Positions 1-64,000 of a DNA stretch of 64,000 nucleotides are shown here, one piece after another. Both the position numbers and the translations under genes were made by a program. The notes under the pieces were generated by a model that saw only the letters and a list, made by a program, of their open reading frames with translations, ran no database searches and was not told the origin of the DNA. Position 1 is the stretch's first letter, and each line of letters starts with the position of its first letter. The DNA is from an archaeon (lineage in GTDB: Archaea > Iainarchaeota > Iainarchaeia > Iainarchaeales > Iainarchaeaceae): positions 520 to 64,519 of the forward strand of contig DASRUN010000066.1 in the NCBI GenBank assembly GCA_035655435.1, read 5' to 3'.

Positions 1-251
1 AAGCCGCATACTAGCCGATTGGGAAAGAGAGATGATAGAGGAAGATGCAGGGAAAGGAATGAAATCAATAAGAGAACAAAGATGGAAAAACATGAGACGA
101 GAAAAAACCAGAAAAACAAGATTGAAAAAAATAATAAAGGGAAGAATGAAAAAACTGAGAGAATCCCATTAAAATCTTACGTCGCACCGGCAATGAGGTT
201 CAACAACATTTAAATATAACTGTCAGTATAATTTATTATACAGGTGATTTA

Positions 252-449
252 ATGGAATTTGTTACGAGGGCAAGAAAGGTTGGCGGTTCACTGATGGTCA
301 CGATTGAAAAGAAAGTCGCTGAGGAACTGGACATTCATGAGAATGACGAGATTGAAATAGAAGTGAAAAAAAGGAAAAAAAGTTTTTTTGGCGCCTTGAA
401 AGGAATAGGCCCGTTTACGGAGGAAGATAGAATTGATTTCAGAGAATAA
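252..449 (+). CDS. AbrB/SpoVT-fold antitoxin (VapB-like)
   Basis: 65 aa. N-terminal RKVGGSLMVTIEKKVAEEL matches the AbrB/MazE swapped-hairpin pattern. Overlaps the downstream PIN ORF. Confidence 0.6.
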   Translation: MEFVTRARKVGGSLMVTIEKKVAEELDIHENDEIEIEVKKRKKSFFGALKGIGPFTEEDRIDFRE

Positions 450-828
450 TTTCCTCATGGATTCAAGTGCTTGGATAGAGTACCTAGATGCAAGCCCACT
501 TGGAGCCAAAGTGACAAAATATTTAGAAAATAAAAAATACACGATTATAACTCCAAACATAGTAACTGCAGAAGTGATTAGCAAAGCGGCTAGGAAAGGA
601 AAAGATGCAGGAATTGCAATCCAAGCTATAAAAACACTTTCAAGAGAATCAAAAGAAAATGTGCGAGATTATATAAAAGCGGGCCTAAGTCATGCTGAAA
701 TGAGAAAAAGTCATTCAAATATAAGCTTGGCGGATGCAATAATTCTCGTCCTCGCAGAAAAAAACAAAGCAAAAATAATTACAAAAGATTACCACCTAAA
801 AGGAAAAAACACTATTTTCCTGGAGTAA
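433..828 (+). CDS. PIN-domain toxin (VapC-like)
   Basis: 131 aa. FLMDSSAWIEYL with the N-terminal acidic Asp, SLADAIIL, and C-terminal ITKDYH are PIN-like. An alternative ATG lies at 457. Paired with the upstream AbrB ORF. Confidence 0.65.
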   Translation: MISENNFLMDSSAWIEYLDASPLGAKVTKYLENKKYTIITPNIVTAEVISKAARKGKDAGIAIQAIKTLSRESKENVRDYIKAGLSHAEMRKSHSNISLADAIILVLAEKNKAKIITKDYHLKGKNTIFLE

Positions 829-890
829 TTCAATTAAATTTCACATTTCTTCCGACAACCAATAAATACTACTTTTGAGCTTTATTCTGC

Positions 891-1565
891 ATGCACGAAA
901 GTCATATTGAGGATCTTGTAGCAAGATATGTAAAAGATGGGGATGTTGTTTCCATTGGAAGCTCGGATTTGGGGGAAAAGTTTTTGAAAAAACTCGCGCT
1001 TGCTTTGGCACATGAACATATTCCAATTGATCATGTGGAATTCATTCCAACTTCCATGAGAAATGCGGCAATTGCCTCCACACTTGGAATTCCGATAGCG
1101 GACATTAATGAACGCGAGGTTGATGTTGCATTGGAATTTGTTGATCTCATTGATGAGAATTATAATTTCATAAAAAGAAACAGCCTTTCTTTTGTTAGGG
1201 ATAAAATGATTGCACAGAGTGCGGGAATTTTGATTGCGATTGCCGATGAAGGAAATATGGTGAAAAAATTGAGGGGAATGATTCCTTTTGAAATAGCAAC
1301 TTTTGGTTGGAAAAGAACCATGAACCAATTGGATTCACTTGGAACCGCTTCTAGGAGAATGAATGGGGAAACCCCATTCAAAACCGAAACCGGGAATTAT
1401 GTAATTGATGTGGATGTTGATCATGTTTTCAGTTATGAAGATTTGGAGTTTGAATCAAAGCAGATTCCGGGTGTTTTGGAAACCGGGTTGTTCATTGGGT
1501 TTGCGGATAAAATAATTTTACACGGGAAAAAAATACAGCTTTTGAGCAGGACCGAGTTTAAGTAA
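891..1565 (+). CDS. rpiA: ribose-5-phosphate isomerase A
   Basis: 224 aa. DGDVVSIGSS near the N-terminus and C-terminal GVLETGLFIGFADKIIL are typical of RpiA. Confidence 0.8.
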   Translation: MHESHIEDLVARYVKDGDVVSIGSSDLGEKFLKKLALALAHEHIPIDHVEFIPTSMRNAAIASTLGIPIADINEREVDVALEFVDLIDENYNFIKRNSLSFVRDKMIAQSAGILIAIADEGNMVKKLRGMIPFEIATFGWKRTMNQLDSLGTASRRMNGETPFKTETGNYVIDVDVDHVFSYEDLEFESKQIPGVLETGLFIGFADKIILHGKKIQLLSRTEFK

Positions 1566-1619
1566 ATTTATAAGGCTTTCAAGGGCAAAAATTCTAAGAT
1601 ATTAAAGCAAATTTTTTAA

Positions 1620-1693
1620 GTCGGTGTAACTCAGCCTGGTAGAGTGACGGTTTCATACGCCGTATGCCGGCGGTTCAAATCCGCCCACCGACA
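1620..1693 (+). tRNA. tRNA-Met (CAT)
   Basis: 74-nt cloverleaf folded by hand. Acceptor GTCGGTG/CACCGAC, anticodon stem ACGGT/GCCGT, loop TTCATAC, T arm GGCGG-TTCAAAT-CCGCC. Confidence 0.85.
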
Positions 1694-1752
1694 CTTTGCA
1701 TTTTTTAAAAAAATCAATGATTGTGATCGGCGTGCGAATCGTGCGCATGGCT

Positions 1753-1974
1753 TTAGTTTTTGGTTTCTTTGTAAGGACCGTTTTTCCATTTTTGGGGGAG
1801 CCTTAGAACATAAACAACCAGAAACATGTAAAGCAATGCGATGAAAAATCCCGGAATAGTGAAAATTATTTTTCCAAATTCAAATACAGAAAAAATGCTG
1901 AGGATCCAGAAAAAAAATATAAGCGCTAAACCCCAGTAAAGGCTGTCAACAACTGTCTTGAAAACAAGCCCCAT
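1753..1974 (-). CDS. small multi-pass membrane protein
   Basis: 73 aa, hydrophobic. Its start abuts the stop of the upstream ORF (1975). Last gene of a tightly coupled minus-strand string. Confidence 0.45.
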   Translation of the reverse strand: MGLVFKTVVDSLYWGLALIFFFWILSIFSVFEFGKIIFTIPGFFIALLYMFLVVYVLRLPQKWKNGPYKETKN

Positions 1975-2337
1975 TTAGAACAACCCCAAAGCCGCTGCGG
2001 CAAAAGTAATATAGAAGACCAGTACGTAAAACAATGGAATTAAGTGCTGGCTATCTTTTGTGTTTTCGAGGAAGAGCAATACAGCCATTCTCCCCAAGTA
2101 GAGGAAAAACAATCCTATGGCAGTGTAGATACTAAAGCCCACAATGTCGAAGATATCAGTTGTAAGAAGAATAATGAAAGAGAAAACCAATGCATATTCA
2201 ATGAAACTTCTTCTGTCGGAGAAAAAATATCCTGCGGCTATGAATCCGAAAACCCAGAATAAATTATTCATGACAACGTCTACCAAAAACATAATATCCA
2301 GATTCAGGATTGCGTCAATTATTGGATAGAGGCTCAT
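1975..2337 (-). CDS. membrane protein, paralog of 2531..2902
   Basis: 120 aa. Shares the N-terminal pattern I.(S/N)LDI.F.(I/V)D....(D/N)NLF with the 123-aa ORF. 4-nt overlap with the neighbouring ORF. Confidence 0.5.
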   Translation of the reverse strand: MSLYPIIDAILNLDIMFLVDVVMNNLFWVFGFIAAGYFFSDRRSFIEYALVFSFIILLTTDIFDIVGFSIYTAIGLFFLYLGRMAVLLFLENTKDSQHLIPLFYVLVFYITFAAAALGLF

Positions 2338-2534
2338 TTTTTCTCGTCCTCCGAAATCGATCCAAGGTTAAGTATTGTGTCTGCTTGGCTGGCTAAAAAA
2401 ATCGCGAGAAGAGATAATGCCGAAAATGATTCTAATCCTAATGTTCCCGGATAAAAAAATTCTCCGATAATTATGAGTAACAAAAAACCAAGAAAGTAGT
2501 AAAGACCCAGAACAAATAATTTGAAAATGTTCAT
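2334..2534 (-). CDS. small membrane protein
   Basis: 66 aa, two hydrophobic segments. 4-nt overlaps at both ends. Confidence 0.45.
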   Translation of the reverse strand: MNIFKLFVLGLYYFLGFLLLIIIGEFFYPGTLGLESFSALSLLAIFLASQADTILNLGSISEDEKK

Positions 2535-2902
2535 AATTTTCCACCAAGAACAAAGTTGAATATTACGTACGCAACATAAAATTGAATTGTTGTAATGATG
2601 ATAGTGTATTTTCTTAGCGAAGGAACCGATTCAGCAAAAGCTACTACTGCAAGTTTTGTAATGTAATAAACTATCAAAAAAGATGCAGACAAAAATGTAA
2701 GACCGGTGAACGTTTCAATATCCTCAAAGGCCCAGAGCACAATCAACAGAATCAGAACGTAAAAAAACGTGTCTTTTTTTTCCACAAAAATATGTATTAG
2801 TACATAAAACGCAAAAAAGAAGAATAAATTGTCAAAAAAGAGATCAATAAAGAAACCGATGTCTAAGCTGATCACTGAGTGAAGTACTTCTAGAAGACCC
2901 AT
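2531..2902 (-). CDS. membrane protein, paralog of 1975..2337
   Basis: 123 aa, about four hydrophobic segments. First of four coupled membrane ORFs downstream of the SLT gene. Confidence 0.5.
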   Translation of the reverse strand: MGLLEVLHSVISLDIGFFIDLFFDNLFFFFAFYVLIHIFVEKKDTFFYVLILLIVLWAFEDIETFTGLTFLSASFLIVYYITKLAVVAFAESVPSLRKYTIIITTIQFYVAYVIFNFVLGGKL

Positions 2903-2977
2903 TCAAACCCCTCGGAAATGTATATATTGGAGCCAAAAACGTATATAATAGTAACTTTTTCACGAAAAAGAGTTATT

Positions 2978-3778
2978 TTAGTAGTTTTGGAGGGCTTTTT
3001 CGGCGTTTAACCGGTTCCAAATTACAAGAATTTTATTGGCATAATGGTTTCCGGTTGAATCTCCAAGGCTCTTTGCAGAACCCCTGCCCCTATTATAAGC
3101 AGCCCATCTCCTGAAAGGGGTTTGATATTCTTTGTTTGGAGGATGCTGTTTTAACCACAAAAAAGTCCTTACAATGCCCTCAATATTTTGAACCGGGTCA
3201 AACGGATCAATTATTGTTATTGGGTGCTCCGGTAAATTCTTTAGAGTTTCAATTTGAGAGGGCATTAACTGCCCAAACCCCGCATCCCCTGCTTTTCCCC
3301 TGGCATTTGGATTGTAATGGGATTCGTGTTCTATAACAGCCAAAATTTCGTGCGGGTCAACAAATTCAACACCACTTGAATTATATTTTCTGCATTCTTC
3401 CGCCACAAGAATTTTAATGTCGTGAACAAGCTCCGGCGGAACATTTCTGAGGTCAAACGCATTGGTTGTGAAGCGCACTCCATAGGCGCGGGCAAATTCC
3501 TCGCCTTTAAGCCCCGGTCTGAAAATTTTGAATTTTTGCGGAGAACGAATAACGTGAATTTTTTCCCTTTTAATTATTTCTTCCGGCTCAATTGCTTTTA
3601 ACTCGACATTGTTACGAATTGATTTTTGACCCAAATTTCCTGCAGGCATATTTGAGTTCGGCCTTAGGTTTCTTCCAACACCCAAACCCGCCAGAAATGC
3701 AGAGATTCCCGTAGCTGCTGAAGCGCCCAAAAATTGGCGCCTTGTAATTCCTGACCCTTTTGAATTTCTTTTTGGCAT
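2978..3778 (-). CDS. Tat-signal lytic transglycosylase (SLT domain) protein
   Basis: 266 aa. Twin-arginine leader SGITRRQFLGASAATGISAFLAG. Catalytic-type motif EHESHYNPNARGKAGDAGFGQLMP (E-S ... AG.G.GQLMP) as in SLT/goose-lysozyme-like transglycosylases. Confidence 0.75.
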   Translation of the reverse strand: MPKRNSKGSGITRRQFLGASAATGISAFLAGLGVGRNLRPNSNMPAGNLGQKSIRNNVELKAIEPEEIIKREKIHVIRSPQKFKIFRPGLKGEEFARAYGVRFTTNAFDLRNVPPELVHDIKILVAEECRKYNSSGVEFVDPHEILAVIEHESHYNPNARGKAGDAGFGQLMPSQIETLKNLPEHPITIIDPFDPVQNIEGIVRTFLWLKQHPPNKEYQTPFRRWAAYNRGRGSAKSLGDSTGNHYANKILVIWNRLNAEKALQNY

Positions 3779-4000
3779 TTAATCAAAAAAATAACTCTTT
3801 TTTCCTTTAAAATACTCGCGCTTTAGGACGGCGGTTTTTTAAGAGATTCAGGGGAAATTTCTTATCTTAGTTTCTTTCTTTTTTCGTAAAGAAACCCTGT
3901 GCTTTTTCTTTTGGTACAGCTTCCTTCCAGAAGTGAAGATTCTGGGAGGCCTCGCAGAACTTTGTTCTGCAAGGTTCTTTTCACGAAAAAGAAAAGGTGT

Positions 4001-4075
4001 GCCCCGATCGTCTAGCCCGGTCAAGGATGTCACCCTCTCACGGTGAAAACACGGGTTCAAATCCCGTTCGGGGCA
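4001..4075 (+). tRNA. tRNA-Glu (CTC)
   Basis: 75 nt. Acceptor GCCCCGA/TCGGGGC, anticodon stem TCACC/GGTGA, loop CTCTCAC, T arm CGGG-TTCAAAT-CCCG. Confidence 0.85.
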
Positions 4076-4244
4076 CTTTTTTGTTTCCTACGGGAAACAA
4101 AAACCTGCACTAAAAGGAAAATGGCACTTCACACTACAGTTAGAAAACAAGGGTATGCCAACGGCTTAATACCATATATAATATTACACTACTTTTTCAC
4201 TACTTTTGGTAAAGTTTAAATATTTGTCTGGCAATATATTTGTA

Positions 4245-4529
4245 ATGGATGTCTTCTGGTCTGTTCACGCAAAGGAGAGATTTATTGAAAGGTCTTTACT
4301 TTACGGTTTTTCCAGAACAGAATTGGAGCAAGTTATCAGAAAGCAGCAGGTAAGAATTGATTGTGGGTTTGATGATAAATACAGGAAACAAAAGTTTGAA
4401 ACCATTGGAGTAGTCAATAGTAAGTTCTTTACTGTTCAGAAGGCTGAAGATAGGAAAAAAATTATTGTCATAACTTTATGGGAATCAAGTCAAAAGGAGG
4501 TTGATTTATGGTTATCAAAACAAAAATGA
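4245..4529 (+). CDS. DUF4258-like toxin candidate
   Basis: N-terminal FWSVHAKERFIERS resembles the H-A-x-E-R motif of DUF4258 small toxins. Its stop overlaps the next start as ATGA. The ORF track starts at TTG 4206. Confidence 0.45.
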   Translation: MDVFWSVHAKERFIERSLLYGFSRTELEQVIRKQQVRIDCGFDDKYRKQKFETIGVVNSKFFTVQKAEDRKKIIVITLWESSQKEVDLWLSKQK

Positions 4530-4861
4530 ATTGCCCTGTTTGCAACGGGGGCGCTGTTCTGAAGAAAGCAACAACTAAACTTTTCAATGGTTTAATTGTG
4601 TTGAAGGATGAACCGTTGTACGAGTGCATGAAATGCGGTGAACAATTTGCCACCGGCAAGATGGTTGATGAGAGCATAAAGCGCGCAAAAAAGGCGTTTG
4701 TATTCAACAGGCAAATAATCTCTACCGGCGGCAGCCTCGGAATAACATTCCCTTCGGATTTGTCCGAATATTATAAATTAGGCAAGGGAAAAAACGTAAG
4801 CATCATTCCCGAAAATGAGAATACGATAAAAATAATCACGCACAATAAAAAGAATTTGTGA
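4526..4861 (+). CDS. zinc-ribbon (MqsA/YgiT-like) plus AbrB-fold antitoxin candidate
   Basis: CPVCNGG...ECMKCGE four-Cys ribbon, followed by GGSLGITFPSDLSEYYKLGKG (AbrB/SpoVT-like). ATGA overlap with the upstream ORF. Confidence 0.5.
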   Translation: MNCPVCNGGAVLKKATTKLFNGLIVLKDEPLYECMKCGEQFATGKMVDESIKRAKKAFVFNRQIISTGGSLGITFPSDLSEYYKLGKGKNVSIIPENENTIKIITHNKKNL

Positions 4862-4903
4862 ATCTAACCATATGGAAATTCTGGATTCACACTAAAAATA
4901 ATT

Positions 4904-5548
4904 TCACTTCAACCCGGCAATAGAGTCCAGGAATTCGTGCGAATTTATTTCCCCGATCAAATGGTTTTCGAATAAAACCACGCCTTTTTCCGGCCACGCG
5001 GGCCAAACAGAAGTAAAGCCTTTTTCGCGCAACGAATCACAATACTCTTTTATTTGTTCAAAGTGCATCCAACTTGCATCCACATATGATTTTTTTTCAT
5101 CCTTGAAATGCAATCCTTCGCAGAATTTGTATTCATTCGCATAATCGGAAATTGCTTTATCTGAAATGAACGGGAACATTCTGCATTCTAATGGGCGCTC
5201 GGAGTATATTCCGCATCCCGGAAGTTCTTTATTATAAAATTCACAAAAGCCATCTTCTTTTCTTTTGAAAACTATTGCGGGAACGGCAATGAAAAAATTC
5301 GGCAAAAACCCATTCACGGATTCTATTGAATCGCAAATATGCTTTGGCATTAAGGTGCTGCTCACAACAATTTTATCCTGGGAATATTCTCTTGCAAAAA
5401 GATGCAAAAATAATTGGCAGTGAGTTTCAATGAATTCCTTTTTTGTTTCGCCCAAAAACTTCGCCTGGCGATTGACCTCTTCCGGCAAAGAAACAATGTA
5501 ATAGCGTTTGCAGCACTCTCCGCAGCGCTGGCACTCGAAGTTCAGCAT
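4904..5548 (-). CDS. YkgJ-family CxxCxxCC zinc/iron-chelating domain protein
   Basis: 214 aa. N-terminal FECQRCGECCKRY motif. Confidence 0.6.
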   Translation of the reverse strand: MLNFECQRCGECCKRYYIVSLPEEVNRQAKFLGETKKEFIETHCQLFLHLFAREYSQDKIVVSSTLMPKHICDSIESVNGFLPNFFIAVPAIVFKRKEDGFCEFYNKELPGCGIYSERPLECRMFPFISDKAISDYANEYKFCEGLHFKDEKKSYVDASWMHFEQIKEYCDSLREKGFTSVWPAWPEKGVVLFENHLIGEINSHEFLDSIAGLK

Positions 5549-5703
5549 AATAACTACTTATAGATTAATTCCCCAGAACATTCTTTTAATGCCTAATAGT
5601 GGAGAAACACCAGACGAAAATAAGTTAAATTTCTAAAATACGATTTTTAGCTTACTTTTTTAGAAAATGAAGGTTTTAAATTTCACAAAATCCTCTTTGT
5701 TTT

Positions 5704-6453
5704 ATGCCTATTAGAACACCATTTGGTACAAGCAAAAGCGGAAGGCGCAACAATAGAGGATTCACTCCATTCAAATATTTCCGCGGAGATAAGAATGAAA
5801 TATTGGAGTTATCGCCTTCCGAATTGGTAAAAAGATTTCAAGAATTAGGGATTAAATTTAGTGACCAAGAAGGCGGAGAAGATAATGCCAACTATTTTCA
5901 GACACAAATACGCAACAATTTAGATTTACTCAATAGAAGCGTCCCTTTAAAGCCGCTTGAAATTTTTACAAAAGACGGGGTAATTTTTTTTCAAATGAAA
6001 ATAATGCCGGACAGAAAATTGTATATACGACAAGCCCCACTAGCCCATGGAATACACGGAAACCATCAATTACCTTCCTTTGAAGCATTGGAAAAAATAT
6101 TGAAAGAAGGATTTCTAGGAAATTTTGACCCAAATGTCGTGTTGGATTTAAGCAGAAAAACATCCGGATTGCGTGACAAAGATAAAAGAGTCGGGAAAAT
6201 AACATTTGGGGACAAATATACTATTGAGTTGATGGCACCTTCTGAAATAACTGAACACACGCATATGCGGCAAGTTAAAACTATGCTGCCTCAATCATTT
6301 GTAAGTAAGGCCGCCCCCCAACAAATTTTAAAAGTAAAAATAAAAATAGATAAACGTCTCCCAAAAGAACAAATTGCTGCAAAAAAAGCTTTTTATAAAG
6401 AACATTTAAAGGGTTGGCCAATTGCATTTGAAATTGCGGACAGTCTTTTTTAG
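5704..6453 (+). CDS. hypothetical protein
   Basis: 249-aa ORF with coding-like composition. No motif recognised. Confidence 0.4.
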   Translation: MPIRTPFGTSKSGRRNNRGFTPFKYFRGDKNEILELSPSELVKRFQELGIKFSDQEGGEDNANYFQTQIRNNLDLLNRSVPLKPLEIFTKDGVIFFQMKIMPDRKLYIRQAPLAHGIHGNHQLPSFEALEKILKEGFLGNFDPNVVLDLSRKTSGLRDKDKRVGKITFGDKYTIELMAPSEITEHTHMRQVKTMLPQSFVSKAAPQQILKVKIKIDKRLPKEQIAAKKAFYKEHLKGWPIAFEIADSLF

Positions 6454-6499
6454 GGCAAATAAAAGATTTTATAAACGATCTCTAACCCAATAAAACAGC

Positions 6500-6588
6500 G
6501 CCCTCGTGGCTCAGTGGTAGAGCGGCGGTTTTGTAACCCGAAAGGGCAAACTAACCGCAGGTCGTGGGTTCAATCCCCACCGAGGGCT
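6500..6588 (+). tRNA. tRNA-Thr (TGT) with 17-nt intron
   Basis: Acceptor GCCCTCG/CGAGGGC, anticodon stem GCGGT/ACCGC, loop TTTGTA|A. Canonical 37/38 intron at 6536-6552 (ACCCGAAAGGGCAAACT, with a CCC-GAAA-GGG hairpin). Confidence 0.8.
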
Positions 6589-6680
6589 TATCTCCATGCA
6601 ATGGAGATAACTGTCGCGCCCAACAGCCGAAACTGTTGTTTTACACCAAGATATTTAAAGCAAGAAAACCTAATTTTTGC

Positions 6681-7013
6681 ATGATCCCCGGAAAAAGGAA
6701 AATAAATTCAAGAGTATATCCGAGTTCTGCAATTGGAAAAGATAACAAGATTAGAGGCTTAATCCCGGTTGTCAACTTTGGGGGCAAAAGCGGAAGAGAC
6801 AGTCACAGGAAGAGTTTTAGATTTGAGGATTTCAGAAAACTAAAAGAGCGGGTGGAAAAAGAATTTCCAAAAGAAGGTTACGAAATAACAATAGAAAAAG
6901 TTATAACTGAAAAAGGACTAGATGATGGAAAAATCATTAAAATCAGAAGAAACGGAGTAGAAATCGGCAGTTCGGAATATAATACGGTTCTCAGCACAAT
7001 TTATAAGGAATAA
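6681..7013 (+). CDS. hypothetical protein
   Basis: The ORF-track start (6564) lies inside the tRNA-Thr gene. The first ATG clear of the tRNA is 6681. Confidence 0.3.
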   Translation: MIPGKRKINSRVYPSSAIGKDNKIRGLIPVVNFGGKSGRDSHRKSFRFEDFRKLKERVEKEFPKEGYEITIEKVITEKGLDDGKIIKIRRNGVEIGSSEYNTVLSTIYKE

Positions 7014-7057
7014 AAGCTAAAAATATTAATAAAAAATTGAAAAAATGTGATATTTAC

Positions 7058-7711
7058 ATGAAATCGAAAACTTTGATTATAATCGCTTTGGGTTTAATCC
7101 TCCTTGTTTCAGGCTGCACGCAGGAGCAGAATAATGGAACTGCTGATGATACAACGCCAAACCAGGATATTGAAGATGATTCCATGGAGCAGGATGATAC
7201 AACGCAAACTGAACCTGATGATTCACAAAACTCAAATCCTGGAACAGATAATGATTCGGATTCCGGTAAAATGAGTTCGCCGTATGCCTGCACTGATATT
7301 TTGCTCCTTTCCGCAATGCAAAGTGTTTTCGGTTCTGATGCAGAAGTTTTGAGAAAACCTGCCCCATTCGGGAGAACAATCAGCTATGTGAGCTGCAACG
7401 TACAGGCATCAGGAACTGCTGCGGTGCAGATAGAATTCCATGAAACAACAACAATGGAGGCTGCATTAGAATCCTTGGAAGATGAAGCCTTGCAAATCGA
7501 GAGCCAATTGTTTGATTCGGAAAAAACGGAGGGAAGCATAGGAGCTCAGAGCTATGTTGTTTATTCTACACGAAGCAATGAAACCCGAGTGCTTTTCGTG
7601 GATAACGACGGAGCAACGCCGGTATTTGTTATTGTAAAAAGTATTCCGGGAACCGAAGTAACACAAAGCACAGTTACAAGGGTGGCGGAAAAAATAGAGG
7701 AATTGATTTAG
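7058..7711 (+). CDS. secreted lipoprotein-like acidic protein
   Basis: Signal peptide with lipobox-like LLVSGC, then a D/E/T/Q-rich linker. Confidence 0.5.
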   Translation: MKSKTLIIIALGLILLVSGCTQEQNNGTADDTTPNQDIEDDSMEQDDTTQTEPDDSQNSNPGTDNDSDSGKMSSPYACTDILLLSAMQSVFGSDAEVLRKPAPFGRTISYVSCNVQASGTAAVQIEFHETTTMEAALESLEDEALQIESQLFDSEKTEGSIGAQSYVVYSTRSNETRVLFVDNDGATPVFVIVKSIPGTEVTQSTVTRVAEKIEELI

Positions 7712-7774
7712 CAATCAAAAAATTTTCTACAATTAATAATAAAAGTAAGAACGACAATAATTTTGATTTAACCG

Positions 7775-8227
7775 GTGGAATACGATTTGAGCGAAAAGTA
7801 CATTCAGTTTGTTGCAAACTATGATGACTGGGTTTCAATAAGAAAACTCACTATAGAAACCGCAACCGACCCCAAAACAATAATGGAATTTTTGGCGAGC
7901 CTGAACACGAGTACGGACAAAAAAGTTGAGGAAAACCTCAGGAAAATTGTTGCACTCGATAAGGTTGATGAAGCACTTGCATCTCTTGAACTTGGAAAAA
8001 AAGACACTGCAAAAGCATTGGAAGAGGTTAATTCAAGAAAAGTCGGTTCGGTTATAAAAGAAATTACGGAAAATCTGGAAAAATTATCCAAACCAGAAAA
8101 AAAGGAAATCGAACAATTCTGTAGGGTTTATGCAATGAGAAAAGCCCTCAAACAATGTGGGATTGGTGTTGATTATTCCGAAATTGAAATTCCCGGAATG
8201 AAAAGAGTAATGAAGAAAAAAGTGTAA
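7775..8227 (+). CDS. hypothetical protein
   Basis: 150-aa ORF (GTG start). No motif recognised. Confidence 0.4.
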   Translation: MEYDLSEKYIQFVANYDDWVSIRKLTIETATDPKTIMEFLASLNTSTDKKVEENLRKIVALDKVDEALASLELGKKDTAKALEEVNSRKVGSVIKEITENLEKLSKPEKKEIEQFCRVYAMRKALKQCGIGVDYSEIEIPGMKRVMKKKV

Positions 8228-8232
8228 CAAAA

Positions 8233-9090
8233 ATGTTTGAAGCAATAGGCGCGGAAATAGCATTCAGCCATTATGTTCAAAGCTTTGCAAACTCATCGCT
8301 TGACTATTTTTTTCTTGTAATAACACAATTAGGAAACCCTGCTCTCTGGTTATCGCTCAGCGCATTTCTTTATTGGAAAGGCGAGGAAAAAAAATCTGTT
8401 TTTCTTTCAACTTCTCTTTTATTCACGAGCGCATTTGTGGGGCTCCTAAAACCAACTCTTGGGAGATTGAGACCGCCTGAAAGTGAATTCATGGTTCTTG
8501 TTAGTGAAACCCAATCACAATTTGCAATGCCTTCAGGGCATGCAACAACAATCGCAGGGGTTTTCGGTTATTATTGGGAGAAATTTGCGAAAAATGCAAG
8601 AGTGCTGGGATTGTTTATTGTTCTTTTAGTTCTTGCATCAAGGGTTTATTTGGGGGCACATTATATTGGCGATGTAATTGTTGGAGGCCTCTTTGGTTTT
8701 TTGATTGGGAGAATTGTGCATGCAATTGAACAGAATTATTCGAAAATAAAATTCGGAAAAAAAGTTTTGCTCGAGGAAATAGGTTTGGTTGCAACTATTG
8801 CAATTTCAATTATAATATCGCTCGCGCTCAGAGAATTTTCTTTGGGCACAATATTCTTTGGTTACTTTGCAGGAGTTTTTGCATTCAAGCTTTTGAACCT
8901 TGATTCTGAAAAACTTTCCGGGAAAAAACTTTGGTTAAAGGAAATCCCCGGTTTTGCGGTTTTGGGAATTTTGAGTTTTTTTGCACTCAATACAGAATTC
9001 ATGCCGGAACTGCTTTTCCTTGCGGGAAGTTGGATTAGTTTTGTTTATCCGTTCATTTACCTAAAAGTATCCAAAAAACCTGTTAAATAA
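8233..9090 (+). CDS. PAP2-family lipid phosphatase
   Basis: All three PAP2 motifs are present: KPTLGRLRPP, PSGHAT, SRVYLGAHYIGDV. Multi-pass membrane protein. Confidence 0.75.
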   Translation: MFEAIGAEIAFSHYVQSFANSSLDYFFLVITQLGNPALWLSLSAFLYWKGEEKKSVFLSTSLLFTSAFVGLLKPTLGRLRPPESEFMVLVSETQSQFAMPSGHATTIAGVFGYYWEKFAKNARVLGLFIVLLVLASRVYLGAHYIGDVIVGGLFGFLIGRIVHAIEQNYSKIKFGKKVLLEEIGLVATIAISIIISLALREFSLGTIFFGYFAGVFAFKLLNLDSEKLSGKKLWLKEIPGFAVLGILSFFALNTEFMPELLFLAGSWISFVYPFIYLKVSKKPVK

Positions 9091-9145
9091 CGTTTAATAA
9101 TTTAAGTTTGATTAAATCTTATTCTAAGCCCAATTTAGGGAAAAC

Positions 9146-9263
9146 CCCTCCTTAGCTTAGTAGCTAAAGCGTCCGGCTGTAGAACGACATTACTCCTTTG
9201 GGAGAGAAAATAATCGCAAGTGCGGTTACCGGAAGACCCCCGGTGCAAATCCGGGAGGGGGGA
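9146..9263 (+). tRNA. tRNA-Tyr (GTA) with 45-nt intron
   Basis: Acceptor CCCTCCT/AGGGGGG (one G-U), D stem GCTT/AAGC, anticodon stem TCCGG/CCGGA, loop CTGTAG|A. Intron at 9183-9227. T arm CCCGG-TGCAAAT-CCGGG. Confidence 0.8.
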
Positions 9264-9345
9264 TTTTAATGTTTTACACTTTTAGACCCTCGACCCACAA
9301 ATATTAATATATTAGTTTAACTAAGTTTATGTTAGGTGGTGTTAT

Positions 9346-9606
9346 ATGGGTAAAACTGTTACAATGAATGTTAAAGTAAAGGACTATACGAATAGAGTTT
9401 TAGGAGTCGTAAAAGAAAAATACGGCCTAAAGGATAAAGGGGAGGCATTAGATAGATTTGCAGAAATGTATGGGGATGAGTATGTCGATAAAGAAGTTAG
9501 AGAAGAATACGTACAAAAACTATTGAGGATTGAAAAAGAACACTCTAAAAAGCACGGCAATAGGAGAATGAGCGATAAGAAGCTTGACAAGTTGTTCGGG
9601 AAGTGA
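9346..9606 (+). CDS. small antitoxin-like protein (resembles archaeal DUF2683-type proteins, from memory)
   Basis: 86 aa. Paralog of 51076..51318 (shared NRV(L/I).VVK.KYGLKDK..A..R.AE.YGDE). Immediately followed by a RelE-like ORF. Confidence 0.5.
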   Translation: MGKTVTMNVKVKDYTNRVLGVVKEKYGLKDKGEALDRFAEMYGDEYVDKEVREEYVQKLLRIEKEHSKKHGNRRMSDKKLDKLFGK

Positions 9607-9610
9607 ATTC

Positions 9611-9892
9611 GTGGCTCTCGAATACGACATTTCCGAAAATCTTAAGGAAATCATAAAAAAACTTGTCAAACGCGATCCGCAAAGATCAGAGATACTTTGG
9701 AAGAAAATTCGCCAAATAGTGGCTTCCGATGAATTTGTAATTGAACATTACAAAAATTTAAGGCATAATCAAAGCGATCTGAAGCGTGTGCATATTGACA
9801 AAAGTTTTGTGCTTACATTCAAATATTACAAAGACAAGAAAGTCATACTCTTTGAGGATTTTGATCATCACGACAATATTTACAGAAAGTGA
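9611..9892 (+). CDS. RelE/ParE-superfamily toxin candidate
   Basis: 93 aa from GTG 9611. KRVHIDKSFVLTFKY...ILFEDFDHHDNIY resembles the RelE-like beta-sheet core. Sits 4 nt after the antitoxin stop. Confidence 0.5.
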   Translation: MALEYDISENLKEIIKKLVKRDPQRSEILWKKIRQIVASDEFVIEHYKNLRHNQSDLKRVHIDKSFVLTFKYYKDKKVILFEDFDHHDNIYRK

Positions 9893-10006
9893 TGTCTTAA
9901 AATCTGACAAATAGCCTGAAAATAACCAATAATTTGTAATTCTCTACAAAATTTTTCATCAAACTATAAAATATACAAAAATGAAATATGTCTGGAGGTA
10001 TCACTT

Positions 10007-10153
10007 ATGGATACATTATTGGCACTAGTAGTAATATTGGCAATTCTCTGGGCATTGGGATTAATAGGTTCCATTGGCGGATCGTTGATCCACTTGTTGC
10101 TGGTAATTGCATTGATCATCATAGTATACCGTTTAGCAAAAGGCACTCTCTAA
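10007..10153 (+). CDS. lmo0937-family small membrane protein
   Basis: 48 aa, below the ORF-track cutoff: MDTLLALVVILAILWALGLIGSIGGSLIHLLLVIALIIIVYRLAKGTL. Matches the W.LG..G..GG.LIH.LLVIA pattern of that family. Confidence 0.5.
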   Translation: MDTLLALVVILAILWALGLIGSIGGSLIHLLLVIALIIIVYRLAKGTL

Positions 10154-10205
10154 AGTCGAATATTAAGTTTCTTTGGATTAATTTCTAAAGAAAGGGGGAA
10201 TTGAA

Positions 10206-10325
10206 ATGGTAAAAAGTACACGAGGTGGCAGAATGACTCAGGCAAAAAAACGCGCCGCTAAACGCCCTGGCGGAAAAGAGCCAGTCAAGAAACGCAAAGC
10301 AGGTAAAAAAATAATGCGAACCTAA
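10206..10325 (+). CDS. possible 39-aa Lys/Arg-rich peptide
   Basis: MVKSTRGGRMTQAKKRAAKRPGGKEPVKKRKAGKKIMRT, preceded by AAGGGGGAATTGAA. A hairpin plus T-run follows at about 10347-10403. Weak call. Confidence 0.2.
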   Translation: MVKSTRGGRMTQAKKRAAKRPGGKEPVKKRKAGKKIMRT

Positions 10326-10419
10326 TGCTACTGCGCTTTCCAATCAAACAGAGTGAGCATAATACATGCAAATTCCTGCGATTGCTCACTTGGTACTTTT
10401 TTTACCCCAACTTCCATAG

Positions 10420-11496
10420 TTAATCTAATTTAGTTTCCAATCCAAAAAATTCTCCATATTCATTGGCAGCTTCGCGCAAACCGGATTGTTCTTCTTTATT
10501 TAATTTTGAAAAAAGTTTTGTTGTAATTAAAATAGATTTTTTTTCAATCGTACGCTTCCACATTCCGGCAATCAATCCATCAATAACAATTGCATGGGCG
10601 AATGCAATATATCCACTCGGAGTTGAAAGATTCAAACCTGGCGGAAAGTACAACGCCTTTTTGCTTTTATATCCGATTGTGTACTCATCATAATTCGCAA
10701 GCAAATAAACTTTTTTAGAATTCTTTTTTGCAGGAACTTGTTTTGAAGAAAACCAAAATGTTTGATTTTCTACAATTTCGGATTTGAGTGCATTTTTAGC
10801 GAGTTCAATTCCTTTTTTTGTTTCCGCCATTGTCAAACCTGACCACCAAACAAAATCATACACTGTTGCCGGCCCATGCGAAGTGAAATATCTTTTAACT
10901 AATTCTTCAAGTGCTTTTTCTTGGGAAATTTCTTTTACTTTTGGAGCTCGTTCCTCTATAAGCGCGTAAGTGAATTGTTTTCCTTTTCTTGGACCGCTGC
11001 AAATAACAGCATCTAGTTCTGCTTGCGATACAATATGTGCAAGCGCCTGAGTTTGTTTGTGAATTCCGTGTTTTTTCAACACAGCTGACAATTCTGTTCT
11101 TGTTAGAAAATTTTCATTTTTCAATGCTTTTGAAATAATTGAATTTGTTTTGGTAAATAATTTTTCATCCAAGCCAAGCTTGCGATTATAATGGCCAAGG
11201 ATTTTATTCACTCTTGGAGAAGTGAGCATCTGCATCCACTTGATATCTTCCGGTGCAACAAAATGCCAAGTCGGTCGCATTACATGCGTACGTAGAATCG
11301 AACCTCTATTTAGTGCTTCATCAATTTTTTGTTCTGAATAATTTTGCAAACGAAGTGAAATCCCCCATTTTGCAGCGGGATAATCTTGCGCTTGTACCGC
11401 ACCAAGATACTTCACAGCATCGTAAGGATTTTTGAATTTTTTTTCAGAAAGCCCTTGGTTGAAAAGTCGTTGATGGAGAATATCTGCACGATCCAT
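10420..11496 (-). CDS. YcaQ/AlkZ-family winged-helix DNA glycosylase-like protein
   Basis: 358 aa. N-terminal LHQRLFNQGL...YLGAVQAQDYPAAKW contains the Q-x-Q word typical of the family. Confidence 0.7.
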   Translation of the reverse strand: MDRADILHQRLFNQGLSEKKFKNPYDAVKYLGAVQAQDYPAAKWGISLRLQNYSEQKIDEALNRGSILRTHVMRPTWHFVAPEDIKWMQMLTSPRVNKILGHYNRKLGLDEKLFTKTNSIISKALKNENFLTRTELSAVLKKHGIHKQTQALAHIVSQAELDAVICSGPRKGKQFTYALIEERAPKVKEISQEKALEELVKRYFTSHGPATVYDFVWWSGLTMAETKKGIELAKNALKSEIVENQTFWFSSKQVPAKKNSKKVYLLANYDEYTIGYKSKKALYFPPGLNLSTPSGYIAFAHAIVIDGLIAGMWKRTIEKKSILITTKLFSKLNKEEQSGLREAANEYGEFFGLETKLD

Positions 11497-11520
11497 ACAA
11501 ACACAACTAGATCTGATTTT

Positions 11521-12486
11521 TTATTTTTTATTTTTTGGTTTCTTTTGTATTTCTGCCGCCGCTTCTGTTTCTTTTAATTCTTTATGCGATTTCCAAAAGA
11601 AATATCCTATTACTCCAAATGTTATGAGCGGAGAAACATATTGAGGGATGTGGAAACCGAATGCATCCAAGAGCATTATTGTTCCGAGCGCGAAGATTGA
11701 GTACATTGCACCGTTTTTCAAATACCTATATTTTTTCACATTTTCAATATTGTGGATTGTGAGTTCTCTAACCACAAATGCGCCTATTCCGTTTCCGATT
11801 AAAATAAGCGGAACTGAAAGAGTGAATGCGAACGCCCCTATAACACCGTCAATGGAAAAGGTTGCGTCAATGACCTCAAGATACATTATTTTGCTCATGT
11901 CCGACATATTATTTTCTCCGCTTATGAGTTTGCGTTCTTGGGATTCGGCGTTTTCTTTAAAACCGTGAGTTATGAAAAATGCGGTTGATCCAACAATCGC
12001 GCCAAATGCCATTAATGCGTTCTGTTGAAGCGCAAACCAAACTATCAGCGCGAGAAGAATTGATACAATAGCAAAAAACCAGATGCCATAATTTTGCACG
12101 GTTTTTTCGGCAAACAAACCATAATTTTTTGGTTCAATGAAAAGCCAATGGAGGAAAAGGAACAATAGGAATACTCCTCCCCCTGCAAGTAGAACCGGTT
12201 TGGACGCTTCTACCGATTCGATAATCAGCGGATCGGAACTGAATGTTGCTGTAAGGGCTTCAATTGGGCCAAGTGTTGGATTTGCAACCCAAACTATGAG
12301 CCATGGAAGCAAACCGCGCACCAAAAAAACTGCTATGAGCAAGCCCCAAACCAAAAACCAGCGCCTTGCCTTTTGCGACATTTTTGAAAGAACATCCGCA
12401 TTAATTACGGCATTGTCTATCGAGGTTATTGTTTCGAAAAGAACCAAACCTAAAACAGTGAGTATTAGTGGAAAAAAATCAATCAT
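11521..12486 (-). CDS. DUF475/TerC-like integral membrane protein
   Basis: 321 aa. TSIDNAVINA and FSIDGVIGAFAFT repeats. Multi-pass membrane protein. Confidence 0.6.
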   Translation of the reverse strand: MIDFFPLILTVLGLVLFETITSIDNAVINADVLSKMSQKARRWFLVWGLLIAVFLVRGLLPWLIVWVANPTLGPIEALTATFSSDPLIIESVEASKPVLLAGGGVFLLFLFLHWLFIEPKNYGLFAEKTVQNYGIWFFAIVSILLALIVWFALQQNALMAFGAIVGSTAFFITHGFKENAESQERKLISGENNMSDMSKIMYLEVIDATFSIDGVIGAFAFTLSVPLILIGNGIGAFVVRELTIHNIENVKKYRYLKNGAMYSIFALGTIMLLDAFGFHIPQYVSPLITFGVIGYFFWKSHKELKETEAAAEIQKKPKNKK

Positions 12487-12515
12487 GGCAAGAGAAATTC
12501 ACTTAAAAACAATAT

Positions 12516-13208
12516 TTAATTGTTTCCCAAGAATTTTTTTCTTTCTTTTTTCGAAAATTTTTCAATGGCATAACGGAGCATTGTTCGGGGCATTTTTTTG
12601 GAATTTTTTTCCAAAAATTTTATCAAAACTTTTTTGTCGCGCTTGCCGATTTCGCGGAGCATCCATCCAACTGCTTTGTGGATCAGATCGTGAGTATCAT
12701 TGAGAAGAATTTCGGAAATTTTTAATGTGTCCTCAAAGGAATTATTTTTGATGAAATGGAAAGTAGTTATTATTGCCACTCTCCTTTTCCAAAGGTTTTC
12801 CGATATTGCAAATTTGTAAAGAATTTTTTTGTCGCGGTTGATTAAATACGGACCGGCAATCTTGTCGGCTACACAATCAACCAAATCCCAATTGTTAGTG
12901 TATCTTATGTTTGAAATGTAAAAATCGTAAATTTTTTTCCTTTCTTTTACTTCGGCTTTTTGGAATTTGTAAACAAGAACAAAAAGTGCAGCCATTCTTT
13001 CTTCGTGGAACTTTGATTGAAGAGATTTTGTTACTTCAGCAAGCGGAATATCAACGAATTTTTTTGCAACAGCCCTTGTTTCAGGAACTGTTACGCCAAG
13101 AAAAACATCCCCAAAACCATATTCTCCCTTTCCGGTTTTGAAGAATCTCTTGTAGACCTCAACCTTCTCCCAGGTGGCAAACTCTTTCAGCTCGCTTTGA
13201 ATGGACAT
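12516..13208 (-). CDS. DNA alkylation repair protein (AlkD-like HEAT repeat)
   Basis: YKRFFKTGKGEYGFGDVFLGVTVPETRAVAKKF is characteristic of this family. The ORF-track start at 13247 is probably too far upstream. Confidence 0.7.
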   Translation of the reverse strand: MSIQSELKEFATWEKVEVYKRFFKTGKGEYGFGDVFLGVTVPETRAVAKKFVDIPLAEVTKSLQSKFHEERMAALFVLVYKFQKAEVKERKKIYDFYISNIRYTNNWDLVDCVADKIAGPYLINRDKKILYKFAISENLWKRRVAIITTFHFIKNNSFEDTLKISEILLNDTHDLIHKAVGWMLREIGKRDKKVLIKFLEKNSKKMPRTMLRYAIEKFSKKERKKFLGNN

Positions 13209-13297
13209 TAAACAAGATTTGGGGCATTGGGTTAAAAACATTCGCAAACCCGGGTGCCGGTGCGGATAATAAAGGTTTTTCGGAGAAGAGTTTCATA

Positions 13298-14224
13298 ATG
13301 CACAAAACTTTCATTCCGGAAGAGTTCAGGGAAAAGTACTCGAAAATAATGGGTTCCGAATCTGAAAAATTCTTTGAATATTGCACAATAAAAATTCCGA
13401 AGAGCATTTGGGTTAACTCGCTCAAAATACGACCGAGTTTTTTGGTTACAGAACTTCGAAAAAAAGATTGGAAACTTGAAGAACTTTTTCACGAAAATGC
13501 TTATTCTTTGAACGGAGTTGAAAAACCCGGGCAGGCGGAGCAATACAAAAACGGTTTGTTCAATTTGCAGGAAAAAAGTTCCATGCTTCCCGCAATTGTA
13601 CTTGATCCCGAAAAAAAAGATTTGGTTTTGGATGCAACCGCTGCCCCTGGAAATAAAACTCTGCAGCTTAGTTGCTTGATGGAAGGATATGGAAAAGTTG
13701 TTGCGGTGGAAAAGAATATACAGCGCTACAAGAGCCTTTCGTTTAATTTGAAAAAATTTGGAATGAGAAATGTAATTGCAAAAAGAATGGATTTGCTTGA
13801 TGCGAGAAAAAATAATCTTTTTGACAAAGTTCTTTTGGACGCACCGTGCTCAAGCGAGGGATTGGTGAGAAAAGATTTTACCGCTTTGAAGGAATGGAAC
13901 CAGACATTGGTTTGGAAAAAATCCGATCTGCAGAAAAACCTGATCAGAAAATCTTTGCAATTGCTGAAAAAAGGAGGAGAACTTGTTTATAGCACTTGTT
14001 CATTATCTCCAGAAGAAAATGAGGAAGTGATAAACATGCTTGTAGAGGAAGGAAAGACTGAAGTGTTGGAAACTAAAATAAAGAATTTTAAAACAAGAAA
14101 CGGTTTGACAAATTACAATGGAAAAAAGTATGATTCTTCATTGAAAAAATGTGTGAGAATATATCCGCAGGACAATGATTCGCAGGCATTTTTCATTGCA
14201 AAAATAACCAAAACTGCTACATAA
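13298..14224 (+). CDS. NOL1/NOP2/Sun-family RNA cytosine-C5 methyltransferase
   Basis: DATAAPGNKT (SAM site), LLDAPCSSEG and YSTCSLSPEENE motifs with the two catalytic Cys residues. Confidence 0.8.
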   Translation: MHKTFIPEEFREKYSKIMGSESEKFFEYCTIKIPKSIWVNSLKIRPSFLVTELRKKDWKLEELFHENAYSLNGVEKPGQAEQYKNGLFNLQEKSSMLPAIVLDPEKKDLVLDATAAPGNKTLQLSCLMEGYGKVVAVEKNIQRYKSLSFNLKKFGMRNVIAKRMDLLDARKNNLFDKVLLDAPCSSEGLVRKDFTALKEWNQTLVWKKSDLQKNLIRKSLQLLKKGGELVYSTCSLSPEENEEVINMLVEEGKTEVLETKIKNFKTRNGLTNYNGKKYDSSLKKCVRIYPQDNDSQAFFIAKITKTAT

Positions 14225-14292
14225 TAGATTGTTGTTTTCCGAAAACCCATTTAAATCTTTGCAAATTACAATTAATCAGACACTTCTTTAAT

Positions 14293-14364
14293 GCCCGTAT
14301 AGTATATCGGTTAGTATACAGCCCTGTCAAGGCTGTGGGCCGGGTCCGACTCCCGGTGCGGGCG
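14293..14364 (+). tRNA. tRNA-Asp (GTC)
   Basis: 72 nt. Acceptor GCCCGTA/TGCGGGC, anticodon stem CAGCC/GGCTG, loop CTGTCAA, T arm CCGGG-TCCGACT-CCCGG. Confidence 0.8.
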
Positions 14365-14471
14365 AATCTCACTTTCTAAAATCACCGCTTCTACATTGCA
14401 AAAAAAATATTCAGACAATTACTGGGATCCAGTAGATAGCTTAATATAATAGATTAGGTTTTATAAGAAGG

Positions 14472-16154
14472 ATGAATAGGAATTTAATTTTCATTCTGGC
14501 TCTTGTCTTGTTTGCAGGATCGGCTTTTGCGGTGCACACAACAACTGTGCTCTTTCCAAGCGACTCTAATAATTTAACAGGGACTGTCGGAATAAAATTT
14601 AACATTACTGATGGCAATTTTGTTGCTGCAACCTATGATGTGAATGTTACGATTGCGGTGAGCACATCTGCAGGTGCATTTACAACTTATTTGGTGCGAG
14701 ATGTTAATGCGAACGCTTATTGTGGCGCAGCTGCAAATTATGCAGATGTGAACTGTACATACACTTTCGATACAACTACTGTTGCTGATGGAAACTATTT
14801 TGTTGATATTAACGCAATTACTCTTTTAACCACAATTGACAGCAACAGCATGACAAATGACTGGAACAGCACGATAGATTCTTCAAATAGTTCTTTTAGC
14901 ATTGACAACAGTGGGCCTACCATTTCAAGCCCTTCACCAAGCGGCTTTGTTGATCCGAGCGTTACAATGTCAGTAATTACTAATGAGAGTGCCACTTGTA
15001 GATATGATTCTTTAGATGTTGCCTATGCCTCAATGGGTGCAGGAACTACTTCAGGTTTAGGAACAAGCCATTCATGGAACCTTACATTTACGGCAGCGGA
15101 AGGTTTGAAAACCTTCTATATTAGGTGCATAAACACCCCGGGGGTTACAAGCACTGGAACTACTATATCTTTTACAGTAAGGTCTGCAGGTGGGTCCGGA
15201 GGGTCTTTTTGCGGCGATAACATTTGTGATTCTAGCGAGAGCGCAGCAACATGTGCTGCTGACTGCCCTGCTGTGTGCGGAGACGGGACATGCACCGGAA
15301 CTGAGAGCAAGAACACTTGCCCGGCAGATTGTGGCGTTGGGGTTATTTGCGGCGACAATACATGTGGACAGGGAGAAAACTTCAATATTTGTCCAAGCGA
15401 CTGCGAAGCCCCTATTGGACAAAAAGTAAGGGAAACTGTTTTGAGCAGGGAAATGAAAGGAAAGCCGACTCCTGATGACATTGCGAGAATTCTGGAAGCC
15501 GCAGGCGCTTCTGAAAATGCTGTTGAAAAAGCAAGAGCTGCATTAAGCGAAACAAATGTTCAAAGAAATATAGAAGTGGTGAAGGAAACTGAAAACGGAA
15601 AAACAACTTTCACAACAATAATAGAATTGGTTGTCCAAAATAATTCCTGGAAGGATCTCGAAAATGTAACAGTTATTGAGGAAATTCCAAAACAAGTCCT
15701 TGAGAACGCAAATAATGTCAAAAGCGCCGTGGAATTTACAATACTTAACTCAGACCCCATAATAGCATTCGAATTTGGAAGCATGAATGCGGGAGACACA
15801 AGCTCTGTCAAGTACAGCATTGACAAACAGGTTTCCGAAAGCGACATTGAATTGTTCGCGCCAGCCTTTGTAAGCGGCTTTGCAGAAATACAAAATAGTT
15901 TGACATGCAGCGAATTGAATTGTGATGATTATAATCCATGTACTGTTGACAGTTGTGAAAACAGCAGGTGTTTCAATGTTCCAAAACAGAATGGAGAATC
16001 ATGTGGAACCGGAATGGTTTGCAGATCCGGAGAATGTGTTGAAAGTAGTTCCGTTACAGTTGTAGAACCGCCACAAGACAACACTCTTTTGATAATAATA
16101 GGCGGAATAATTATAGTAGCGGTTCTGGCATACTTTTTTTATTCAAAAAAATGA
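14472..16154 (+). CDS. secreted surface protein with CGDGxC...DC repeats and C-terminal TM anchor
   Basis: 560 aa. Signal peptide. Three tandem CGD(N/G).C...E....C..DC modules (15210-15404). C-terminal hydrophobic helix plus YSKK. Confidence 0.6.
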   Translation: MNRNLIFILALVLFAGSAFAVHTTTVLFPSDSNNLTGTVGIKFNITDGNFVAATYDVNVTIAVSTSAGAFTTYLVRDVNANAYCGAAANYADVNCTYTFDTTTVADGNYFVDINAITLLTTIDSNSMTNDWNSTIDSSNSSFSIDNSGPTISSPSPSGFVDPSVTMSVITNESATCRYDSLDVAYASMGAGTTSGLGTSHSWNLTFTAAEGLKTFYIRCINTPGVTSTGTTISFTVRSAGGSGGSFCGDNICDSSESAATCAADCPAVCGDGTCTGTESKNTCPADCGVGVICGDNTCGQGENFNICPSDCEAPIGQKVRETVLSREMKGKPTPDDIARILEAAGASENAVEKARAALSETNVQRNIEVVKETENGKTTFTTIIELVVQNNSWKDLENVTVIEEIPKQVLENANNVKSAVEFTILNSDPIIAFEFGSMNAGDTSSVKYSIDKQVSESDIELFAPAFVSGFAEIQNSLTCSELNCDDYNPCTVDSCENSRCFNVPKQNGESCGTGMVCRSGECVESSSVTVVEPPQDNTLLIIIGGIIIVAVLAYFFYSKK

Positions 16155-16174
16155 TTATCAAGTTTTTTAGTTAA

Positions 16175-17941
16175 ATGTTTATGAAAAATAGGTTGGCATT
16201 TATCATATTATTTTTCCTGTTTTTGGCATCTTTGCCCCAAATTGTTTTCGCAGTCTGTGGAAATTCGCAATGTGAGGATGGCGAAAACGCGTGCAGTTGC
16301 CCTTCCGATTGCGGCTCCTGCTCCGGAGAAGTTTCCAACAGAAGCTGTGCAACATATTATTGTACCGAAGAAAAAATTTGTGCCATTGAAATTATTCCCA
16401 ATTGTTGCGGAAACGACTGGTGCGAGGAAAGCGGATCTTATGCCGAGAGCTTTGGGAATTGCCCGACGGACTGCCAACCAACGGAAGTAAACCTCAGTAT
16501 TTTAAGCCCTGAAAGCGGTTCAAAAATCAGATACGGGGAGGAAACACTTTACAAGGTTAGAGCGGATGCAAATGGGAGAAGCATTGCAGGAATAACGGTC
16601 AAGGTAAACGGGCCTTTTGAAACGTTTGAATTGTCCAATGATGGCTTGCATGATGATAACGCATTCAATGACAATATACTGGCGGCTTACAACAAAATTG
16701 CCGCGGGAATAGAATCGGGTTTTTATGACATAAATTTTTTCACTTCATTCAGGGGCATTGACGGAAATTCTAGTGTAATAATAGAATTGTATCCCTTTAT
16801 TGATGTAGATCTTGTTCTTCCGGCCGAAACCGAACTTGGAAACATGATCACGGCAAACGCAAAATTTTCAATAAACGAAAAGCCGGTGAACGCAAACATA
16901 CATATTTCTTTGGAAAACGAAACCGGAGAGACAGTGGCGGAAAAGTCCATGGAATCGGATGATACAGGAGAAATCATTTTTGAATACAGGACGACGTTTA
17001 TTGACAAACCTGGAAAATGGATTTTTAGAATAACCGGAAATGACGAGTATGGAAATAGTTTTGATTTAAACAGAATAATCGCAGTTGTGGAGCTCGGTAA
17101 TATCCCGGAAAGAAAACTATTGCTCTCGAAAACACTAAATGACTCATACGAAGCAGGGGAAAACATTTTACTGGTGGTTAACCTGACTGAAAACGGAGCT
17201 CCTTTGGAGAACGTAATTGTCCGGGCTGAATTGAACAAAACCAAGGTAGAATTAAAACACATTGGCGGCAATGAGTACGCGGGATCAATAAAAGTTGAGA
17301 GAGTTAGAGAACAAGATGAAAATATTGTTGTCAAGGTATTTAATGCCGGTGGCGGCTTGATTGCGCAAAAAAGTTTTTCGGTAAAATTGAGACTTGGCGA
17401 ACTCTTGATTGAAGTACTGGAACCAAAAGAAAAATTGTATGAACAGGGCCAAAGAATAGAATTCAAAATAGTGGTTGTGAACAGCGCGAACGAACTTGAA
17501 ACAGGATTAGAGCCTTACGTGATTTTCAATAGCAAAAAAATTTTTTTGAAGGAACAGAACTCCGGGGTTTATTCGGGAACTTATGTGCTGGGAGAAGGTG
17601 ACTTTGGAGAAGTTCTGGCAAACTTTTTTTCAGAATCGGATGGAGTAAAAGGGGAAAAATCTGTTTCTTTTTTTGTAACGGAGAAAACACTCTTTTCCGA
17701 AACCGAACAAAAGATTCCGGAAATATTCTTTGCAATCGCAATTATTTTTGGAATAGGAATGGCGGCATATGTGTACCAGGGCAAAATAAATATGAAAACC
17801 GGGAGACACGAACGCCTCGGCGAGCTTGAAGAGCTTGAAAAGACCGCACAAACAAAATACTTTAGAGAAAAGACGATCAACAAAAAAGAATATAATGAGT
17901 TAATGGAGAAATATTCAAAGGAACGAAGGGAGCTAAAGTAA
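16175..17941 (+). CDS. secreted surface protein with Cys-rich N-terminal modules, TM and cytoplasmic coiled tail
   Basis: 588 aa. Signal peptide. CGNSQCEDGENACSCPSDC and CCGNDWCEE...CPTDC modules. A TM helix near residue 520, then a K/E-rich tail. Confidence 0.6.
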   Translation: MFMKNRLAFIILFFLFLASLPQIVFAVCGNSQCEDGENACSCPSDCGSCSGEVSNRSCATYYCTEEKICAIEIIPNCCGNDWCEESGSYAESFGNCPTDCQPTEVNLSILSPESGSKIRYGEETLYKVRADANGRSIAGITVKVNGPFETFELSNDGLHDDNAFNDNILAAYNKIAAGIESGFYDINFFTSFRGIDGNSSVIIELYPFIDVDLVLPAETELGNMITANAKFSINEKPVNANIHISLENETGETVAEKSMESDDTGEIIFEYRTTFIDKPGKWIFRITGNDEYGNSFDLNRIIAVVELGNIPERKLLLSKTLNDSYEAGENILLVVNLTENGAPLENVIVRAELNKTKVELKHIGGNEYAGSIKVERVREQDENIVVKVFNAGGGLIAQKSFSVKLRLGELLIEVLEPKEKLYEQGQRIEFKIVVVNSANELETGLEPYVIFNSKKIFLKEQNSGVYSGTYVLGEGDFGEVLANFFSESDGVKGEKSVSFFVTEKTLFSETEQKIPEIFFAIAIIFGIGMAAYVYQGKINMKTGRHERLGELEELEKTAQTKYFREKTINKKEYNELMEKYSKERRELK

Positions 17942-17950
17942 GGTGTTGTT

Positions 17951-18874
17951 TTGGGCAAATTGGATGATTCTGTAAAAGGCACAAAAAAAGCGCTTACGGA
18001 TTTTTTTGGCGCACTCATGGGAAAAAAATCGGAAAATTCCGGCCTTGAAACCATTATTCCGGAATACAGGAAAATGAGAAAAACGGAAAGGAAGCACAAC
18101 ATTATCCCAAGCAACGGGTTGTTCTATATCAAATCCAGAGGAGAAACTGAGGAAAAGCCTGATTACAGCATCTCCTCCACAGGAATAGGAGAATTTGACA
18201 ATCTTATAAGTGATAGGGGGCTTGAAAAAAATTCAACAATACTCCTTTCAGGCGGGGCAGGAACGGGAAAAACCACCTTTACAATCCAATCAATGTACAA
18301 TTCCGCAATGAAAAACGGGGAAAAAGGAATTTATGTTTCATTTGAGGAGGAACCTGAAAAAATCAAGGCGCACATGAAAAAAAATTTTGGATGGGATTTG
18401 AATGCACTTGAAAAAAGAGGGCTTTTCTCAATAATCAAAATTGACCCGGTTGATGTTTCGAGAACCGTGGAACAGGTTTTGATGGACCGTGGAGGGGAGC
18501 TAAAAATTGATCTGAAAAAAATAGAGCTACCTTTCAAACCGGATAAAATAACGATAGATAGTTTGTCAGCATTGGCAATTGCATTCAGCGATGAGGAGAA
18601 TTATAGGAAATATGTTAGGGAGCTTTTTGAATCCTTGGAAAACATGAACTGTGTTGCATATGTTATAAGCGAAACAGAACAAGATCCAAAAATATACAGC
18701 AGAACAGGGGTTGAGGAGTTTCTTGCGGATGGAGTTGTGGTTTTATACAATATAAAGAAGGATGAGAAAAGGGAGAATGCATTGGAAATTTTGAAGCTCA
18801 GAAGCAGCTCCCATAAAAAAGGGATTGTGCGCTACAAAATTACAGACAAAGGAATTACAATTGTAGACAATTAA
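17951..18874 (+). CDS. KaiC/RecA-superfamily ATPase
   Basis: 307 aa. Walker A LLSGGAGTGKTTF followed by GIYVSFEE, typical of single-domain archaeal KaiC-like proteins. TTG start after AGGTG. Confidence 0.65.
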   Translation: MGKLDDSVKGTKKALTDFFGALMGKKSENSGLETIIPEYRKMRKTERKHNIIPSNGLFYIKSRGETEEKPDYSISSTGIGEFDNLISDRGLEKNSTILLSGGAGTGKTTFTIQSMYNSAMKNGEKGIYVSFEEEPEKIKAHMKKNFGWDLNALEKRGLFSIIKIDPVDVSRTVEQVLMDRGGELKIDLKKIELPFKPDKITIDSLSALAIAFSDEENYRKYVRELFESLENMNCVAYVISETEQDPKIYSRTGVEEFLADGVVVLYNIKKDEKRENALEILKLRSSSHKKGIVRYKITDKGITIVDN

Positions 18875-19302
18875 ACCGCCGGAATTTTTTTCCCATGCGG
18901 GCACTTTTTCGGGTTTTTCAAAAGTCTTTTCATTGCTTCCGCGATTTCGTCTGTTATGACATGCTCAAAGCGGCAAACAGATTCGTCATTGAAATCTATT
19001 TTCAAAATATCCCTGAAAAATAATTCGGTTAAGCGGAGATTTCTGATAATGGTTTCGGCAATTGCCCTCCCTTTTTTCTCCAATTTAACCCCGTCTCTTC
19101 CTGAATACTGGAGATAGCCCTTTTCATCGAGCTTTTTCAGCATTTCGGTCATTGAGGGAAGGGAAACGTTCAATTGTTTTGCAACTTCCGAAGCGTGAAT
19201 TGGATTGACCTTTTCCTCTTCCAAAAGCCAGATGGCCTTGAGATACATTTCCTCGTTCTCGTGGCTTTTTTCGAGCACTATTTTTTCCGCAAGTTCCACC
19301 AT
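18871..19302 (-). CDS. DtxR/MntR-family metal-dependent repressor
   Basis: 143 aa. EMYLKAIWLLEEE, wHTH ASEVAKQLNVSLPSMTEMLKKLDEKGYL, and a C-terminal CPHG. Confidence 0.75.
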   Translation of the reverse strand: MVELAEKIVLEKSHENEEMYLKAIWLLEEEKVNPIHASEVAKQLNVSLPSMTEMLKKLDEKGYLQYSGRDGVKLEKKGRAIAETIIRNLRLTELFFRDILKIDFNDESVCRFEHVITDEIAEAMKRLLKNPKKCPHGKKIPAV

Positions 19303-19338
19303 ACAAAATGATTAACGTGAGCAAACATATTTAAATTA

Positions 19339-19372
19339 TTAGGAGCACCTAATTTTAGTTAGGTGAACCTAA
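19339..19372. promoter_or_regulatory. two TTAGG-N4-CCTAA palindromes (candidate DtxR-type operators)
   Basis: TTAGGAGCACCTAA (19339-19352) and TTAGGTGAACCTAA (19359-19372), with centres 20 bp apart. They lie between an AT-rich TATA-like tract (about 19327-19336) and the FTR1 GTG start at 19373. Confidence 0.5.
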
Positions 19373-20170
19373 GTGACAGAATTTCTTGAATCGTTTGTAA
19401 TTATTTTAAGGGAAGGCCTTGAGGCAATTCTGATTGTTGCCGCGCTTATAGCTTATCTTGTGAAGACAAATCATTTGGATAAAGTTAAAACGGTTTATTG
19501 GGGCGCGGGAATTGCAATCGTTGCGAGTTTAATTACGGCATTTTTGCTGGAATTGTTTTTTGCCTCCGCAGATGCGCCAAAAGAAATTTTAGAGGGAGCT
19601 ACAATGCTTCTTGCCGCGGTTGTAATGCTGTATGTGACAAACTGGTTTGTCGGAAAACTTGATTCGGCAAAATGGACGGGTTACATCAAGGGAAAAATGA
19701 ATGACGCACTTACAAACGAAAATGCTTTTGCTCTGGGAATTGTTTCTTTCCTAGCGGTTTATAGAGAAGGGTTCGAAACCGTTCTTTTCTACAAAGCACT
19801 TACTGTTGGAACTGCAGATCTTACAGGGGCTTTTTTGGGCCTCGTAATAGGATTGGTTGTTCTCGCGGTTTTATTCATAGTGATACTGCGCATTGAGAAA
19901 AGATTGCCATTGGGAATCGTTTTCGGATTTACAAGTGCAATACTATTTTTGCTCTCGTTAAAATTTGCGGGAAAGGGAATCCACGAATTACAGGAAGCGC
20001 ATTTAATTCCTGAAACTGCATTGAACATTGTTCCGAGGATTGCCGATCTTGGAATATACCCTTATGTGGAAACTCTGGCAGTACAAGGAATAGTGCTTCT
20101 CTTTGGATTGGCAATGGTTTATTTCCACTTTTACGCAAAGAAAGAGAATAAAGTGAGCAAAAGCAGGTGA
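19373..20170 (+). CDS. FTR1/EfeU-family iron permease
   Basis: 265 aa. Two REGxE motifs (REGLEAILIV, REGFETVLFY). Multi-pass membrane protein. Confidence 0.75.
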   Translation: MTEFLESFVIILREGLEAILIVAALIAYLVKTNHLDKVKTVYWGAGIAIVASLITAFLLELFFASADAPKEILEGATMLLAAVVMLYVTNWFVGKLDSAKWTGYIKGKMNDALTNENAFALGIVSFLAVYREGFETVLFYKALTVGTADLTGAFLGLVIGLVVLAVLFIVILRIEKRLPLGIVFGFTSAILFLLSLKFAGKGIHELQEAHLIPETALNIVPRIADLGIYPYVETLAVQGIVLLFGLAMVYFHFYAKKENKVSKSR

Positions 20171-20232
20171 AAACGCGCCGCCAAGTTAATCAATTTAAAC
20201 TCTTCTAAACAATCATTCTTGGGGTATTCAAA

Positions 20233-21234
20233 TTGCTTATAATAGGGATAACTGGAAAATATTGCGCAGGAAAAACAACTGTTTGCGAGTATCTCAAAGA
20301 CAAGAGTTTTTACTATAATTCGTTGAGCGATGAGCTCAGGGAAATACTTAAAGAGCAGAAAATTCAGATTACAAGGGAAAATCTAATTGCAAAAGGGAAT
20401 GAGCTCCGGCAAAAAGAGGGAAATTCTTTTTTGTCAAAAAGGCTCCTCAAAAAAATGGACCGCGACAAGAATTATGTGATTGACTCTTTGAGAAATCCTG
20501 ATGAAATACGCGAATTCGTGAAGCATGGGAATTTCCACTTATGGAGCATTGAAGCACAGGAAAAAACTCGGTTTGATAGGATTGTGAAAAGAAGCAGAGA
20601 GGGGGATCCAAAAACAGTTGAGGAATTTAAGAGGCTTGAAGCACAGGAATCAAAATCCGAAAATGCGAGCGGCCAACAGCTCGAGGAATGCGGAAGAATG
20701 GCGGAATACAAAATAGAGAACAGTGGTTCGCTTGTAGAGCTTTTCAAGGAAATAGATTCTTTGCTGCTCCAGATTCCTGTTGATTTTAAGCGACCGCCAT
20801 GGGACGAGTATTTTATAAATATTGCAAAGGAGGTTGCAACAAGAAGCAATTGTGTGAAAAGAAAAGTTGCAGCGGTTATTGTAAAAGACAAGAGAATAAT
20901 ATCAACCGGGTATAATGGAACGCCGCGCGGAGTGAAAAACTGCAATGAGGGAGGCTGTCCAAGGTGCAATTCTTTTTCCAATGCCGGAACAAAACTGGAT
21001 GAGTGCCTTTGTTCGCACGGAGAAGAAAATGCAATTGTCCAGGCGTCCTATCATGGAGTAAGCATTAAGGATTCGACGCTTTACACGACATTTTCGCCGT
21101 GCCTTAATTGTTCAAAAATGATTGTTAATGCAGGCATCAAAAAAGTTGTTTACAATACGGATTATCCGCTTGGAGATTCGGCAAAAAAAATGCTGGAAGA
21201 GGCGGAAGTCGAACTTGTAAAGCTCAAAATTTAG
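20233..21234 (+). CDS. nucleotide-kinase-like P-loop domain fused to dCMP deaminase
   Basis: N-terminal IGITGKYCAGKTT P-loop. C-terminal zinc deaminase motifs HGEENAI and PCLNCSKMI. Confidence 0.7.
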   Translation: MLIIGITGKYCAGKTTVCEYLKDKSFYYNSLSDELREILKEQKIQITRENLIAKGNELRQKEGNSFLSKRLLKKMDRDKNYVIDSLRNPDEIREFVKHGNFHLWSIEAQEKTRFDRIVKRSREGDPKTVEEFKRLEAQESKSENASGQQLEECGRMAEYKIENSGSLVELFKEIDSLLLQIPVDFKRPPWDEYFINIAKEVATRSNCVKRKVAAVIVKDKRIISTGYNGTPRGVKNCNEGGCPRCNSFSNAGTKLDECLCSHGEENAIVQASYHGVSIKDSTLYTTFSPCLNCSKMIVNAGIKKVVYNTDYPLGDSAKKMLEEAEVELVKLKI

Positions 21235-21259
21235 GGAAAAAATATTTTCAAATTTTATA

Positions 21260-22159
21260 TCATTTTTTTGGCCCCAATACGATTGATTCTAGATTTTTCT
21301 GAAGGTCTGAATCATCACGAAGCATGTAATCCGCAAGCCTAAGGCTTTGGGAAACCTTCTGCGCGGTTGTCGGAGTTTTGGGCTTTAGCAAAATCGTCAC
21401 AAGCATTTTTGCTAGATCTATGTCCCCATAGCTATCCGTAATTAGGAGGGTTTTTTTGAGTTCTAATTCTTTTCCATTTGCGGAAAAAAATTCCCTTATC
21501 CCGGTAAGCTTGGTTTTCACGGGAATTCCGTTCAGATCATAGTCCTTTGTTCCGATAATTGAATTTACCCCTGTTATAAAACCATTTTCGTCGAATGCGA
21601 GTGAGGTTCCGATAAGATGGTCAAAGGCGAAATTGTGCATTTTCTGAAGGTGCTTGTTTGCAACCTCGGCAAAATCTTTAGAGGATAAAGTGGCAAGGAT
21701 AATTGTTTTCCCCTCTTTTTTCATTTTTTTAAGCGCCTTGACAAGCTGAGTCCTTAGCGTGGGCTTGAGTTTTTCAAACACCGCTTCAAAATCCATTCGG
21801 TTCATTTTTTTGCCTATGAGAAATTTGTTTCCGTCCAGAATGGCCTGCTCGATGGAGCAGTTTCCTTTTGCAATGTTTGAAAGGATTGAATCATAAATTT
21901 CCTCGCCGTGGGAAATTTTACCGGTCTTTTCCGGATAGAGAAATTTCAGGGCTTCAAGATTGGCGTCGCTCCTGAACAGCGTGCCATCCATGTCCACTAT
22001 TATGACATCAAAATCTTTGTTTCTGAATCTTGGAAGTGCGCCCCTCCTGAGCTTGAATTGAAGGGAGTTTTTCACAACAATTCCAAGGAGTTTTGCGGAA
22101 GAGAGCTTTGATTTCAGGTCCTTTACGCGCGGAATTTTCATGATAAAAGAATTGGTCAA
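21260..22159 (-). CDS. HAD-superfamily hydrolase (subfamily IB-like)
   Basis: DVIIVDMDGTLF (motif I) and ITDSYGDIDL (motif IV). Confidence 0.6.
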   Translation of the reverse strand: MTNSFIMKIPRVKDLKSKLSSAKLLGIVVKNSLQFKLRRGALPRFRNKDFDVIIVDMDGTLFRSDANLEALKFLYPEKTGKISHGEEIYDSILSNIAKGNCSIEQAILDGNKFLIGKKMNRMDFEAVFEKLKPTLRTQLVKALKKMKKEGKTIILATLSSKDFAEVANKHLQKMHNFAFDHLIGTSLAFDENGFITGVNSIIGTKDYDLNGIPVKTKLTGIREFFSANGKELELKKTLLITDSYGDIDLAKMLVTILLKPKTPTTAQKVSQSLRLADYMLRDDSDLQKNLESIVLGPKK

Positions 22160-22170
22160 AGGACATTAAT

Positions 22171-22258
22171 ATAGCAAACGGGAAAGGTAATTTTATAGAT
22201 TCATTTCCGTTTGCTATCTAGCAGACCGCATTTATGCCGTAACTTTCGTGGTCTGCTA
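22171..22258 (+). ncRNA. two-hairpin element, copy 1 (candidate small RNA)
   Basis: ATAGCAAAC-N29-GTTTGCTAT, then (TA)GCAGACC-N22-GGTCTGC(TA), followed by TGATTTTTT. Homologous to 52254-52341. Strand inferred from the downstream T-run only. Confidence 0.35.
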
Positions 22259-22346
22259 TAACCTGATTTTTTCGGAACGAGCGGGAAAAAAATGATTATA
22301 GAATACTTTTATAAGTACTAATTTCCCATTCATTAGAGGAATTTGC

Positions 22347-23519
22347 ATGGAAAAACTTTACGATGTTATAATTGTCGGAGCCGGTCCTGCCGGGGGTTCT
22401 GCCGGAATACATTGTGCAAAAAATAGTCTCAAAACTCTCATAATCGAGGACCATGATGTTATTGGAGAGCCTGTTCATTGCGGAGAATGCCTGAGCACTT
22501 ATGCCACAAAAAACACGGGAATTAACCCCCCTGAATCCGTGATTTCGGAGCATGTGAAAGGAGTTAGAGTTATTTTTCCTGACGGAACAAATTCCGTTTT
22601 AAACGAGGACGGTTTTGTTCTTGAAAAAGAAAAATTCGAACAATGGCTTTCCGAAGAGGCGGAAAAAAACGGCGCGGAAGTAAAACTCGGCACAAGACTT
22701 TTGAGTCTTGAAAGAAAAAACGGCATTTGGGAATTGCAAACAAGCAAGGGCGCGCTGAAAACTAAAATAGTTATTGACGCTTCCGGGGTTTCAGCCGTTG
22801 TTTCAAGGCTGCTGAAGCTCAATGAAAGGTTTGAAGCGGTAATAGGAATACAATATGAGCTTCGTGATATTCCAAGGGACGGTTATCTTGATTTTTACAT
22901 TTGGCCCGAGCTCGCTCCGGAAGGTTATTTGTGGATGATCCCAAAAGGAAACGGACGCGCAAATGTTGGCTTGGTTACAACAGAACGAAACAAGGCACGC
23001 GTTTATAACGAAGAATTTGTGAAAAGAATGAAGTGGGACAAGAAAGTGAATGTCAAAACTTTTGGAGGATTGATTCCTGCTTCGGGGCCATTGAAAAATA
23101 CTTATTCAGAGGGATTGATGCTGATAGGGGATGCGGCGGGATTCACATCTCCATTATTTGAGGGTGGATCGCATTTGGGATTAAAATCCGGGCAAATGGC
23201 GGCTGATGTTGCAAAGGAAGCGGTTTCCAAAAACGATTTTTCAACGGAAATGTTTTCAAATTACGAAAAATTGTGGAAAGCCGAATTTCCACAGTATGAA
23301 AAACTGATTGTGGGAAAAAAAGCGATTTACTCTTTTACGGATGAGGAACTGAATTTTATTGCAAAAAATTTTCCAAGGAACTTTGATGAATTCAATGGGT
23401 TGCAGAAAATAATTTTCGGTTTGAAGGTTTTGGTCAAAAAACCGGGTTTGCTCAAAAAAGGATTTTTGCCCGCAATGAAGGCTTTTGAATACAGCCAGGC
23501 GAAGTTCTATGGATGGTAG
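22347..23519 (+). CDS. geranylgeranyl reductase family flavoprotein
   Basis: 390 aa. YDVIIVGAGPAGGSAG FAD fold, GDAAGF motif. Length and order match archaeal lipid reductases. Confidence 0.8.
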   Translation: MEKLYDVIIVGAGPAGGSAGIHCAKNSLKTLIIEDHDVIGEPVHCGECLSTYATKNTGINPPESVISEHVKGVRVIFPDGTNSVLNEDGFVLEKEKFEQWLSEEAEKNGAEVKLGTRLLSLERKNGIWELQTSKGALKTKIVIDASGVSAVVSRLLKLNERFEAVIGIQYELRDIPRDGYLDFYIWPELAPEGYLWMIPKGNGRANVGLVTTERNKARVYNEEFVKRMKWDKKVNVKTFGGLIPASGPLKNTYSEGLMLIGDAAGFTSPLFEGGSHLGLKSGQMAADVAKEAVSKNDFSTEMFSNYEKLWKAEFPQYEKLIVGKKAIYSFTDEELNFIAKNFPRNFDEFNGLQKIIFGLKVLVKKPGLLKKGFLPAMKAFEYSQAKFYGW

Positions 23520-23548
23520 CGCTTCTTTAAAAGGTTTTTATCGGTTGT

Positions 23549-24262
23549 GTGGATATGCAGGAAAAACGTTATCACGTCGGAATTATTCCCGATGGGAATA
23601 GAAGATGGGCAATGGAAAATAATGAGTTGCCCAGCGAAGGCCACAAAATAGGCGCAAGAAAAATGGAGCTTTTTGTTGATTGGGCAATGAAAAAGCCGAA
23701 CATCAATGAGATCAGCATTTATGGTTTGAGCGAGGAGAATTTCAAAAGGAATCCCGCGGAACTTTCAAGGCTTTATGATATTTATTATGACGGTCTCATG
23801 AGGCTTCTTGAATCAAAACAGATCCACGACCAAAAAGTGAATGTGAATTTTGTTTCCACTAACCATCAAAAGGTTCCGAAGAATATTGTTGATGTGTGCA
23901 AGGAACTCAAAAGCGAAACAAAGTTTTATGGAAATAAAGTTTTGAATATCCTGCTTGGTTATACCGGACAGAGTGAAATCCTTAGAAGCGTTTCAAGCCC
24001 CATGAACAGAGTTAAGAATCTTTTTTTCGGTTTGAATGAAACAGATGTTTCAAGGCATCTTGGCGTGAAAAGAGAATGCGATCTTGTAATAAGGACAGGG
24101 GAAGAGGAAGCAAAAAGGGAAGCAAAGTCCGGCTTTTTGTTATGGCAAAGCGCTTATTCTGAATATTATCACATTCCAAAGTACTGGCCGCAGGTTGAGG
24201 AACAGGATTTTGATTTGGCGTGGAGTTATTTCGAGCACGCGAGAAAGCTTAAGGGGAAATAA
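23549..24262 (+). CDS. uppS: cis-prenyltransferase (undecaprenyl-diphosphate synthase family)
   Basis: HVGIIPDGNRRWA signature. 237 aa. Confidence 0.8.
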   Translation: MDMQEKRYHVGIIPDGNRRWAMENNELPSEGHKIGARKMELFVDWAMKKPNINEISIYGLSEENFKRNPAELSRLYDIYYDGLMRLLESKQIHDQKVNVNFVSTNHQKVPKNIVDVCKELKSETKFYGNKVLNILLGYTGQSEILRSVSSPMNRVKNLFFGLNETDVSRHLGVKRECDLVIRTGEEEAKREAKSGFLLWQSAYSEYYHIPKYWPQVEEQDFDLAWSYFEHARKLKGK

Positions 24263-24267
24263 AATTT

Positions 24268-24903
24268 TTATTTCAAAACTTTTCCGGTTTGCATATACCA
24301 CAAATACAGATCCAATTGCGAGTGGTTAAGTGAAACTTTTTCAGCGAATTTGTCAAGACGAGATTCTATCTTCAAATAATTTTTTGAGTTGACTGTTTTT
24401 GGTCTTTCGGGAATTATTGAATATTCCGCAAGAAGGTTCACAACATGTTTGTCCAGGATTGCAACATTGTTGCTTCCCGTATTTCTGAGAAAATGCGAAG
24501 CCTCTTTGAAGGCGAATCCTTTCACGTTTTTTGCGAGATATTCGCGCGCAATTCTATCATTTTCAAATTCAGAAATTTTTTCCTTCAAACCAAAGTGTTT
24601 TCTTGCATCAACAATGAATTCCGCGCGCCGATTGTAAAATCTTGAACCTGCTTTTTTGAGTGTCTGCACAAGTTTTTTTGGGGAAAGATTATAGAAGCCG
24701 TCAAAGCCAACCGCTTTCTGCACGCGCAACCCCATTTCGGAGCTTGTATTTGCCGTGAGAATGCAGAAGCAGAGTTCGGAGAACCATTCTTCTTCGCTTT
24801 TGTTTTTGAATTCCTGAAACTCATTATATCGCGAAATGACCTGTTTCCCGATAGCACCGTTCTGTAATCCTTTTACTTTTGATGCAAGAATCCGCGGGTT
24901 CAT
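24268..24903 (-). CDS. ogg: N-glycosylase/DNA lyase (archaeal Ogg2-type, HhH-GPD)
   Basis: 211 aa. WFSELCFCILTANTSSE and HFLRNTG...AILDKHV match the Ogg2 pattern. Confidence 0.7.
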   Translation of the reverse strand: MNPRILASKVKGLQNGAIGKQVISRYNEFQEFKNKSEEEWFSELCFCILTANTSSEMGLRVQKAVGFDGFYNLSPKKLVQTLKKAGSRFYNRRAEFIVDARKHFGLKEKISEFENDRIAREYLAKNVKGFAFKEASHFLRNTGSNNVAILDKHVVNLLAEYSIIPERPKTVNSKNYLKIESRLDKFAEKVSLNHSQLDLYLWYMQTGKVLK

Positions 24904-24928
24904 GTATGGAATTTATTGGAAAATGTAA

Positions 24929-25321
24929 TTAAAGCATTCTAACAACGGATTCTACAGCTCTTGCGGCAAATTCCTTTGCACGGCCATTTGCCTGCGCTTG
25001 TGTCATTCGCGGACCTGAAATTCCATAACCGACAGGCTTGTCGAATTTGAGCGAGAGCTCTGCAATTTTTTCTGCTGCAGTATAGGAAATGATTTCGTCG
25101 TGGCTTGTTTCGCCCTGGACAACTGCTCCGAGGACAATTGCACAATCAATGTCCTGGCGCGCAAGAAGCCTTTGCAATGGAAGCGGGACATCAAAGGCAC
25201 CGGTAACGTAAACAATTTCTTTCACATTCAACCCGTTTTTTTCCGCGGCCTTTTTTGCAGTTGCGAGCATCAAATCCGTAATTTCTTTATGAAAATCTGC
25301 TACAACAATGCCAAGATTCAT
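24929..25321 (-). CDS. ribH: 6,7-dimethyl-8-ribityllumazine synthase (archaeal short form)
   Basis: 130 aa. MNLGIVVADFHKEIT...GAVVQGETSHDEII...GISGPRMT aligns with archaeal RibH. Confidence 0.8.
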   Translation of the reverse strand: MNLGIVVADFHKEITDLMLATAKKAAEKNGLNVKEIVYVTGAFDVPLPLQRLLARQDIDCAIVLGAVVQGETSHDEIISYTAAEKIAELSLKFDKPVGYGISGPRMTQAQANGRAKEFAARAVESVVRML

Positions 25322-25335
25322 TCAAATTCCCCCGT

Positions 25336-25387
25336 TCTCTTTCTTTTTGGTGCAGATTTTTCTTTCTCTAGGAAAGAGAAAGAAAAA
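25336..25387. repeat. three-arm homopyrimidine/homopurine mirror plus inverted repeat
   Basis: TCTCTTTCTTTTT (25336-48), GGTGCAGA, TTTTTCTTTCTCT (25357-69), AGGAA, AGAGAAAGAAAAA (25375-87). All three arms are perfect 13-mers. Confidence 0.7.
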
Positions 25388-25427
25388 GGTGCGTGAAAAT
25401 CCGCTACAACAATTCCTAAATTCATTT

Positions 25428-25922
25428 TCAAAGCCTCACTTTAGGTGCATTTTCTTTTCCCTGTCTTTCTCCGGAGCCGGCTCTTTTATCCAACTCTTCC
25501 TGTGCAAAGAGCATCCAAAGCAAATTCAATGCATGCTTTGAAACTCTATTGCGCATTATTGATGCAAGTTCTCCCGCGGTTTTCCCCTCATCCTCGTGGA
25601 CGAATGCCTCGAGCACAATTTTTTTTGTCATCAATTGTATTTGGCCGATTCCGAGAGAAGCTTCATGCGAACATTGCTTATCAATGGGCATTGAACCAGG
25701 CATCCCCAAAGCCAATCCGGCTCTACACCCTTCATCAAGGAGATTGAGCATTGCGAGAGGGATGTCTTTTACTCCTGGAACTGTTCTTTTTTTTATTTCA
25801 ATTTCCCAATTTTTTTCTTTGGCATTTTTTTCCATTGTTTCAATTGCTATTTTCCCCATATCTCCCCGCGAGAACATTGTGTCGATAACGGCAATTTTCG
25901 TTTTGAGTTTTTTTTCACTCAT
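25428..25922 (-). CDS. ribC: archaeal-type riboflavin synthase
   Basis: KIAVIDTMFSRGDMGKIAIE matches the archaeal RibC N-terminus. Start taken at the second Met (the ORF track starts at 25937). Confidence 0.75.
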   Translation of the reverse strand: MSEKKLKTKIAVIDTMFSRGDMGKIAIETMEKNAKEKNWEIEIKKRTVPGVKDIPLAMLNLLDEGCRAGLALGMPGSMPIDKQCSHEASLGIGQIQLMTKKIVLEAFVHEDEGKTAGELASIMRNRVSKHALNLLWMLFAQEELDKRAGSGERQGKENAPKVRL

Positions 25923-26565
25923 CACGCTGCACCTCAACTATTGATCCTGTTTTTAGCAAAAGTTTTTTTCTCAGCGAAACCGGCGCAATAATTTCAAGCA
26001 CATTATCCGGATGATTTGTTCGATGCGGAATTATTGCAACACATTTTTCCTTTTTGTTGAGGATGCATTTCCAGCAGTTTATTCCGCCGAACGTTCTTTC
26101 CTTACTTTTGAACCCTTCGACTTTTAGTGGTTCCGTGGAAGTGAAAACATTTCTTTCCGCCGGGTCTACAATAAGATTCAGTGTGCCGGGAAAAATTTCA
26201 AATCCAAATAAATCCGAAAATTGTTTTTTGTACTGCGGGATCTGCGTGTAATAAGATCCCTCTCCAAGACCGTCGACAACCTTTCCTTTAAGGGAAAATT
26301 TTTTCTTTGAAAAAAGTTCGCGCAATTCCAAATAGAATGATTCCAGTTCTTTTCTCCCCTGCTCGGAAAAGGAAACCTCTATTCCTGAATTGGAAACATT
26401 TCTAATAATTATTTTTTCTTCCTCGAGTTCGCGCAATTTTCGGGAAATTGATTGCTGCGAAAATCCGGTTAATTGTGCGAGTTCGGAAGTGGACATAAAT
26501 GTTTTTCCGTGCAAACCCGCTTTTTTTGCAAGCAATAGTGCGAGGCCGAAGTTCTCCTCTTTCAT
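25915..26565 (-). CDS. ribK: HTH regulator fused to CTP-dependent riboflavin kinase (RbkR/RibK type)
   Basis: N-terminal wHTH (STSELAQLTGFSQQSISRKLRELEEE). C-terminal GKVVDGLGEGSYYTQIPQYKKQF...FPGTLNL is the archaeal riboflavin kinase motif. Confidence 0.75.
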   Translation of the reverse strand: MKEENFGLALLLAKKAGLHGKTFMSTSELAQLTGFSQQSISRKLRELEEEKIIIRNVSNSGIEVSFSEQGRKELESFYLELRELFSKKKFSLKGKVVDGLGEGSYYTQIPQYKKQFSDLFGFEIFPGTLNLIVDPAERNVFTSTEPLKVEGFKSKERTFGGINCWKCILNKKEKCVAIIPHRTNHPDNVLEIIAPVSLRKKLLLKTGSIVEVQRDE

Positions 26566-26624
26566 AGTGTAATTTCCCGGAAGAATTACTTAAAAATGGG
26601 TTGGTTACCGAAAATGAGTAATGG

Positions 26625-27710
26625 TTATTTCTTTTTCGCGGTTTCCGGATAAGAGCCCTGCGGCGGGAATGCAAAATCTATTTTGGCTTTTTCGAATTGC
26701 TTTTTGATTTCAAGGTTTATTTCGCTCATAACCTCGAATTTTCGATCTTGATTTTTTATGTGGTAAGCAAACCAGATGTTGAGTGCTGAGCCCCCATATT
26801 CCTTGAATACTGCGCGAATTTCATCGTGGTCTGTATCCGGATGCTTTTTCACGATCTCTTTGAGGAGACGGATTGCCTCCTGAATTTTTTCGAAAGAAGT
26901 GCTGTACGACATTCCAAGGGTTACTGAAATCCTTCTCGCCGGCTCGGAAGTGATGTTCAAAATTTCAGCCTGTGCAACTTTTGCGTTTGGAATAATATTC
27001 AGGCGATTGTCCCAATCGCGGATGCGCGTATATCTTATTCCGACTGATTCAACGGTTCCTTCAACGCCCGCGACTTTAATTGAATCACCCACAATAAATG
27101 GCTTTGAAACGAAAATGCTGAGGCCGCCAAAAACATCTTCCACGGTTTTTTGTGCCGCAAATGCAATGGCCAAACCCCCGATTCCGAGACCTGCGATTAA
27201 CGGAAGAACATCAACCCCGAAGTTTGAAAGAATTAATAGGAATGCTATGACAACAACCGCGACTTTTGCCACTTTTCTTAGTATTGGAACCAATTGGTCA
27301 TCAAGTTTTGATTCTGTTTTTGCGGAAAGCGGGATGATTATGTGCTCAATGAAACCGTCTATCAGGCGGAGGGCAAGCCACATTAAATCAAGGAGTATTA
27401 ACGCTTCAATTGCCGCTCCAAAATTGTTTGTTATAAAATCCGCATTTGGAGTGAGGAACTGGTATCCAATATTCAGGCCGATTATGAAGCCGAAAAAAGT
27501 GAGGGGCTTTTCGATTGCCTCTATTATAAGGTCATCAAATTGGTTTTGGGTTTTTGAGGCTATTATTGTGCCGTATTTTTTGATGAAAAAATAGAGTATT
27601 TTTGCGGCGAGCGCGGAGCCTATTATAATGCCGGAAAAAACAAGGTATTGGCTTATTGTAGAACCGAAATAAACATTGTTTACAAATTCAGGGAAGGTTT
27701 CAAACACCAT
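26625..27710 (-). CDS. MscS-family mechanosensitive channel
   Basis: 361 aa. FIVGDSIKVAGVEGTVESVGIRYTRIRDWDNRLNIIPN beta-domain signature after the TM helices. Confidence 0.8.
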   Translation of the reverse strand: MVFETFPEFVNNVYFGSTISQYLVFSGIIIGSALAAKILYFFIKKYGTIIASKTQNQFDDLIIEAIEKPLTFFGFIIGLNIGYQFLTPNADFITNNFGAAIEALILLDLMWLALRLIDGFIEHIIIPLSAKTESKLDDQLVPILRKVAKVAVVVIAFLLILSNFGVDVLPLIAGLGIGGLAIAFAAQKTVEDVFGGLSIFVSKPFIVGDSIKVAGVEGTVESVGIRYTRIRDWDNRLNIIPNAKVAQAEILNITSEPARRISVTLGMSYSTSFEKIQEAIRLLKEIVKKHPDTDHDEIRAVFKEYGGSALNIWFAYHIKNQDRKFEVMSEINLEIKKQFEKAKIDFAFPPQGSYPETAKKK

Positions 27711-27920
27711 GAATCAAAACGCATGCAAAATTTATTAAAGCTTTACCCGGCTAAATTAGCCCTAATGTTACCTTTAAATTCCTTTCCCTAATAGAATTCT
27801 TAGAATTAGTAATTATCGAATTTATTTGGTGAGTCGGCAACAGAGCTTTTTGTTTAAAACAACAGTTATCTAGGTTTAAACGTGCTTTTGCCGCTCTTTA
27901 ATGGGTTGGTTCGCTTGGGT

Positions 27921-28148
27921 ATGGAAAAGGTTGCAGATCATTTTTTGGTTTCCAAGCACGAAATTGTGCCTTTGGAAAGATTGGAAGAAGTTTTCAAAAA
28001 ATTCGGTTCTAAAGCCGAGAAATTCCCGCAAATTCTTGTTGATGATCCGGCGGTTGAGGAAATAGGCGCAAAAAGAGGGGACATGATTAAAATAACAAGA
28101 AAGAGCCAGACAGCAGGAACAAGCATTTACTTTAGGATTGTGGTTTAA
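27921..28148 (+). CDS. rpoH: RNA polymerase subunit H (Rpb5-like)
   Basis: HFLVSKHEIVPLE...DPAVEEIGAKRGDMIKITRKSQTAGTSIYFRIVV. Start moved to ATG 27921 (the track starts at 27882). Confidence 0.85.
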   Translation: MEKVADHFLVSKHEIVPLERLEEVFKKFGSKAEKFPQILVDDPAVEEIGAKRGDMIKITRKSQTAGTSIYFRIVV

Positions 28149-29613
28149 TTTGGTTGACGGTTGGGCGGTAATAGATTCTTATTTTAGGGACAAAAACATT
28201 GCCCAAATGGAAATAGATTCGTTCAACCAGTTTGTGGAAAAAAAACTCGATGAAATAATTGCGGAAAACAAGGAAGTTGTTCCGAAAATCGAGGAAGTAA
28301 AAGTTCAATTTGACAAAATTTCCGTTATAAAACCGCGCATAGTGGAAGCTGACGGCTCTCCTAGAAACGAATTTTTCCCAATGGAAGCAAGATTGAGAAA
28401 TAGAACTTATTCAAGCCCGATTTTTTTGACAATGAAACTTTTGAGAAGAGATGTTGAACAGGATAAAAAACAAACTTACATCGGAGAGCTTCCTGTAATG
28501 TTGAAAAGCAATTTGTGCTGGTTGAACGGTAAAACAAACGAAGAACTTATTGAAATGGGCGAAGATCATCTTGATTTCGGCGGATATTTCATTGTAAACG
28601 GTTCTGAAAAAGCGTTGATGACACAGGAAGTTCTTGCATCCGACAGGGTTATTGTTTCTGAACAATCCGATAGAATTGTCGCGGAAGTTATTTCAACAAG
28701 GGGAGCTTTCAAAGGAAGGGTTAGAATTCTTAGAACTCCTGACGGAATTTTGAATGTTACATTTCCTGCTTCCCCTAGAAAATTAAAATTATTTGTTTTG
28801 CTCAAAGCACTTGGATTGAGAAGCCCGCAAACAATTAAGGAAGCTTTCATTGAACAACAGGAAATTCAAAATGATGTTTTGATTAACATTGAAAATCTTT
28901 TGGTTAAGAGCGAGAAGGAAGCACTTGATAAAATCGGAAAGTTTGTTGCACCCGGACAAGTGGAAGAATACAGGTTGAGAAGAGCCCAGGAAGTTATTGA
29001 TGCATTCTTATTGCCGCACATTGGACAGGATCAAAAAGACAGATTGGCAAAAGCATATTATTTGGTTATGATGGCAACCAAGGCAATTGAAAAAGCCTAC
29101 AAATTGAGAGAAGAAGATGACAAAGATCATTACGCAAACAAGAGATTGGAATTGTCGGGAAAATTAATGGAACACTTGTTCAGATATTCTTTCAAATATT
29201 TCATCAAGGATTTGAAATTCCAAATTGACAGAACAGTTACAAGGAGAAGAAAACTTAACATTTCAACAATTGTAAGACCGGGCGCGGTTTCGGAAAGAAT
29301 CAGATTTGCAATGAGCACAGGAAATTGGATTGGACGCGCTACAGGAGTTTCAAAATTCATGGATCGAGTAAATTATTTATCTCCATTAACGGATTTGAGA
29401 AAAGTAAAAAGCCCATTGGATAAAAACAGGGAACTTTATGAAGCAAGAGATGTTCACGGAACGCATTGGGGAAGATTGTGCGCAATAGAAACTCCTGACG
29501 GACCGCAATGTGGGTTGGTAAAAAATCTTGCATTGATGGCAGAGGTTACGGTTGAAACGGATGAAGAGCCGATTGAAAAATTGTTGAAGGATATGGGCGT
29601 GAAATTAAGATGA
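28138..29613 (+). CDS. rpoB2: RNA polymerase subunit B'' (N-terminal half of split RpoB)
   Basis: 491 aa. IDSFNQFV..., ANKRLELSGKLM, and ends after GLVKNLALMAEV. TTG start overlaps the rpoH stop. Confidence 0.9.
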   Translation: MWFNLVDGWAVIDSYFRDKNIAQMEIDSFNQFVEKKLDEIIAENKEVVPKIEEVKVQFDKISVIKPRIVEADGSPRNEFFPMEARLRNRTYSSPIFLTMKLLRRDVEQDKKQTYIGELPVMLKSNLCWLNGKTNEELIEMGEDHLDFGGYFIVNGSEKALMTQEVLASDRVIVSEQSDRIVAEVISTRGAFKGRVRILRTPDGILNVTFPASPRKLKLFVLLKALGLRSPQTIKEAFIEQQEIQNDVLINIENLLVKSEKEALDKIGKFVAPGQVEEYRLRRAQEVIDAFLLPHIGQDQKDRLAKAYYLVMMATKAIEKAYKLREEDDKDHYANKRLELSGKLMEHLFRYSFKYFIKDLKFQIDRTVTRRRKLNISTIVRPGAVSERIRFAMSTGNWIGRATGVSKFMDRVNYLSPLTDLRKVKSPLDKNRELYEARDVHGTHWGRLCAIETPDGPQCGLVKNLALMAEVTVETDEEPIEKLLKDMGVKLR

Positions 29614-29624
29614 TTGCAAACCAA

Positions 29625-29727
29625 ATGAGTGGGACCGTAGGTCGCACAGGTCTGACGGCGAACCAAGTGCTGCCGAAGGCGCACGCTCCCTTCCGAGGAG
29701 CACGCTCGGACGCGGAGGTGTTCCCGA
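29625..29727 (+). promoter_or_regulatory. GC-rich structured leader cassette, copy A (before rpoB')
   Basis: GTGGGACC-GTA-GGTCGCAC hairpin, CACAGGTCTGACGGCG, GCTCC/GGAGC hairpin, GAGCAC word. Ends GGAGGTG + 7 nt + ATG. See findings. Confidence 0.55.
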
Positions 29728-31551
29728 ATGGTTAAGGAAGCAAAGCAGGCAAAGGTTTACATTAACGGAAGACTTATCGGATTCCATCCCGATCCCATGA
29801 AATTGACAAGGGAAATTATTGCGCGCAGAAGAGAGTCAAAAATCTCCGAGCAGGCAAATGTTGCTTTCCACGAAGATACAAATGAAGTTTACATTAACAC
29901 AGACGCAGGAAGGGTTCAGAGACCGTTGCTTGTTGTTGAGAACGGAAAATTAAAAATTACCGATGAAATTGTAAAGCAGGTTAAGGAAGTTAAAAAAACT
30001 TGGCAGGATCTTATCCGCGAGGGATATGTTGAATACCTCGATGCGGAAGAAGAGGAAAATGCTTTCATTGCTTCAAACGAAAAAGAACTCGGAAAAGAGC
30101 ACACGCATTTGGAAATTGATTCCGCAACAATTTTGAGTGTAATAAGTTCCATGATTCCTTATCTCGAACACAACATGGCGGGAAAAGCGCTTCACGGAGC
30201 AAAAATGTTCAAGCAGGCACAGGGTTTCGGAGCAAGCAATTTTAATCTTAGAAGCGATACTGAAGGATATCTTTTGCATTACCCACAAAAATCTTTGGTG
30301 AAAACAAAAACAATGCACATGGTTGGATTGAATCAGAGACCGCAAATTCAGAATCTTGTTGTTGCAATAATGCCGTATTACGGCTTCAATATTTTGGATG
30401 CAGTAATTCTCAATAGAGGCGCTGTGGAAAGAGGAATGGGAAGAAGCTCTTATTTTAGAACTTATGAAAGCGCGGAAAACAGGTATCCTGGCGGACAGAT
30501 AGATAAATTTGAAATTCCGACAGAAGAAACCGTCGGATTTTTGGGAGAAGGATTTTACAAAAAGCTTGGTCATGACGGAATAATCCAGCTTGAATCCATT
30601 GTTGAAGAAAATGATGTTTTGATTGGAAGAACCTCCCCTCCAAGATTTTTGGAAGAAATCAATGAGTTCGGTGTTGTTCAGGAAAAAAGAAGGGAAACAA
30701 GCGTTACAATAAGAAAAGGCAAGGACGGTTTTGTTGACAAAATTTTTGTAACAGAATCGGAAGCCGGAAACAAGCTTGTGAAAGTTAAAGTTAGAAGCCA
30801 GAGAATTCCCGCGCTTGGAGATAAATTCAGTTCAAGGCACGGGCAGAAAGGTGTTGTTGGATTAATTGTTCCTGAGGAAGACATGCCTTTTACACCCGAT
30901 GGAATAAAACCTGATTTGATTTTGAACCCGCACTCTGTTCCTTCAAGAATGACCATTGGACACTTGCTTGAAATGCTTGCGGGAAAAGCTTCCGCAATGA
31001 AAGCAATGCAGATAGACGGAACTCCTTTTGGCGGAGTCAAACAAGCTGAACTTGAAAAAATGCTTGATGCAGCCGGATTAAGAAAAAATGCAAAAGAAGT
31101 TTTTTACGACGGTACAACAGGAAAAAGAATCCAAGGAGAAATTTTTACGGGACCGGTTGCTTATAGAAGATTGTTCCACATGACCGCGCACAAAATACAA
31201 AGCAGAGCTCGCGGACCGGTTCAGATTTTGACAAGACAGCCTACAGAAGGAAAGGAAAAAGAGGGCGGATTAAGATTTGGAGAAATGGAAGGAGAAACAT
31301 TGGTTGGACACGGAGCGGCAATGCTTTTGCAGGAAAAATTCATTGATGATTCCGATAAAGTTACAATGTGGGTTTCCGAAACCGCGGGAGTAATAGGATT
31401 TGAGGATCAAATCAGAAAAGTGAAGAGGGTTCTTGAGGCAAATGATTCGAAAATTTATCCTGTTGAAATGAGCTATGGTTTCAAATTATTGCTTGATGAA
31501 TTGAAAGCTCTTGGAGTATATCCTAAATTGATTTTGACGGACAAGGTGTAA
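29728..31551 (+). CDS. rpoB1: RNA polymerase subunit B' (C-terminal half of split RpoB)
   Basis: 607 aa. GDKFSSRHGQKGV, NPHSVPSRMTIG, and GGLRFGEMEGETLVGHGA motifs. Confidence 0.95.
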   Translation: MVKEAKQAKVYINGRLIGFHPDPMKLTREIIARRRESKISEQANVAFHEDTNEVYINTDAGRVQRPLLVVENGKLKITDEIVKQVKEVKKTWQDLIREGYVEYLDAEEEENAFIASNEKELGKEHTHLEIDSATILSVISSMIPYLEHNMAGKALHGAKMFKQAQGFGASNFNLRSDTEGYLLHYPQKSLVKTKTMHMVGLNQRPQIQNLVVAIMPYYGFNILDAVILNRGAVERGMGRSSYFRTYESAENRYPGGQIDKFEIPTEETVGFLGEGFYKKLGHDGIIQLESIVEENDVLIGRTSPPRFLEEINEFGVVQEKRRETSVTIRKGKDGFVDKIFVTESEAGNKLVKVKVRSQRIPALGDKFSSRHGQKGVVGLIVPEEDMPFTPDGIKPDLILNPHSVPSRMTIGHLLEMLAGKASAMKAMQIDGTPFGGVKQAELEKMLDAAGLRKNAKEVFYDGTTGKRIQGEIFTGPVAYRRLFHMTAHKIQSRARGPVQILTRQPTEGKEKEGGLRFGEMEGETLVGHGAAMLLQEKFIDDSDKVTMWVSETAGVIGFEDQIRKVKRVLEANDSKIYPVEMSYGFKLLLDELKALGVYPKLILTDKV

Positions 31552-31556
31552 TTGAT

Positions 31557-31653
31557 ATGATGACAAAAATGTTGAACGAAGCTAGTGTGACCGCAGGTCG
31601 TGGCATCGAGCACCGCGAAGATGGCACACCTCTCTCAGCGAGGTGTCGCTGAA
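31557..31653 (+). promoter_or_regulatory. GC-rich structured leader cassette, copy B (before rpoA')
   Basis: Begins with a duplicate of the rpoA' start (ATGATGACAAAAA). GTGTGACC-GCA-GGTCG hairpin. ACACCTC/GAGGTGT hairpin holds the SD 8 nt before ATG 31654. Confidence 0.55.
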
Positions 31654-34266
31654 ATGATGACAAAAAGAATTGAGGGAATTGAATTCAGGATTATGGGTCC
31701 GGAGTTTATTAGAAAAATGAGCGGGATAGAAATCAAGAGCCCTGAAACTTATGATAAAGACGGCTTCCCAATGGAAGGCGGATTGATGGATAATCATCTT
31801 GGGGTTATCAATCCCGGATTGAGATGCAAGACCTGCGGAAATACAATGAAAAAATGCCCCGGCCACTTTGGACACATAGAATTGGTTAGGCCGATTGCAC
31901 ACTCTGAATTCGGAAAAAAACTTGAAATTTTGATGCAGGCAACATGCCAGAGCTGCGGAAGAATAGCAATCCAAGCTGATAAGCTTGAGCAGTTAAGGGC
32001 TTTTATCGGCGATGAAACAATTAATATTGCAAAAAAGATTTTGGCAAAAACAAAAAAAGTGAAAAAATGTCCGCATTGTACTGCTGACAGACGCGAAATT
32101 TCACTTGACAAGCCCACAAACTTTTACATTGACAAGGACAGAATTTATCCCACGCAAATAAGGGAATGGGTTGAAAAAATCCCCGACAAGGATTTGGAAT
32201 TCTTTGGTTATGAACAAGGAAAACTCAGGCCGGAGTGGTTTATCATGACCGTGCTCCAGGTTCCGCCGATCAATCTTAGGCCGAGCATTACACTTGAATC
32301 AGGAATAAAAAGCGAAGACGATCTAACACACAAACTTGTTGATATAATTAGAATAAACATGAGATTGAAGGACAACATTGATGCAGGCGCACCGCAACTT
32401 ATCATTGAAGATCTTTGGGATTTGCTCCAATATCATGTGACAACGTATTTCAACAATAATACCGCGGGAGTTCCTCCGGCAAAACACAGGAGCGGAAGAG
32501 CACTTAGAACTCTTGTGCAAAGATTGCAGGGAAAGAAAGGAAGATTCAGGTACAACTTAACAGGAAAAAGAGTTAATTTTGCGGCTCGTTCAATCATAAC
32601 TCCCGATCCAATGCTTTCAATCAACGAACTCGGTGTTCCCCAAGAAATTGCGGACAACATGACTGTTCCGGAAATAATTACAAAAGGAACCTTGACAGAA
32701 GCAAAGAACATGATCAAGGAAGGAAAAGTAATTTATGTTATCAGGCCTGATGGAATGAGAAAAAAAGTTGTTGAGGCAAACATGGAAGCTATTTTGGAAG
32801 AGCTTGATGTCGGATTTAAACTTGACAGAAAATTGAAAGACGGAGATATTGTTCTCTTTAACAGACAGCCTTCGTTGCACAGGCTTTCAATGCTCGCACA
32901 CAGAGCAAAAATTATGAAAGACAAGACATTCAGATTGAATTCAATTGTGTGCAAACCATACAATGCGGACTTTGATGGAGACGAAATGAACATGCATGTT
33001 CCGCAAACTCCTGAAGGAATTGCGGAAGCAACAGAACTAATGCTTGTTGAAAAACAAATTATTTCCCCAAGATACGGAGCCCCGGTAATAATTCTTGATG
33101 AAGACGGAGTTTCAGGATGCTTTATACTAACAATGAAGCAAACCGTGTTTGATAAGGATAAGGCGTTCCAGTTTTTCCAGTTAATGAATTTGCAGGAAAT
33201 TCCAAAGCCGGATGTCGGAAAGGACAAATATTCAGGAAAACTAATTTTCTCGCAATTGTTGCCAAAAGATTTGAACATGGAGTACAAAACCAAATTGCAT
33301 GACATAATCAAAAGAGAAGATCCAAACAACGCACTATTGAAAGACCCGTACAAGAATGATTTGATAGTTAAGATTGAGAAAGGCCAATTGAAAGCCGGAA
33401 TAATTGATGCGGTCAGTCTTGGAGAAGGAAAAGGAAAACTTGTTGATGCACTTGCAAGGGATTATCCTCCTGCAGTAATAAGGGGTTTTTATGACAGTAT
33501 TTCAAAAATAATCGGCGGTCTTATAACGGAAGTTGGAATGACAGTAAGCCTTGAGGAATACACTCCGAGCAGCAAGATACTCAGTTTGAGAGAAAAAGCC
33601 GTTGAGGAAATGAGAAAAGAAACCGATTCGTGGGTTAAAAAATTCGAGAAAGGACATCTCGATTTAATTCCGGGAAGAAATCAGGAAGAGAGCTTTGAAA
33701 TTTACATGATGAGAACAGGGGCAGCTGCAAAAGAAAAATTGCAGAAGCAAATCATGAAAGAACTTGTTGATTCTGTAATGGTTGATGAACCTGAATTCAA
33801 CAGCAATGTAATGATACTTTCAGGTTCAAGAGGAAACATCATCAATCTTGTAAACTTATCCGGAATGTGGGGACAGGCATCTGTAAGAGAGGGAAGGCCG
33901 AAGAGAGGATTCTCGAATAGATTGATCGCACTCAACAAAAGAAAGGATGTTGGAATAGATGCGGGGGGATTCATTTACCACAATTTCATGGAAGGAATGA
34001 GCTCTTATGAATACTTCTATCACACAATGGGTGGAAGACAGGGAGAAGTTGACACGGGAGTTTCAACAAAGGTTTCCGGTTATTTGTACAGAAGGCTGGC
34101 AAATTCTTTGAAGGATCTTGTTGTAAACAATGATGCAACTGTGAGAACGGCAAACAAGAATATTGTACAGTACAAGTACGGAGAAGACGGAGTCTTCCCG
34201 GAAAAAACATTTAAAGGAAAAAGCGTTTCTGTGAAAAGAGAGCTTGAAAAAATGAGAAGCAAGTGA
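31654..34266 (+). CDS. rpoA1: RNA polymerase subunit A'
   Basis: Zinc motifs [17 protein letters not shown], and the [10 protein letters not shown] catalytic loop. Start set at [11 protein letters not shown]. The ORF-track start 31600 reads through the GC-rich cassette. Confidence 0.95.
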
Positions 34267-34273
34267 TGAAAAA

Positions 34274-35527
34274 ATGTCCGCAAAAAAAACCGTGAAAAAG
34301 CACGTTGAAAAAAAACCGGCGAAAAAAACCGAGCCGAAAATACCTAAAGAAAAAAAGGCTAAAAAAATCGTTGAGGAGAAAAAGGAAGTTGAAAGGGTTT
34401 ACATGAAAGGCGATCTTTTCTTCAAAGAGGGTTTGCCTGCAAAAATTTTTGAGGATTTTGAAAAAACAGTTTTAGAAATGAAGCTCAAGGACAAGGAAAA
34501 AGATAAGCTCATGGAGCAGATACTCAAACAATTTGAATTTGTAAAAGTTGAATCGGGAGAAGCCGTTGGAATTATCACCGCACAGAGCCTTGGAGAGCCG
34601 GGAACACAATTGACTTTGAGAACAAAGCACTATGCGGGTTCTGCGGAAGTTTCTGTCGGATCAGGAATACAAAGAGTGGAAGAAATAGTTGACGGCAGGT
34701 CAAAGGCAAAATATCCAACCATGACAATTTACATTGCGGATGAAAAACTAAGAAAAGATGAGAAAAAATTGGATTTGTATGCAAAAACGCTTATTGATGT
34801 GAGAATTGATGATGTGATTAAAGTTCACGAGGATCTTATCAAGGGAAAAGTTTCGATAATGATTGATAAGGAAGCCGTTGAATTGAGAAATGTGAATGTT
34901 GAGGAACTCATTGATAAAATAAATAAGCACATGAAAAAAGATGCAAAGCAGAAGGACAAATATTCAATGGATTTTACTTTCAAAAACGAATCATTCCTCA
35001 AAATCAGAAAAACATTAAACAAACTCAGAAACACACGTATTCAGGGGGTTAGGGGAATTGAAAAGGTTATTGTTACAAAAGAAAATAATGAGTCTGTCAT
35101 CAAAACAAGGGGAACAAACCTCAAAACAATTGTGAAAATGGAGGAAATTGACGGAGCAAGAACAACAACAAATGACATAAAAGAAATTTCAAAAGTCCTT
35201 GGAATAGAAGCCGGAAGGGTTTCAATTGTGAACGAGCTCCAGGGTGTTCTGAGAGAAAATGGAATTTCAGTTGATATTAGACACATAATGCTTTTGGCGG
35301 ATTCAATGACTTGGGATGGAGACATAAAGGGAATTGTGAGAACAGGAATCACAAGAGGAAAATCAAGTCCGTTTGCAAGAGCGGCATTTGAAGAAACCGT
35401 GAAACATTTATTGGAAGCAAGCTTCAAGGGGGAAGTAGAGCACTTAGAAGGCGTTGTAGAAAACATTATTGTGGGACAGCCGATTAAAGTGGGAACCGGA
35501 AGAGTAAGCCTTGTGGTAAAAAAATAG
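34274..35527 (+). CDS. rpoA2: RNA polymerase subunit A'' (with Lys-rich N-terminal extension)
   Basis: [23 protein letters not shown] trigger-loop region. The first ~40 aa are K/E-rich. Confidence 0.9.
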
Positions 35528-35545
35528 GAATTTGGGTGAAAGGTT

Positions 35546-35845
35546 ATGGTTGATGTTGCAAAGGAAATCAGGCGTGTTGTGGACACGGGAAAGGTAGTTT
35601 TTGGCACAAAAAACTCGGAGAAAAGCCTTAAAAACGGTACAGGGAAGCTTATTATTATAGCAAATAATGCCCCAAAACTCTCCAAAGAGAAATTGGTTTC
35701 TTTGGCGGAAACAGGGGAAACTCCTTACTCTATCTTTGAAGGATCGGGCATAGAACTCGGAAGCGTTTGCGGAAAACCTTTCACTATCAGTTCAATGGTT
35801 GTTCTTGACAAGGGAAAAAGCAAGGTATTGGAAATAGTAAAGTGA
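35546..35845 (+). CDS. rpl30e: ribosomal protein eL30
   Basis: 99 aa. GKVVFGTKNSEKSLKNGTGKLIIIANNAP pattern, in the conserved position after rpoA''. Confidence 0.9.
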   Translation: MVDVAKEIRRVVDTGKVVFGTKNSEKSLKNGTGKLIIIANNAPKLSKEKLVSLAETGETPYSIFEGSGIELGSVCGKPFTISSMVVLDKGKSKVLEIVK

Positions 35846-35852
35846 TCTGAAC

Positions 35853-36266
35853 GTGAAACTTGATTTCGAACAAATACGCTTCATAAATGCATTGGATGAA
35901 ATGACAAGGGCAACTGCAAAAGATTGCTTTATCCACGAAGGATCCATTGTTTTCTTGGTTCCTTCAAAGCACATGAGAAAAGCAATAGGAAAGAATGGAG
36001 TAACGATACAGAAAGTAAAAGAAAAACTCGGAAAACCAATAGAGCTTTTTGAGTATTATGAAAATCCGGAAGGTTTTTTCGAAAAAGCCTTTTACAAAGC
36101 GAGTGTTGAAAAAGTTGAAATAAGAAAAACAAACGACAGGACAATTGCATTTGTGAAAACAAAAAGTGATGATAAAAAAATTATTTTGAACAATTTGAGG
36201 AGACTTGATAAGATAAAAGAGCTTGCAAAAAGGAATTACAATATTGAAGAAGTTAGGATAAGGTGA
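35853..36266 (+). CDS. nusA: archaeal NusA-like KH-domain transcription factor
   Basis: 137 aa. KAIGKNGVTIQKVKEKLGK KH motif, in the conserved position before rps12. GTG start. Confidence 0.85.
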   Translation: MKLDFEQIRFINALDEMTRATAKDCFIHEGSIVFLVPSKHMRKAIGKNGVTIQKVKEKLGKPIELFEYYENPEGFFEKAFYKASVEKVEIRKTNDRTIAFVKTKSDDKKIILNNLRRLDKIKELAKRNYNIEEVRIR

Positions 36267-36292
36267 AAGATTTGTTTACAAAAGTTTTGATT

Positions 36293-36426
36293 ATGAATGA
36301 AGCTCGTGTGACCGAAGGTCGCACACCTCTGAACTCCCGGAACGCCGGGAGCACGTTGCACCGCACTTTGTGCGGGGCTAGTCCAACCGAAGGTTGGACA
36401 CCTCTGAACGCGGAGGTGTCCGCATA
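36293..36426 (+). promoter_or_regulatory. GC-rich structured leader cassette, copy C (before rps12)
   Basis: Five hairpins folded by hand: 36306-24, 36335-50, 36361-75, 36383-97, and 36396-421. The last pairs GGACACCTC with GAGGTGTCC, i.e. the SD. Confidence 0.55.
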
Positions 36427-36864
36427 ATGGCAGAAGGAGAATTTGCGGGAAGCAGTTTGCAGAAAAAAAGGAAAAAGTGGCGCAGAAAAGACAGGAAGCA
36501 CCAGAAAAAAATTAAAGCAAAAATGGGGAAAGCCAAAAGAGAAGATCTTTTGGAAGGGTCTCCGCAAGCGAAAGGAATTGTAATTGAAAAAAGAGGGGTA
36601 ACGGCAAAGCAACCTAACTCCGGAATAAGAAAATGTGTAAGAGTACAGTTGATAAAAAACGGCAAGCAGGTTACGGCTTTGGCGCCAAAAGACGGTGCAA
36701 TAAAATTTATCGATGAACATGATGAGGTTACAATAGAGGGAATCGGCGGAGCACAAGGCGGTCCAAAGGGAGATCTTTGGGGCGTTAAGTACAGGGTTAC
36801 GCATGTAAACGGAATTGCACTTGAAATGCTTAGAAAAGGAAAGAAAGAGAAAGTTAAGAGATGA
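36427..36864 (+). CDS. rps12: ribosomal protein uS12
   Basis: [36 protein letters not shown] signature. Start set at MAEGEF (the track start 36394 reads through the cassette). Confidence 0.95.
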
Positions 36865-36870
36865 TTTTTT

Positions 36871-37494
36871 ATGGATAGAAAAAGCGATACAACAATGCTG
36901 GTTTTCGGAAAGTGGGATACAAGCGGGGTTCAAATCAAGGATCCGAGCCTTGCAAAATATGTTTCACTTGAATCAAAAAAAATTCCCCACACATTCGGAA
37001 AACAGACGAGAAAAAGATTTGCAAAAGGAAAACTTAGTATTGTGGAAAGATTGATCAACAAAATAATGAGATCCGGGCAAGGGAAAAGAAAACTTTCCGG
37101 AAAATACATTAGAGGCAGGGGAAGCTGCGGAAAAAAATTGCAGGCAATGCACATAGTTGAAAATGCGTTTGAGATCATTGAAAAGAAAACAAACAAGAAT
37201 CCTATTCAGGTTCTTATTGACGGAATACAATTCGCAGGCCCAAGAGAAGATATTACAAGAATTAAGAGGGGCGGAGTTTCTTATTCTGTTTCCGTTGATG
37301 TTGCACCTTTAAAAAAAGTTGATGAATCTTTGAAAAATTTGGCTCTTGCTGCTTTTTCCGGTTCGTTCAACAAAAAAACAAGCGCATCAGAAGCCCTTGC
37401 GGCTGAATTGATTGCCGCATCAAACGAGGACAACGCAAGCTTCAGCGTCAAGAGAAGAGACGAAGTTGAAAGGATTGCAAAAGCATCCAGATAA
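36871..37494 (+). CDS. rps7: ribosomal protein uS7
   Basis: 207 aa. LVERLINKIMRSG... and C-terminal KRRDEVERIAKA pattern. Conserved order. Confidence 0.95.
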   Translation: MDRKSDTTMLVFGKWDTSGVQIKDPSLAKYVSLESKKIPHTFGKQTRKRFAKGKLSIVERLINKIMRSGQGKRKLSGKYIRGRGSCGKKLQAMHIVENAFEIIEKKTNKNPIQVLIDGIQFAGPREDITRIKRGGVSYSVSVDVAPLKKVDESLKNLALAAFSGSFNKKTSASEALAAELIAASNEDNASFSVKRRDEVERIAKASR

Positions 37495-37530
37495 TGAGCT
37501 GATTGAATGAAAAATTATTTTACAACTACA

Positions 37531-37626
37531 ATGAGCGAAGCTAGTGTGACCGAAGGTCGTGGCATCGAGCACCGCGAAGATGACACAGGTCTAACGGCGG
37601 ACCTCTCCGCCGCGAGGTGTCGCTGA
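37531..37626 (+). promoter_or_regulatory. GC-rich structured leader cassette, copy D (before EF-2)
   Basis: About 50 nt nearly identical to copy B. Segments AGGTC, GACCTC and GAGGTGT form mutually exclusive pairings. TGA is followed directly by ATG 37627. Confidence 0.55.
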
Positions 37627-39819
37627 ATGGCCAAAAAGGAAGATATTGTAAAGCTAGCGGAAAAGCTGATGAATACTAGAGAAAACATCAGAAACATGGG
37701 GATAGTTGCGCACATTGATCATGGAAAATCAACTCTTGCCGATTCACTTGTTGCTGCCTCAGGATTGATGAGCGAAGAGCTTGCCGGCCAACAAAGAGTA
37801 ATGGATTATGAGGATCAGGAACAAGCTCGAGGAATAACAATTAACGCAGCAAACATTTCCCTTTCGCACACACTCGACGGAAAAGATTATTTGATCAATC
37901 TGATTGACACGCCCGGGCATGTTGATTTTGGGGGAGAGGTAATTCGAGCAATGAGAGCCGTTGATGGAGTTATTCTTGTTGTTGATGCGGTTGAAGGAGT
38001 AATGCCGCAAACCGAAACAGTTATCAGGCAGGCATTAAGGGAATACGTGAAACCGGTTCTTTTCATAAACAAAGTTGACAGGCTTATCAACGAATTACAA
38101 TTATCAGAACAGCAGATGCAGGAAAGATTTGTGAAAACAATTACTCATGTTAATACTCTCATAAAAAAGAATGTTCCAAAAGAATTTGCGGAAGAATGGA
38201 CGGTAAAAGTACAGGATGGTTCTGTTACATTTGGAAGCGCATACAACAAGTGGGCGGTTTCAGTTCCAAGGATGTCAAAAACAGGGGTTTCGTTCAAACA
38301 GGTTTACGAGTATTTGAAAAGCGGCAACCAAAAAGAGTTAGCGCAAAAAAGCAGGTTAACCGAAGCAATATTGGATATGGTTACAAGACACCTTCCAAAT
38401 CCTGTGAAAGCGCAATCATACAGGATGGCGGTTATTTGGAAAGGGGAATCTGAATCAAACATTGGAATTGCAATGAAAACGTGCGACGAGAACGGTCCTT
38501 TCGCAATGATGGTTACGGATGTTAGTGTTGACAAACACTCCGGAGATATTGCAACCGGAAGAGTTTACTCGGGAAAAGTACAGAAAGGATTGAAAGTGAA
38601 ACTTATCGGAAGTCATAAAGAAGTCCAGATACAAAAAATCGGTTTGTTCATGGGCGCGGATTTTGTCGAAGCCGTCATGGTTCCTGCAGGAAACATTGTT
38701 GCGCTTGTGGGATTGAAAGAAGTTTATGCGGGAGAGACAATCAGCACGGAAGCTGTGAAGGCATTTGAAAGTTTCATGAGCGAAGTCGAACCTGTTATTA
38801 CAATTTCGATTGAGGCAAAAAACACGAAAGATCTTCCAAAACTTATTGAGGTTATAAGACAGCTGAGCAAAGAGGATCCGAATTTGAAGACCACAATAAA
38901 TCAGGATACCGGAGAGCATCTTTTGAGTGGAATGGGAGAACTTCACTTGGAAATAAACCAATACAGAATTGAACAGCATCACAAAGTTCCTATTACAGTT
39001 TCACAACCGATTGTTGTTTACCACGAAACAATAAACAAAGAATCCCCGGTTCTTGAATCAAAGAGCCCGAACAAGCACAACAAGCTCAAATTGCACGCTG
39101 AAAAAATTCCCCAAGAACTCTTGGATAATCTTATCAAAAGCCACATTGACGGAAAAATAAAACCCAAAGATAAAGAAATGATCGCAAAATTCCAGGAAAT
39201 GGGTTTTGAAAATGATTTCTCCAAAAAAATTTGGGCAGTGCACAATAATTGCATGCTAGCGGACATGACAAGGGGGATAGAGGCATTGCATGAAATTAGG
39301 GAACTTGTAATACAGGGTTTCAATGATACAATGGATGCCGGACCGCTTGCAAAGGAAAAATGCTTTGGAGTACTTATTGTAATAGAAGATGCAACATTGC
39401 ATGAAGATGCAATCCATAGGGGGCCAGCACAAATGCTTCCAACAATGACAAGAGGTTGTTATGCGTGCATGCTTTCCGCGGATGCTGTTCTTTACGAACC
39501 AAAGCAAAGGTTAACAATTACAGTTCCGGAAGATTATTTAGGAGCGGTTTCTAAAGAACTTGGTTCTAGGAGAACACAAATATCCGAAATGCGCCAGGAA
39601 GGGGATTCATCTATTATAATTGGAAACGCCCCGGTAAAGGAACTAATCGGATTTTCCAGCACTATCAGGGGGGCAACACAAGGAAGGGCCTTGTGGACTG
39701 CTGAATATGCGGGCTATGAATTGCTTCCAAGGGAATTGCAAAAGAAAACCATTGAGGAAATAAGGAAGAGAAAGGGAATGGATCCCGAAGTCAAGCCTGC
39801 TGCATTCTTTTTGGATTAA
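37627..39819 (+). CDS. fusA: translation elongation factor aEF-2
   Basis: 730 aa. NMGIVAHIDHGKSTL, DTPGHVDF, NKVDR GTPase motifs. A His-containing loop (HEDAIHRGPAQ) marks the diphthamide site. Confidence 0.95.
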   Translation: MAKKEDIVKLAEKLMNTRENIRNMGIVAHIDHGKSTLADSLVAASGLMSEELAGQQRVMDYEDQEQARGITINAANISLSHTLDGKDYLINLIDTPGHVDFGGEVIRAMRAVDGVILVVDAVEGVMPQTETVIRQALREYVKPVLFINKVDRLINELQLSEQQMQERFVKTITHVNTLIKKNVPKEFAEEWTVKVQDGSVTFGSAYNKWAVSVPRMSKTGVSFKQVYEYLKSGNQKELAQKSRLTEAILDMVTRHLPNPVKAQSYRMAVIWKGESESNIGIAMKTCDENGPFAMMVTDVSVDKHSGDIATGRVYSGKVQKGLKVKLIGSHKEVQIQKIGLFMGADFVEAVMVPAGNIVALVGLKEVYAGETISTEAVKAFESFMSEVEPVITISIEAKNTKDLPKLIEVIRQLSKEDPNLKTTINQDTGEHLLSGMGELHLEINQYRIEQHHKVPITVSQPIVVYHETINKESPVLESKSPNKHNKLKLHAEKIPQELLDNLIKSHIDGKIKPKDKEMIAKFQEMGFENDFSKKIWAVHNNCMLADMTRGIEALHEIRELVIQGFNDTMDAGPLAKEKCFGVLIVIEDATLHEDAIHRGPAQMLPTMTRGCYACMLSADAVLYEPKQRLTITVPEDYLGAVSKELGSRRTQISEMRQEGDSSIIIGNAPVKELIGFSSTIRGATQGRALWTAEYAGYELLPRELQKKTIEEIRKRKGMDPEVKPAAFFLD

Positions 39820-39866
39820 AGTCTCTACAAATAAATTTTTATAATAATAAAAACACAAACTACTTG

Positions 39867-40745
39867 ATGCTAGAAAGATTCCGCGGGATTCTGTGGAAAG
39901 TTGCTCCAATAAAAACTAAGCCAAAAGAAACAGGAATTCTTGTGCCTGTTCAATCAATTCGAGGATTAGGTCTTAAAAGCAAATCAAAGATATTTGTAAC
40001 TAGAGATCAGGCTGCTTCAATTGAAGAGCTCATAGAAAGATTTGACGAGGACTTTCACAAGTCAGGATTATCCGGCTTTTCAAAGGATAAGTTGGGAAAG
40101 CTTGGAATGGCCGCTTCTGCGACCGCAAGCACTTCTCCATTTGTGCTAACAAAAATGACGAAAGAAGCCCTAAAACAAACACATGAAATAAATGCGCTGC
40201 TACGTAAGAAAGGTTTGCCGGTCATAAATATAATGGAAGATTATGAGCACGGAGAGAAAGAGCGCCTGGTACTTGTTGAAAAACAAGGTGATAGCTCTTT
40301 ATTATCGCTGGCCGGAACAACTAAGGTCGGATTAGGTATAAAAGATGTGGAAGAATATTTGCGAGTTCTTGGAACGCTGAATTCTTTAGGAATTTCACAC
40401 AATCACCCTCATTATGGAAATTTCTTTAAGCGCGGAACAAGAATAGGCGTATTTGATTTTTCAATGATAAAAAGAAGCCATAACCTCAAGTGGAATGACG
40501 TTAAAGAGGTTCATCTTTTCTTTTCTAATGATTACGAAGTTGCAATGCAAATGATAGCTAATTCTGCTTTAATTAACCAAAAAATTTCTAAAATCATAAA
40601 AAGAGGAAATGTTGGAATTCTGCTTAAAACCCTAGTCGAACCATTGCAATCCAGCCCAGAAACAAAGAGGAGACTCGTGGACAATTTATCATACCAATTC
40701 TATTCAATTATTCTGCCGGAAATAAATGAACTAAGTCGGCATTGA
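39867..40745 (+). CDS. hypothetical protein, possibly a degenerate kinase-like fold
   Basis: LGISHNHPHYGNFF...IGVFDFS loosely recalls the HxDxxxxN / DFG loops of small atypical kinases. Weak call. Confidence 0.3.
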   Translation: MLERFRGILWKVAPIKTKPKETGILVPVQSIRGLGLKSKSKIFVTRDQAASIEELIERFDEDFHKSGLSGFSKDKLGKLGMAASATASTSPFVLTKMTKEALKQTHEINALLRKKGLPVINIMEDYEHGEKERLVLVEKQGDSSLLSLAGTTKVGLGIKDVEEYLRVLGTLNSLGISHNHPHYGNFFKRGTRIGVFDFSMIKRSHNLKWNDVKEVHLFFSNDYEVAMQMIANSALINQKISKIIKRGNVGILLKTLVEPLQSSPETKRRLVDNLSYQFYSIILPEINELSRH

Positions 40746-40976
40746 ATCGATTTTCTTTAATTTTCACCAAGTCCGAATTTTTGCAAAAAGTAAATACTAA
40801 TTCACTAGGTATTTTTCCCGTTTTCTTACTCGATTACTTCAACAACCATTTGTTTACCTTTCAAATAAAATTACTTTTTTTCCGGCAAATTTTACCCTAA
40901 TTTTCAATTGCTCTATTGCGAAATAGTTATATATTAAAAGTAATTAATATATTCACAAAAAATTAGAGGAATATTT

Positions 40977-43900
40977 GTGGACAAACAACAGCAAACAATA
41001 GTGGGAATTTGCATTGCGGGAATACTCCTTGGATTGATTTTAATTGTTGTTTTTTTACAGCCAACACCGCAACAAATAGAAAATATTCCGCAAACAAATG
41101 AACAGGAAACAAACAATACACTTTGTTTGGAAAGCTGTTCTGCATGTGAATTTGATGAGGTTTGTGAAACTAACGGAATAAAAACATGCATTAATTCTAA
41201 TTGTGAAACCACAATCAATGCATGCTCGCGAGAACTTCCATTGGAATGTTACATACAAGGGCAGTCTGATTCTGAAAGCATAACAGCAAAGGCAATCCGA
41301 GAAAATAATGTGGATGAATGCGATTCGCTTGGTGGAGCGGAAGCACAATTGTGTGCAAGCGAATTTTATTACAATAAATTTTTGGAAACAAAAGACGTTT
41401 CTTTTTGCGGAAAAATAATTGATTTTAATATCAAAATGAAATGTTTGAATTATGATGATGAACCGCAAGAGCAGGAACCACTTATTCCCACAGATCTTGG
41501 AAATCGAACCGTGCAAACATCGGGAAAAAAATTGGTTGAAAGTGGGAAGAATTTTGCAACCTATGAAATTTCAGGAGACCCTGATAATGATCCTTCAACA
41601 ACCGCAATGGTTACGGAAGTTTATTTTGAACCGGAAGAAATTCGCTTTGCAACCCTGTCAGTTCCCGTTTCTACAGTAACTGGCATGTCACCAAACTATG
41701 GCAGCAATTCTTATGAATGGATTGACAATGTTCTGACAGGCAGGGCATACTGCCGAACCCTCCTTGGCTTTTGCGCGCCTGGCTGCGATTGCTCAATCGA
41801 GGGGGATGCACAAAGGACTTTTTCAAGCGATGAAACAACTGAAACAATTAATCTTCCAAACTGGCAATCGCAAAACTCAGTTGAGGTTGAGTTGGGCAGC
41901 GGCATGTGGGGAAATTTTGTGATATCCAGATTGATTTTCGGGCTGCTTAACTTTGAAACAGCGCCGTGGCATTCAAATACTTCAATTAACATAAAAAAAT
42001 CCGGAACAGGATCTTTCTTTTCAACGGGTTTTCTAGGAACAGGAACCTGTTTTGAACCTGATGTAGAAAGCAGGTGCAATGCAATTGGAGGAACTGAAAT
42101 CAGGCATCTAATGAGCGGTGTAACTCCGGGAACCGGATTGGTTTTGGATCCGGATCCAACAGGAAATGTGGATGTTACAATAAAACTAGACCACGAGGTT
42201 AGCGGAGATTCTTGGGGAGTTTTTGTGAATAGATCAGGCTATGTCTCGCCTAATCCAAGAGTGGTTGTGTACATTAATTGGAACAGGAACGATGATCCAC
42301 CGACAATAACCGCGCAAGTTTGCTCTGTTACGGAAGGGGATGAAACAATAATTTCCTGTGCACCAACATTGCCAAATGACACTCAACTATTAAAGTGCAT
42401 TACAACTTACTCCGACCCTGAAGGGGATAGAGCTGCGGAAGCATATTCTTGGGAGGCGAATGGAAGCGCGGTTCCGTTTGAAGAAAATCAAACCATAAGT
42501 TTAGGCGGTTTTACCAGAACTAATCCAAACACATTCAGATGCACTTTTACAGTAAACCCTTTAAGCCCTTCAACACAACCTGATGTGAGCGTTACTTCCT
42601 TACTCGCAACAGTGGACGCGGTTTCCAACAGCGGAGGCCTTGTTCTCCACATGCCGTTTGACACGGATTTCAGTGATTCTTCAACATTTAATAATAATGG
42701 AACACCGATGAACGGAGCAACAATAACAGAAACCGGAAAACTCTGCGGAGCGCTAGAGCTTGATGGAACAGATGACTTTGTTGAGGTTTTGGATTCGGGT
42801 TCGCTTGATATTGAGAATGAAATAACAATCGCCGCCTGGGTTAACACAGAGAATCTCAATGGAACAAGAATGATTGTATCAAAATATTTCCGACAAGGTT
42901 TCAGAGATAATTATGCAATGATGCTTGTATCAAGTAGTTTATTCGGAAGCTTGGAGAAAAATTGTTTTAGATGCCTGAGCGCTTGGTTCGGAACGGATAG
43001 AGATGTTCCTGCAAACACGTGGAAACATGTTGCATTAACGTATGATGGAGCTCAGGCAAAATTGTATGTGGATGGGCAACTAAAAGAAACATTGGATGAA
43101 ACAGGTGCGATTGGAACAAATAACGAGCCATTGCATATTGGAGCGGAAAAAGAAACTAGCTTCAGAAACCCAAATCCGCCATTTCAAGATTTTTTCTCCG
43201 GAAAAATTGATGATTTGAGAATTTACAGCAGGGTGCTTTCACAATCAGAAATACAAGCGCTCACGCTTGAAACATGCAATGAACCGGAACCTGAAACACC
43301 AACATGTACAATAGAAAATGCGAATCCCGTAAACATTCCACTTGGCGGAACAACTGATGTTACGATTTCGCTTGAAAATTTTACAACACCTCCAAGTAAT
43401 TTCGGAAGTCTTGCATGTGGAGATGGAGCAACTGCATCACGCATAAGCTGCACGCAAACCCAATGTACATTTAGATGCTCGAATTATAATTCCGCGGGAA
43501 CATTTACAATCAACAATCTTTCCGGATTGACAAACGGATCTGAAACCGCGAACTGCAATGGTTCGGCAATTGTTAATGTTCAGGCGCCGATAAATACGGA
43601 TTGTTCAGATAATGGCGGAACATGCAGGAACACTTGCCCTATTTCGGAAGAACGAGTACCGGCATTCACGTGCTCCAATCCTTCGCAAATTTGTTGCATT
43701 GATGTTTGCCCGGATTCTGTGGAAGTGAATGGTTCGTGCGGATGCGGAGGAGTAATAATAAACGATGGTTATTGTTGTGAAGGAATTCCTTCAAGCACGC
43801 AGTGCTCCGAGCCCACACAGAATAATTTGGTTGGAATTAATCTTGAAACGGATAAAAAAGAGTACGGAAACGAAAATGCCGCAATCACTGTTACGGTTGC

Positions 43901-44264
43901 AAAGAAAGCAATTGGATTTGGCGGAAATGCAGGGGTTGCATTGAAGGCAATAAGGGAAAAGGATTCAATGCAAATAACTCTTCCTGTTTCCTCAATGAAT
44001 TTTAATTTTGCGCTAACCGATCCGGTTGGGGAAACAGAACAACAATTGTTCACATTGAACACCGGATCATTGCAATCCGGAGTTTACACTTTGACGGCTG
44101 AAATTACACAAACAATGCCGGAAAACGATACAATAAGGGCGGATAACATTGATTCGGAAACAATAATAATCAAACCAAGGGCAACGGTTGCCGCGCCCGA
44201 AATACACCCAATATTTGTAGTTTTGATTGTATTCGCTGTTTTGATGATCCTTAAAAGGAACTAA
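40977..44264 (+). CDS. giant surface protein with LamG/concanavalin-like domain, Cys-rich modules, CARDB-like region and conserved C-terminal anchor
   Basis: 1095 aa. N-terminal TM helix. LamG_3-type segment LVLHMPFD...ITIAAWVN...WKHVALTYDG..AKLYVDG...GKIDDLRIYSRVLS. C-terminal VAAPEIHPIFVVLIVFAVLMILKRN. Confidence 0.65.
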   Translation: MDKQQQTIVGICIAGILLGLILIVVFLQPTPQQIENIPQTNEQETNNTLCLESCSACEFDEVCETNGIKTCINSNCETTINACSRELPLECYIQGQSDSESITAKAIRENNVDECDSLGGAEAQLCASEFYYNKFLETKDVSFCGKIIDFNIKMKCLNYDDEPQEQEPLIPTDLGNRTVQTSGKKLVESGKNFATYEISGDPDNDPSTTAMVTEVYFEPEEIRFATLSVPVSTVTGMSPNYGSNSYEWIDNVLTGRAYCRTLLGFCAPGCDCSIEGDAQRTFSSDETTETINLPNWQSQNSVEVELGSGMWGNFVISRLIFGLLNFETAPWHSNTSINIKKSGTGSFFSTGFLGTGTCFEPDVESRCNAIGGTEIRHLMSGVTPGTGLVLDPDPTGNVDVTIKLDHEVSGDSWGVFVNRSGYVSPNPRVVVYINWNRNDDPPTITAQVCSVTEGDETIISCAPTLPNDTQLLKCITTYSDPEGDRAAEAYSWEANGSAVPFEENQTISLGGFTRTNPNTFRCTFTVNPLSPSTQPDVSVTSLLATVDAVSNSGGLVLHMPFDTDFSDSSTFNNNGTPMNGATITETGKLCGALELDGTDDFVEVLDSGSLDIENEITIAAWVNTENLNGTRMIVSKYFRQGFRDNYAMMLVSSSLFGSLEKNCFRCLSAWFGTDRDVPANTWKHVALTYDGAQAKLYVDGQLKETLDETGAIGTNNEPLHIGAEKETSFRNPNPPFQDFFSGKIDDLRIYSRVLSQSEIQALTLETCNEPEPETPTCTIENANPVNIPLGGTTDVTISLENFTTPPSNFGSLACGDGATASRISCTQTQCTFRCSNYNSAGTFTINNLSGLTNGSETANCNGSAIVNVQAPINTDCSDNGGTCRNTCPISEERVPAFTCSNPSQICCIDVCPDSVEVNGSCGCGGVIINDGYCCEGIPSSTQCSEPTQNNLVGINLETDKKEYGNENAAITVTVAKKAIGFGGNAGVALKAIREKDSMQITLPVSSMNFNFALTDPVGETEQQLFTLNTGSLQSGVYTLTAEITQTMPENDTIRADNIDSETIIIKPRATVAAPEIHPIFVVLIVFAVLMILKRN

Positions 44265-44278
44265 TAGACGCTGGCGGA

Positions 44279-45607
44279 TTAGGAAATCTTCTTACCTTTG
44301 CGGGTTTGAAAATCAATTGTTTCGCCAAGCAGCCATTTCCAAAGTGGCGTATATTGTATTTTGTATTTGCCCTCTTTCTGCGTTACCTCAAAATCTGAAG
44401 TTATTACTAGAAGATTTTTGCACCTCAGTTCCTCTGCAGCTTTTATGAGCGGTTTGAGCTCGCGCTCTTTAGTGGGCCCATTATTCAGATTATAGCACAC
44501 TTGTATGAGTTGTTCTACTTTGGTTCCCTTCTTTACCACAAAATCCACTTCGTTGTGCTGGTGGTCTTTCCAGTAGTACACTTCAGTTCCGGGGTTTCTG
44601 GATTTTTTTCGCAGAAGCTCCACACAAACAATATTTTCATACAGCCTGCCGTCATTTTTTGAAATGTTGAAACTGACAAAGTTACAGAACCCGTGGTCAA
44701 TGCAATAAACTTTTTTTGGCGCAATTATCTGCTGCTTCAACTTGTGGGAATACCTTTCAAGAACAGTAAGCAGATAAGCTTCCTGCAAATATTGGACATA
44801 GTTCTTTGTGGTGTGCTGGTCTTTAAGACCGACAATCTTTGTGAGTTTGGAATACGTGAATTCATTTGAAAAATTTGAAACAAGATAACCAGCAAGCTCC
44901 CGAAAGCTTTTCTCTTCTTTTATGTTATGCCTTTTAATGCAATCCTTAGTAACAATGTCGCCATAAATTTCTCTCACAATGTCAGAACCAAACACTCTGA
45001 ATTCTGGCAATCCACTGCCTTCAACGTATTTTTCCAACTCACGCCTTGCAAATGCGATTTCCTCGGTAGAATAAACATTTTGTTTCAGGCCAGACGATTC
45101 CGTAAAAGAAAAAGGGAATATTGTAAAATCAAGGTGCCTGCCAGTCAAATGTGTTGCAAGTTCCCCGCTTAAGAGTTTTGAATCGCTCCCAGTCACAATA
45201 ACTTTTTTCGTCCTGCGAAGTCTATTAGCAAAAAGCTCCCATCCATGTACCTGCTGTATCTCATCAAGAATTATGAACTCCACATCACCATAAAGCTCGT
45301 AAAACGCCTGGAGCACTTTGTCAAGGTCCTCGGTTTTCACGTTTATTAGGCGCTCATCAACAAAATTAATGTAAGCAGCCTTTTCTTTCAGGCTGTGCGC
45401 AAGCAAAAGCGAAAAAATGGACTTACCACTCCTGCGTACTCCAAGGATTACGAGAACATTAGGGGCTGAAAGATATTTTTTCGCAACGTCTATTCCTTCC
45501 CTGCCAACTATTTCTTCTTTTGCAAATTTATTCTCAATTTCCTTCCGCTGGCCCTCGATAATGCGCTTTAAAATATCTATTTCCATGTGAATAGTAACCA
45601 CAGACAT
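44279..45607 (-). CDS. AAA-type ATPase with DUF4143-like C-terminal domain
   Basis: 442 aa. Walker A GVRRSGKS, Walker B FIILDEIQ. The architecture is common in archaeal AAA_14/DUF4143 proteins. Confidence 0.7.
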   Translation of the reverse strand: MSVVTIHMEIDILKRIIEGQRKEIENKFAKEEIVGREGIDVAKKYLSAPNVLVILGVRRSGKSIFSLLLAHSLKEKAAYINFVDERLINVKTEDLDKVLQAFYELYGDVEFIILDEIQQVHGWELFANRLRRTKKVIVTGSDSKLLSGELATHLTGRHLDFTIFPFSFTESSGLKQNVYSTEEIAFARRELEKYVEGSGLPEFRVFGSDIVREIYGDIVTKDCIKRHNIKEEKSFRELAGYLVSNFSNEFTYSKLTKIVGLKDQHTTKNYVQYLQEAYLLTVLERYSHKLKQQIIAPKKVYCIDHGFCNFVSFNISKNDGRLYENIVCVELLRKKSRNPGTEVYYWKDHQHNEVDFVVKKGTKVEQLIQVCYNLNNGPTKERELKPLIKAAEELRCKNLLVITSDFEVTQKEGKYKIQYTPLWKWLLGETIDFQTRKGKKIS

Positions 45608-45759
45608 TATTAAAAAGCTTGTGGTTTAGAACTACACACATTTTATGCGTCGCAGTCAGGTGCTGACACTGAAAGAATTGAAAAAAATGGCTTCAAATAA
45701 AGGGGCTCCACAGGCAACCATAGAAAAAGATTACGCGCAAAGGATTCTATCGAAGACAA

Positions 45760-45948
45760 ATGAAACGCAAATACAACGACCACCTCTACCACAGACGTAG
45801 CCTTATCGAAAGCGCATTCTCTGCAAACAAACGACGTAGCGGTAGCCACATCCTATCACGCACTGCCCGCACACAGCGGGCAGAAATATTCACCCGCTAC
45901 ATCACACACAACCTAAACTTAATCAAAAAAACAAAGACTTTCAACTAA
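45760..45948 (+). pseudogene. C-terminal fragment of an IS4/IS5-like DDE transposase
   Basis: YHRRSLIESAFSANKRRSGSHILSR...AEIFTRYITHNLN matches the conserved Y..R..(I/V)E..F...K tail of DDE transposases. No N-terminal catalytic part is present. Locally higher GC by eye. Confidence 0.5.
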
Positions 45949-46003
45949 ACCAAAAGGAACTAAAGGTTTAAATAGCTGAAAAGATTTATTAGAAGGGAAA
46001 CAA

Positions 46004-47416
46004 ATGAGTTTGATAGAAAAAAATGCAGCAAGATTAATTATTGTCGGATTAATTCTTTTAACTTTAATCGGGCTAGCTAGCTCGCAATTTGGACCTAATT
46101 TTTTAAAACCAAATCCCGGACATACTTTTGATGAAATTGATGGAACAAGAATTTTCACTTCACAAGATGGAGATGCATACTTTTGGATACTTTCACCCCC
46201 AGGAAGATCTAATCTTGGCGGAGAATTAATCAGAACACCTACTGAATCAAATTATGCGGCCATTGGAATTTTCGACGCATTCAGCCAGAAATTTGTACAA
46301 ATAGGACACCCAAATCAGGCCACAAGCGCATTTGACTTAAAAGTTTACGGAGATGTCTGTCTTTATGGTCCCAACGGTGCCGGTCCAGCAGACTGCAGAA
46401 ATACTTGGTCGACAGGCGGAGCAAGCCAGTGGACGACAGATCCAAATGGTATCAATTACACAGACGGAAAAGTAGGAATAGGCACTCCAGCTATAACAAA
46501 TGCAGTTTTATCTGTTAGGACAAACGAAGATGATGAAATAGCGATATATGGGCATAATCTCGCAACTACTGGTACTATGCCTGGAGGACAGTTTTTGTCA
46601 CAGAATGGACCTGGAATACGTGTTGGTGCAAGTAACGTTGATCGACCTGCAATAGAACTACTACAAGGTGGAATAAAATTCAATGTGGTTACGGATGGGA
46701 TAGAATTCGGTGATGGCACAATTCAAACCACTGCTGCGGTGGCAACAATAACAGATGATGACGAACCGCCTACTGTTACCAATACGTTTTATGATATAAC
46801 GGTTCTGAACACATTGAGGATACCGATAATACGGGGTAGATTGGATACTGGATGCGTACCTGTTGCGGGTTGGGACACATCCACAGGCTGCGAAACTCTT
46901 GTTTCTGGCATAAGTACGAATCAGGCACGTATCATGACATGCCCTGACAATTATATGGCGATTAACGGCGGAGGAGAATGTATTGGAGATTCACATGTAA
47001 AACAGAGTTCTCCAAACAGTAGTAATAGGAAATGGAATTTTAGTTGTGCCGAAGATAGAGTAAATGGAGACACAGTTGCGTATAGAGATATAGTTCAATC
47101 AACAATTACATGTGTTAGAATACAAGATAGTACTCCTACAGTAGGCACAGTAACCGTCAGCTCAAATACGCAGATAGCAGACTACAGCCTGCCTAATGGA
47201 GGCTCAAAAACTGTTTCCACCACTTGTTCGGCTGGTGTAAGTGAGAGATGTGACTGTTTCAGCAATTACCTAAGAGCATTTGGGAATTTGACCGAGACAT
47301 CAAATACAAGCACATGTACTTGCACCTACCAGATAGGCGCCTTGGTGAGCTGCGGTACTGGCGCGTTCCAAGTCTCCTGTCCATGGATAACAGCCGCTCA
47401 AACATGCGTCACTTAA
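46004..47416 (+). CDS. secreted/anchored protein with tail-fibre-like G.VGIGT motif
   Basis: 470 aa. N-terminal hydrophobic helix. INYTDGKVGIGTPAITNAVLSV recalls fibre/needle repeat proteins. Cys-rich C-terminal part. Confidence 0.45.
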   Translation: MSLIEKNAARLIIVGLILLTLIGLASSQFGPNFLKPNPGHTFDEIDGTRIFTSQDGDAYFWILSPPGRSNLGGELIRTPTESNYAAIGIFDAFSQKFVQIGHPNQATSAFDLKVYGDVCLYGPNGAGPADCRNTWSTGGASQWTTDPNGINYTDGKVGIGTPAITNAVLSVRTNEDDEIAIYGHNLATTGTMPGGQFLSQNGPGIRVGASNVDRPAIELLQGGIKFNVVTDGIEFGDGTIQTTAAVATITDDDEPPTVTNTFYDITVLNTLRIPIIRGRLDTGCVPVAGWDTSTGCETLVSGISTNQARIMTCPDNYMAINGGGECIGDSHVKQSSPNSSNRKWNFSCAEDRVNGDTVAYRDIVQSTITCVRIQDSTPTVGTVTVSSNTQIADYSLPNGGSKTVSTTCSAGVSERCDCFSNYLRAFGNLTETSNTSTCTCTYQIGALVSCGTGAFQVSCPWITAAQTCVT

Positions 47417-47443
47417 ACTTATTAATAATAAAAGTTTGCGGGT

Positions 47444-49066
47444 TTGAATGTCATGCACAAAAAAAATATTTTAATGCTTTTTCTGATTTTAACAATATTT
47501 TTAATTGGTTTTGCAACCGCGGAAACTTCAATTCGATGCCAAATAGGTGCTAGTGGAACGTTATTTGGGGTGAGCGCACCAAGCAATGCGCATGTAGCAA
47601 TAAGCACGAGTGAATACGCTAACAAGGTAGGATGCACCGCAGATACCTCAGCACCTGCGTGTAGTGATCCTAGCTCTGCAATAGCACTAAAACTTTCAAG
47701 TGCAACAAACGCGCACGCTGAATCACCAAATCTAAGCAATTACACTCAAAACATTTGCATAAAAGCATCGGCAACAAACCAACAAACTTATTGTTATGCA
47801 CTCAATGATTGTCCAAGCGACTTTATAGGATTGGTAAATCTTTATGGGGAAACAGGGCTAGTGAATGGGCAACTCACTGTAACCAATGCGCTTGTTGGAG
47901 CATACGCTGCCGGCGCACCACACATTTGTTGTGGATTGAGAGACTTAGACGATTCACCTGCTACAAGCTGTACAATAACGGCAAGCCCAACAACAATAGA
48001 AATAGGAGAAACATCAAGCATTGCAGTCACTTGTTCTAATGCATTAGGCACAACACAATGCCCAAGCGATTTGCAAATAGTTTCAACCGCCCCTGCAATA
48101 GCAACTTATGATTCAACCACTACCCAATTAACAGGAGTAAGCGCAGGAGACACAACAGCAAGAGCGACAAGCGTTTCAATTCCTGCAGTAACTTGTGTTT
48201 CGGGAACAGTAACGGTTACTGATACAATAAACAATTGTGTGATTGATGCACAAGCAACAGAAGCATGCATTTGCGGAACAGAAACTGCAAACCCGGGACA
48301 GTTCTGCTGTGCAACCGGAGTTTCTGATACTGCATGCACCACACCAACACCGAATTGTGTTGAAGGAGAAAATACAACCGGAGAAATTTGTTCATGCAAT
48401 GGTACTCCGGTTCCGGATGGAGAATATTGTTGTAGCGGAGTTGCAAGCACAGTATCATGTGATCAGCTTTGTCCGCAAGGACAAATAACAACAACTTGTA
48501 GTTGTGAAAATCAAATCAGAAATTCTGGAGACGGTTACTGCTGCAGCGGAGTTTTCCAAACAACACAATGTACAAACTCCAGTCTGAACCATGTGAAAAT
48601 CAGTGCTTTGAGACTTGAACAAACAGAGTTTTTCAAAGATTCGGAAGATCCGATTACATTTGCAATTGATGTGGAAAGAATTGACGACAGTGTAACAACA
48701 GGATATTTGGAGGCTTATTTGATACACAACATAAATCAAACCCAAACTCAGATTTTTGCGGATCCAACTAATGAATTGGAAGTTAGTTTTGTTGACGCAG
48801 AACCAATGACAATTCCCGTAAGTTTTCCAACAACATCGCTTGCAACTGGCAGTTATAGGCTTGTTGTTCACATAACATCAGAATTTGACAGAGATGGAGC
48901 TGGAAATATTGCAAATGATGAAGGGAAAGTTGATGATAATACAAAATCGGCAAGTATTCTAGTGAGAAGCGGTCCTGCCGGAGGCCCGGTAGCAGCTCCT
49001 GAAATACACCCGATATTTATAGTGTTCATACTCTTCGCGGTTTTAATGATCATTAAAAGGAACTGA
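47444..49066 (+). CDS. surface protein with three CxC...GYCC modules, CARDB-like region and conserved C-terminal anchor
   Basis: 540 aa. Signal peptide. Modules at 48266-48571. The C-terminal VAAPEIHPIFIVFILFAVLMIIKRN is nearly identical to that of 40977..44264. Confidence 0.6.
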   Translation: MNVMHKKNILMLFLILTIFLIGFATAETSIRCQIGASGTLFGVSAPSNAHVAISTSEYANKVGCTADTSAPACSDPSSAIALKLSSATNAHAESPNLSNYTQNICIKASATNQQTYCYALNDCPSDFIGLVNLYGETGLVNGQLTVTNALVGAYAAGAPHICCGLRDLDDSPATSCTITASPTTIEIGETSSIAVTCSNALGTTQCPSDLQIVSTAPAIATYDSTTTQLTGVSAGDTTARATSVSIPAVTCVSGTVTVTDTINNCVIDAQATEACICGTETANPGQFCCATGVSDTACTTPTPNCVEGENTTGEICSCNGTPVPDGEYCCSGVASTVSCDQLCPQGQITTTCSCENQIRNSGDGYCCSGVFQTTQCTNSSLNHVKISALRLEQTEFFKDSEDPITFAIDVERIDDSVTTGYLEAYLIHNINQTQTQIFADPTNELEVSFVDAEPMTIPVSFPTTSLATGSYRLVVHITSEFDRDGAGNIANDEGKVDDNTKSASILVRSGPAGGPVAAPEIHPIFIVFILFAVLMIIKRN

Positions 49067-49133
49067 TATACGCTGAAGGGCGGCCGCTTGTTGAATAACT
49101 GAAAACATCGTAGTCGTTATATTTAAATATTAG

Positions 49134-49859
49134 TTGTTTAAAGACATAATAATGCTTGAATTGACCAATAAGCGTTTGGTTTCCATTTTGTGGATGCTCA
49201 AGAACAAAGATAAAACATGGAGCATTTCCGAATTGAGAAGGGCGGCTGCTGCAATGATCAACCAAGATGATATTGTTTACGCACAAAAAAAGCCATTTCC
49301 GATTATGGACTTGGGACTTACTTACAAGCCTACGCACACGTTTATCAAAGAGCTTGAGAAAAACGGGTTTGTGGCAAAAGATACCAAAACATCCGAGTAT
49401 AGGGTTGCAAAAGCAGGTGATTTGGTGAAATTCATATCGCTTTCAAGGCCGTTTGCGGGATTCAAATCTATTAATTATCATAGTCCTGCGGAGTTTCAGG
49501 AAACTTTGAAAATTGTTAATGGCTCAAAATTGGATTATGCGTTTACGGTTTTTGCGGGAAGTGAATTGTACAGGCCGTACGTTAAGACAAGTCAGGTGCA
49601 TGTATACATTTCGGAAAGTGATAAGCAAAAGTGGAGCGATTATTTGCTTTCGAAAAAATGCATGAAAGCGGAGAAAAGCGAAGCAAACCTTTTCCTCATA
49701 CCGGTAAAAGAAAATTTTATTTTCAGGTTTGCAAAAAAAATAAAGGGTTTTTTGATTGCCGCTTCCCCTATATTGCTGGCAGACCTCCTGAGCTTTGGCG
49801 GTTTGGCGGAAGAGCAGGCGCAGTTTTTAATGGAAGAATGGCTGGACAATAGGCTGTGA
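49134..49859 (+). CDS. hypothetical wHTH-like protein, possible AbiEi-type partner
   Basis: 241 aa. Its stop lies 1 nt before the next start. Assignment rests on adjacency to an AbiEii-like ORF only. Confidence 0.3.
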   Translation: MFKDIIMLELTNKRLVSILWMLKNKDKTWSISELRRAAAAMINQDDIVYAQKKPFPIMDLGLTYKPTHTFIKELEKNGFVAKDTKTSEYRVAKAGDLVKFISLSRPFAGFKSINYHSPAEFQETLKIVNGSKLDYAFTVFAGSELYRPYVKTSQVHVYISESDKQKWSDYLLSKKCMKAEKSEANLFLIPVKENFIFRFAKKIKGFLIAASPILLADLLSFGGLAEEQAQFLMEEWLDNRL

Positions 49860-49860
49860 T

Positions 49861-50607
49861 GTGATGGAAAAACTGATGATAGAAAAATCCGATGAACTTC
49901 TTCATGAATTCTTCAGTACGTTGGATAAAAAGTATCATAGTAGCGTGGGTCTCATGGGCGGTTGGGCAGTTCATTATACTTTGAAGAATAAAGATACAAT
50001 CCACATGGGTTCTAGAGATATTGATATTTTCTTTGACACCGCAAAAGTGAAGGCGAACATTATTGAGCAAAAGCTGGAAGAAATGGGTTTTCACAGACAT
50101 TCGACTTTTAGATGGGTAAAAATATTCCATAGCGAAACTGAAAAACAACTCGGCATTGAAGAGAGCAAAAAGCACGCATTGCACAATCTTTCTTACATCT
50201 ACTTTGACATTGCAACCCCGACAAAAATAAAACATTCAATGCCGGAACCATTGCTGAAAAAAGTTTTTGCAAAAGAAAAAGAATTCATAAAAATAAAGGA
50301 CATTGAAGTAATGGTTCCTCCCCCAAAAATATTGGTTGAAATGAAGCTCAAATCAACTCCAAACAGGAATGACGCATTCAAGCGCACAAAAGACATTGCA
50401 GACCTTTATGCGCTCCTCAATACAAATAAAGAACTCTGGCTTATCAAAAACGGGGAAAGAATTAAAACAAAAGGTTTGAACAGCAAACTTGTTCAAAAAT
50501 TCAGGGAAAAACTTGAAAGGTTCAAAACAGATGGCACGATTGCCGCATCGGCAACAATGCTCAACACAAGTGCCGGAAGGATTACAAGTGTTTTGGAAAA
50601 AATCTGA
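49861..50607 (+). CDS. nucleotidyltransferase, AbiEii/AbiGii-like toxin candidate
   Basis: LMGGWAVHYTL...GSRDIDIFFD (GG...S.DID) and late KDIADLYAL resemble the AbiEii NTase pattern. Confidence 0.45.
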   Translation: MMEKLMIEKSDELLHEFFSTLDKKYHSSVGLMGGWAVHYTLKNKDTIHMGSRDIDIFFDTAKVKANIIEQKLEEMGFHRHSTFRWVKIFHSETEKQLGIEESKKHALHNLSYIYFDIATPTKIKHSMPEPLLKKVFAKEKEFIKIKDIEVMVPPPKILVEMKLKSTPNRNDAFKRTKDIADLYALLNTNKELWLIKNGERIKTKGLNSKLVQKFREKLERFKTDGTIAASATMLNTSAGRITSVLEKI

Positions 50608-50754
50608 TCCATGTGAATAAGGAGAACAAAGTTAGTATAATACAAAATAAGCATTCATCACATGGAAAAGCAGCAGAAGCCTATAAAATAACTAATGAAA
50701 AATTTGAACTGAGAACCCCAAATTTCCTTAATTTGGATAAATTCAAAAAACTCC

Positions 50755-50904
50755 TCAAGTAGTCTCTTTGATAAAAGCCCGAATAAACTTTCTAAACTCA
50801 GGGTCTTTCTTATACATCATATGTCCCTTCGCCAAAACCCGCTTAATATCAGCTATTTCCTTCTTGGAATAAACATCTTCTTTCTCAACGGTCTTCGAGT
50901 ACAT
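50755..50904 (-). CDS. possible 49-aa ORF
   Basis: MYSKTVEKEDVYSKKEIADIKRVLAKGHMMYKKDPEFRKFIRAFIKETT. Below the track cutoff, no motif recognised. Confidence 0.15.
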   Translation of the reverse strand: MYSKTVEKEDVYSKKEIADIKRVLAKGHMMYKKDPEFRKFIRAFIKETT

Positions 50905-51075
50905 TCATAACCACTAATACTAATACGCGCGTTAAAACTATTTAAAAGTAACTTTAATCAAACCCATAGGGTTGTCCTGAATAATAAACTGAAATTGTAT
51001 CAAGCTTAAAACTTCTTGACCGCTAAAAAAATATAAATTTATATGATATTAATGCCATATTAATATGGTGATAAT

Positions 51076-51318
51076 ATGCCTGTTGCAATAGTAAAACTCA
51101 ACGACAAAACTAATAGAGTAATAAATGTGGTAAAGGCAAAGTATGGTTTGAAGGATAAGAGCGATGCCATAAACCGAATAGCCGAAGATTATGGGGATGA
51201 AATACTAGAACCTGAAATCAGGCCTGAGTACATTGAAAAACTTGCAAAGATAGGCAAAGAAAAATCCGTGAAAGTCAAGGATTTGGATTCTTATTTCGAA
51301 AAAATGCGGAAGGGCTGA
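51076..51318 (+). CDS. small antitoxin-like protein, paralog of 9346..9606
   Basis: 80 aa. Shares NRVINVVKAKYGLKDKSDAINRIAEDYGDE with the 9346 ORF. Confidence 0.5.
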   Translation: MPVAIVKLNDKTNRVINVVKAKYGLKDKSDAINRIAEDYGDEILEPEIRPEYIEKLAKIGKEKSVKVKDLDSYFEKMRKG

Positions 51319-51323
51319 TTGCC

Positions 51324-51458
51324 TTGGCATATGCCCTTAAAGTTAAGCCGTATCTTGACAAACTTTTTAGGAAAATCGGCAAACGCGATCCGGAACAATT
51401 GAATGCAATTCAAAAGAAAATAAAGCAAATCATACACCCTTACCCCTTATATATCTAA
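51324..51458 (+). pseudogene. truncated RelE-like toxin remnant
   Basis: The 44 codons (L)AYALKVKPYLDKLFRKIGKRDPEQLNAIQKKIKQII... align with the first ~37 aa of the 9611..9892 toxin (..L....KK(L/I).KRDP.....I.KKI(R/K)QI(V/I)), then stop. The C-terminal half is missing. Confidence 0.5.
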
Positions 51459-51485
51459 GAGGTGATATATTTATTAGGTGATAAA

Positions 51486-51764
51486 ATGGCTAAAGAAAAG
51501 CAAACACAGATTCAGGTTCTCCATTACCCTACTTTGAAGACAGTGATGGCTATTGAAGAGGCGGTAAAGAACTCCAATTTTGCAGTAAGTAGGAACAAGA
51601 TTCTTGGCAAGCTTGAAACAAAAGTAATGCGCTCAACACTTAATGTTGCACTCAATTACCTTGAAAAAAGAGGCATGATCCTTGAGACACGAAAGGGCTT
51701 TATCTGGACATTTAACCCAAACAGGAAACTGGCAAAAGCAGAGGCTGATGGACTGGAAGTGTAA
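51486..51764 (+). CDS. small wHTH-like protein, antitoxin candidate
   Basis: 92 aa from ATG 51486 (GGTGA 5 nt upstream). 2-nt gap to the next ORF. Confidence 0.35.
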   Translation: MAKEKQTQIQVLHYPTLKTVMAIEEAVKNSNFAVSRNKILGKLETKVMRSTLNVALNYLEKRGMILETRKGFIWTFNPNRKLAKAEADGLEV

Positions 51765-51766
51765 AA

Positions 51767-52165
51767 ATGGTTCAAAAGAAGGTAAGCATAACGCTTCTTG
51801 ACGAGGCAAAAGAAGAATATCTTATGCTTCAGGAAACTGCAAGAGCTGAAAAAGGAAAAGGAATCGAATCCTCGTTCAACCAGACACTGCTTAAATCTAT
51901 AGACTCGAAGATAGAACTTCTTAAGGCGAACTATGACTATGGAGTGCAGATTCCAAGAAAACTAATACCGACAGAATATATCCGCAAATATGGAATAACA
52001 AACCTTTGGAAAGTAAATTTGTCTGGCTATTGGCGCATGATTTATACGCTTAGGCAGCTACAGAGGGATTTTGAAGAAGTGGAAATAATTTCAATATTGC
52101 TTGATGTTTTGGACATTGTTGACCATAAAAAATACGACAAAATTTTTGGCTACAAAAAGAAGTAG
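51767..52165 (+). CDS. RelE/ParE-like toxin candidate
   Basis: LWKVNLSGYWRMIYTL resembles the (k)..l..g.yR.iY core strand of RelE/ParE-fold toxins. Confidence 0.4.
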   Translation: MVQKKVSITLLDEAKEEYLMLQETARAEKGKGIESSFNQTLLKSIDSKIELLKANYDYGVQIPRKLIPTEYIRKYGITNLWKVNLSGYWRMIYTLRQLQRDFEEVEIISILLDVLDIVDHKKYDKIFGYKKK

Positions 52166-52253
52166 TGCGCTAGCTTCTGAATTTGGTTTCCGGAGAATCC
52201 TAGCAGCACGCCATATTCTCTTTATTGTGGTTTTGGCGTTTGTTTTCCTGCTT

Positions 52254-52341
52254 ATAGCAAACTGGATAAGTAATTCTGTTTATTTGTTGCAGTTTGCTAT
52301 CCGGCAGACCTCAATTAATACTGAAAGCTTGCGCGGTCTGC
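52254..52341 (+). ncRNA. two-hairpin element, copy 2 (candidate small RNA)
   Basis: ATAGCAAAC-N29-GTTTGCTAT, then (G)GCAGACC-N24-GGTCTGC(C), followed by TGATTTTTAAATCTTTTT. TTTATT lies about 30 nt upstream. Confidence 0.35.
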
Positions 52342-52472
52342 CATAGAAGAGGAGATTGATTTTTAAATCTTTTTAATGAGTACTATTTAGCCTTAAATTG
52401 AAGGGAGAAATATGGATTGGAGCCCGTTTTTTGGCTTTTATTGATGTTTGATTTTTTTTGGAGGAATTTTGA

Positions 52473-53738
52473 ATGGCAGCTAAACCGCATATAAATTTGG
52501 TCTTTATAGGACACGTTGACCATGGTAAGTCAACAACAGTCGGAAGACTTCTTTATGATACAGGAGCACTCCCTGAACAAGAATATAGAAAACTTCAGCA
52601 GGAAGCTGAATCTAAAGGAAAAGGAACTTTTGCATTTGCTTACGCAATGGACAACCTCAAAGAAGAAAGAGAAAGAGGTGTTACAATTGATGTTGCATAC
52701 AAAAAGTTTACCGCACAAAAAAATTCTTTCACTATCATAGATGCCCCGGGACACAGGGACTTTGTTAAGAACATGATTACGGGAACAAGCCAGGCTGATG
52801 CCGGTGTTCTTGTAGTTGCATGCAAAGAAGGCCCACAACCGCAAACCAAGGAACACGCTTTCCTTGCACAGGTTATGGGATTAAAACAATTGATTGTTGC
52901 AATCAACAAAATGGATGAAGTCGGTTACCAAGAAGCAAAGTACAATGAAGTAAGAGACACAATGAAAAAAATGGTTCTTGGAATCGGTTACAAAGAAGAC
53001 CAGATTAAGTTTGTTCCAATCTCCGCTTGGGAAGGAGAAAACATTGCAAAGGCAACGGGAAAAATGCCTTGGTACAAGGGAGCAACTCTTGTAGGAACTT
53101 TGGATGAATTGAAGGCACCTAATTTGCCGACTGATAAACCATTGAGATTGCCTATACAAGATGTTTACAACATTAAAGGTGTTGGAACCGTTCCTGTTGG
53201 AAGAGTTGAAACCGGAATTATAAAACCCGGCGACAAAATTGTTGTAATGCCATCAGGAAAACAGGGAGAAGTTAAGACTGTTGAAGCACATCACGAACAA
53301 CTCTCACAAGCGGGTCCCGGAGACAATGTTGGTTTCAATGTCAGAGGCCTTGAGAAAAAGGATATTGCAAGAGGAGATGTTGTGGGGCATGTTACAAACC
53401 CGCCTACAGTTGCAAAAGAATTCATTGCACAAATTGTTGTTCTGTCACATCCAACGGCAATTCCGGTTGGTTATACTCCGGTTTTCCACATGCACACCGC
53501 CCAATTGAGCTGTACTATTACGGAAATCCAAAAAAAACTTGATCCTAAAACAGGTGCAACCAAGGAAGAGAATCCTAAATTCTTGAAAACAGGAGACGCG
53601 GCAATTGTAAAAATTACGCCGTTGAAACCTGTTTGCGTGGAAGAATACAAGAAATTCCCGCAGCTTGGCAGATTTGCAATTAGAGACATGGGACAGACAG
53701 TTGCGGCAGGAGTAATCCTGAGCGTAACACCAAAGTAA
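52473..53738 (+). CDS. tuf: translation elongation factor aEF-1 alpha
   Basis: 421 aa. [21 protein letters not shown] motifs. GGAGG lies 8 nt upstream. Confidence 0.95.
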
Positions 53739-53780
53739 GCGTTAAAAACGCTTACCCCTAATTATTTTTTTCTGATTATT

Positions 53781-54095
53781 ATGCAAACGGCAAGGTTAAA
53801 ACTTAGTTCACCGGATTTCTCGGTTTTGAAGGAAATAACCGAACGAATACAGGATGTTGCCAAAAGAACAGGAGCAAAACATTCCGGAACAATTCCTTTG
53901 CCCACAAAAAAACTTGTTGTTCCAACACGAAAAGGCCCTTGCGGCGGCGGAACAGAAACTTATGAAAAGTGGCAAATGAGAATCCACAAAAGAATAATTG
54001 ACATTCAATCTGATGAAACAACTCTTCGAAGAATAATGAGAGTTGAGATTCCTGAAAATGTCAGAATGGAAATACAATTCAAAGAAAACAGATAA
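53781..54095 (+). CDS. rps10: ribosomal protein uS10
   Basis: 104 aa. ARLKLSS...GTIPLPTKKLVVPTRKGPCGGGTETYEKWQMRIHKRIIDI. Confidence 0.9.
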   Translation: MQTARLKLSSPDFSVLKEITERIQDVAKRTGAKHSGTIPLPTKKLVVPTRKGPCGGGTETYEKWQMRIHKRIIDIQSDETTLRRIMRVEIPENVRMEIQFKENR

Positions 54096-54199
54096 TACTA
54101 CATAACTAATTTTTTTTAAATCAAAAAAACTATTACTAATTAGCTAATAAAATTTTAGAAAAACAAACATTTAAATATTTCAAAATGTAAATGTATTAC

Positions 54200-54436
54200 A
54201 TGGGCACTATCACAATCAATGTGGGCGATGAATCGGAGGCAAAATTCAGGAAGGCCGCAAAGGCGGTTTTTGGAACAAAAAAGGGCAGCCTCGGAAAGGC
54301 CGCAAGTGAGGCATTTGAAGAGTGGTCGAATAGGGAAATACAAGGAAATGCGGCAAAAATGCTCGATCTTTTGGAAAAGGGATTTAAAATGGGCAAAGTC
54401 AAATATCGTTCCAGGGATGAACTGCATGAAAGATGA
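54200..54436 (+). CDS. small antitoxin (VapB-like)
   Basis: 78 aa from MGTITINVGDE. Overlaps the downstream PIN ORF by 11 nt. Confidence 0.45.
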   Translation: MGTITINVGDESEAKFRKAAKAVFGTKKGSLGKAASEAFEEWSNREIQGNAAKMLDLLEKGFKMGKVKYRSRDELHER

Positions 54437-54866
54437 ATTTTTCGTGGATACGAATATCCTTGTTTATGCCTTTGACGAATCCGAACCTGCAAAAAGAAAA
54501 ACGGCAAAGCGGATTGTTGAGGAAGCCACAAGCGGAAAGGTAAAAGGGGTTGTTTCGAATCAGGTTTTGGGAGAACTTTATAATGCGCTAACAAGAAAGA
54601 TCGAAAAACCGATTGATACGCGTTATGCACAGATAATTGTAAACGGCATCCTGGATTCGAAAAACTGGGGGAAAGTTGATTATAAATCAATAACCGTGAG
54701 CAAAGCAATAGAAACATCAATAAATGAGAAAAAGCCTTTTTGGGATTCTGTCCTAATTGAAACAATGCTCGAAAATAAAATTTACACTTTAATAACCGAA
54801 AATACGGCGGATTTCAGTAACCCAAAAATAAAAATCGTGAACCCTTTCAAAGAGCAAAAAACCTGA
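54426..54866 (+). CDS. PIN-domain toxin (VapC-like)
   Basis: MKDEFFVDTNILVYAFDE, then SNQVLGELYN and FWDSVLIET (conserved acidic residues). The track start 54219 is an upstream extension. Confidence 0.65.
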   Translation: MKDEFFVDTNILVYAFDESEPAKRKTAKRIVEEATSGKVKGVVSNQVLGELYNALTRKIEKPIDTRYAQIIVNGILDSKNWGKVDYKSITVSKAIETSINEKKPFWDSVLIETMLENKIYTLITENTADFSNPKIKIVNPFKEQKT

Positions 54867-54918
54867 CTTGTACCCGAGTATTTTTGTTTAAATCACTTTC
54901 TTACAATAATTCTTTCTT

Positions 54919-56067
54919 ATGAAAAAGTTCATCAAAAATTACGCCTTGAACCCCGATAAAAATACGCTTGAACAATTCAAACATTGTTATGAACAAACTT
55001 TTGTGGAAAAAGCCGCTTTGATGCCGGACGCACATTCCGGGTATGTTGCTCCGATTGGTTCTGTTCTTGTTACAAAGGATTTTGTTGTTCCTTCTTGGGT
55101 TGGGTTTGATATTGGATGCGGGATGACCGCCGCGAAAATTAAGGGAAAAGAAATTCTTGAAAAAATTCGCGCGAACGAAGAACAAATTTATAGTGCGGTT
55201 AGAAAAAAAATTCCAATGGGAAAAGGAAAAACAAATAATGCAAATGATATAACTCCTGAAACAAAAAAAGAATTCAAAGAACTTATTGAAAAATTCAAAA
55301 AGGGATCTCACAATAAAGGCGTCCTCCAGTTTTTGGAGACAACCGCAATAAAGCATCTTGGATCACTGGGGCATGGGAATCATTTTGTTGAAATTGGTTA
55401 TTCGGATAAAAATGATGCATGGATTGTTGTCCACTCGGGTTCAAGGGGGGTTGGATTTAAGGTTGCAACAAATTATATGAAAAAGAGTGCGGGAAGGGAA
55501 AAAGAATTTGAACAAACATTTCCGATTCATAAAGACAGTGATGTTGGAAAAGAGTATTTGAACGTGCTTGATTTTGGATTGAGTTTTGCTTTGTTGAATA
55601 GAATGGAAATGATCCGCAAAACAATTATTGCGTTAGAGGATGTTCTCAAAGAAAAAATTGAGTGGGAATTGTGGGTTAATAAAAACCACAATCACGCGGT
55701 TGAGGAAAACGGTTTGTTTATTCACAGAAAAGGTGCAACTCCGGCAAAGAAAAACGAGAGAGGAGTTATTCCCGCAAATATGCGCGATGGCTCTTTTTTG
55801 GTTGAAGGAAAAGGAAACAAGGATTTTTTGGAGAGTTCTTCTCACGGAGCAGGGAGAACAATGAGCAGGACAGACGCAAAGGAAAAGTACTCTATGAAGG
55901 AATTTGAGGAAAGCATGAAAGGAATTCGCGGAACAATAGAAAAAGGAACTTTGGATGAGGTTCCTATGGCGTACAAGAATATTTTTGATGTGATGGAAGC
56001 GCAGAAAGAATCAGTGAAAGTTGTGGAACATATAAAACCTATAATTAATTGGAAAGGTAGCAACTAA
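54919..56067 (+). CDS. rtcB: RtcB-family RNA 3'-phosphate ligase (short form)
   Basis: 382 aa. MPDAHSGY, GHGNHFVEIG, HSGSRG, NHNHA, SSSHGAGR motifs. Confidence 0.85.
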   Translation: MKKFIKNYALNPDKNTLEQFKHCYEQTFVEKAALMPDAHSGYVAPIGSVLVTKDFVVPSWVGFDIGCGMTAAKIKGKEILEKIRANEEQIYSAVRKKIPMGKGKTNNANDITPETKKEFKELIEKFKKGSHNKGVLQFLETTAIKHLGSLGHGNHFVEIGYSDKNDAWIVVHSGSRGVGFKVATNYMKKSAGREKEFEQTFPIHKDSDVGKEYLNVLDFGLSFALLNRMEMIRKTIIALEDVLKEKIEWELWVNKNHNHAVEENGLFIHRKGATPAKKNERGVIPANMRDGSFLVEGKGNKDFLESSSHGAGRTMSRTDAKEKYSMKEFEESMKGIRGTIEKGTLDEVPMAYKNIFDVMEAQKESVKVVEHIKPIINWKGSN

Positions 56068-56163
56068 AACACAAATAACTCATTCCCGTTAATAAAGTAA
56101 CATTTATATATGTGTTGAGCAGCATCTATTACAGAGGCTCTGAGGCCTTGGGGGCTTAAACTC

Positions 56164-56538
56164 ATGAAAAACCTTATAGCAATTTTACTAGGATTAGTCT
56201 TTTTCAGCACAAGCGCATTGGCTGCAAGCTATTATTTTTCATATCAAAACGATAATTTTGGAATTTCTTATCACAAATACGAACCTTATGAACACAGCAG
56301 ATATACATCATATTACGTTGATTCCTATACTCAGGGACAATACTTTTACGCTCCGGTAACAACCGTCCATTATGATTCAATAAGAAGTGACGGTTATTGG
56401 ACTTTCGCGCCGGATTATGGATATTCAAATTACAATTATTATTATCCTTCATACGGAAACGCGTACTACGATAATTACAACTATAATTCAGGATATAATT
56501 CAAGATATGCGTACAATGAACCTTCATGGTTGAGGTGA
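56164..56538 (+). CDS. secreted tyrosine-rich low-complexity protein
   Basis: 124 aa. Signal peptide ending ALAAS. 28 Tyr by hand count, mostly in Y/N/S runs (NYNYYYPSYGNAYYDNYNYNSGYNSRYAY). Confidence 0.5.
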   Translation: MKNLIAILLGLVFFSTSALAASYYFSYQNDNFGISYHKYEPYEHSRYTSYYVDSYTQGQYFYAPVTTVHYDSIRSDGYWTFAPDYGYSNYNYYYPSYGNAYYDNYNYNSGYNSRYAYNEPSWLR

Positions 56539-58418
56539 TTCAAGTGAAGCACACAATTTTTTCTTTCATAATTGTACCGATTCTTTTCCTGCTTTTTGTG
56601 CAGAGCGCCAGCGCGATGTATTATTTCGGCGGATCAAACGAAAATTATTACTTTGAAGTTTATTCAAAAGGAACTTACAATTACGCTGCTCAACCTTACA
56701 CTTACTATTATTCAGATCACTATTATTTTGATTATCCTTTCAGATATTACGCGAAGGGAACGTATTACTATCAGGACAAGGGATGGTATGACTTTTCCCC
56801 GAACTATTATTTGTATCCGGGAAATTCTGCTTACTACAATTACCACAGCCCGGACTATTATTATTACAACTATAATTGGAATTACTATCCGAATTGGATG
56901 ACGGTTTACGCGCCGAATGTTTACGGATCATATTATTATCCGCCTTCATATTTTTACGGAACACCAACTCTTACAGGACAACATTATCAACCTGAACAGG
57001 TTTCGCTTTGCTCAGATGCTTCAATTGCAACATCAAGCATTAGCTTGAATGCAGGTGAAACAAGAAGGGTTACTTTCTTTGTTGATAATTCGTTTGCAAA
57101 AGATTTGAGAGTAAATAATGTGAACATTTATGTAAATTCTTTCGATGCACAAGCTTTGAATGTACAATTTGATAAAACAGTAAATGCTTTTTCAAGCGGA
57201 AAAATTACATTTGATGTTAGCGCAAAAGAAAATGCAAACACTCAAAGTGTTTCTGCTTCTGTAAAAGTTAACGGAACATTTAGCGACGGAGTTTTCTGCT
57301 CAGGAAATGGAATTGAAAACAGTTTCAGTATTAATGTACAGGGAAAACCAGTGCAAATGCAAAGAACACCTGATTCGCTTTACGCAGGAGTTTATTACAA
57401 TCCAAGCGGAAGTACTTCCCAAATTGTTCCTAGGAACACTGTTCCACAGCAGGAATGGAATGATGTAACAATTACAAGAAGCGCGGAAATCGAACAAGTA
57501 AATCTTGCACAACAGAATTTGCAGCAAACTCAGAACTACCAAACCCAAAATTACAATACTGTTCAAACTTATTACGGAGAAGCACAGCTCGCCGAAACAA
57601 GCTGCAATGGACTTAGCTTGAACGAAGAAAATGTTGCGGTTGATGCGGAAAGTTCTAAAGTTGTTTATTTTGCTTTCAAAAATTTCGGAAAAGGGGATTT
57701 CCAAATTGATTCAATAGAATCAGTTGAATCAAACGGTTTCTTTGGAATAGAAGCTTTAAGAGAAAATCCGTACATTTTTTCAGGTCAAACAAGCGCAATC
57801 AAAGTAAAAGTTCTTGGAGGAACAACTGAAACAGATGCTTCAGGATCTGCATATGTAAGAGTTAATGGACATTTCAATTCAGGATTGAATTGTACAATTT
57901 TGAGTGATAATTTTTTCGTGCGCGTTAATGGCTCGAGCCCAAATTTTGTTGAAAAAGTTTCAATCTCAAATCCGGGCAAAGTTGAATTAAATAACGGTTC
58001 GGGTTTTGTAGAATTCCAAGTTGATAATGCAACGAATAGAGATATTGTTGTTAGTGTTAGATCTGACAATGCAATGGTGTCTCCTAAAAAGTTCAGCATT
58101 AATGCAATGAGCATCAGCGAGAAAGTTGTTGCAATTAACGGCCTTGAAGGAGAAGGAATTGTTTACTTTGATATTGATGAAGAACCCGGATTCTTGGAAA
58201 AATTCACAAGAATCGAGGAAAAGGAAATGAATGTTCCTTTTCAACCGAATAATTCTGTTCAGGTTCCAATTCAACCAAGCCCCCCGCAAGTTGCACCTCC
58301 CCAAGGACTTGGCGGGTTTTTGAACACAGGATTCGGGGTTTTGGGAGACGGAGCACTGCTTTTAGGAGTTATTGTGCTCATAATAATTGTTGTTCTGATG
58401 GCTATCCCAAGGAATTAA
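56526..58418 (+). CDS. surface protein with Tyr-rich N-terminal region and C-terminal TM anchor
   Basis: 630 aa. Signal peptide. About 120 aa of Y-rich sequence. Two similar beta-rich segments. A P/Q-rich linker, then a TM helix ending PRN. Confidence 0.55.
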   Translation: MVEVIQVKHTIFSFIIVPILFLLFVQSASAMYYFGGSNENYYFEVYSKGTYNYAAQPYTYYYSDHYYFDYPFRYYAKGTYYYQDKGWYDFSPNYYLYPGNSAYYNYHSPDYYYYNYNWNYYPNWMTVYAPNVYGSYYYPPSYFYGTPTLTGQHYQPEQVSLCSDASIATSSISLNAGETRRVTFFVDNSFAKDLRVNNVNIYVNSFDAQALNVQFDKTVNAFSSGKITFDVSAKENANTQSVSASVKVNGTFSDGVFCSGNGIENSFSINVQGKPVQMQRTPDSLYAGVYYNPSGSTSQIVPRNTVPQQEWNDVTITRSAEIEQVNLAQQNLQQTQNYQTQNYNTVQTYYGEAQLAETSCNGLSLNEENVAVDAESSKVVYFAFKNFGKGDFQIDSIESVESNGFFGIEALRENPYIFSGQTSAIKVKVLGGTTETDASGSAYVRVNGHFNSGLNCTILSDNFFVRVNGSSPNFVEKVSISNPGKVELNNGSGFVEFQVDNATNRDIVVSVRSDNAMVSPKKFSINAMSISEKVVAINGLEGEGIVYFDIDEEPGFLEKFTRIEEKEMNVPFQPNNSVQVPIQPSPPQVAPPQGLGGFLNTGFGVLGDGALLLGVIVLIIIVVLMAIPRN

Positions 58419-58424
58419 ACTTAA

Positions 58425-58919
58425 TTAAAATTTGAAAATTGTATTGCCATTTTTGAAAGATAATTCACGCACACTGTCAAGAACACCGATTCTTCCCAAA
58501 AGTGGCGGAATGTTTTTAGGAGTCCATAACACAATTATTTCTTTTTTTAACTTACCTAATTCAATAGTTACAGGATAATAAAAGGCTCCGGTAGTTTGAC
58601 CGCAAGCGCATTCATAGGTAGTTGGAACTGCAACTTTTTTCTCTATTATTTCGGTTATCAGCACATTAACCTGTTCCGCATTACTACCATCCAAATCTCT
58701 CCATCTTTTTGATATTTCTGCAGGCGCAATCTTAGAAAAATTAATTCCTAATGCATGACCAATACTTTGCGGAATTGTGCAAAAATCTGCCCCTGAATCT
58801 ACAATACAATTAATTTGAATTTTTTGGACAGCAATAGAAAAAACAGGCGCAGCCACAGGGACAGGAAAACCACCAGCACTAAAACTTTTGAAAGGCAGTT
58901 CTATTTCCAAAAAACTCAC
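58425..58919 (-). CDS. retropepsin-like (clan AA) aspartic protease
   Basis: 164 aa. IVDSGADFCTIP contains the D-S-G-A active-site word. Confidence 0.55.
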   Translation of the reverse strand: MSFLEIELPFKSFSAGGFPVPVAAPVFSIAVQKIQINCIVDSGADFCTIPQSIGHALGINFSKIAPAEISKRWRDLDGSNAEQVNVLITEIIEKKVAVPTTYECACGQTTGAFYYPVTIELGKLKKEIIVLWTPKNIPPLLGRIGVLDSVRELSFKNGNTIFKF

Positions 58920-58924
58920 CTGCC

Positions 58925-59125
58925 TTATAAAATTAGAACTTGATTTTTTTGAGGTATTTTGGCAATAAAAAATTGTTCTTCGCCTGATTTTCTTTTGGCT
59001 TGAGCCAATGCTTTGTTTATGTTGGAGTTACTGGCAATAATTTTCTTATTTCTAATGGCAACCCATTTCCCGGAATAACGGCTGAAATCTTTTTTTATAA
59101 AGAATTTTGAATCCTGTGCAACCAT
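58925..59125 (-). CDS. DUF5678-like small protein
   Basis: 66 aa. YSGKWVAIRNKKIIASNSNINKALAQAKRK...FIAKIP pattern. 5 nt upstream of the protease ORF. Confidence 0.45.
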   Translation of the reverse strand: MVAQDSKFFIKKDFSRYSGKWVAIRNKKIIASNSNINKALAQAKRKSGEEQFFIAKIPQKNQVLIL

Positions 59126-59259
59126 GCTTTACCCCGTTCCAATAGAAGTTTGCGCCATTGTTCTTAAGAAAGGTTTTGTAGTATTTAAGATTAACCTGAT
59201 TTTTAAATGTGAAAAATATGTGACGAATTAGAAAATAGTCCAAACCCAGTCAAATAGCT

Positions 59260-59267
59260 TTATAAAG
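59260..59267 (+). promoter_or_regulatory. TATA-box candidate for the rpl3 operon
   Basis: TTTATAAA lies 161 nt upstream of the rpl3 ATG, in a 302-nt non-coding gap. No transcription start data available. Confidence 0.3.
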
Positions 59268-59427
59268 GTTTTTAGAGCAGAATACTAAGTTGATGCACAC
59301 TGTATCGCAAGTAAAATTCTTGGGATATTAATGCACGAAAGCTCTTATTTTAGCTTTTAAAGCATTCACAGTTCTTCCCCCGAAGGACTATGGTGTGTGT
59401 TGCTTGATTTCAAATTGGTTATCTTAA

Positions 59428-60567
59428 ATGGCTGGTGGACACAAACCTCGATCAGGAAGCTTAGCTTTCTATCCGAGAGTCAGAGCTAAAAGGCATTTCG
59501 CCGCTTTCACTACTTATCCAACTATAAAGGCGGAAACAGCAAAACCAATGAATTTTTTCGGTTACAAAGCAGGAATGGTTCAGGTTTTCGGAAAAAACGC
59601 ACACCAAAAAAGCATTACATTCGGCCAGGAAACAGCAATTCCGGCAACTATTATTGAGTGTCCTCCAATAAAAATAATCGGAGCAAGGGTTTACGGAAAA
59701 GCGGCTTACGGAATACGCGCGCTTGGAGAAGCAACCGTTGAAAAACCAAGCAAGAATTTGAGGAGAAAAATAAGCGCTTTCAAAAAAATGGGAAATAAGA
59801 AAAAAGAAAAAAAATATTCTACTTTTGAAGAACTTCAAAAATTAAGGGCAAAAGCATTGAAAGTTGTTTTGCTCGCGGAAGGCCAACCTGAGGAAACAGG
59901 AATGGGAAAGAAAAAACCCGATCTCACTGAAATTAATCTTACCGGAAATGTTGACCAACAGTTTGCTTTTGCAAAAGAAAAATTCGGAAAAGACCTTAAA
60001 GCTGAAGAGGTTTTCAAAGCAACTGATTTTGTTGATGTTAAAGCGGTTGATAAAGGAAAAGGATATCAAGGACCGGTGAAAAGATTCGGAATCAAAATCC
60101 AAAGGCCAAAAGCTAAACATCACAGAGTTGTTGGAGCAATAAGCCCTTGGCACCCGCCGCTTGTAATGTGGACTGTTCCACGAGCGGGACAAATGGGCTA
60201 TCAAACCAGAACAGAATTAAACAAAAGAATTCTTGGAGTTGAAAGCAATTCAAAACCAATTGCACCTGCAGGCGGATTTTCAAATTACGGTGTTGTGAAA
60301 AATGATTATATTGTATTGGCAGGATCGGTTCCCGGCGCTGTAAAAAGACCTGTTTCAATGAGATTCCCGGTTAGAAAAATAAAAGATACTCATGCAAAGT
60401 ACACTGATCTTGTATTCCCTTTTGCAACTGAAACAAATGAAAAAGAAACAAAGAAAGAAGAAACAAAGCACGCAAAAGCTGAAAAGAAAGAGGAAGCAAA
60501 GCATTCGGAAAAGAAAGCTGAAAAAAACGTGAAAGAAGAATCTCATTCTAAAGGTGAAAGCAAATGA
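59428..60567 (+). CDS. rpl3: ribosomal protein uL3 (with K/E-rich C-terminal extension)
   Basis: MAGGHKPRSGSLAFYPRVRAKR...KGKGYQGPVKRFG. The last ~45 aa are Lys/Glu-rich. Confidence 0.95.
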   Translation: MAGGHKPRSGSLAFYPRVRAKRHFAAFTTYPTIKAETAKPMNFFGYKAGMVQVFGKNAHQKSITFGQETAIPATIIECPPIKIIGARVYGKAAYGIRALGEATVEKPSKNLRRKISAFKKMGNKKKEKKYSTFEELQKLRAKALKVVLLAEGQPEETGMGKKKPDLTEINLTGNVDQQFAFAKEKFGKDLKAEEVFKATDFVDVKAVDKGKGYQGPVKRFGIKIQRPKAKHHRVVGAISPWHPPLVMWTVPRAGQMGYQTRTELNKRILGVESNSKPIAPAGGFSNYGVVKNDYIVLAGSVPGAVKRPVSMRFPVRKIKDTHAKYTDLVFPFATETNEKETKKEETKHAKAEKKEEAKHSEKKAEKNVKEESHSKGESK

Positions 60568-61394
60568 AAGCAACGATTATTGGTTTGGATGGAAAAAAAG
60601 GAAATTCAATTGAATTGCCTAAACAATTTTCCGAAAAAGTTGATAAAGGACTCATCAAAAGAGCTGTGCAGGCAATTCAAAGTGCCAGCGTACAAAATAG
60701 TTTTCCTACTCCGCACGCGGGAAGATTCAATACTGCTGTTTATGTTGGTATGAGACACAAGCCACAGCAACACAGAACAATTAACATTGGACACGCAAGG
60801 AAACCAAGATTGAAAAACAGACGCTCGCTTATCTCGGGACAGGTTGCAAGTATTCCGGCAACAGTCGGCGGACCAAAAGCACATCCTCCTAAAGCCGATA
60901 AAGAGTGGGAAGAAAAAATTAACAAAAAAGAAAAACAAAAAGCAACAAATTCCGCAATCGCGGCAACCGCATTTATAGAATTGGCAAAAGCAAGGGGCCA
61001 TGTTTTTGATCACAAACTTGGTTTTCCGCTTGTTGTTGAAGGAAAATTAGAGAACCTTGTAAAAACAAAGGATGTCAAAAAAGCTTTCGAAGCAATCGGC
61101 GTTTGGAGCGATGTGGAAAAGGCAGCCGAAAAAAAAATGAATAGAGCGGGAAAAGGCAAAAAAAGGGGAAGGATTTACAAGAAAAGGAAAAGTGTTTTGA
61201 TTGTCGCAAGCAGCACGGAAAAAGTTTACAAAGCTGCAAGAAATCTCGAGGGAGTTGACATTATCAGCGTGAAAGATTTGAACGCGGATGTTCTTGCTCC
61301 CGGAGCGGAAGCAGGAAGATTAACACTTTGGTCCGAGAAAGCCCTTGTGGAAATGGGTTCTGAAAAAAAGGGGAAAGTAATAGTAAAAGCTTAG
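60564..61394 (+). CDS. rpl4: ribosomal protein uL4
   Basis: 276 aa, 4-nt overlap with rpl3. PHAGRFNTAVYVGMRH... Conserved order. Confidence 0.9.
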   Translation: MKATIIGLDGKKGNSIELPKQFSEKVDKGLIKRAVQAIQSASVQNSFPTPHAGRFNTAVYVGMRHKPQQHRTINIGHARKPRLKNRRSLISGQVASIPATVGGPKAHPPKADKEWEEKINKKEKQKATNSAIAATAFIELAKARGHVFDHKLGFPLVVEGKLENLVKTKDVKKAFEAIGVWSDVEKAAEKKMNRAGKGKKRGRIYKKRKSVLIVASSTEKVYKAARNLEGVDIISVKDLNADVLAPGAEAGRLTLWSEKALVEMGSEKKGKVIVKA

Positions 61395-61405
61395 GGTGAA
61401 AAATT

Positions 61406-61828
61406 ATGGTTGACAAAAAAGATGCAAAAGCTTCGGTAAAAAAAACCGAACCTGTTAAAGCTGATAAAAAAGTTGAGGTAAAAAAAGAACCATTGAAACA
61501 GGAGAAAAAAGAAGAGAAGCAGGAGCAGAAGAAAACAAAAAAAACTTTGGCGGAAATAGAATCGGAAATGCACGCGCTTCACATGATAAAATTCCCGCTT
61601 ATAACTGAAAAAGCAGTTGGAATGATTGATTCGCAAAACAAGCTTACATTTATTGTGGACAGGAACGCAACAAAGCATTCCGTTAAAAAATCTGTGGAAG
61701 ATGCTTACAAAGTGAAGGTAAAAAAAGTGAACATTATCAAGGACATGAAAGCCAGAAAAAAAGCAATTGTAACAATTGACAAAAAATTCAAAGCAGATGA
61801 CATTGCAACAAAACTGGGAGTGATATGA
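61406..61828 (+). CDS. rpl23: ribosomal protein uL23 (with Lys-rich N-terminal extension)
   Basis: The C-terminal 85 aa (IKFPLITEKAV...KKAIVTI) are the uL23 core. The first ~55 aa are K/E-rich. Confidence 0.9.
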   Translation: MVDKKDAKASVKKTEPVKADKKVEVKKEPLKQEKKEEKQEQKKTKKTLAEIESEMHALHMIKFPLITEKAVGMIDSQNKLTFIVDRNATKHSVKKSVEDAYKVKVKKVNIIKDMKARKKAIVTIDKKFKADDIATKLGVI

Positions 61829-61868
61829 TGATTATGAAAATTGTGAAAAGTAATGGGATGTGTTTGTA

Positions 61869-62591
61869 ATGCCAAAGCGACTAAAGACACAAAGAAGGGG
61901 TGCTGGAAGCCCGGTTTACAGTGCATCAAAAAACGGAACAGGTGTTTCACAGTATGTTAATTACGACGACATGAGAACACAAATAATGAGAGGAGAGGTT
62001 ATTGAATTGTTGAATGATTCAGCCAGAACTGGAGTCCTCGCAAAAATAGTTTTTGACAACGGCAGCGAGCAGATAGCAATTGCTCCTGAAGGAATGTTTG
62101 TGGGGCAAAGAGTTGAATACGGAACAGGTGCGGAACTTTCAATCGGAAATGTTAAACCTATTAAGGATTGTGTTGAAGGTTGCCCGGTTTTTAACATTGA
62201 AAAAACTCCTGGAGACGGAGGAAGCTTGGTTAGAACCTCAGGATCTTATGCTTTGATTGTTACAAAAGATGCAAAAAAAGTTTTTGTCAAAATGCCTTCA
62301 GGAAAAACAATGGAATTGAACCCTGATGCAAGAGCCACAATCGGAAATGCCGGTTCTGGCGGAAGAGGAGACAAACCTTTTGTTAAGGCAGGAAAAAGAT
62401 ATTGGGCGAAAAAGGCAAGGCACCAAAAGTATCCAATAGTTAGGGGAATTGCAATGAACGCTTTATCACATCCTTTCGGTGGAGCAAACCATCACCCGGG
62501 AAAATCAAAGTCAACTGGAAGAAGAGCCGCTCCCGGAAGAAAGGTTGGAGATATTGCATCATCGAGAACCGGAAGGAGAAAGAAGAATTAA
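61869..62591 (+). CDS. rpl2: ribosomal protein uL2
   Basis: MPKRLKTQRRGAGSP...RGIAMNALSHPFGGANHHPGKS. Start moved to ATG 61869. Confidence 0.95.
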   Translation: MPKRLKTQRRGAGSPVYSASKNGTGVSQYVNYDDMRTQIMRGEVIELLNDSARTGVLAKIVFDNGSEQIAIAPEGMFVGQRVEYGTGAELSIGNVKPIKDCVEGCPVFNIEKTPGDGGSLVRTSGSYALIVTKDAKKVFVKMPSGKTMELNPDARATIGNAGSGGRGDKPFVKAGKRYWAKKARHQKYPIVRGIAMNALSHPFGGANHHPGKSKSTGRRAAPGRKVGDIASSRTGRRKKN

Positions 62592-62617
62592 GGGAGAAAA
62601 TGTTGGAGTGTTTTTGA

Positions 62618-63022
62618 ATGATAAAAAAAGAATTTAGTTTCAGGGGAAAAGAGATCGAGGAACTCGAAGCAATGAGCATTGAACAGTTTGCAAAGCTCTG
62701 CACTTCAAGAGCTAGAAAAACTCTTCTGAAAGGTTTTGATAAAAAATTCTTGGGAAAAGTAATGAAAGCCAAGGAACAGGCCAAGGCGGGAAAATATCCT
62801 AAGCCCGTGAAAACACATCATAGAGATTGTATTATTATTCCGGCAATGGTTGGGGTTCCTGTGGGGATTTATAATGGACAAGAGTTTGCAACGGTTGAGA
62901 TAAAAGAAAAAATGTTGGGCCATTATTTGGGAGAATTTGCATTGACAAGGAAGAGATTACAACACGGAAAAGCTGGAATCGGAGCTACAAGAAGCTCTAC
63001 AGCCATAACTGCAAGAGGATGA
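62618..63022 (+). CDS. rps19: ribosomal protein uS19
   Basis: 134 aa. HHRDCIIIPAMVGVPVGIYNGQEF...GHYLGEFALTRK. Confidence 0.9.
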   Translation: MIKKEFSFRGKEIEELEAMSIEQFAKLCTSRARKTLLKGFDKKFLGKVMKAKEQAKAGKYPKPVKTHHRDCIIIPAMVGVPVGIYNGQEFATVEIKEKMLGHYLGEFALTRKRLQHGKAGIGATRSSTAITARG

Positions 63023-63026
63023 TGAA

Positions 63027-63497
63027 ATGGTTAAGAAAGAATATCAGGTTCAGAGGACAAGGGCTTCGAAGACAGCTAGCGCTATGATGAGAAACAAACC
63101 TGTCTCTCTTAAATACAGCCTTGAAATCATCAGCAACATAAAGGGAAAGAGAGTTGACAAATCGCTTGCGTTCCTGCAGAGAATACTCAATCATGAAGAA
63201 TTTTTGCCTTTGAGAAGGTACAACAAGAAAATCGGGCACAAGAAAGGAGATTCAAAAATGTTTTCAAAAATCGGAAGATATCCGGAAAGATGTGTAAAAG
63301 CAGTTATGGATTTGCTTGAATCGGTAAAAGCAAATGCAGATTACAAGGGATTGGATTCTGATAATCTTTTGATTATACACATGTTCGCTTCACAGGGTTT
63401 CCACAAAATTTCCAATCAATCACAAGGAAGAATTGCGGGAAAGAGAAGAAAGAGAAAAGCAACCCACTTGGAAATAATAGTTCAGGAGGCGAGATAA
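63027..63497 (+). CDS. rpl22: ribosomal protein uL22
   Basis: 156 aa. Conserved order. KPVSLKYSLEIISNIKGKRVDKSLAFL. Confidence 0.9.
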   Translation: MVKKEYQVQRTRASKTASAMMRNKPVSLKYSLEIISNIKGKRVDKSLAFLQRILNHEEFLPLRRYNKKIGHKKGDSKMFSKIGRYPERCVKAVMDLLESVKANADYKGLDSDNLLIIHMFASQGFHKISNQSQGRIAGKRRKRKATHLEIIVQEAR

Positions 63498-64000
63498 TGC
63501 TTGAAAAACATTTTGTAAAACAGGCTCTTAACAAACTCAAACTTGACACTTATTTAACAAAAGAACTTGATAGGGCGGGTTTCACAAAATCAGAAATAGT
63601 GAAAACGCCGCTTGTAACAAGAATTGTTGTTAATGTAACAAGACCCGGATTGGCAATTGGAAAAAGCGGAGCAAACATCCAACAGTTAACCGAAACAATC
63701 GAAAAAAGATTCGGCATTGACAACCCGCAAATTGAAATAAAAGAAATCGAAAAGCCTGAACTTGATGCAAAGGCTGTTGCAAATAAAATCAAGGCACTTG
63801 TTGAAAGAGGTTTCTCATGGAGAAGCGTTGTTTTCAAAGCGGTTCAGGAAATACAGGCTTCCGGAGCACAGGGACTTGAAATAATTCTCAGCGGAAAAAT
63901 AACAGGAAAAGCCGGAAGAAAAAGAAGCCAGAGAATAGCTCACGGTTATATGAAAAAAGTCGGAGAACAGGCAAAACTTGTTGATTACGGACAAGCCGCC
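63497..64000 (+). CDS. rps3: ribosomal protein uS3 (partial, runs off the window)
   Basis: ATG in a TAATG overlap with the rpl22 stop, AGGAGG upstream. KH motif RPGLAIGKSGANIQ. Open to the window end, so absent from the ORF track. Confidence 0.9.
   Translation, partial: MLEKHFVKQALNKLKLDTYLTKELDRAGFTKSEIVKTPLVTRIVVNVTRPGLAIGKSGANIQQLTETIEKRFGIDNPQIEIKEIEKPELDAKAVANKIKALVERGFSWRSVVFKAVQEIQASGAQGLEIILSGKITGKAGRKRSQRIAHGYMKKVGEQAKLVDYGQAA

Follow-up and report, generated by a model that had tools for sequence, protein, structure and literature searches.

Between the genes for NusA and ribosomal protein S12 of an archaeal operon lies a GC-rich stretch with two copies of a GAA-loop hairpin, and the question raised by this locus is what kind of sequence carries the hairpin, and whether it is kept as RNA structure, as peptide or as DNA. 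The window, that is, the whole stretch of 64,000 nt that was analysed, belongs to an archaeon of the DPANN group, AT-rich with 39% GC and placed in the Iainarchaeota (Diapherotrites), whose S12 is 90% identical to that of the closest genome in the species collection. The source organism is a tiny groundwater archaeon with a streamlined DPANN genome, and the sequences treated here sit between essential genes of it. The operon runs in the order rpoH-rpoB''-rpoB'-rpoA'-rpoA''-L30e-NusA-S12-S7-EF2, and four of its junctions hold GC-rich islands (58-63% GC as compared to the window mean of 39%), named here elements A, B, C and D, all of which contain a hairpin of the form N6-CC-GNA-GG-N6 (H1). The same sequence was present in ENA, JGI and Logan in seven independent assemblies, with 99.7-100% identity and without any difference inside the elements among these seven assemblies of the same strain, so that an assembly artefact was ruled out. 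The hairpins of element C are the following:

36267-36426, + strand: element C, an insertion reaching from the NusA stop codon (36264-36266) to the S12 start codon (36427)
36306-36324, + strand: H1 copy C1, GUGUGACC-GAA-GGUCGCAC, the stem-loop of unit 1
36334-36351, + strand: hairpin X, CUCCCGG-AACG-CCGGGAG, between units 1 and 2
36361-36375, + strand: hairpin Y, CCGCAC-UUU-GUGCGG, between units 1 and 2
36381-36399, + strand: H1 copy C2, GUCCAACC-GAA-GGUUGGAC, the stem-loop of unit 2

The GC-rich core of element C spans 36296-36426 (GC 0.58-0.62). The sequences reported for unit 1 (GTGTGACCGAAGGTCGCACACCTCTGAAC, 36306-36334) and unit 2 (GTCCAACCGAAGGTTGGACACCTCTGAAC, 36381-36409) were recovered exactly, and the GAA loop and the tail ACACCTCTGAAC were the same in both, as had been claimed. 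The original prediction held that the two stems differ by compensatory changes, and this was borne out: pair 3:17 is G-C in unit 1 and C-G in unit 2, pair 4:16 is U.G and C-G, and pair 5:15 is G-C and A-U, respectively. The units differed at positions 3, 4, 5, 15, and 17 only, all of them in the stem, and 8 of 8 pairs were kept in both. In simulations, five random substitutions fell all in the stem and left all pairs intact with P = 1.5e-4; once all five were placed in the stem, every pair was kept in 0.4% of the cases. The description of the units as tandem had to be corrected, since they are direct repeats lying 75 nt apart from start to start, with hairpins X and Y between them. The predicted folding energy of element C, which makes up the whole NusA-S12 spacer, was -64.7 kcal/mol (z = -4.5 with respect to shuffled sequences).

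The other three islands of the operon are composed as follows, SD standing for the Shine-Dalgarno sequence and anti-SD for its complement:

29614-29727, + strand: element A, between rpoB'' and rpoB'
29629-29647, + strand: H1 copy A1 of element A, with loop GUA
29667-29684, + strand: H1 copy A2 of element A, with a bulged U
29692-29710, + strand: hairpin H4' of element A
29715-29721, + strand: SD of element A
31570-31653, + strand: element B, between rpoB' and rpoA'
31585-31600 plus CAC at 31625-31627, + strand: H1 of element B, with loop GCA
31602-31625, + strand: module P3 of element B
31626-31632, + strand: anti-SD of element B
31640-31646, + strand: SD of element B
37531-37626, + strand: element D, between S7 and EF-2
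37534-37542, + strand: mini-hairpin H0 of element D, AGC-GAA-GCU
37544-37559 plus CAC at 37584-37586, + strand: H1 of element D
37561-37584, + strand: module P3 of element D
37597-37612, + strand: hairpin H5 of element D, GGCGG-ACCUCU-CCGCC
37614-37620, + strand: SD of element D

H1 consists of an 8-bp stem with a C-G closing pair and a GNA triloop, and all its stems start with AGU or CGU. Eight copies were counted in elements of the window type and one more in a relative. Searching for GACCGNAGGTC with one mismatch at most gave six matches, four of which were exact and located in elements (0.92 expected), and long CC-GNA-GG hairpins numbered 6 in the window vs. 0.35 in shuffles. The alignment of copies proposed with the original prediction, performed on seven distinct H1 copies, revealed 98% pairing and three pairs changed on both sides, a covariation score reached by 0 of 500 shuffles and far above that of slid registers, although it reflects few independent events, many of the approximately 20 copies collected being kin by descent. 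Copy A2 and its counterpart in the relative L001, an A2-type hairpin at the same rpoB''-rpoB' junction, have a bulged U in common and are two compensatory double changes apart. Loops (GAA, GCA, GUA) were conserved while stems co-varied; the middle base of the loop varied as anticipated (GTA at 29637, GCA at 31593, GAA elsewhere) and, depending on the variant, the overlapping ORFs encode Val, Ala or Glu there. That the hairpins are chance palindromes of GC-rich spacer DNA, or a product of assembly, would be in line with the predicted folding of elements A, B and D, which was no better than that of shuffled sequences (z = -0.5 to -1.0); however, we consider this explanation refuted by the pattern of units 1 and 2, by motif counts above expectation, by the covariation controls, which were passed, and by the identity of the sequence among independent assemblies.

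Module P3 has a proximal stem of 4-6 bp, a GA/GAA internal loop and a capped stem of 2-4 bp. Its eight occurrences in five genomes were 90% paired, with double changes at four pairs, and none of 500 shuffles reached its score. H4' (a 6-bp stem with the loop GAGCAG(C)) and H5 (GGCGR-ACCUYU-YCGCC) co-vary by inspection, and GCGAAGC constitutes the 5' mini-hairpin H0 in element D and in those of L008 and L113. The elements yield several short co-varying hairpin motifs, namely the GNA triloop, the GA/GAA internal loop and the GAGCAG loop. The sequence of P3 (...UC-GA-GCC...GGC-GAA-GA-U...) resembles both strands of Kt-7 (GGCGAAGA and GAGCC), the kink-turn bound by L7Ae and L30e, and the gene for L30e is part of the same operon. 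P3 differs from a kink-turn in that a 6-bp Watson-Crick helix pairs the GA following GAA, so that a 2x3 GA/GAA internal loop results and a non-canonical stem is missing. The kink-turn register would give U.C, G.A, and U.U mismatches, and P3 was rejected as a kink-turn on the grounds that the co-varying pairs 3:27 and 4:26 fix the Watson-Crick register. Inspection also led to the rejection of a C/D-box sRNA, since most copies lack the likeness (AUGAAUGA...CUGA) and the putative guide forms a hairpin, and of a BHB intron processed by the tRNA endonuclease, since in element B the ends of the element are without pairing.

Spacer lengths at the same junctions of relatives were different. The NusA-S12, S7-EF2, and rpoB'-rpoA' spacers measured 4-35 nt in L001, L003, L106, L107, and L109, in contrast with 102-160 nt in the window; the S7-EF-2 spacer, where element D is placed, was 17-25 nt long in relatives, and L108 was short at NusA-S12 and S7-EF2 but displayed a 118-nt insert at rpoB'-rpoA'. 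This indicated that the window elements are insertions. Judging from these sequence comparisons, the hairpin is a module of lineage-specific insertion elements, the same junctions being free of them in most close relatives. Related GC-rich inserts were seen, at these or at other junctions, in further relatives (76-82% identity in S7): L001 at rpoB''-rpoB', L108 at rpoB'-rpoA', L109 at rpoB''-rpoB' (two inserts) and S12-S7, L008 and L111 at S12-S7, L112 at two junctions and L113 at three. Modules are common to several genomes and several junctions, with a content that differs by junction, and at least six elements are present in about 80 kb. A strict scan of metagenomes for the H1 pattern gave 18 matches, 2 of them genuine. 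These two are minimal copies of 50 nt (H1, ACACCUCU and an SD hairpin) from another metagenome, one preceding L18e and the other a gene of the NMD3 family. A BLAST of all elements against all the Iainarchaeota loci fetched gave no copies beyond the junctions already seen, and in the viral collection only an identical 19-mer appeared, with unlike flanks, at chance level or terminator-like.

Significant direct duplications of the junction were found at 8-9 of 16 inserts, with a variable length of about 12-29 nt (element B of the window, L001A, L108B, L109A twice, L109S7, L008S7, and L111S7). In many cases the duplicated stretch takes in the final codons plus the stop of the upstream gene, or the start of the next one along with its SD. 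At element B the two copies are placed as follows:

31557-31569, + strand: 5' copy of the duplicated target ATGATGACAAAAA, exact over 13 nt and flanking element B
31654-31666, + strand: 3' copy of ATGATGACAAAAA, which is the real rpoA' start

This duplication can be extended to 17 nt when one mismatch is allowed, a match reached in 0 of 1000 shuffles, and the empty rpoB'-rpoA' sites of L001 and L109 read ...ATGATGACAAAA / ATGATGATGAAAAG. No junction duplication was detectable at the window elements A, C, and D. Terminal inverted repeats joining the ends of elements A-D were not found either, the inverted repeats being internal hairpins only.

On balance, we favor reading these sequences as tolerated, translated, lineage-specific, GC-rich, modular, and non-autonomous insertion elements of 50-160 nt, which, in one clade of Iainarchaeota, would have settled between cistrons and in the 5' leaders of genes for information processing, and which would be tolerated because they are translated through. 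Several observations stand against the insertion-element reading: junction duplications are missing at elements A, C, and D, terminal inverted repeats are lacking, the copies are few, elements A, B, and D fold no better than shuffles, every copy found precedes transcription or translation genes, and there is no mobilising enzyme among the approximately 50 ORFs of the window, where a Pfam scan found no transposase, integrase, reverse transcriptase or HUH/Y1 protein.

Translation through the elements is suggested by the reading frames. At 14 of 14 insert-bearing junctions tested, an ORF bridges the insert from the upstream stop to the next start. In the window these bridging ORFs are:

29610-29735, + strand: bridging ORF uA, across element A
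31557-31652, + strand: bridging ORF uB, across element B
36263-36427, + strand: bridging ORF uC, across element C, with 54 codons, a GTGA overlap with the NusA stop and a TAATG overlap with the S12 start
37507-37626, + strand: bridging ORF uD, across element D, whose TGA abuts the EF-2 ATG at 37627

ORF uC starts with GTG and ends with TAA, and the other two frames of the insert hold three and two stops. Bridging ORFs start from -4 to +12 nt from the upstream stop, often with an NTGA overlap, and end from -16 to +8 nt from the next start (-41 in one case); stop-start distances in the window were -8 to +1 nt, negative values meaning overlap. When insert interiors were shuffled, a bridging ORF appeared in 1-65% of the shuffles per junction, the product being approximately 1e-9, although some of the junctions are kin by descent.

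The frame in which the conserved nucleotides are read varied among copies. H1 is read as ACC-GNA-GGU in most of them and as C-CGA-AGG in A2 and L001, and the conserved nucleotides of neighbouring modules fall in two to three different frames. Thus, frames differ among D, L109, and L113A, GCGAAGAU being R-E-D in D and A-K-I in L113A, and L113A and L113B, with 92% identical nucleotides, have their bridging ORFs in different frames. This indicated that the peptide is not conserved. Moreover, the compensatory changes that set unit 1 apart from unit 2 alter the encoded residues (R-V-T vs. S-P-T and G-R vs. G-W), and two C-terminal peptides (ARCR and AEVSA) are unlike because of a 1-nt indel, which still keeps the SD hairpin. 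We regard it as very improbable that small leader peptides encoded by the elements (for instance ...VTEGRTPLN...) are functional, with the hairpins being incidental: the bridging frames are indeed free of stops, run from the upstream stop to the next start and contain the recurring stretches TGL(A/T)A(D/N)L and EDxT, but the conserved nucleotides shift frame (A1 vs. A2; D vs. L109 vs. L113A; L113A vs. L113B), the compensatory changes alter amino acids, the C-termini are unlike, and the 54-aa uC peptide had no homologue among 5.8 billion proteins. The original prediction, according to which selection acts on a hairpin rather than on a peptide, is consequently supported by covariation and frame changes. 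It is incomplete in that the overlapping ORF does matter: its sequence is free, but an open frame was kept at all 14 junctions tested.

The elements also bring signals for translation initiation. The sequence GAGGUGU forms the 3' end of every window element, 7-9 nt before the next start, and is the strongest SD match in the region; its only occurrences on the + strand of the window are those closing the four elements and a single one within the EF-1alpha gene. The tail of H1, ACACCTC, is complementary to the SD of its own element, which is that of the next gene. The positions in element C are:

36323-36329, + strand: anti-SD ACACCUC of unit 1, 10 nt being 90% complementary to 36413-36422
36398-36404, + strand: anti-SD ACACCUC of unit 2, where GGACACCUC (36396-36404) pairs with 36413-36421
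36413-36419, + strand: SD GAGGUGU (GGAGGUGU with the preceding G), ending 7 nt before the S12 ATG

The pairing between GGACACCUC and GAGGUGUCC covers 9 nt with 100% complementarity, and the probability of the SD of element C being unpaired was 0.08. In five of six elements, partition-function folding predicted that the SD pairs with an ACCUC located upstream, with P(unpaired) values of 0.02-0.39.

Coupling between cistrons in bacteria and Haloferax decays when the stop-start distance goes beyond 30-40 nt, and in one accepted model the upstream ribosome unfolds the structure around the downstream ribosome-binding site (PMC12548453). In what would be the most economical mechanism, hairpins and the anti-SD:SD helix would hold the downstream ribosome-binding site closed in the polycistronic mRNA; a ribosome re-initiating on the bridging ORF would melt H1 and the anti-SD helix, and that same ribosome would finish where the next start codon lies. 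In spite of 100-160 nt of added RNA, S12, rpoB', rpoA', and EF-2 may in this way be translated in a manner still coupled to the cistron before them. An untranslated insert would uncouple the cistrons, which the bridging ORF presumably prevents, and if coupling is kept the insert would be harmless and free to persist. Stable hairpins on the sense strand may, in addition, shield the mRNA from exonucleases, and the elements would spread at the DNA level, leaving junction duplications of variable length. Both the translation of the bridging ORFs and the occlusion of the SD are predictions. With systems of translational coupling by RNA unfolding the elements have in common the predicted SD pairing in a hairpin, an upstream ORF that ends on or next to the downstream start, and the start/stop overlap as NTGA or TAATG (PMC12548453); they differ in that the upstream ORF is here a short frame coming from the inserted element, and that the cassette recurs at many junctions.

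Orientation was sense in all copies, and the sense strand folded better than the antisense one in 16 of 18 elements. C-GNA-G occurred 38 times in sense, 2 in antisense, and 11 in shuffles, a 3.4-fold enrichment. Antisense copies would be at least as stop-free as sense ones, and the open frame alone therefore does not explain the uniform orientation. The strand bias fits a role in the transcript; the hairpins probably act in mRNA. C-GNA-G, including CCGAAGG, is known as an extraordinarily stable mini-hairpin of DNA, the RNA versions being much less stable, and such mini-hairpins occur in primase recognition sites (PMC13037366, PMC3201870); a role in the DNA of the coding strand, for instance in the spread of the elements, may apply on this account. 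The likeness to d(GC-GNA-GC) mini-hairpins resides in the C-G pair closing a GNA triloop, and extends to exact sequence, CCGAAGG of the ssiA hairpin being the tip of H1 and GCGAAGC of d(GC-GNA-GC) being H0 (PMC13037366). Those hairpins, however, belong to replication and priming sites of phages and plasmids, whereas the ones described here lie in transcribed operon spacers. It is rather unlikely, in our estimation, that H1 matters as single-stranded DNA recognised in mobilisation, priming or repair (as are the hairpin ends of IS200/IS605 and REP, or ssi priming sites), the RNA-level features being by-products of selection against harmful insertions. This possibility draws on the hallmark sequence of ultra-stable DNA mini-hairpins (PMC13037366, PMC3201870), on its enrichment on one strand and on the junction duplications, which denote insertion at the DNA level; it is at odds with the lack of an HUH/Y1 transposase or other candidate enzyme in the window, with variable duplications of 13-29 nt, unlike IS200/IS605 and REP, which make none, and with the constant transcript orientation and the tie to SD, anti-SD, and bridging ORF, which fit an RNA function.

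An operator function has also to be weighed, and we give it a minor, though not negligible, chance: the elements would be dedicated cis-regulatory RNAs in which the GNA loop of H1 is a putative operator for a trans-acting protein (a ribosomal protein or other RNA-binding factor) which, once bound, would tip the equilibrium of H1 and the anti-SD:SD helix and set the translation of a regulon comprising rpoB', rpoA', S12, EF-2, L18e, and NMD3. Six of six window-type elements, including two from the unbiased pattern scan, precede information-processing genes; moreover, the conserved loops on co-varying stems, the sense-strand specificity of the motif and the overlap, in unit 2, of the 3' strand of H1 with the extended anti-SD helix (GGAC) are in favour of an operator. 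Nevertheless, the same genes are without the element in close relatives, module content varies by junction, junction duplications indicate insertion events, and Rfam gave 0 matches at the gathering threshold and 0 in the elements at E <= 10 (ribozymes, riboswitches, ribosomal protein leaders, and rRNA fragments). The idea of a regulon is further weakened because EF-1alpha, S10, and the L3-L4-L23-L2-S19-L22 cluster are without an element in the same window. We thus rank the insertion element first, the operator second and the DNA hairpin third, the latter two being compatible with the first.

A more specific proposal, tentative when taken as a whole, is that the elements represent an archaeal mobile "coupling cassette" of an undescribed kind, which would specifically target gene starts and the junctions of stop and start codons, duplicate the junction on entry, supply an anti-SD, an SD, and hairpins of its own, and survive through translatability in more than one frame. 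Its C-GNA-G hairpins would be putative recognition sites of a dedicated factor acting in trans; this could be an enzyme that mobilises the element or an RNA-binding protein that regulates the synthesis of ribosomes and RNA polymerase. The variable duplications would speak for an uncommon way of insertion, templated by RNA or mediated by repair. If the insertion-element reading holds, selfish or neutral DNA would settle in the most conserved and tightly coupled operons of a streamlined DPANN genome, and leave them intact, by being translatable and re-supplying the ribosome-binding site, and the elements would offer natural test cases for the tolerance of archaeal coupling to inserted RNA structure.

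Coming back to the elements as insertions, their closest analogues are the Rickettsia palindromic elements (RPEs), followed by repeats of the REP/BIME/ERIC and MITE types. MITEs, such as Correia and the archaeal ones of Sulfolobus, are likewise short, non-autonomous, and multicopy, with target-site duplications, and can be co-transcribed and alter the expression of neighbouring genes (PMC10969869). In contrast, the present elements have no terminal inverted repeats, their duplications are variable in length, and no parent IS was found in the window. REP/BIME and ERIC have in common with them GC-rich imperfect palindromes, transcribed intergenic regions of operons, multiple copies, and a modular mosaic structure, and by analogy an effect of the elements on mRNA stability like that of REP and ERIC is likely. 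REPs are untranslated and usually located 3' of genes; they have a conserved 5' tetranucleotide and a cognate RAYT (Y1 HUH) transposase, and produce no target duplication. Neither RAYT nor HUH proteins appeared among the window ORFs, no guide sequence of the GTAG type was established, and junction duplications are present here. Full-text searches of the literature retrieved no account of such elements from DPANN archaea, which is no proof of their absence. What seems unusual is the combination of junction placement, junction duplication, own SD plus anti-SD, and frame-independent bridging ORFs.

The resemblance to RPEs lies in small (about 100-150 bp) palindromic hairpin repeats of a reduced genome, and in an insertion compatible with translation, read by ribosomes, in which the peptide is secondary (PMC10969869). 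The host is archaeal here and belongs to the Rickettsiales in their case; the window elements, unlike RPEs, are not fused to a host protein; each forms a distinct bridging ORF and has a stop, an SD, and an anti-SD of its own, and they are placed at cistron junctions with long and variable junction duplications. In L110 and L111, GC-rich modules of the same kind form in-frame N-terminal extensions of S7, which makes the analogy with RPEs stronger, and unexpected short ORFs and N-terminal extensions annotated in these genomes may be derived from elements.

The operon is a frequent landing site of selfish elements within this clade, because inteins and other cassettes occur in it among the relatives. 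Inteins are present in EF-2 (around 1240 aa) of the relatives' loci L008, L110, and L112, and in RpoB'' of L112 as well; rpoA'' is separated from L30e by a Fic cassette in L109 and by an RHH/DUF3368 cassette in L113. In the former of these two loci (L109:1823-2090), the final 20-29 nt or so of rpoB'' (coding ...GVKLK*) appeared in three successive copies, separated by two different GC-rich inserts. At the sequence level, the three copies of the gene end together with two distinct inserts indicate repeated insertion at a single junction.

Many relatives also displayed an N-terminal extension of 20-80 aa on S7 (proteins P0009, P0016, and P0020-P0026). The DNA of this extension was read in two loci, and it was GC-rich in both:
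L110:5363-5520, S7 extension
L111:6818-7000, S7 extension
The extension of L110 contains the hairpins GCCCCC-GAA-GGGGGC and UCCCC-GCA-GGGGA, plus an H4-like stretch. Given these GNA-loop hairpins and that stretch, it looks like a member of the same family as the junction elements, apparently absorbed into the coding sequence.

In element B (junction rpoB'-rpoA'), a run of 10 N was found within the P3 hairpin module in one scaffold (L099:5177, corresponding to window position 31625), which suggests that this hairpin interferes with sequencing or assembly. A 19-nt hairpin identical to one in the elements, GTGTGACCGAAGGTCGCAC, was present, followed by TTTCTT, in two IMG/VR viral contigs (L114:1527-1545 and L115:1240-1258), near-identical to each other and with 50% GC. 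It was rejected as a copy of the elements since its flanks in both contigs presented no similarity to them; it looks like an unrelated terminator and a match at chance level.

A second repeat family, AT-rich and unrelated to the GC-rich junction elements, is present in two copies:
22171-22217, AT-rich hairpin repeat upstream of a geranylgeranyl-reductase-like gene
52254-52300, AT-rich hairpin repeat upstream of EF-1alpha
Both consist of a long hairpin, TAGCAAAC...GUUUGCUA, of 10-14 bp, followed by the conserved AGCAGACC. Differences between the two hairpins are compensatory, and their fold z-scores were -3.2 and -6.3.

Other features of the window were:
6500-6588, tRNA gene of 89 nt
9146-9263, tRNA gene of 118 nt (Rfam match, missed by ARAGORN)
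44185-44273 and 48987-49075, 89-nt repeat (82% identity)
54219-56067, PIN-domain gene and RtcB, directly downstream of EF-1alpha and S10
Both tRNA genes exceed the usual length and presumably contain introns. Each of two large ORFs, 40977-44264 and 47444-49066, has a copy of the 89-nt repeat at its 3' end and extending just beyond it; the repeat is probably a C-terminal segment common to both. Past EF-1alpha/S10, RtcB occupies the same position with archease in relatives L110 and L113, and without it in L108.

Follow-up and report, generated by a model that had tools for sequence, protein, structure and literature searches.

Four GC-rich, hairpin-forming cassettes that separate essential genes in a transcription and translation operon of an uncultured, Iainarchaeota-like DPANN archaeon are each spanned by a short open reading frame (ORF) ending within 8 nt of the downstream start codon, and we hold it to be somewhat probable, judging from the sequences, that this frame serves as a relay by which termination-reinitiation coupling is re-established over a structured insert whose 3' end holds a Shine-Dalgarno (SD) sequence locked in a hairpin. 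The whole stretch of DNA that was analysed, hereafter the window, comprises 64,000 nt with a GC content of 39%, and its portion from 27.9 to 39.8 kb holds the archaeal operon rpoH-rpoB''-rpoB'-rpoA'-rpoA''-L30e-NusA-S12-S7-EF-2, with the gene identities being taken from the Pfam families recorded for identical genes on a contig of the same species. The genomes nearest to the window are those of Candidatus Iainarchaeum and 'Diapherotrites' metagenome-assembled genomes. The original prediction for this region, according to which translation of a leader would open the SD hairpin and lead to re-initiation, fits all of the sequence evidence gathered below.

Leaving tRNAs aside, the cassettes, designated A to D, are the strongest GC islands of the 64 kb, reaching 0.65–0.72 GC over 60 nt. 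They occupy four junctions of the operon, with its remaining five junctions in the window measuring between -11 and +18 nt:

Cassette A, rpoB''/rpoB' junction, 114 nt
Cassette B, rpoB'/rpoA' junction, 102 nt
Cassette C, NusA/S12 junction, 160 nt
Cassette D, S7/EF-2 junction, 132 nt

Cassettes B and D show 88% identity over 68 nt, differ by 15 nt between a common GAAGCT and the stop, and do not count as independent cases. B, C and D have the 5' module GCTAGTGTGACC in common, with a TAG and a TGA falling in its other two frames; the sequence they share reads GAAGCT[A/C]GTGTGACCG[A/C]AGGTCG, whose TAG and TGA close two frames. A 5' hairpin module recurs in all four cassettes:

5' hairpin module GTGACCGNAGGTCG, 36308..36321, forward strand
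Copies of the 5' hairpin module, 29631-29644 (1 mismatch), 31587-31600 and 37546-37559

Cassette C carries a second, diverged copy of this module at 36377-36409. The module GTGACCGNAGGTCG was found in this species only, and a scan of viral contigs for the 5' module returned 0 matches. The cassettes are identical in five contigs of the same species, the sole difference being an N10 scaffold gap in the hairpin loop of B; all sequences used here are metagenome assemblies. When the four cassettes were compared by BLASTN with 94 loci, the only match was 26/27 nt of the 3' module of A, at a different junction of locus L012, and the cassette family is diverging too fast for plain sequence search. In Rfam only five tRNAs of the window pass the gathering threshold, with no hit overlapping the cassettes even at E values up to 10, and no terminator with a U-run was seen in the sequences of A to D. 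The window's gene clusters L3-L4-L23-L2-S19-L22 and EF-1alpha-S10 are free of cassettes. An origin from tRNA was considered because B and the tRNA at 6500-6588 have 14 identical nt in common, ACCGCAGGTCGTGG, and was rejected, about 0.2 such matches being expected by chance on a rough estimate.

Each cassette is crossed by a frame that opens near the upstream stop and closes at the downstream start:

Putative relay ORF A, 29610..29735, forward strand, 41 codons, its ATG overlapping the rpoB'' TGA as ATGA
Putative relay ORF B, 31557..31652, forward strand, 31 codons, encoding MMTKMLNEASVTAGRGIEHREDGTPLSARCR before its stop, with the 3' end TGA-A-ATG
Putative relay ORF C, 36272..36427, forward strand, with an ATG at 36293 (44 codons) and a TAATG overlap with the S12 start
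Putative relay ORF D, 37507..37626, forward strand, 39 codons from the ATG at 37507 or 31 from the ATG at 37531

Read from 29625, ORF A (29625-29735) encodes MSGTVGRTGLTANQVLPKAHAPFRGARSDAEVFPNG followed by the stop, the further in-frame ATG lying upstream at 29610; its TAA (29733-35) falls within ATGGTTAA of rpoB', 8 nt into that gene. ORF B begins 5 nt past the rpoB' stop. The frame of ORF C is open from 36257 and contains in-frame TTG codons at 36272, which sits 5 nt past the NusA stop, and at 36287; its ATG lies 26 nt from the NusA stop, so that only a TTG is close. ORF D ends as TGAATG at the EF-2 start. The 5' ends thus stand at -4 (A), +5 (B), +5 for the TTG or +26 for the ATG (C) and +12 nt (D) from the upstream stops, and the ORF stops at -8, +1, -1 and 0 nt from the real starts of A, B, C and D, respectively. 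These stop-to-start distances are within the range where termination-reinitiation (TeRe) has been shown to work (PMC10666635), and all four ORFs have the overlapping or closely spaced (~10–20 nt) stop and start of TeRe-coupled co-directional ORFs. The other two frames jointly contain 3–7 stops in each cassette; in A two of the three frames run through without a stop, and in B all three do so over the 3' half. On re-check all four peptides and stop/start overlaps listed in the original prediction proved exact, including the extension of D to the ATG at 37507, and its remark that the leader ATGs have no obvious SD needs qualifying: it does not hold for B, which has AAGGTG 8 nt 5' of its ATG, or for C, which has AAGGTGA 5 nt 5' of the in-frame TTG, and the in-frame ATG of A overlaps the upstream stop. 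A protein-database search with the C ORF returned no homologue.

At the 3' end of every cassette the SD of the downstream gene is predicted to lie within a hairpin:

3' hairpin of A, 29678..29724, forward strand, pairing the SD GGAGGTG (29714-29720), -24.3 kcal/mol
3' hairpin of B, 31623..31650, forward strand, pairing the SD GAGGTG (31640-31645), -13.8 kcal/mol
3' hairpin of C, 36395..36422, forward strand, pairing the SD GGAGGTG (36412-36418), -20.8 kcal/mol, z -5.0
Nested 3' hairpins of D, 37578..37624, forward strand, pairing the SD GAGGTG (37614-37619), -21.1 kcal/mol

The SD-sequestering hairpins that had been proposed from the bare sequence are thereby borne out at the level of structure prediction, (G)GAGGUG being predicted as paired in 4/4 cassettes (-13.8 to -24.3 kcal/mol), with z-scores from -2.1 to -5.0. 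The motif (G)GAGGTG stands 7–8 nt 5' of every real start; SD-like motifs in general are about twofold enriched upstream of the window's long ORFs, and AGGTG precedes only 4/54 of them, SDs of such strength being otherwise rare among the window's genes. An SD as strong as this, 7–8 nt from the real start, could also allow independent initiation whenever the hairpin breathes, in which case the relay would be dispensable.

Taken alone, the window does not contain more open frames than chance would supply. In dinucleotide shuffles the frame set by the ATG stays open with a probability of 0.40 for A, 0.34 for B, 0.33 for C and 0.19 for D, and under a strict first-ATG rule the p values are 0.43 for A, 0.13 for B and 0.05 for C; D fails this rule, with an earlier ATG within TAATGA running into a stop at once. 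The argument that such frames are unlikely by chance in GC-rich sequence has to be reversed, since GC-rich sequence is poor in stop codons, and per-frame openness here is accordingly 0.19–0.40. The ORF pattern does exceed chance across the relatives, though not in the window by itself, and it is to the relatives that the argument has to turn.

The same operon was gathered from 97 loci, and every junction was mapped by tblastn with the window proteins. Junctions in the relatives usually measure 0–25 nt, and inserts of 70–380 nt occur sporadically at any junction of the operon. L008 and L095, whose S7 is 82% identical to that of the window, have none of the four cassettes, and L010 (81%) has one only, at the rpoB'/rpoA' site. 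GC-rich inserts were located as follows:

GC-rich inserts at rpoB''/rpoB': L001, L012, L018, L041
GC-rich insert at rpoB'/rpoA': L012
GC-rich inserts at S12/S7: L013, L016, L018, L097
GC-rich inserts at S7/EF-2: L016, L096, L069

Because the relatives' junctions are normally 0–25 nt long and the inserts are sporadic and missing from L008 and L095, the cassettes are secondary insertions of stacked hairpins and not conserved leaders. Other long junctions form a second, AT-rich class that mostly precedes L30e; these look like ordinary spacers or promoters. S7 homologues called at 240–280 aa were also examined as possible in-frame cassettes, a reading that was rejected, at least the one in L014 being a genuine AT-rich, Lys-rich N-terminal extension.

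For the clade-wide test the rule was set beforehand, namely that the first ATG at -3 to +32 nt of the upstream stop was taken and its frame followed, and the set comprised 15 inserts from 8 genomes whose GC was at least 5 points above that of their own locus, with dinucleotide shuffles of the insert as the null. The summed first-ATG ORF coverage of these 15 GC-rich inserts was 10.48, as against 4.57±1.17 in shuffles that model hairpin-constrained sequence imperfectly, and 0/1000 shuffles reached the observed value (z ~5); the same test on 39 AT-rich spacers gave 9.55 vs 7.84±1.65 (p=0.13) and thus no such excess. The 13 spanning ORFs have 0 in-frame stops, compared with 45 stops in their 26 off-frames, the chance of openness per ORF among them being 0.06–0.42. 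In three long inserts a duplicated stop, recognised only once the sequences had been inspected, was taken to mark where the 'spanning' module ends, a choice of which the 15-insert coverage test is independent. Bridging ORFs had already been called by gene callers in L012 (69 aa), L013 (49 aa) and L097 (32 aa). Stop-to-start spacings in the relatives are 0, -8, -4, -4, +5, +5 and +5, with the outliers being ORFs that stop 13–15 nt before the start (+13 and +15; L096, L010) or overrun it by 26 nt (L041). Elements whose downstream gene lies behind a long AT-rich spacer (L069, the A''-L30e junction of L073, and L050) have no spanning ATG ORF; this absence, seen in three elements only, fits selection tied to coupling.

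The ends of the spanning ORFs can in several cases be traced to a duplication of the junction itself, most clearly at rpoB'/rpoA' in the window:

5' copy of the duplicated rpoB'/rpoA' junction, 31544..31569, forward strand, AGGTGTAATTGATATGATGACAAAAA
3' copy of the duplicated rpoB'/rpoA' junction, 31641..31666, forward strand, AGGTGTCGCTGAAATGATGACAAAAA, providing the SD, the ORF stop and the real rpoA' start

This flanking duplication measures 26 nt (p<0.001), and a corresponding one was sought at A, C and D and was not detectable there (p 0.6–0.8). ORF B therefore starts on a copy of the rpoA' start, ATGATGACAAAAA (MMTK...), with the native GGTG ahead of it, and the last rpoB' codons (AAG GTG TAA) are the source of the 3'-terminal SD of the cassette. 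At the 3' end of D, GCGAGGTGTCGCTGAA is copied from the corresponding part of B, which suggests that the copied unit includes both the SD and the stop. Junction duplications are also present in L018, L069, L016, L013, L010 and L041, and in the relatives the open frame enters, in frame, the duplicated C-terminal codons of the upstream gene, mostly including the stop:

Duplicated gene ends in relatives, each followed by its stop: TDKV, L010; KDMGVKLK, VGVKLK and GKR, L018; VKR, L016; EKVKG, L013; AAKASR, L069

In L018 three copies of the gene end (KDMGVKLK and VGVKLK, with their stops) separate two modules, and in L041 the duplicated gene end GVQLKK has lost its stop. The open frame is the frame of the duplicated gene end in 7/7 recognisable cases, for each of which 1/3 would be expected. 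In this way the spacing of stop and start in the native junction is re-established where the insert ends. The ORF ends thus often come from the duplicated junction, with the downstream start codon on the 5' side and the last codons and stop of the upstream gene on the 3' side, and part of the ORF pattern is inherited from duplicated sequence, not evolved.

What has been kept between homologous cassettes is the open frame, and not the peptide. L018 and L097 have orthologous S12/S7 cassettes, which differ by 3-nt and 6-nt indels and many replacements, all within one frame. Cassette B of the window and the rpoB'/rpoA' cassette of L010 have their central hairpin in common, with loops that differ by 1 nt (ACC vs GGAA), so that the 5' half of the hairpin is read as ATC-GAG in one and CCA-TCA-AGC in the other and the 3' half as GAA-GAT in both; between cassette D and the S12/S7 cassette of L018 there is a 4-nt loop indel. 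These 1- and 4-nt indels put the 5' half of the common hairpin into another frame, and the cassettes are still spanned. The compensatory stem change from GGCGGA/UCCGCC to GGCGAA/UUCGCC alters two residues. The check on relatives that had been called for thus came out in favour of a maintained frame, which is kept by in-frame indels, with frame-shifting ones occurring and always being compensated, and the expectation that the peptide itself need not matter agrees with homologous cassettes having no conserved peptide and their nucleotides being read in different frames. As a component of the relay explanation, it therefore seems moderately plausible that selection acts on frame openness and stop position and not on the peptide. 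A leader-peptide attenuator of the trpL or ermCL type was rejected in view of the non-conserved peptide, the differing frames, the missing U-run terminator and the lack of any Rfam leader.

A second conserved feature of the inserts is a hairpin, R1, with the form nnAUC-GA-[GC stem-loop]-GAA-GAUnn:

Hairpin R1, copy in B, 31600..31627, forward strand
Hairpin R1, copy in D, 37559..37586, forward strand

Five of its 10 pairs have changed on both sides, 89% of cells pair, and 0/500 shuffles reach the covariation score. A covariance model of R1 recovers the 9 training copies and 2 new ones in loci fetched later (E 3-6e-4), and in 822 kb searched on both strands it finds nothing beyond these 11 copies, which come from 8 genomes and are all on the sense strand of junction inserts of this operon. 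Cassettes A and C are without R1, as are the window's other ribosomal-protein clusters. A reading of R1 as a K-turn (L7Ae/L30e site) was rejected: it has a 2x3 GA/GAA internal loop in place of a 3-nt bulge plus GA, and the covariation supports the Watson-Crick register of the outer helix. Considered as the structure of an autoregulatory leader, R1 is conserved with covariation, and it is variable in position and sporadic in presence.

The mechanism that we propose starts from the ancestral junctions of 0–25 nt, which have the geometry of translationally coupled genes. Termination-reinitiation requires genes that overlap or are very closely spaced and is all but lost at ~20–30 nt (PMC10666635, PMC12548453), and a structured spacer of 100–160 nt would break the coupling, so that each insert would have been kept 'translationally transparent' by its relay ORF. 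A ribosome that has finished the upstream gene would re-initiate a few nucleotides away on the relay ORF, at a start codon that may be the former start of the downstream gene, a duplicate of it, or part of an ATGA overlapping the upstream stop; it would then translate through all the hairpins, that which sequesters the strong SD (G)GAGGUG among them, and would stop -8 to +1 nt from the real start, where it could re-initiate and/or free the SD and AUG for another ribosome. We infer that the relay ORFs are translated and that the downstream genes depend on them, and likewise how the inserts may have arisen and spread. Selection for being translated could also serve other ends, such as the prevention of polarity.

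Against this stands the possibility that the ORFs are an unselected by-product, in which junction duplication supplies start and stop around a stop-poor interior and the downstream genes initiate independently from their strong SD. The clear junction duplications (26 nt in cassette B, p<0.001, and those in L018, L069, L016, L013, L010 and L041), the per-frame chance of openness of 0.19–0.40 in the window, and the presence of (G)GAGGTG 7–8 nt 5' of every real start all speak for it, and we nevertheless judge it improbable: when the flanks are held fixed the interiors are still open far beyond shuffles (0/1000), the 45 off-frame stops compare with 0 in the ORF frames, the open frame coincides with that of the duplicated gene end in 7/7 cases (1/3 each expected), and diverged homologues keep their ORFs through compensated indels. 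The off-frame stop counts, the coincidence of frame choice with duplicated gene ends and the clade-wide shuffle test (z ~5) likewise make pure compositional chance, by which GC-rich islands in an AT-rich genome are simply stop-poor, very improbable and already disfavoured, even though the window-only tests are not significant, A has two open frames out of three and the 3' half of B is open in all three.

If the frame is under selection, it might be open for ribosome cover against FttA/aCPSF1-type premature termination (polarity) or nuclease attack, and not for delivery to the next start, which we regard as decidedly improbable. The same ORF excess applies, a passage of PMC12548453 that cites Sanders et al. 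2020 names FttA as the cause of polarity on untranslated RNA in archaea, and some ORFs end 13–15 nt short of the start or 26 nt beyond it (L096, L010, L041); most stops, however, are -8 to +5 nt from the real start and often are the duplicated native stop, which anti-polarity alone does not require, and the strong hairpins already shield the RNA from nucleases. Sporadic presence, a junction that varies by genome and close relatives without cassettes are unlike a conserved regulator, and together with the missing Rfam match, the failure of R1 to form a K-turn and its absence from A and C they render it quite unlikely that the cassettes are mainly cis-regulatory RNAs in which a protein (e.g., L30e, S7 or NusA) binds R1 and tunes rpoB', rpoA', S12 and EF-2, with the ORF being secondary or the blocked step; what recommends such a role is the covariation of R1 (5/10 pairs changed on both sides, 0/500 shuffles), the restriction of its 11 copies in 8 genomes to the sense strand of this operon's junctions within 822 kb, and the lack of R1 in the window's other ribosomal-protein clusters. 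Very little probability attaches to functional small peptides or to a skipped or removed cassette, whether ribosomes bypass it from one duplicated codon to the other or the RNA is excised between direct repeats. Some cassettes do show a weak peptide resemblance (TGL[TA]A[DN]L), and a hairpin and an SD-like element placed between duplicated pairs of codon and stop are reminiscent of bypassing in T4 gene 60; against these, homologous nucleotides are read in different frames across copies, the compensatory stem changes (GGCGGA/UCCGCC vs GGCGAA/UUCGCC) alter the peptide, the protein search with the C ORF came back empty, and neither bypass nor excision, including that of a bulge-helix-bulge intron, needs an open frame.

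Our literature searches on Diapherotrites and DPANN retrieved no description of such elements. It is possible, and we suggest it tentatively, as rather less than probable, that the cassettes represent an undescribed DPANN intercistronic element, a mosaic of hairpins that spreads among the junctions of one essential operon, survives through translational transparency, duplicates the stop-SD-start junction or brings it along, and keeps a relay ORF, so that ribosomes would still be handed over between the RNA polymerase, ribosomal-protein and EF-2 genes; the GA/GAA hairpin may offer the cell, or the element, a common handle on the translation of all these genes. Should the relay explanation hold, it would describe natural coupling across 100–160 nt of stable RNA structure by two chained coupling events whose product is irrelevant, the same solution as in synthetic bicistronic designs, reached in an archaeon with a reduced genome. 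It would furthermore show clearly that 'being translated' can be selected for while the protein is not, would bear on how small ORFs are read in genome annotation, and would add a new family of structured inserts, with an operon-specific conserved hairpin, in the most conserved gene cluster of archaea.

Among known systems, the spacer between S12 and S7 in E. coli, at which S7 represses the coupled translation of S7, shares with the cassettes the operon neighbourhood (S12-S7-EF-G/EF-2), a structured intercistronic RNA and a downstream translation that depends on coupling, here proposed from sequence. The cassettes differ from it in having no evidence of protein binding or rRNA mimicry and in their varying position, the same type of element also preceding RNA polymerase subunits and EF-2. 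Rickettsia palindromic elements, which are kept in frame, and the GC clusters of yeast mitochondria are small palindromic repeat elements, a group that also includes REP/BIME and MITEs (PMC3184786, PMC10969869). The cassettes resemble this group as GC-rich imperfect palindromes and module mosaics that are sporadic between relatives, occupy several sites per genome and are compatible with continued expression of the host operon, and depart from it in their flanking duplications, which are long (18–35 nt) and cover the whole stop-SD-start junction, and in that the known copies are confined to one operon and one strand and are intergenic with a start-to-stop frame of their own. Classification as a MITE was rejected after inspection of sequences and alignment, the cassette ends having no visible inverted relation and only B being flanked by a duplication, of 26 nt; as for dispersal of the REP/BIME kind, the copies in the window (64 kb) and in the loci of relatives (822 kb) are all in this operon and on the sense strand. 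On the loci searched, neither MITEs nor REP elements seem to match junction duplications of this length or an occurrence in a single operon.

Coupling by termination-reinitiation together with the unfolding of RNA is an established mode (PMC6728339, PMC10666635, PMC12548453), and the arrangement in the window is like that of TeRe pairs in its co-directional ORFs, its ATGA, TAATG and TGAATG motifs, the SD inside the upstream ORF and a workable spacing, as well as in the possibility that the upstream ribosome opens RNA structure at the downstream start. It is unlike them in that the upstream partner is a frame of 31–44 codons with no conserved product, lying wholly within an inserted hairpin block, and in that two coupling events, from gene to relay and from relay to gene, would follow in series instead of one. 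A further parallel is synthetic: a short leader ORF, an embedded second SD and a leader stop that overlaps or abuts the real start are common to the cassettes and to the bicistronic design, the stated purpose of which is the unwinding of structure at the ribosome-binding site. The synthetic design was reportedly described by Mutalik et al. in 2013. In such designs a leader mini-cistron makes initiation insensitive to mRNA structure (PMC6302717, PMC5995908). The cassettes differ from them in being natural, archaeal and internal to an operon, and in that they would be fed by the upstream gene and not by an SD of their own at the 5' end, with the putative relay riding on an element that has apparently been copied between junctions.

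Shine-Dalgarno (SD) sequences as strong as the (G)GAGGUG found at the 3' end of each cassette are unusual in this genome; among all window ORFs of at least 150 aa, SD-like 4-mers precede 19% vs a background of 9%. In the same-species scaffold L003, cassette B, the GC-rich insert at the rpoB'/rpoA' junction, has an N10 gap (4730-4745, corresponding to window position ~31612) that coincides exactly with the loop of its conserved hairpin; the actual size of that loop may be uncertain at this site. The same cassette shares 14 identical nucleotides (ACCGCAGGTCGTGG, 31589-31602) with a tRNA gene that has an intron (6553-6566, in the 3' half of the gene), for which a rough estimate of the chance expectation is ~0.2 matches. 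In two of the five tRNA genes of the window (6500-6588 and 9146-9263), the anticodon loop or the sequence beside it is interrupted by additional stretches of 19 nt and 48 nt, which are presumably introns.

At L012, one of the loci that hold the same operon in relatives, the rpoB'/rpoA' cassette contains three in-frame tandem 27-nt repeats (3215-3295), which encode L[YP]SKEQLNA, LPSKEQLNM, and LPSEEQLGL; the hairpin is kept only in the last of these, and this hairpin shares 96% identity with the 3' module of cassette A of the window, which lies at the rpoB''/rpoB' junction. In several relatives, the long spacer 5' of the L30e gene holds a conserved motif, CCUUGAGA[AG]GCGUUA.GC..GAGUAAGGUCUUCUU, possibly a leader element of L30e in its own right, which is found at the following positions:

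L013, ~5150-5200, L30e-upstream motif
L097, ~8655-8700, L30e-upstream motif
L096, ~2375-2420, L30e-upstream motif
L073, ~3085-3110, L30e-upstream motif

The window lacks this motif because the gap between rpoA'' and L30e is only 18 nt there.

In relatives, at L012, L097, and L001, rpoB'' and/or EF-2 are enlarged, the corresponding genes of the window being without expansion. Intein_splicing/LAGLIDADG domains are on record for EF-2 of L012 and L097 and for rpoB'' of L012, and the EF-2 ORF of L001 is also larger, at 1282 aa. For many homologues of S7, the predicted length is 240-282 aa; the N-terminal extension is AT-rich and Lys-rich at L014, and GC-rich and Ala/Pro-rich at L013 and L016, where it lies directly 3' of an S12/S7 cassette.

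Elsewhere in the window, the intergenic stretch 45640-45930, for which there was no Rfam match, is probably a degraded insertion-sequence remnant, its translation (...SANKRRSGSHILSRTARTQRAEIFTRYITHNL...) resembling a transposase C-terminus when judged by eye. A 65-nt repeat with 77% identity between its copies (22170-22234 and 52253-52317), both of which appear to lie between ORFs, includes the palindrome TAGCAAACGGGAAA...TTTCCGTTTGCTA. A further repeat of 89 nt and 82% identity (44185-44273 and 48987-49075) is located at the 3' ends of two large adjacent ORFs, for one of which Laminin_G domains are recorded in a same-species contig, and its two copies look like paralogous gene ends.

Follow-up and report, generated by a model that had tools for sequence, protein, structure and literature searches.

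Positions 37582-37629 of the window (the whole stretch of 64,000 nucleotides that was analysed, from the AT-rich genome of a DPANN archaeon of the Iainarchaeota) form the 3′ portion of cassette D, which belongs to a family of GC-rich insertion elements that are modular and specific to the lineage. Judging from sequence and predicted folds, we give an even chance to a reading in which the element would be mobile, would mask the ribosome-binding site that it carries, and would leave translation coupled to a ribosome upstream. A preliminary description of the window had noted that four cassettes end in the Shine-Dalgarno (SD) sequence of the next gene and can pair it with an anti-SD word, and had proposed that one common signal gates translation of the four genes. 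The observation is confirmed; the interpretation is partly supported.

A pattern scan, nhmmer and two covariance models revealed copies of the element at at least 13 sites in ~110 kb of the source organism. The copies are 55-160 nt long and have a GC content of 0.51-0.68 versus roughly 0.3-0.45 in the flanks. Every copy is sense to its flanking genes and none is antisense (both strands were searched). Twelve stand directly 5′ of a start codon, upstream of genes that include rpoB′, rpoA′, uS12, aEF-2, eS28, ndk, aIF5B, spt4, eL18, NMD3 and uS8 (11 of the 12 downstream genes belong to the transcription or translation machinery), and the thirteenth sits after the dut stop codon. One copy is located within the first codons of a gene. 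Three subfamilies can be distinguished, with nested or tandem arrangements in cassettes C, A and F. The 5′ head reads (G)AAGC(W)AGT, the upstream modules are optional, minimal copies consist of hairpin H1 alone, and complete copies all finish with (G)GAGGUG, a spacer of 5-8 nt and the start codon.

Outside the source organism we found relics in two relatives, L008 (79 bits) and L001 (a weak H1). When 18 Iainarchaeota loci and 60 other archaeal loci were searched with the two covariance models, only L008 and L001 gave matches; a metagenome match (L090) was rejected as a chance match in a GC-rich bacterium. Seven further contigs encoding an identical S12 protein represent one and the same strain (99.7-100% identity) and all have the cassettes; presence/absence polymorphism was rejected. 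In the L3-SecY ribosomal-protein operon of the same genome, a cassette occupies only 1 of ~25 junctions.

Cassette D (37495-37626; this and all features below are on the plus strand) lies between the S7 and EF-2 genes and is matched by covariance models R2 (75 bits) and R1 (20.7 bits). Alignment and pair counts place its hairpin H1, GTGTGACC-GAA-GGTCGTGG with a GNA triloop, at 37544-37562, and module M2 at 37559-37586. M2 comprises helix I (GTG-G-CATC / GATG-A-CAC), an invariant internal loop (5′-GA / 5′-GAA) and a mini helix II (GC-ACC-GC). Module M3 (37585-37612) consists of the word ACAGGTCT followed by a 7-bp hairpin, CGGCGGA-CCTC-TCCGCCG, which shows the anti-SD CCUC in its loop. The SD, GAGGTG (37614-37619), is inside a short GCGA-GGTG-TCGC hairpin (37612-37623). 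A read-through ORF of 39 codons (37507-37626, with a second in-frame ATG at 37531) begins at what is left of the native EF-2 start (TGAATGAAAAA versus TGAATGGCCAAAAA at the new start), and its stop codon, TGA (37624-37626), abuts the new EF-2 ATG (37627-37629). Copy D had been described as a three-segment switch, and AGGTC (37587-91), GACCTC (37600-05) and GAGGT (37614-18) are indeed present, as are GGCGGA (37596-601) and TCCGCC (37606-11) of a third alternative; M3 spans segments 1 and 2 and this third alternative. The three pairings are mutually exclusive, and the same layout recurs in an independent copy upstream of ndk. The GGCGGA/TCCGCC helix is the best supported of all, being 100% paired with compensatory changes at 3 of 7 pairs, in only 4 sequences.

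The other three cassettes of the preliminary description also gave covariance-model matches. Cassette A (29614-29727) lies between rpoB″ and rpoB′ and contains two rows of the H1 alignment, H1a (GTGGGACC-GTA-GGTCGCAC, 29629-29647) and H1b (GTGCTGCC-GAA-GGCGCAC, 29667-29684), the word ACAGGTCTGA (29646-29655) and the SD GGAGGTG (29714-29720), 7 nt before the ATG at 29728. Its 3′ end, GGTGTTCCCGAATG, is common to cassette H upstream of S8. The ATG of its read-through ORF (29610-29735, 41 codons) overlaps the rpoB″ stop codon (ATGA), and the TAA stop is located 5 nt downstream of the first base of the ATG of rpoB′; elsewhere, a gene caller has annotated this ORF as protein P0001. Cassette B (31552-31653), between rpoB′ and rpoA′, is 88% identical to cassette D over 68 nt and contains H1 (31585-31603), M2 with helix I, the GA/GAA internal loop and helix II (31600-31627), and an SD unit (31626-31652) with the SD GAGGTG at 31640-31645, 8 nt before the ATG at 31654. 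It is flanked by a 13-nt direct repeat, ATGATGACAAAAA (left 31557-31569, right 31654-31666), the left copy of which represents the start and first codons of native rpoA′. The read-through ORF (31557-31652, 31 codons) begins at this native ATG, with a native SD, GGTG, upstream, and its TGA ends 1 nt before the new ATG.

Cassette C (36267-36426), between nusA and S12, is a nested double unit with an internal repeat spacing of 75 nt. It comprises a first H1 (36306-36324), the word ACACCTCTGAAC, which is free (36323-36334), two additional hairpins (36334-36351 and 36359-36377), another H1, whose stem in GTCCAACC-GAA-GGTTGGAC is compensatory (36381-36399), and an SD unit (36398-36425) with the SD GGAGGTG at 36412-36418, 8 nt before the ATG at 36427. 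The TAA of its 44-codon read-through ORF (36293-36427) overlaps the S12 ATG (TAATG). The pairing words reported for these copies were all recovered: ACACCTC (31626-32) and GAGGTGT (31640-46) in copy B; GGACACCTC (36396-404), GAGGTGTCC (36413-21) and a free ACACCTC (36323-29) in copy C; CTCC (29686-89), GGAGC (29697-701) and GGAG (29714-17) in copy A. So were the SDs of rpl4, tuf and rps3 given for comparison. The cassette 3′ ends do supply the SD, as copies B and D have GCGAGGTGTCGCTGA in common as far as the ATG, and copies A and C have ACGCGGAGGTGT; the SD-to-ATG spacing in the four copies is 7-8 nt. In the window as a whole, 21 of 66 starts match at least 5 nt of GGAGGTGAT at a distance of 3-12 nt.

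Covariation supports four putative structures: the GNA-triloop hairpin, the GA/GAA-loop hairpin, a CCUC/GGUG display hairpin and a competing helix that buries the SD. H1 shows compensatory changes at 4 of 8 pairs, with 89% of cells paired, and M2 and M3 at 8 of 19 pairs, with 96% paired; in both cases 0 of 500 shuffles scored as high. In the alignment of bistable units, which was made by hand, the display hairpin has compensatory changes at 6 of 7 pairs (98.6% paired) and the closed helix is 86.7% paired, its covariation resting essentially on one double swap, a concerted CG to GC exchange at two pairs. This exchange (CC/GG to GG/CC between paralogous units) backs the proposal that the SD can pair with a CACCUC-type anti-SD, and the RNAalifold consensus independently predicted H1 and the closed SD-burying helix. 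The SD in the bistable unit would thus be either buried by the upstream ACACCUC word or displayed in the loop (GGUG) of a 7-bp hairpin. Compensatory changes maintain the two 3′ conformers, the calculated energies of which differ by at most about 2 kcal/mol (closed/display, −13.0/−11.1, −9.2/−9.8 and −8.2/−9.7 kcal/mol). In the D and ndk copies the anti-SD comes from the paralogous unit M3 (CCUC in the loop, competing word AGGUC). M3 has the same bistable architecture without an SD, and the architecture, therefore, may serve the element rather than translation.

Folding better than shuffled controls, on which the proposal of SD masking had been staked, was seen for copy C and not for copies A, B and D as single sequences: z-scores against dinucleotide shuffles were −0.5 (A), −0.85 (B), −4.96 (C) and −1.54 (D) with flanks, and −0.8, −1.0, −5.2 and −1.2, respectively, for the cores alone. 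Taken as a family, the copies gave a strong signal, with a mean z over 12 copies of −2.4. Positions −14 to −5 were predicted to be less accessible in the cassettes than at 18 other SD-bearing starts of the window (Mann-Whitney p = 0.004), with a median probability of being unpaired of ~0.25 compared with a control mean of 0.50.

The cassettes are insertions, as follows from short junctions in the closest relatives and from direct repeats of 10-13 nt on either side of recent copies. At sites B, C and D the junctions of the closest relatives are only 17-32 nt; at the rpoA′ junction of L001, which is 17 nt long, ATGATGACAAAAC is present once. Direct repeats flank B (13 nt), F1 (13 nt) and the L008 copy (10 nt), lengths reached by 1, 0 and 3 of 500 shuffles, respectively, and the rpoA′ duplication includes the start codon itself. 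Clear target duplications are found in only 3 of ~15 elements, the others having none or decayed traces. From these sequence comparisons we infer that the cassettes are mobile. A search for terminal inverted repeats found none (the best match, 6-7 of 12 nt, was reached by 34-72% of shuffles), and no transposase was seen in the ~110 kb of the source organism's sequence.

We considered several other origins. An integron attC site was rejected at copy B, where GTTGAAC is present at the 5′ end and, by eye, no inverse core is found at the other end in either orientation; the genes flanking this copy are core genes in conserved order. A bulge-helix-bulge intron was rejected there too, no supporting pairing being found by eye. 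Copy B shows weak nhmmer similarity (E = 5.7) to the 3′ half of the tRNA at 6500-6588. A tRNA-like origin was nonetheless rejected, since E, F1 and L008 retain the pairing of the helix I/II model but not the T-arm-like one. In viral contigs, pattern scans turned up either nothing or chance matches of ≤23 bits, as compared with 74-90 bits for true members; one of these matches, on inspection, was coding sequence without the cassette helices, and we rejected a viral or plasmid origin.

An ATG-started read-through ORF of 20-44 codons crosses every gene-proximal cassette, starting at or near the native start codon and stopping between −8 and +8 of the new one. Such an ORF is present at 8 of 9 intercistronic sites versus a mean of 0.16 in dinucleotide shuffles, although the sites are not independent trials, as the property is partly inherited from one consensus. 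A start near the upstream stop codon would follow automatically from insertion just after the native start codon. Seven of the ORFs align as peptides with in-frame indels only, and the cassette indels of 24, 15, 75 and 6 nt keep the frame. Some of the ORF starts may lie off the mRNA: the eL18 copy comes after a tRNA and an A-rich spacer, and copies D and C have AT-rich 5′ flanks. No TATA-like word at a fixed distance, which would point to a cassette-borne promoter, was found in the AT-rich 5′ flanks of the cassettes. Besides the ORFs, three more features go beyond the preliminary description: the competing GGUG-loop hairpin, the duplications at the flanks and the occurrence of further copies outside the window.

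In the coupled reading, ribosomes that start at the native signals would run through the cassette, open the hairpins in which the SD is held, and then terminate right at the regenerated start codon. Translation of the host gene would follow by reinitiation or through immediate capture of a 30S subunit on a strong, momentarily free SD. Archaeal reinitiation collapses at a stop-start distance of about 20 nt (PMC10666635), and the unfolding by an upstream ribosome of a structure that occludes a ribosome-binding site (RBS) is an established mode of coupling (PMC12548453). On a folded cassette, independent initiation would be disfavoured, because freeing GAGGU is predicted to cost 4-8 kcal/mol at 37 °C. 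An insertion would therefore be nearly harmless and leave host expression tied to the upstream ribosome. Among the four candidate signals put forward earlier (temperature, a ligand, a protein or an upstream ribosome), the last is alone in having positive evidence, namely the ORF ending at the start codon of every gene-proximal site.

The cassettes resemble known cases of translational coupling (PMC12548453, PMC6728339, PMC10666635) in that an upstream ORF stops a few nucleotides from the downstream start (ATGA, TAATG, GTGA and TGAATG in the cassettes, and within 8 nt at all gene-proximal sites), the downstream RBS is occluded by structure inside the upstream ORF (a prediction for the cassettes), and several of the gene pairs belong to one complex (the RNA polymerase B″, B′, A′ chain; Rpb7-Spt4). 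Unlike in usual coupling, the upstream partner is not a gene but a 20-44-codon spacer ORF made by the inserted repeat; the masking hairpin, SD and stop codon come as one portable unit, and the mask is bistable with both states conserved.

It is possible, though we doubt it, that the cassettes are purely selfish or neutral repeats of the REP or MITE type, whose hairpins matter in DNA only, for mobilization, and that the SD, stop codon and open frame are passive survivorship filters with no effect on expression today. C-G-closed G-N-A triloops are very stable in DNA too, M3 has no SD, and the folding advantage of the sense over the antisense strand is small (−1.2 kcal/mol, p = 0.04). Flanking duplications, nested and tandem copies, and lineage restriction with three subfamilies, which suggests bursts of spread, also fit such a repeat. 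Like MITE, REP/BIME, ERIC, Correia and Rickettsia palindromic elements (PMC10969869, PMC3184786), the cassettes are short, multicopy, hairpin-rich, non-coding, lineage-restricted and presumably co-transcribed with host genes, some with target duplications. As with the Rickettsia elements, they lie within reading frames and would be translated; unlike these, they form no in-frame fusion with the host protein, and translation would instead stop and restart on the cassette's own SD. They are short, non-autonomous and multicopy as MITEs are, but differ from such repeats in having neither terminal inverted repeats nor a GTAG-type REP head nor any partner transposase that we could see, and in occurring in one orientation only, with a placement at start codons that is neither random nor at the ends of operons. 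An identity as REP/BIME was rejected because the head is (G)AAGC(W)AGT, not GTAG, the orientation is single, and the copies are at gene starts, one of them inside the first codons. The strictly sense orientation, the frequent G·U pairs of the conserved stems (C·A mismatches if read on the other strand), the fixed SD-to-start spacing with a stop codon exactly at the start codon, the frame-preserving indels and the lack of terminal inverted repeats all speak against a selfish or neutral repeat.

Another view, that they are dedicated cis-regulatory RNAs of transcription and translation genes, in which a protein (for example a ribosomal or L7Ae/L30e-type protein on H1/M2), a ligand or temperature shifts the SD between buried and displayed states, seems to us unlikely. 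It would explain why the unpaired motifs (the C-G-closed G-N-A triloop and the 5′-GA/5′-GAA loop) are invariant while the stems covary, why position 4 is non-Watson-Crick or bulged in every H-type stem, why both 3′-unit conformers are conserved and nearly isoenergetic, and which genes are found downstream. As in thermometers, riboswitches and ribosomal-protein leaders, an anti-SD word pairs with the SD, and helices compete, with three-segment logic in copy D and the ndk copy. Unlike these riboregulators, the cassettes are insertional and sporadic rather than orthologous across relatives, and no sensor domain was found. Their absence from the same junctions in the closest relatives, and from nearly all L3-SecY junctions, argues against the single signal for a regulon that had been proposed, as does insertion itself, marked by the target duplications. 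The proposed temperature signal found no support: the stems consist of 7-9 perfect pairs, rich in GC, with energies of −8 to −13 kcal/mol, which exceeds the stability of a typical thermometer, whose SD hairpin is imperfect and marginally stable. A ligand fared no better, and a riboswitch was rejected, as there is no conserved multi-helix junction for a pocket and the upstream modules are simple optional hairpins. At gathering scores, Rfam matched only 5 tRNAs in the whole window, and at E ≤ 10 on 36200-37700 the cassettes remained without any match; there is, thus, no support for any known ribozyme, riboswitch, leader, or C/D or H/ACA RNA. M2 resembles the two strands of Kt-7 (C-GAA-GA on one, GA-G on the other), and, as in kink-turns and K-loops (L7Ae/L30e sites), the helix beside it varies freely. 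A K-turn was rejected, however: the compensatory change of CAUC/GAUG to UAUC/GAUA uses the 3′ GA as ordinary pairs, which makes the internal loop of M2 2×3 and not 2+5, and in the K-turn register the non-canonical stem would be almost entirely mismatched. Finally, it is most improbable that the cassettes code, with a peptide consensus, for functional small proteins or for leader peptides with a regulatory role. The ORFs at every site, the alignment of seven of them as peptides and the two that are called as genes in public data would suit this explanation, but in 5.8 billion proteins a profile search recovered none besides those two. The conserved nucleotides are read in a different frame in the aIF5B and L008 copies and in another frame altogether in the NMD3 copy, the variable columns of H1 are evenly spread over codon positions (4/4/5), and the stem changes are compensatory in RNA and non-synonymous in protein.

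If the cassettes do couple translation as we propose, an essential, packed operon could absorb start-codon insertions of 60-160 nt and retain expression, with the insert's own stop codon, SD and mask turning the old start into a relay ORF. Going further, and only tentatively, the element might be a transposable translation-initiation module whose cargo is a self-masking bistable RBS with a stop codon, and which either inserts at start codons or survives only there, converting the native start into that of a relay ORF. It may even have been co-opted, so that a protein binding the GNA-triloop and GA/GAA hairpins, or ribosome flux, co-tunes a scattered set of genes for RNA polymerase, ribosomal proteins and translation factors in a DPANN archaeon whose genome is reduced. 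The cassettes offer a compact natural test bed for archaeal coupling, for asking whether unfolding or reinitiation is at work, and for studying a bistable SD hairpin in which both states covary. Our full-text literature search returned no report of structured, oriented repeats like these in DPANN archaea, and a paper on Diapherotrite transposons deals with ordinary transposons, not small structured repeats; the cassettes add a structured, oriented repeat family to this group. They also have practical consequences for annotation and assembly. Their open frames mislead gene callers, giving false N-terminal extensions on rpoA′, S8 and S12 and relay ORFs called as genes, and the repeats break assemblies, as seen from a run of N within cassette B in one public scaffold.

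The window holds an archaeal gene cluster (rpoH, rpoB'', rpoB', rpoA', rpoA'', L30e, nusA, S12, S7 and EF-2), the gene order of which is common to 18 Iainarchaeota loci; its S12 protein is 90% identical to that of an uncultured archaeon and 89% to that of Candidatus Iainarchaeum andersonii. Four cassettes (A, B, C and D) precede rpoB', rpoA', S12 and EF-2, respectively, and the cassettes are present in 7 of 7 further public contigs of the same strain (99.7–100% identity). In the closest relatives, sites B, C and D are junctions of 17–32 nt, each with an ordinary GGTG-type Shine-Dalgarno (SD) sequence. The native rpoA' start, ATGATGACAAAAA, occurs at site B in two copies 97 nt apart with the cassette between them, while the relative locus L001 has a single copy, which reads ATGATGACAAAAC. 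The short junctions in relatives, the duplicated rpoA' start and the GC content of the cassettes (0.51–0.68, against roughly 0.3–0.45 in the flanks, in 100-nt windows) together argue that the four window cassettes are insertions. Direct repeats of 13 nt bracket the rpoA' cassette; a copy at dut is flanked by a 13-nt repeat, GGATTGGAGTGAA, that includes the dut stop, and a copy in a relative (locus L008) by a 10-nt repeat, AAGAGGTAAT, in which lie both the stop of S12 and the SD native to S7. Flanking repeats of these lengths were matched by at most 3 of 500 shuffles. Older copies keep decayed traces of duplication at most, as at EF-2 (TGAATGAAAAA versus TGAATGGCCAAAAA). No transposase was seen in ~110 kb of this organism's sequence.

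We found further copies by scanning metagenome contigs for the pattern, by nhmmer and by two covariance models of the cassette (R1 and R2). The contigs carrying them very probably belong to the same organism as the window, judging by common samples, common scaffolds (in part one 100.5-kb scaffold) and near-identical cassettes. Minimal cassettes (~58 nt) precede eS28, eL18, NMD3, spt4, aIF5B and uS8, a long one precedes ndk, and a copy lacking the SD follows the dut stop codon, the total being 13 sites in ~110 kb. With both strands searched, every copy was on the strand of its flanking genes. The L3-SecY ribosomal-protein operon of this organism, with ~25 tight junctions, has one cassette only (S14/S8). 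Beyond the window organism, the only copies found were a clear one in the S12-S7 spacer of L008 (79 bits; modules M2 and M3, described below) and a weak hairpin of the H1 type at the rpoB''-rpoB' junction of L001; viral contigs gave chance matches only. Variants of one stem define three subfamilies, which, together with nested copies (C, A and F), suggest repeated rounds of spread. An ORF of 31–41 codons, its ATG sharing bases with the stop of rpoB'' (as ATGA), is found in both L001 (1475–1585) and the window (29610–29735). Both ORFs run through an H1-type hairpin, that of L001 ending ~20 nt short of the rpoB' ATG, and the two elements may be orthologous, having diverged from one insertion at this junction.

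The cassette is built of up to five modules, and no Rfam family matches it. The 5' word (G)AAGC(W)AGT is followed by H1, an 8-bp hairpin (GUGUGACC-GNA-GGUCGCAC) in which the middle base of the loop is free (A, C or U) and stem position 4 is in every case a wobble, mismatch or bulge. Among 11 distinct H1 hairpins, compensatory changes occur at 4 of 8 pairs and 89% of cells are paired, a level that none of 500 shuffles reached (slid controls, 28–42%), though shuffle controls here overstate independence since the copies share descent. M2, which occurs in B, D, the ndk and dut copies and L008, has a stem homologous to H1; the place of the loop is taken by a 5'-GA/5'-GAA internal loop, which is invariant, and by a mini-helix that varies freely (GC-ACC-GC, GC-ACA-GC, GGCC-GGU-GGCC or GUUCC-GGG-GGAAC). 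M3 consists of ACAGGUCU and a 7-bp hairpin with CCUC in the loop (CCUU in L008). For M2 and M3, from four sequences only, 8 of 19 pairs are compensatory and 96% of cells are paired (0/500 shuffles as high). The last module, the SD unit, consists of ACACCUCU and a 7-bp hairpin with GGUG in the loop, behind which come the stop and start codons.

The SD unit is a paralogue of M3 (identical at 21 of 28 positions), and we aligned ten distinct units by hand, six SD units and four M3 units. Two competing structures emerged. One is a 7-bp 'display' hairpin, paired at 98.6% and with compensatory changes at 6 of 7 pairs; its stem comes in three variants (ACGCGGA/UCCGCGU, UCAGCGA/UCGCUGA and UCGGGAA/UUCCCGA). 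The other, a 'closed' helix that joins the 5' word to the loop region, is 86.7% paired, and at its centre two pairs switch in concert, being C-G in the six SD units and G-C in the four M3 units. Neither level was reached in 2000 shuffles, and slid controls gave 25–56%. RNAalifold independently returned H1 and the closed, SD-burying helix from five minimal cassettes. In SD units the closed and display states are nearly isoenergetic (−13.0/−11.1, −9.2/−9.8 and −8.2/−9.7 kcal/mol), while in M3 units energy clearly favours the display hairpin. The computed cost of making GAGGU single-stranded is 4.3–7.7 kcal/mol, and a Mann-Whitney comparison with 18 other window starts that bear an SD gave lower predicted accessibility at −14 to −5 for cassette-fed genes (p = 0.004).

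The preliminary description had read the 3' end of cassette D (37582–37629) as a three-segment switch and had proposed that the SD is base-paired in all four cassettes. The words on which it relied are all in place in A–D. In D, two alternative pairings are indeed possible among AGGTC (37587–37591), GACCTC (37600–37605) and GAGGT (37614–37618), upstream of the EF-2 start ATG at 37627, as is a third helix between GGCGGA (37596–37601) and TCCGCC (37606–37611). The arrangement recurs once, in the ndk copy; in both, the SD unit has no 5' word of its own, and the anti-SD is ACCUC of the M3 loop, alternatively paired with AGGUC. Compared with dinucleotide shuffles as single sequences, C folded better, A, B and D did not, and the family mean z was −2.4. 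The SDs that the description gave for rpl4, tuf and rps3 are real, and the way SDs are used across the window fits a canonical anti-SD.

We noted that, in the cassette consensus, TAG and TGA within GCTAGTGTGA close two frames at once and leave the third open. An ATG-started ORF of 20–44 codons crosses the cassette at every gene-proximal site and stops at −8 to +8 of the host start (TGAATG, TGAAATG, TAATG, GTGA, ATGA or a stop at +5). In intercistronic cassettes it usually begins at the host gene's native start codon, −4 to +12 nt from the upstream stop, which it overlaps as ATGA at rpoB' and spt4; the S12 copy is an exception, with the ORF ATG 26 nt past the nusA stop. A native SD precedes the ORF at rpoA', eS28, ndk, uS8 and the S7 copy of L008. 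Such ORFs occur at 8 of 9 intercistronic sites (mean 0.16 in dinucleotide shuffles), and the ninth has two in series. Seven copies can be aligned as peptides, with all indels in-frame (module differences of 24, 15, 75 and 6 nt). The peptide itself is not conserved: conserved nucleotides are read in another frame in the aIF5B and L008 copies, NMD3 uses a different reading frame, the variable H1 columns spread evenly over codon positions (4/4/5, from the alignment), and a profile run against 5.8 billion proteins matched two of these ORFs themselves and nothing else. It is very unlikely that the cassettes code for a small protein.

The open frame of the cassette also yields false N-terminal extensions of gene calls. 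The public rpoA' call starts at GTG 31600 within cassette B (true start ATG 31654), that of S8 at L107 14678 within cassette H, the copy upstream of S8 (true start L107 14723), and a mechanical S12 ORF at TTG 36394 (true start 36427). A 65-codon spt4/rpoE'' (L093 15743–15937; Pfam Spt4, E = 2e-11) in the Rpb7-S24e gap, with a GTG start directly 3' of a cassette, is uncalled in public annotation. In one public scaffold from the window's strain, an N run (L081 5177–5188, ~ window 31615) lies exactly within cassette B, probably an assembly break due to the B/D repeat.

The comparison of copies shows what appears to be an insertion element in which a stop codon and a strong SD, fixed in its spacing, come with a conserved, predicted two-state mask. 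It also shows the cassette right behind native start codons, with a crossing ORF that ends on the new start. We propose as most likely that the cassette works like translational coupling via an occluded ribosome-binding site. Ribosomes starting at the native site would translate the crossing ORF as a relay, unfolding the mask on the way, and finish at the start codon; reinitiation, or immediate capture on the exposed SD, would then give translation of the host gene, and the folded cassette would resist independent initiation. Such a relay fits with experiments in an archaeon and E. coli, where reinitiation is lost once the stop-start distance is ~20 nt (PMC10666635), and with RNA unfolding as an established mode of coupling (PMC12548453). 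An unbridged insertion of 60–160 nt would break such coupling, and the relay arrangement would be exactly such a bridge.

Chance as the origin of the pattern is excluded. The main alternative to the relay is a purely neutral repeat, its hairpins relevant to mobilisation only, which would account for M3, a module of the same architecture without the SD. It leaves unexplained why all copies are strictly sense-oriented, why G.U pairs are frequent, why the stop codon is placed so exactly and why indels preserve the frame. It is also possible that the cassette is a true regulon leader run by a protein, ligand or temperature, as the invariant GNA triloop, the GA/GAA loop and the irregularity at position 4 resemble recognition features; yet the distribution is sporadic and insertional, the stems are highly stable, and no sensor domain was found. 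Being small and structured, the cassette looks like REP, MITE and Rickettsia-palindromic-element repeats (PMC10969869, PMC3184786). Cassettes have no terminal inverted repeats, the test on which a canonical MITE was rejected, and REP, thermometer, riboswitch, K-turn and attC site were each rejected by their defining tests. In our view, the element is a self-masking, portable translation-start cassette, a variant on kinds already known.

Other features of the locus were noted. In the relatives L014, L004, L007, L008 and L015, the EF-2 match begins at residue 19–35, with 0.5–1.7 kb before it; L014 2057–2595 reads ..NIGIVAHIDHGKCVSKDTQIYF.. and resembles an intein placed behind the P-loop; no such insertion is present in the EF-2 of the window. 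Two of the five window tRNA genes (6500–6588 and 9146–9263) contain introns, which are common in archaea. An 89-nt direct repeat (82% identical) lies at 44185–44273, spanning the 3' end of a 1095-aa laminin-G-like ORF (40977–44264), and at 48987–49075. Finally, a double-hairpin element (TATAGCAAAC...GTTTGCTAT, then GCAGACC...GGTCTGC) occurs at 22170–22262 and 52253–52345 (77% identical over 65 nt), ~130–180 nt upstream of plus-strand ORFs (a 390-aa ORF at 22347 and EF-1alpha at 52473); a small RNA gene is one possibility, a shared element with a regulatory or terminator role another.
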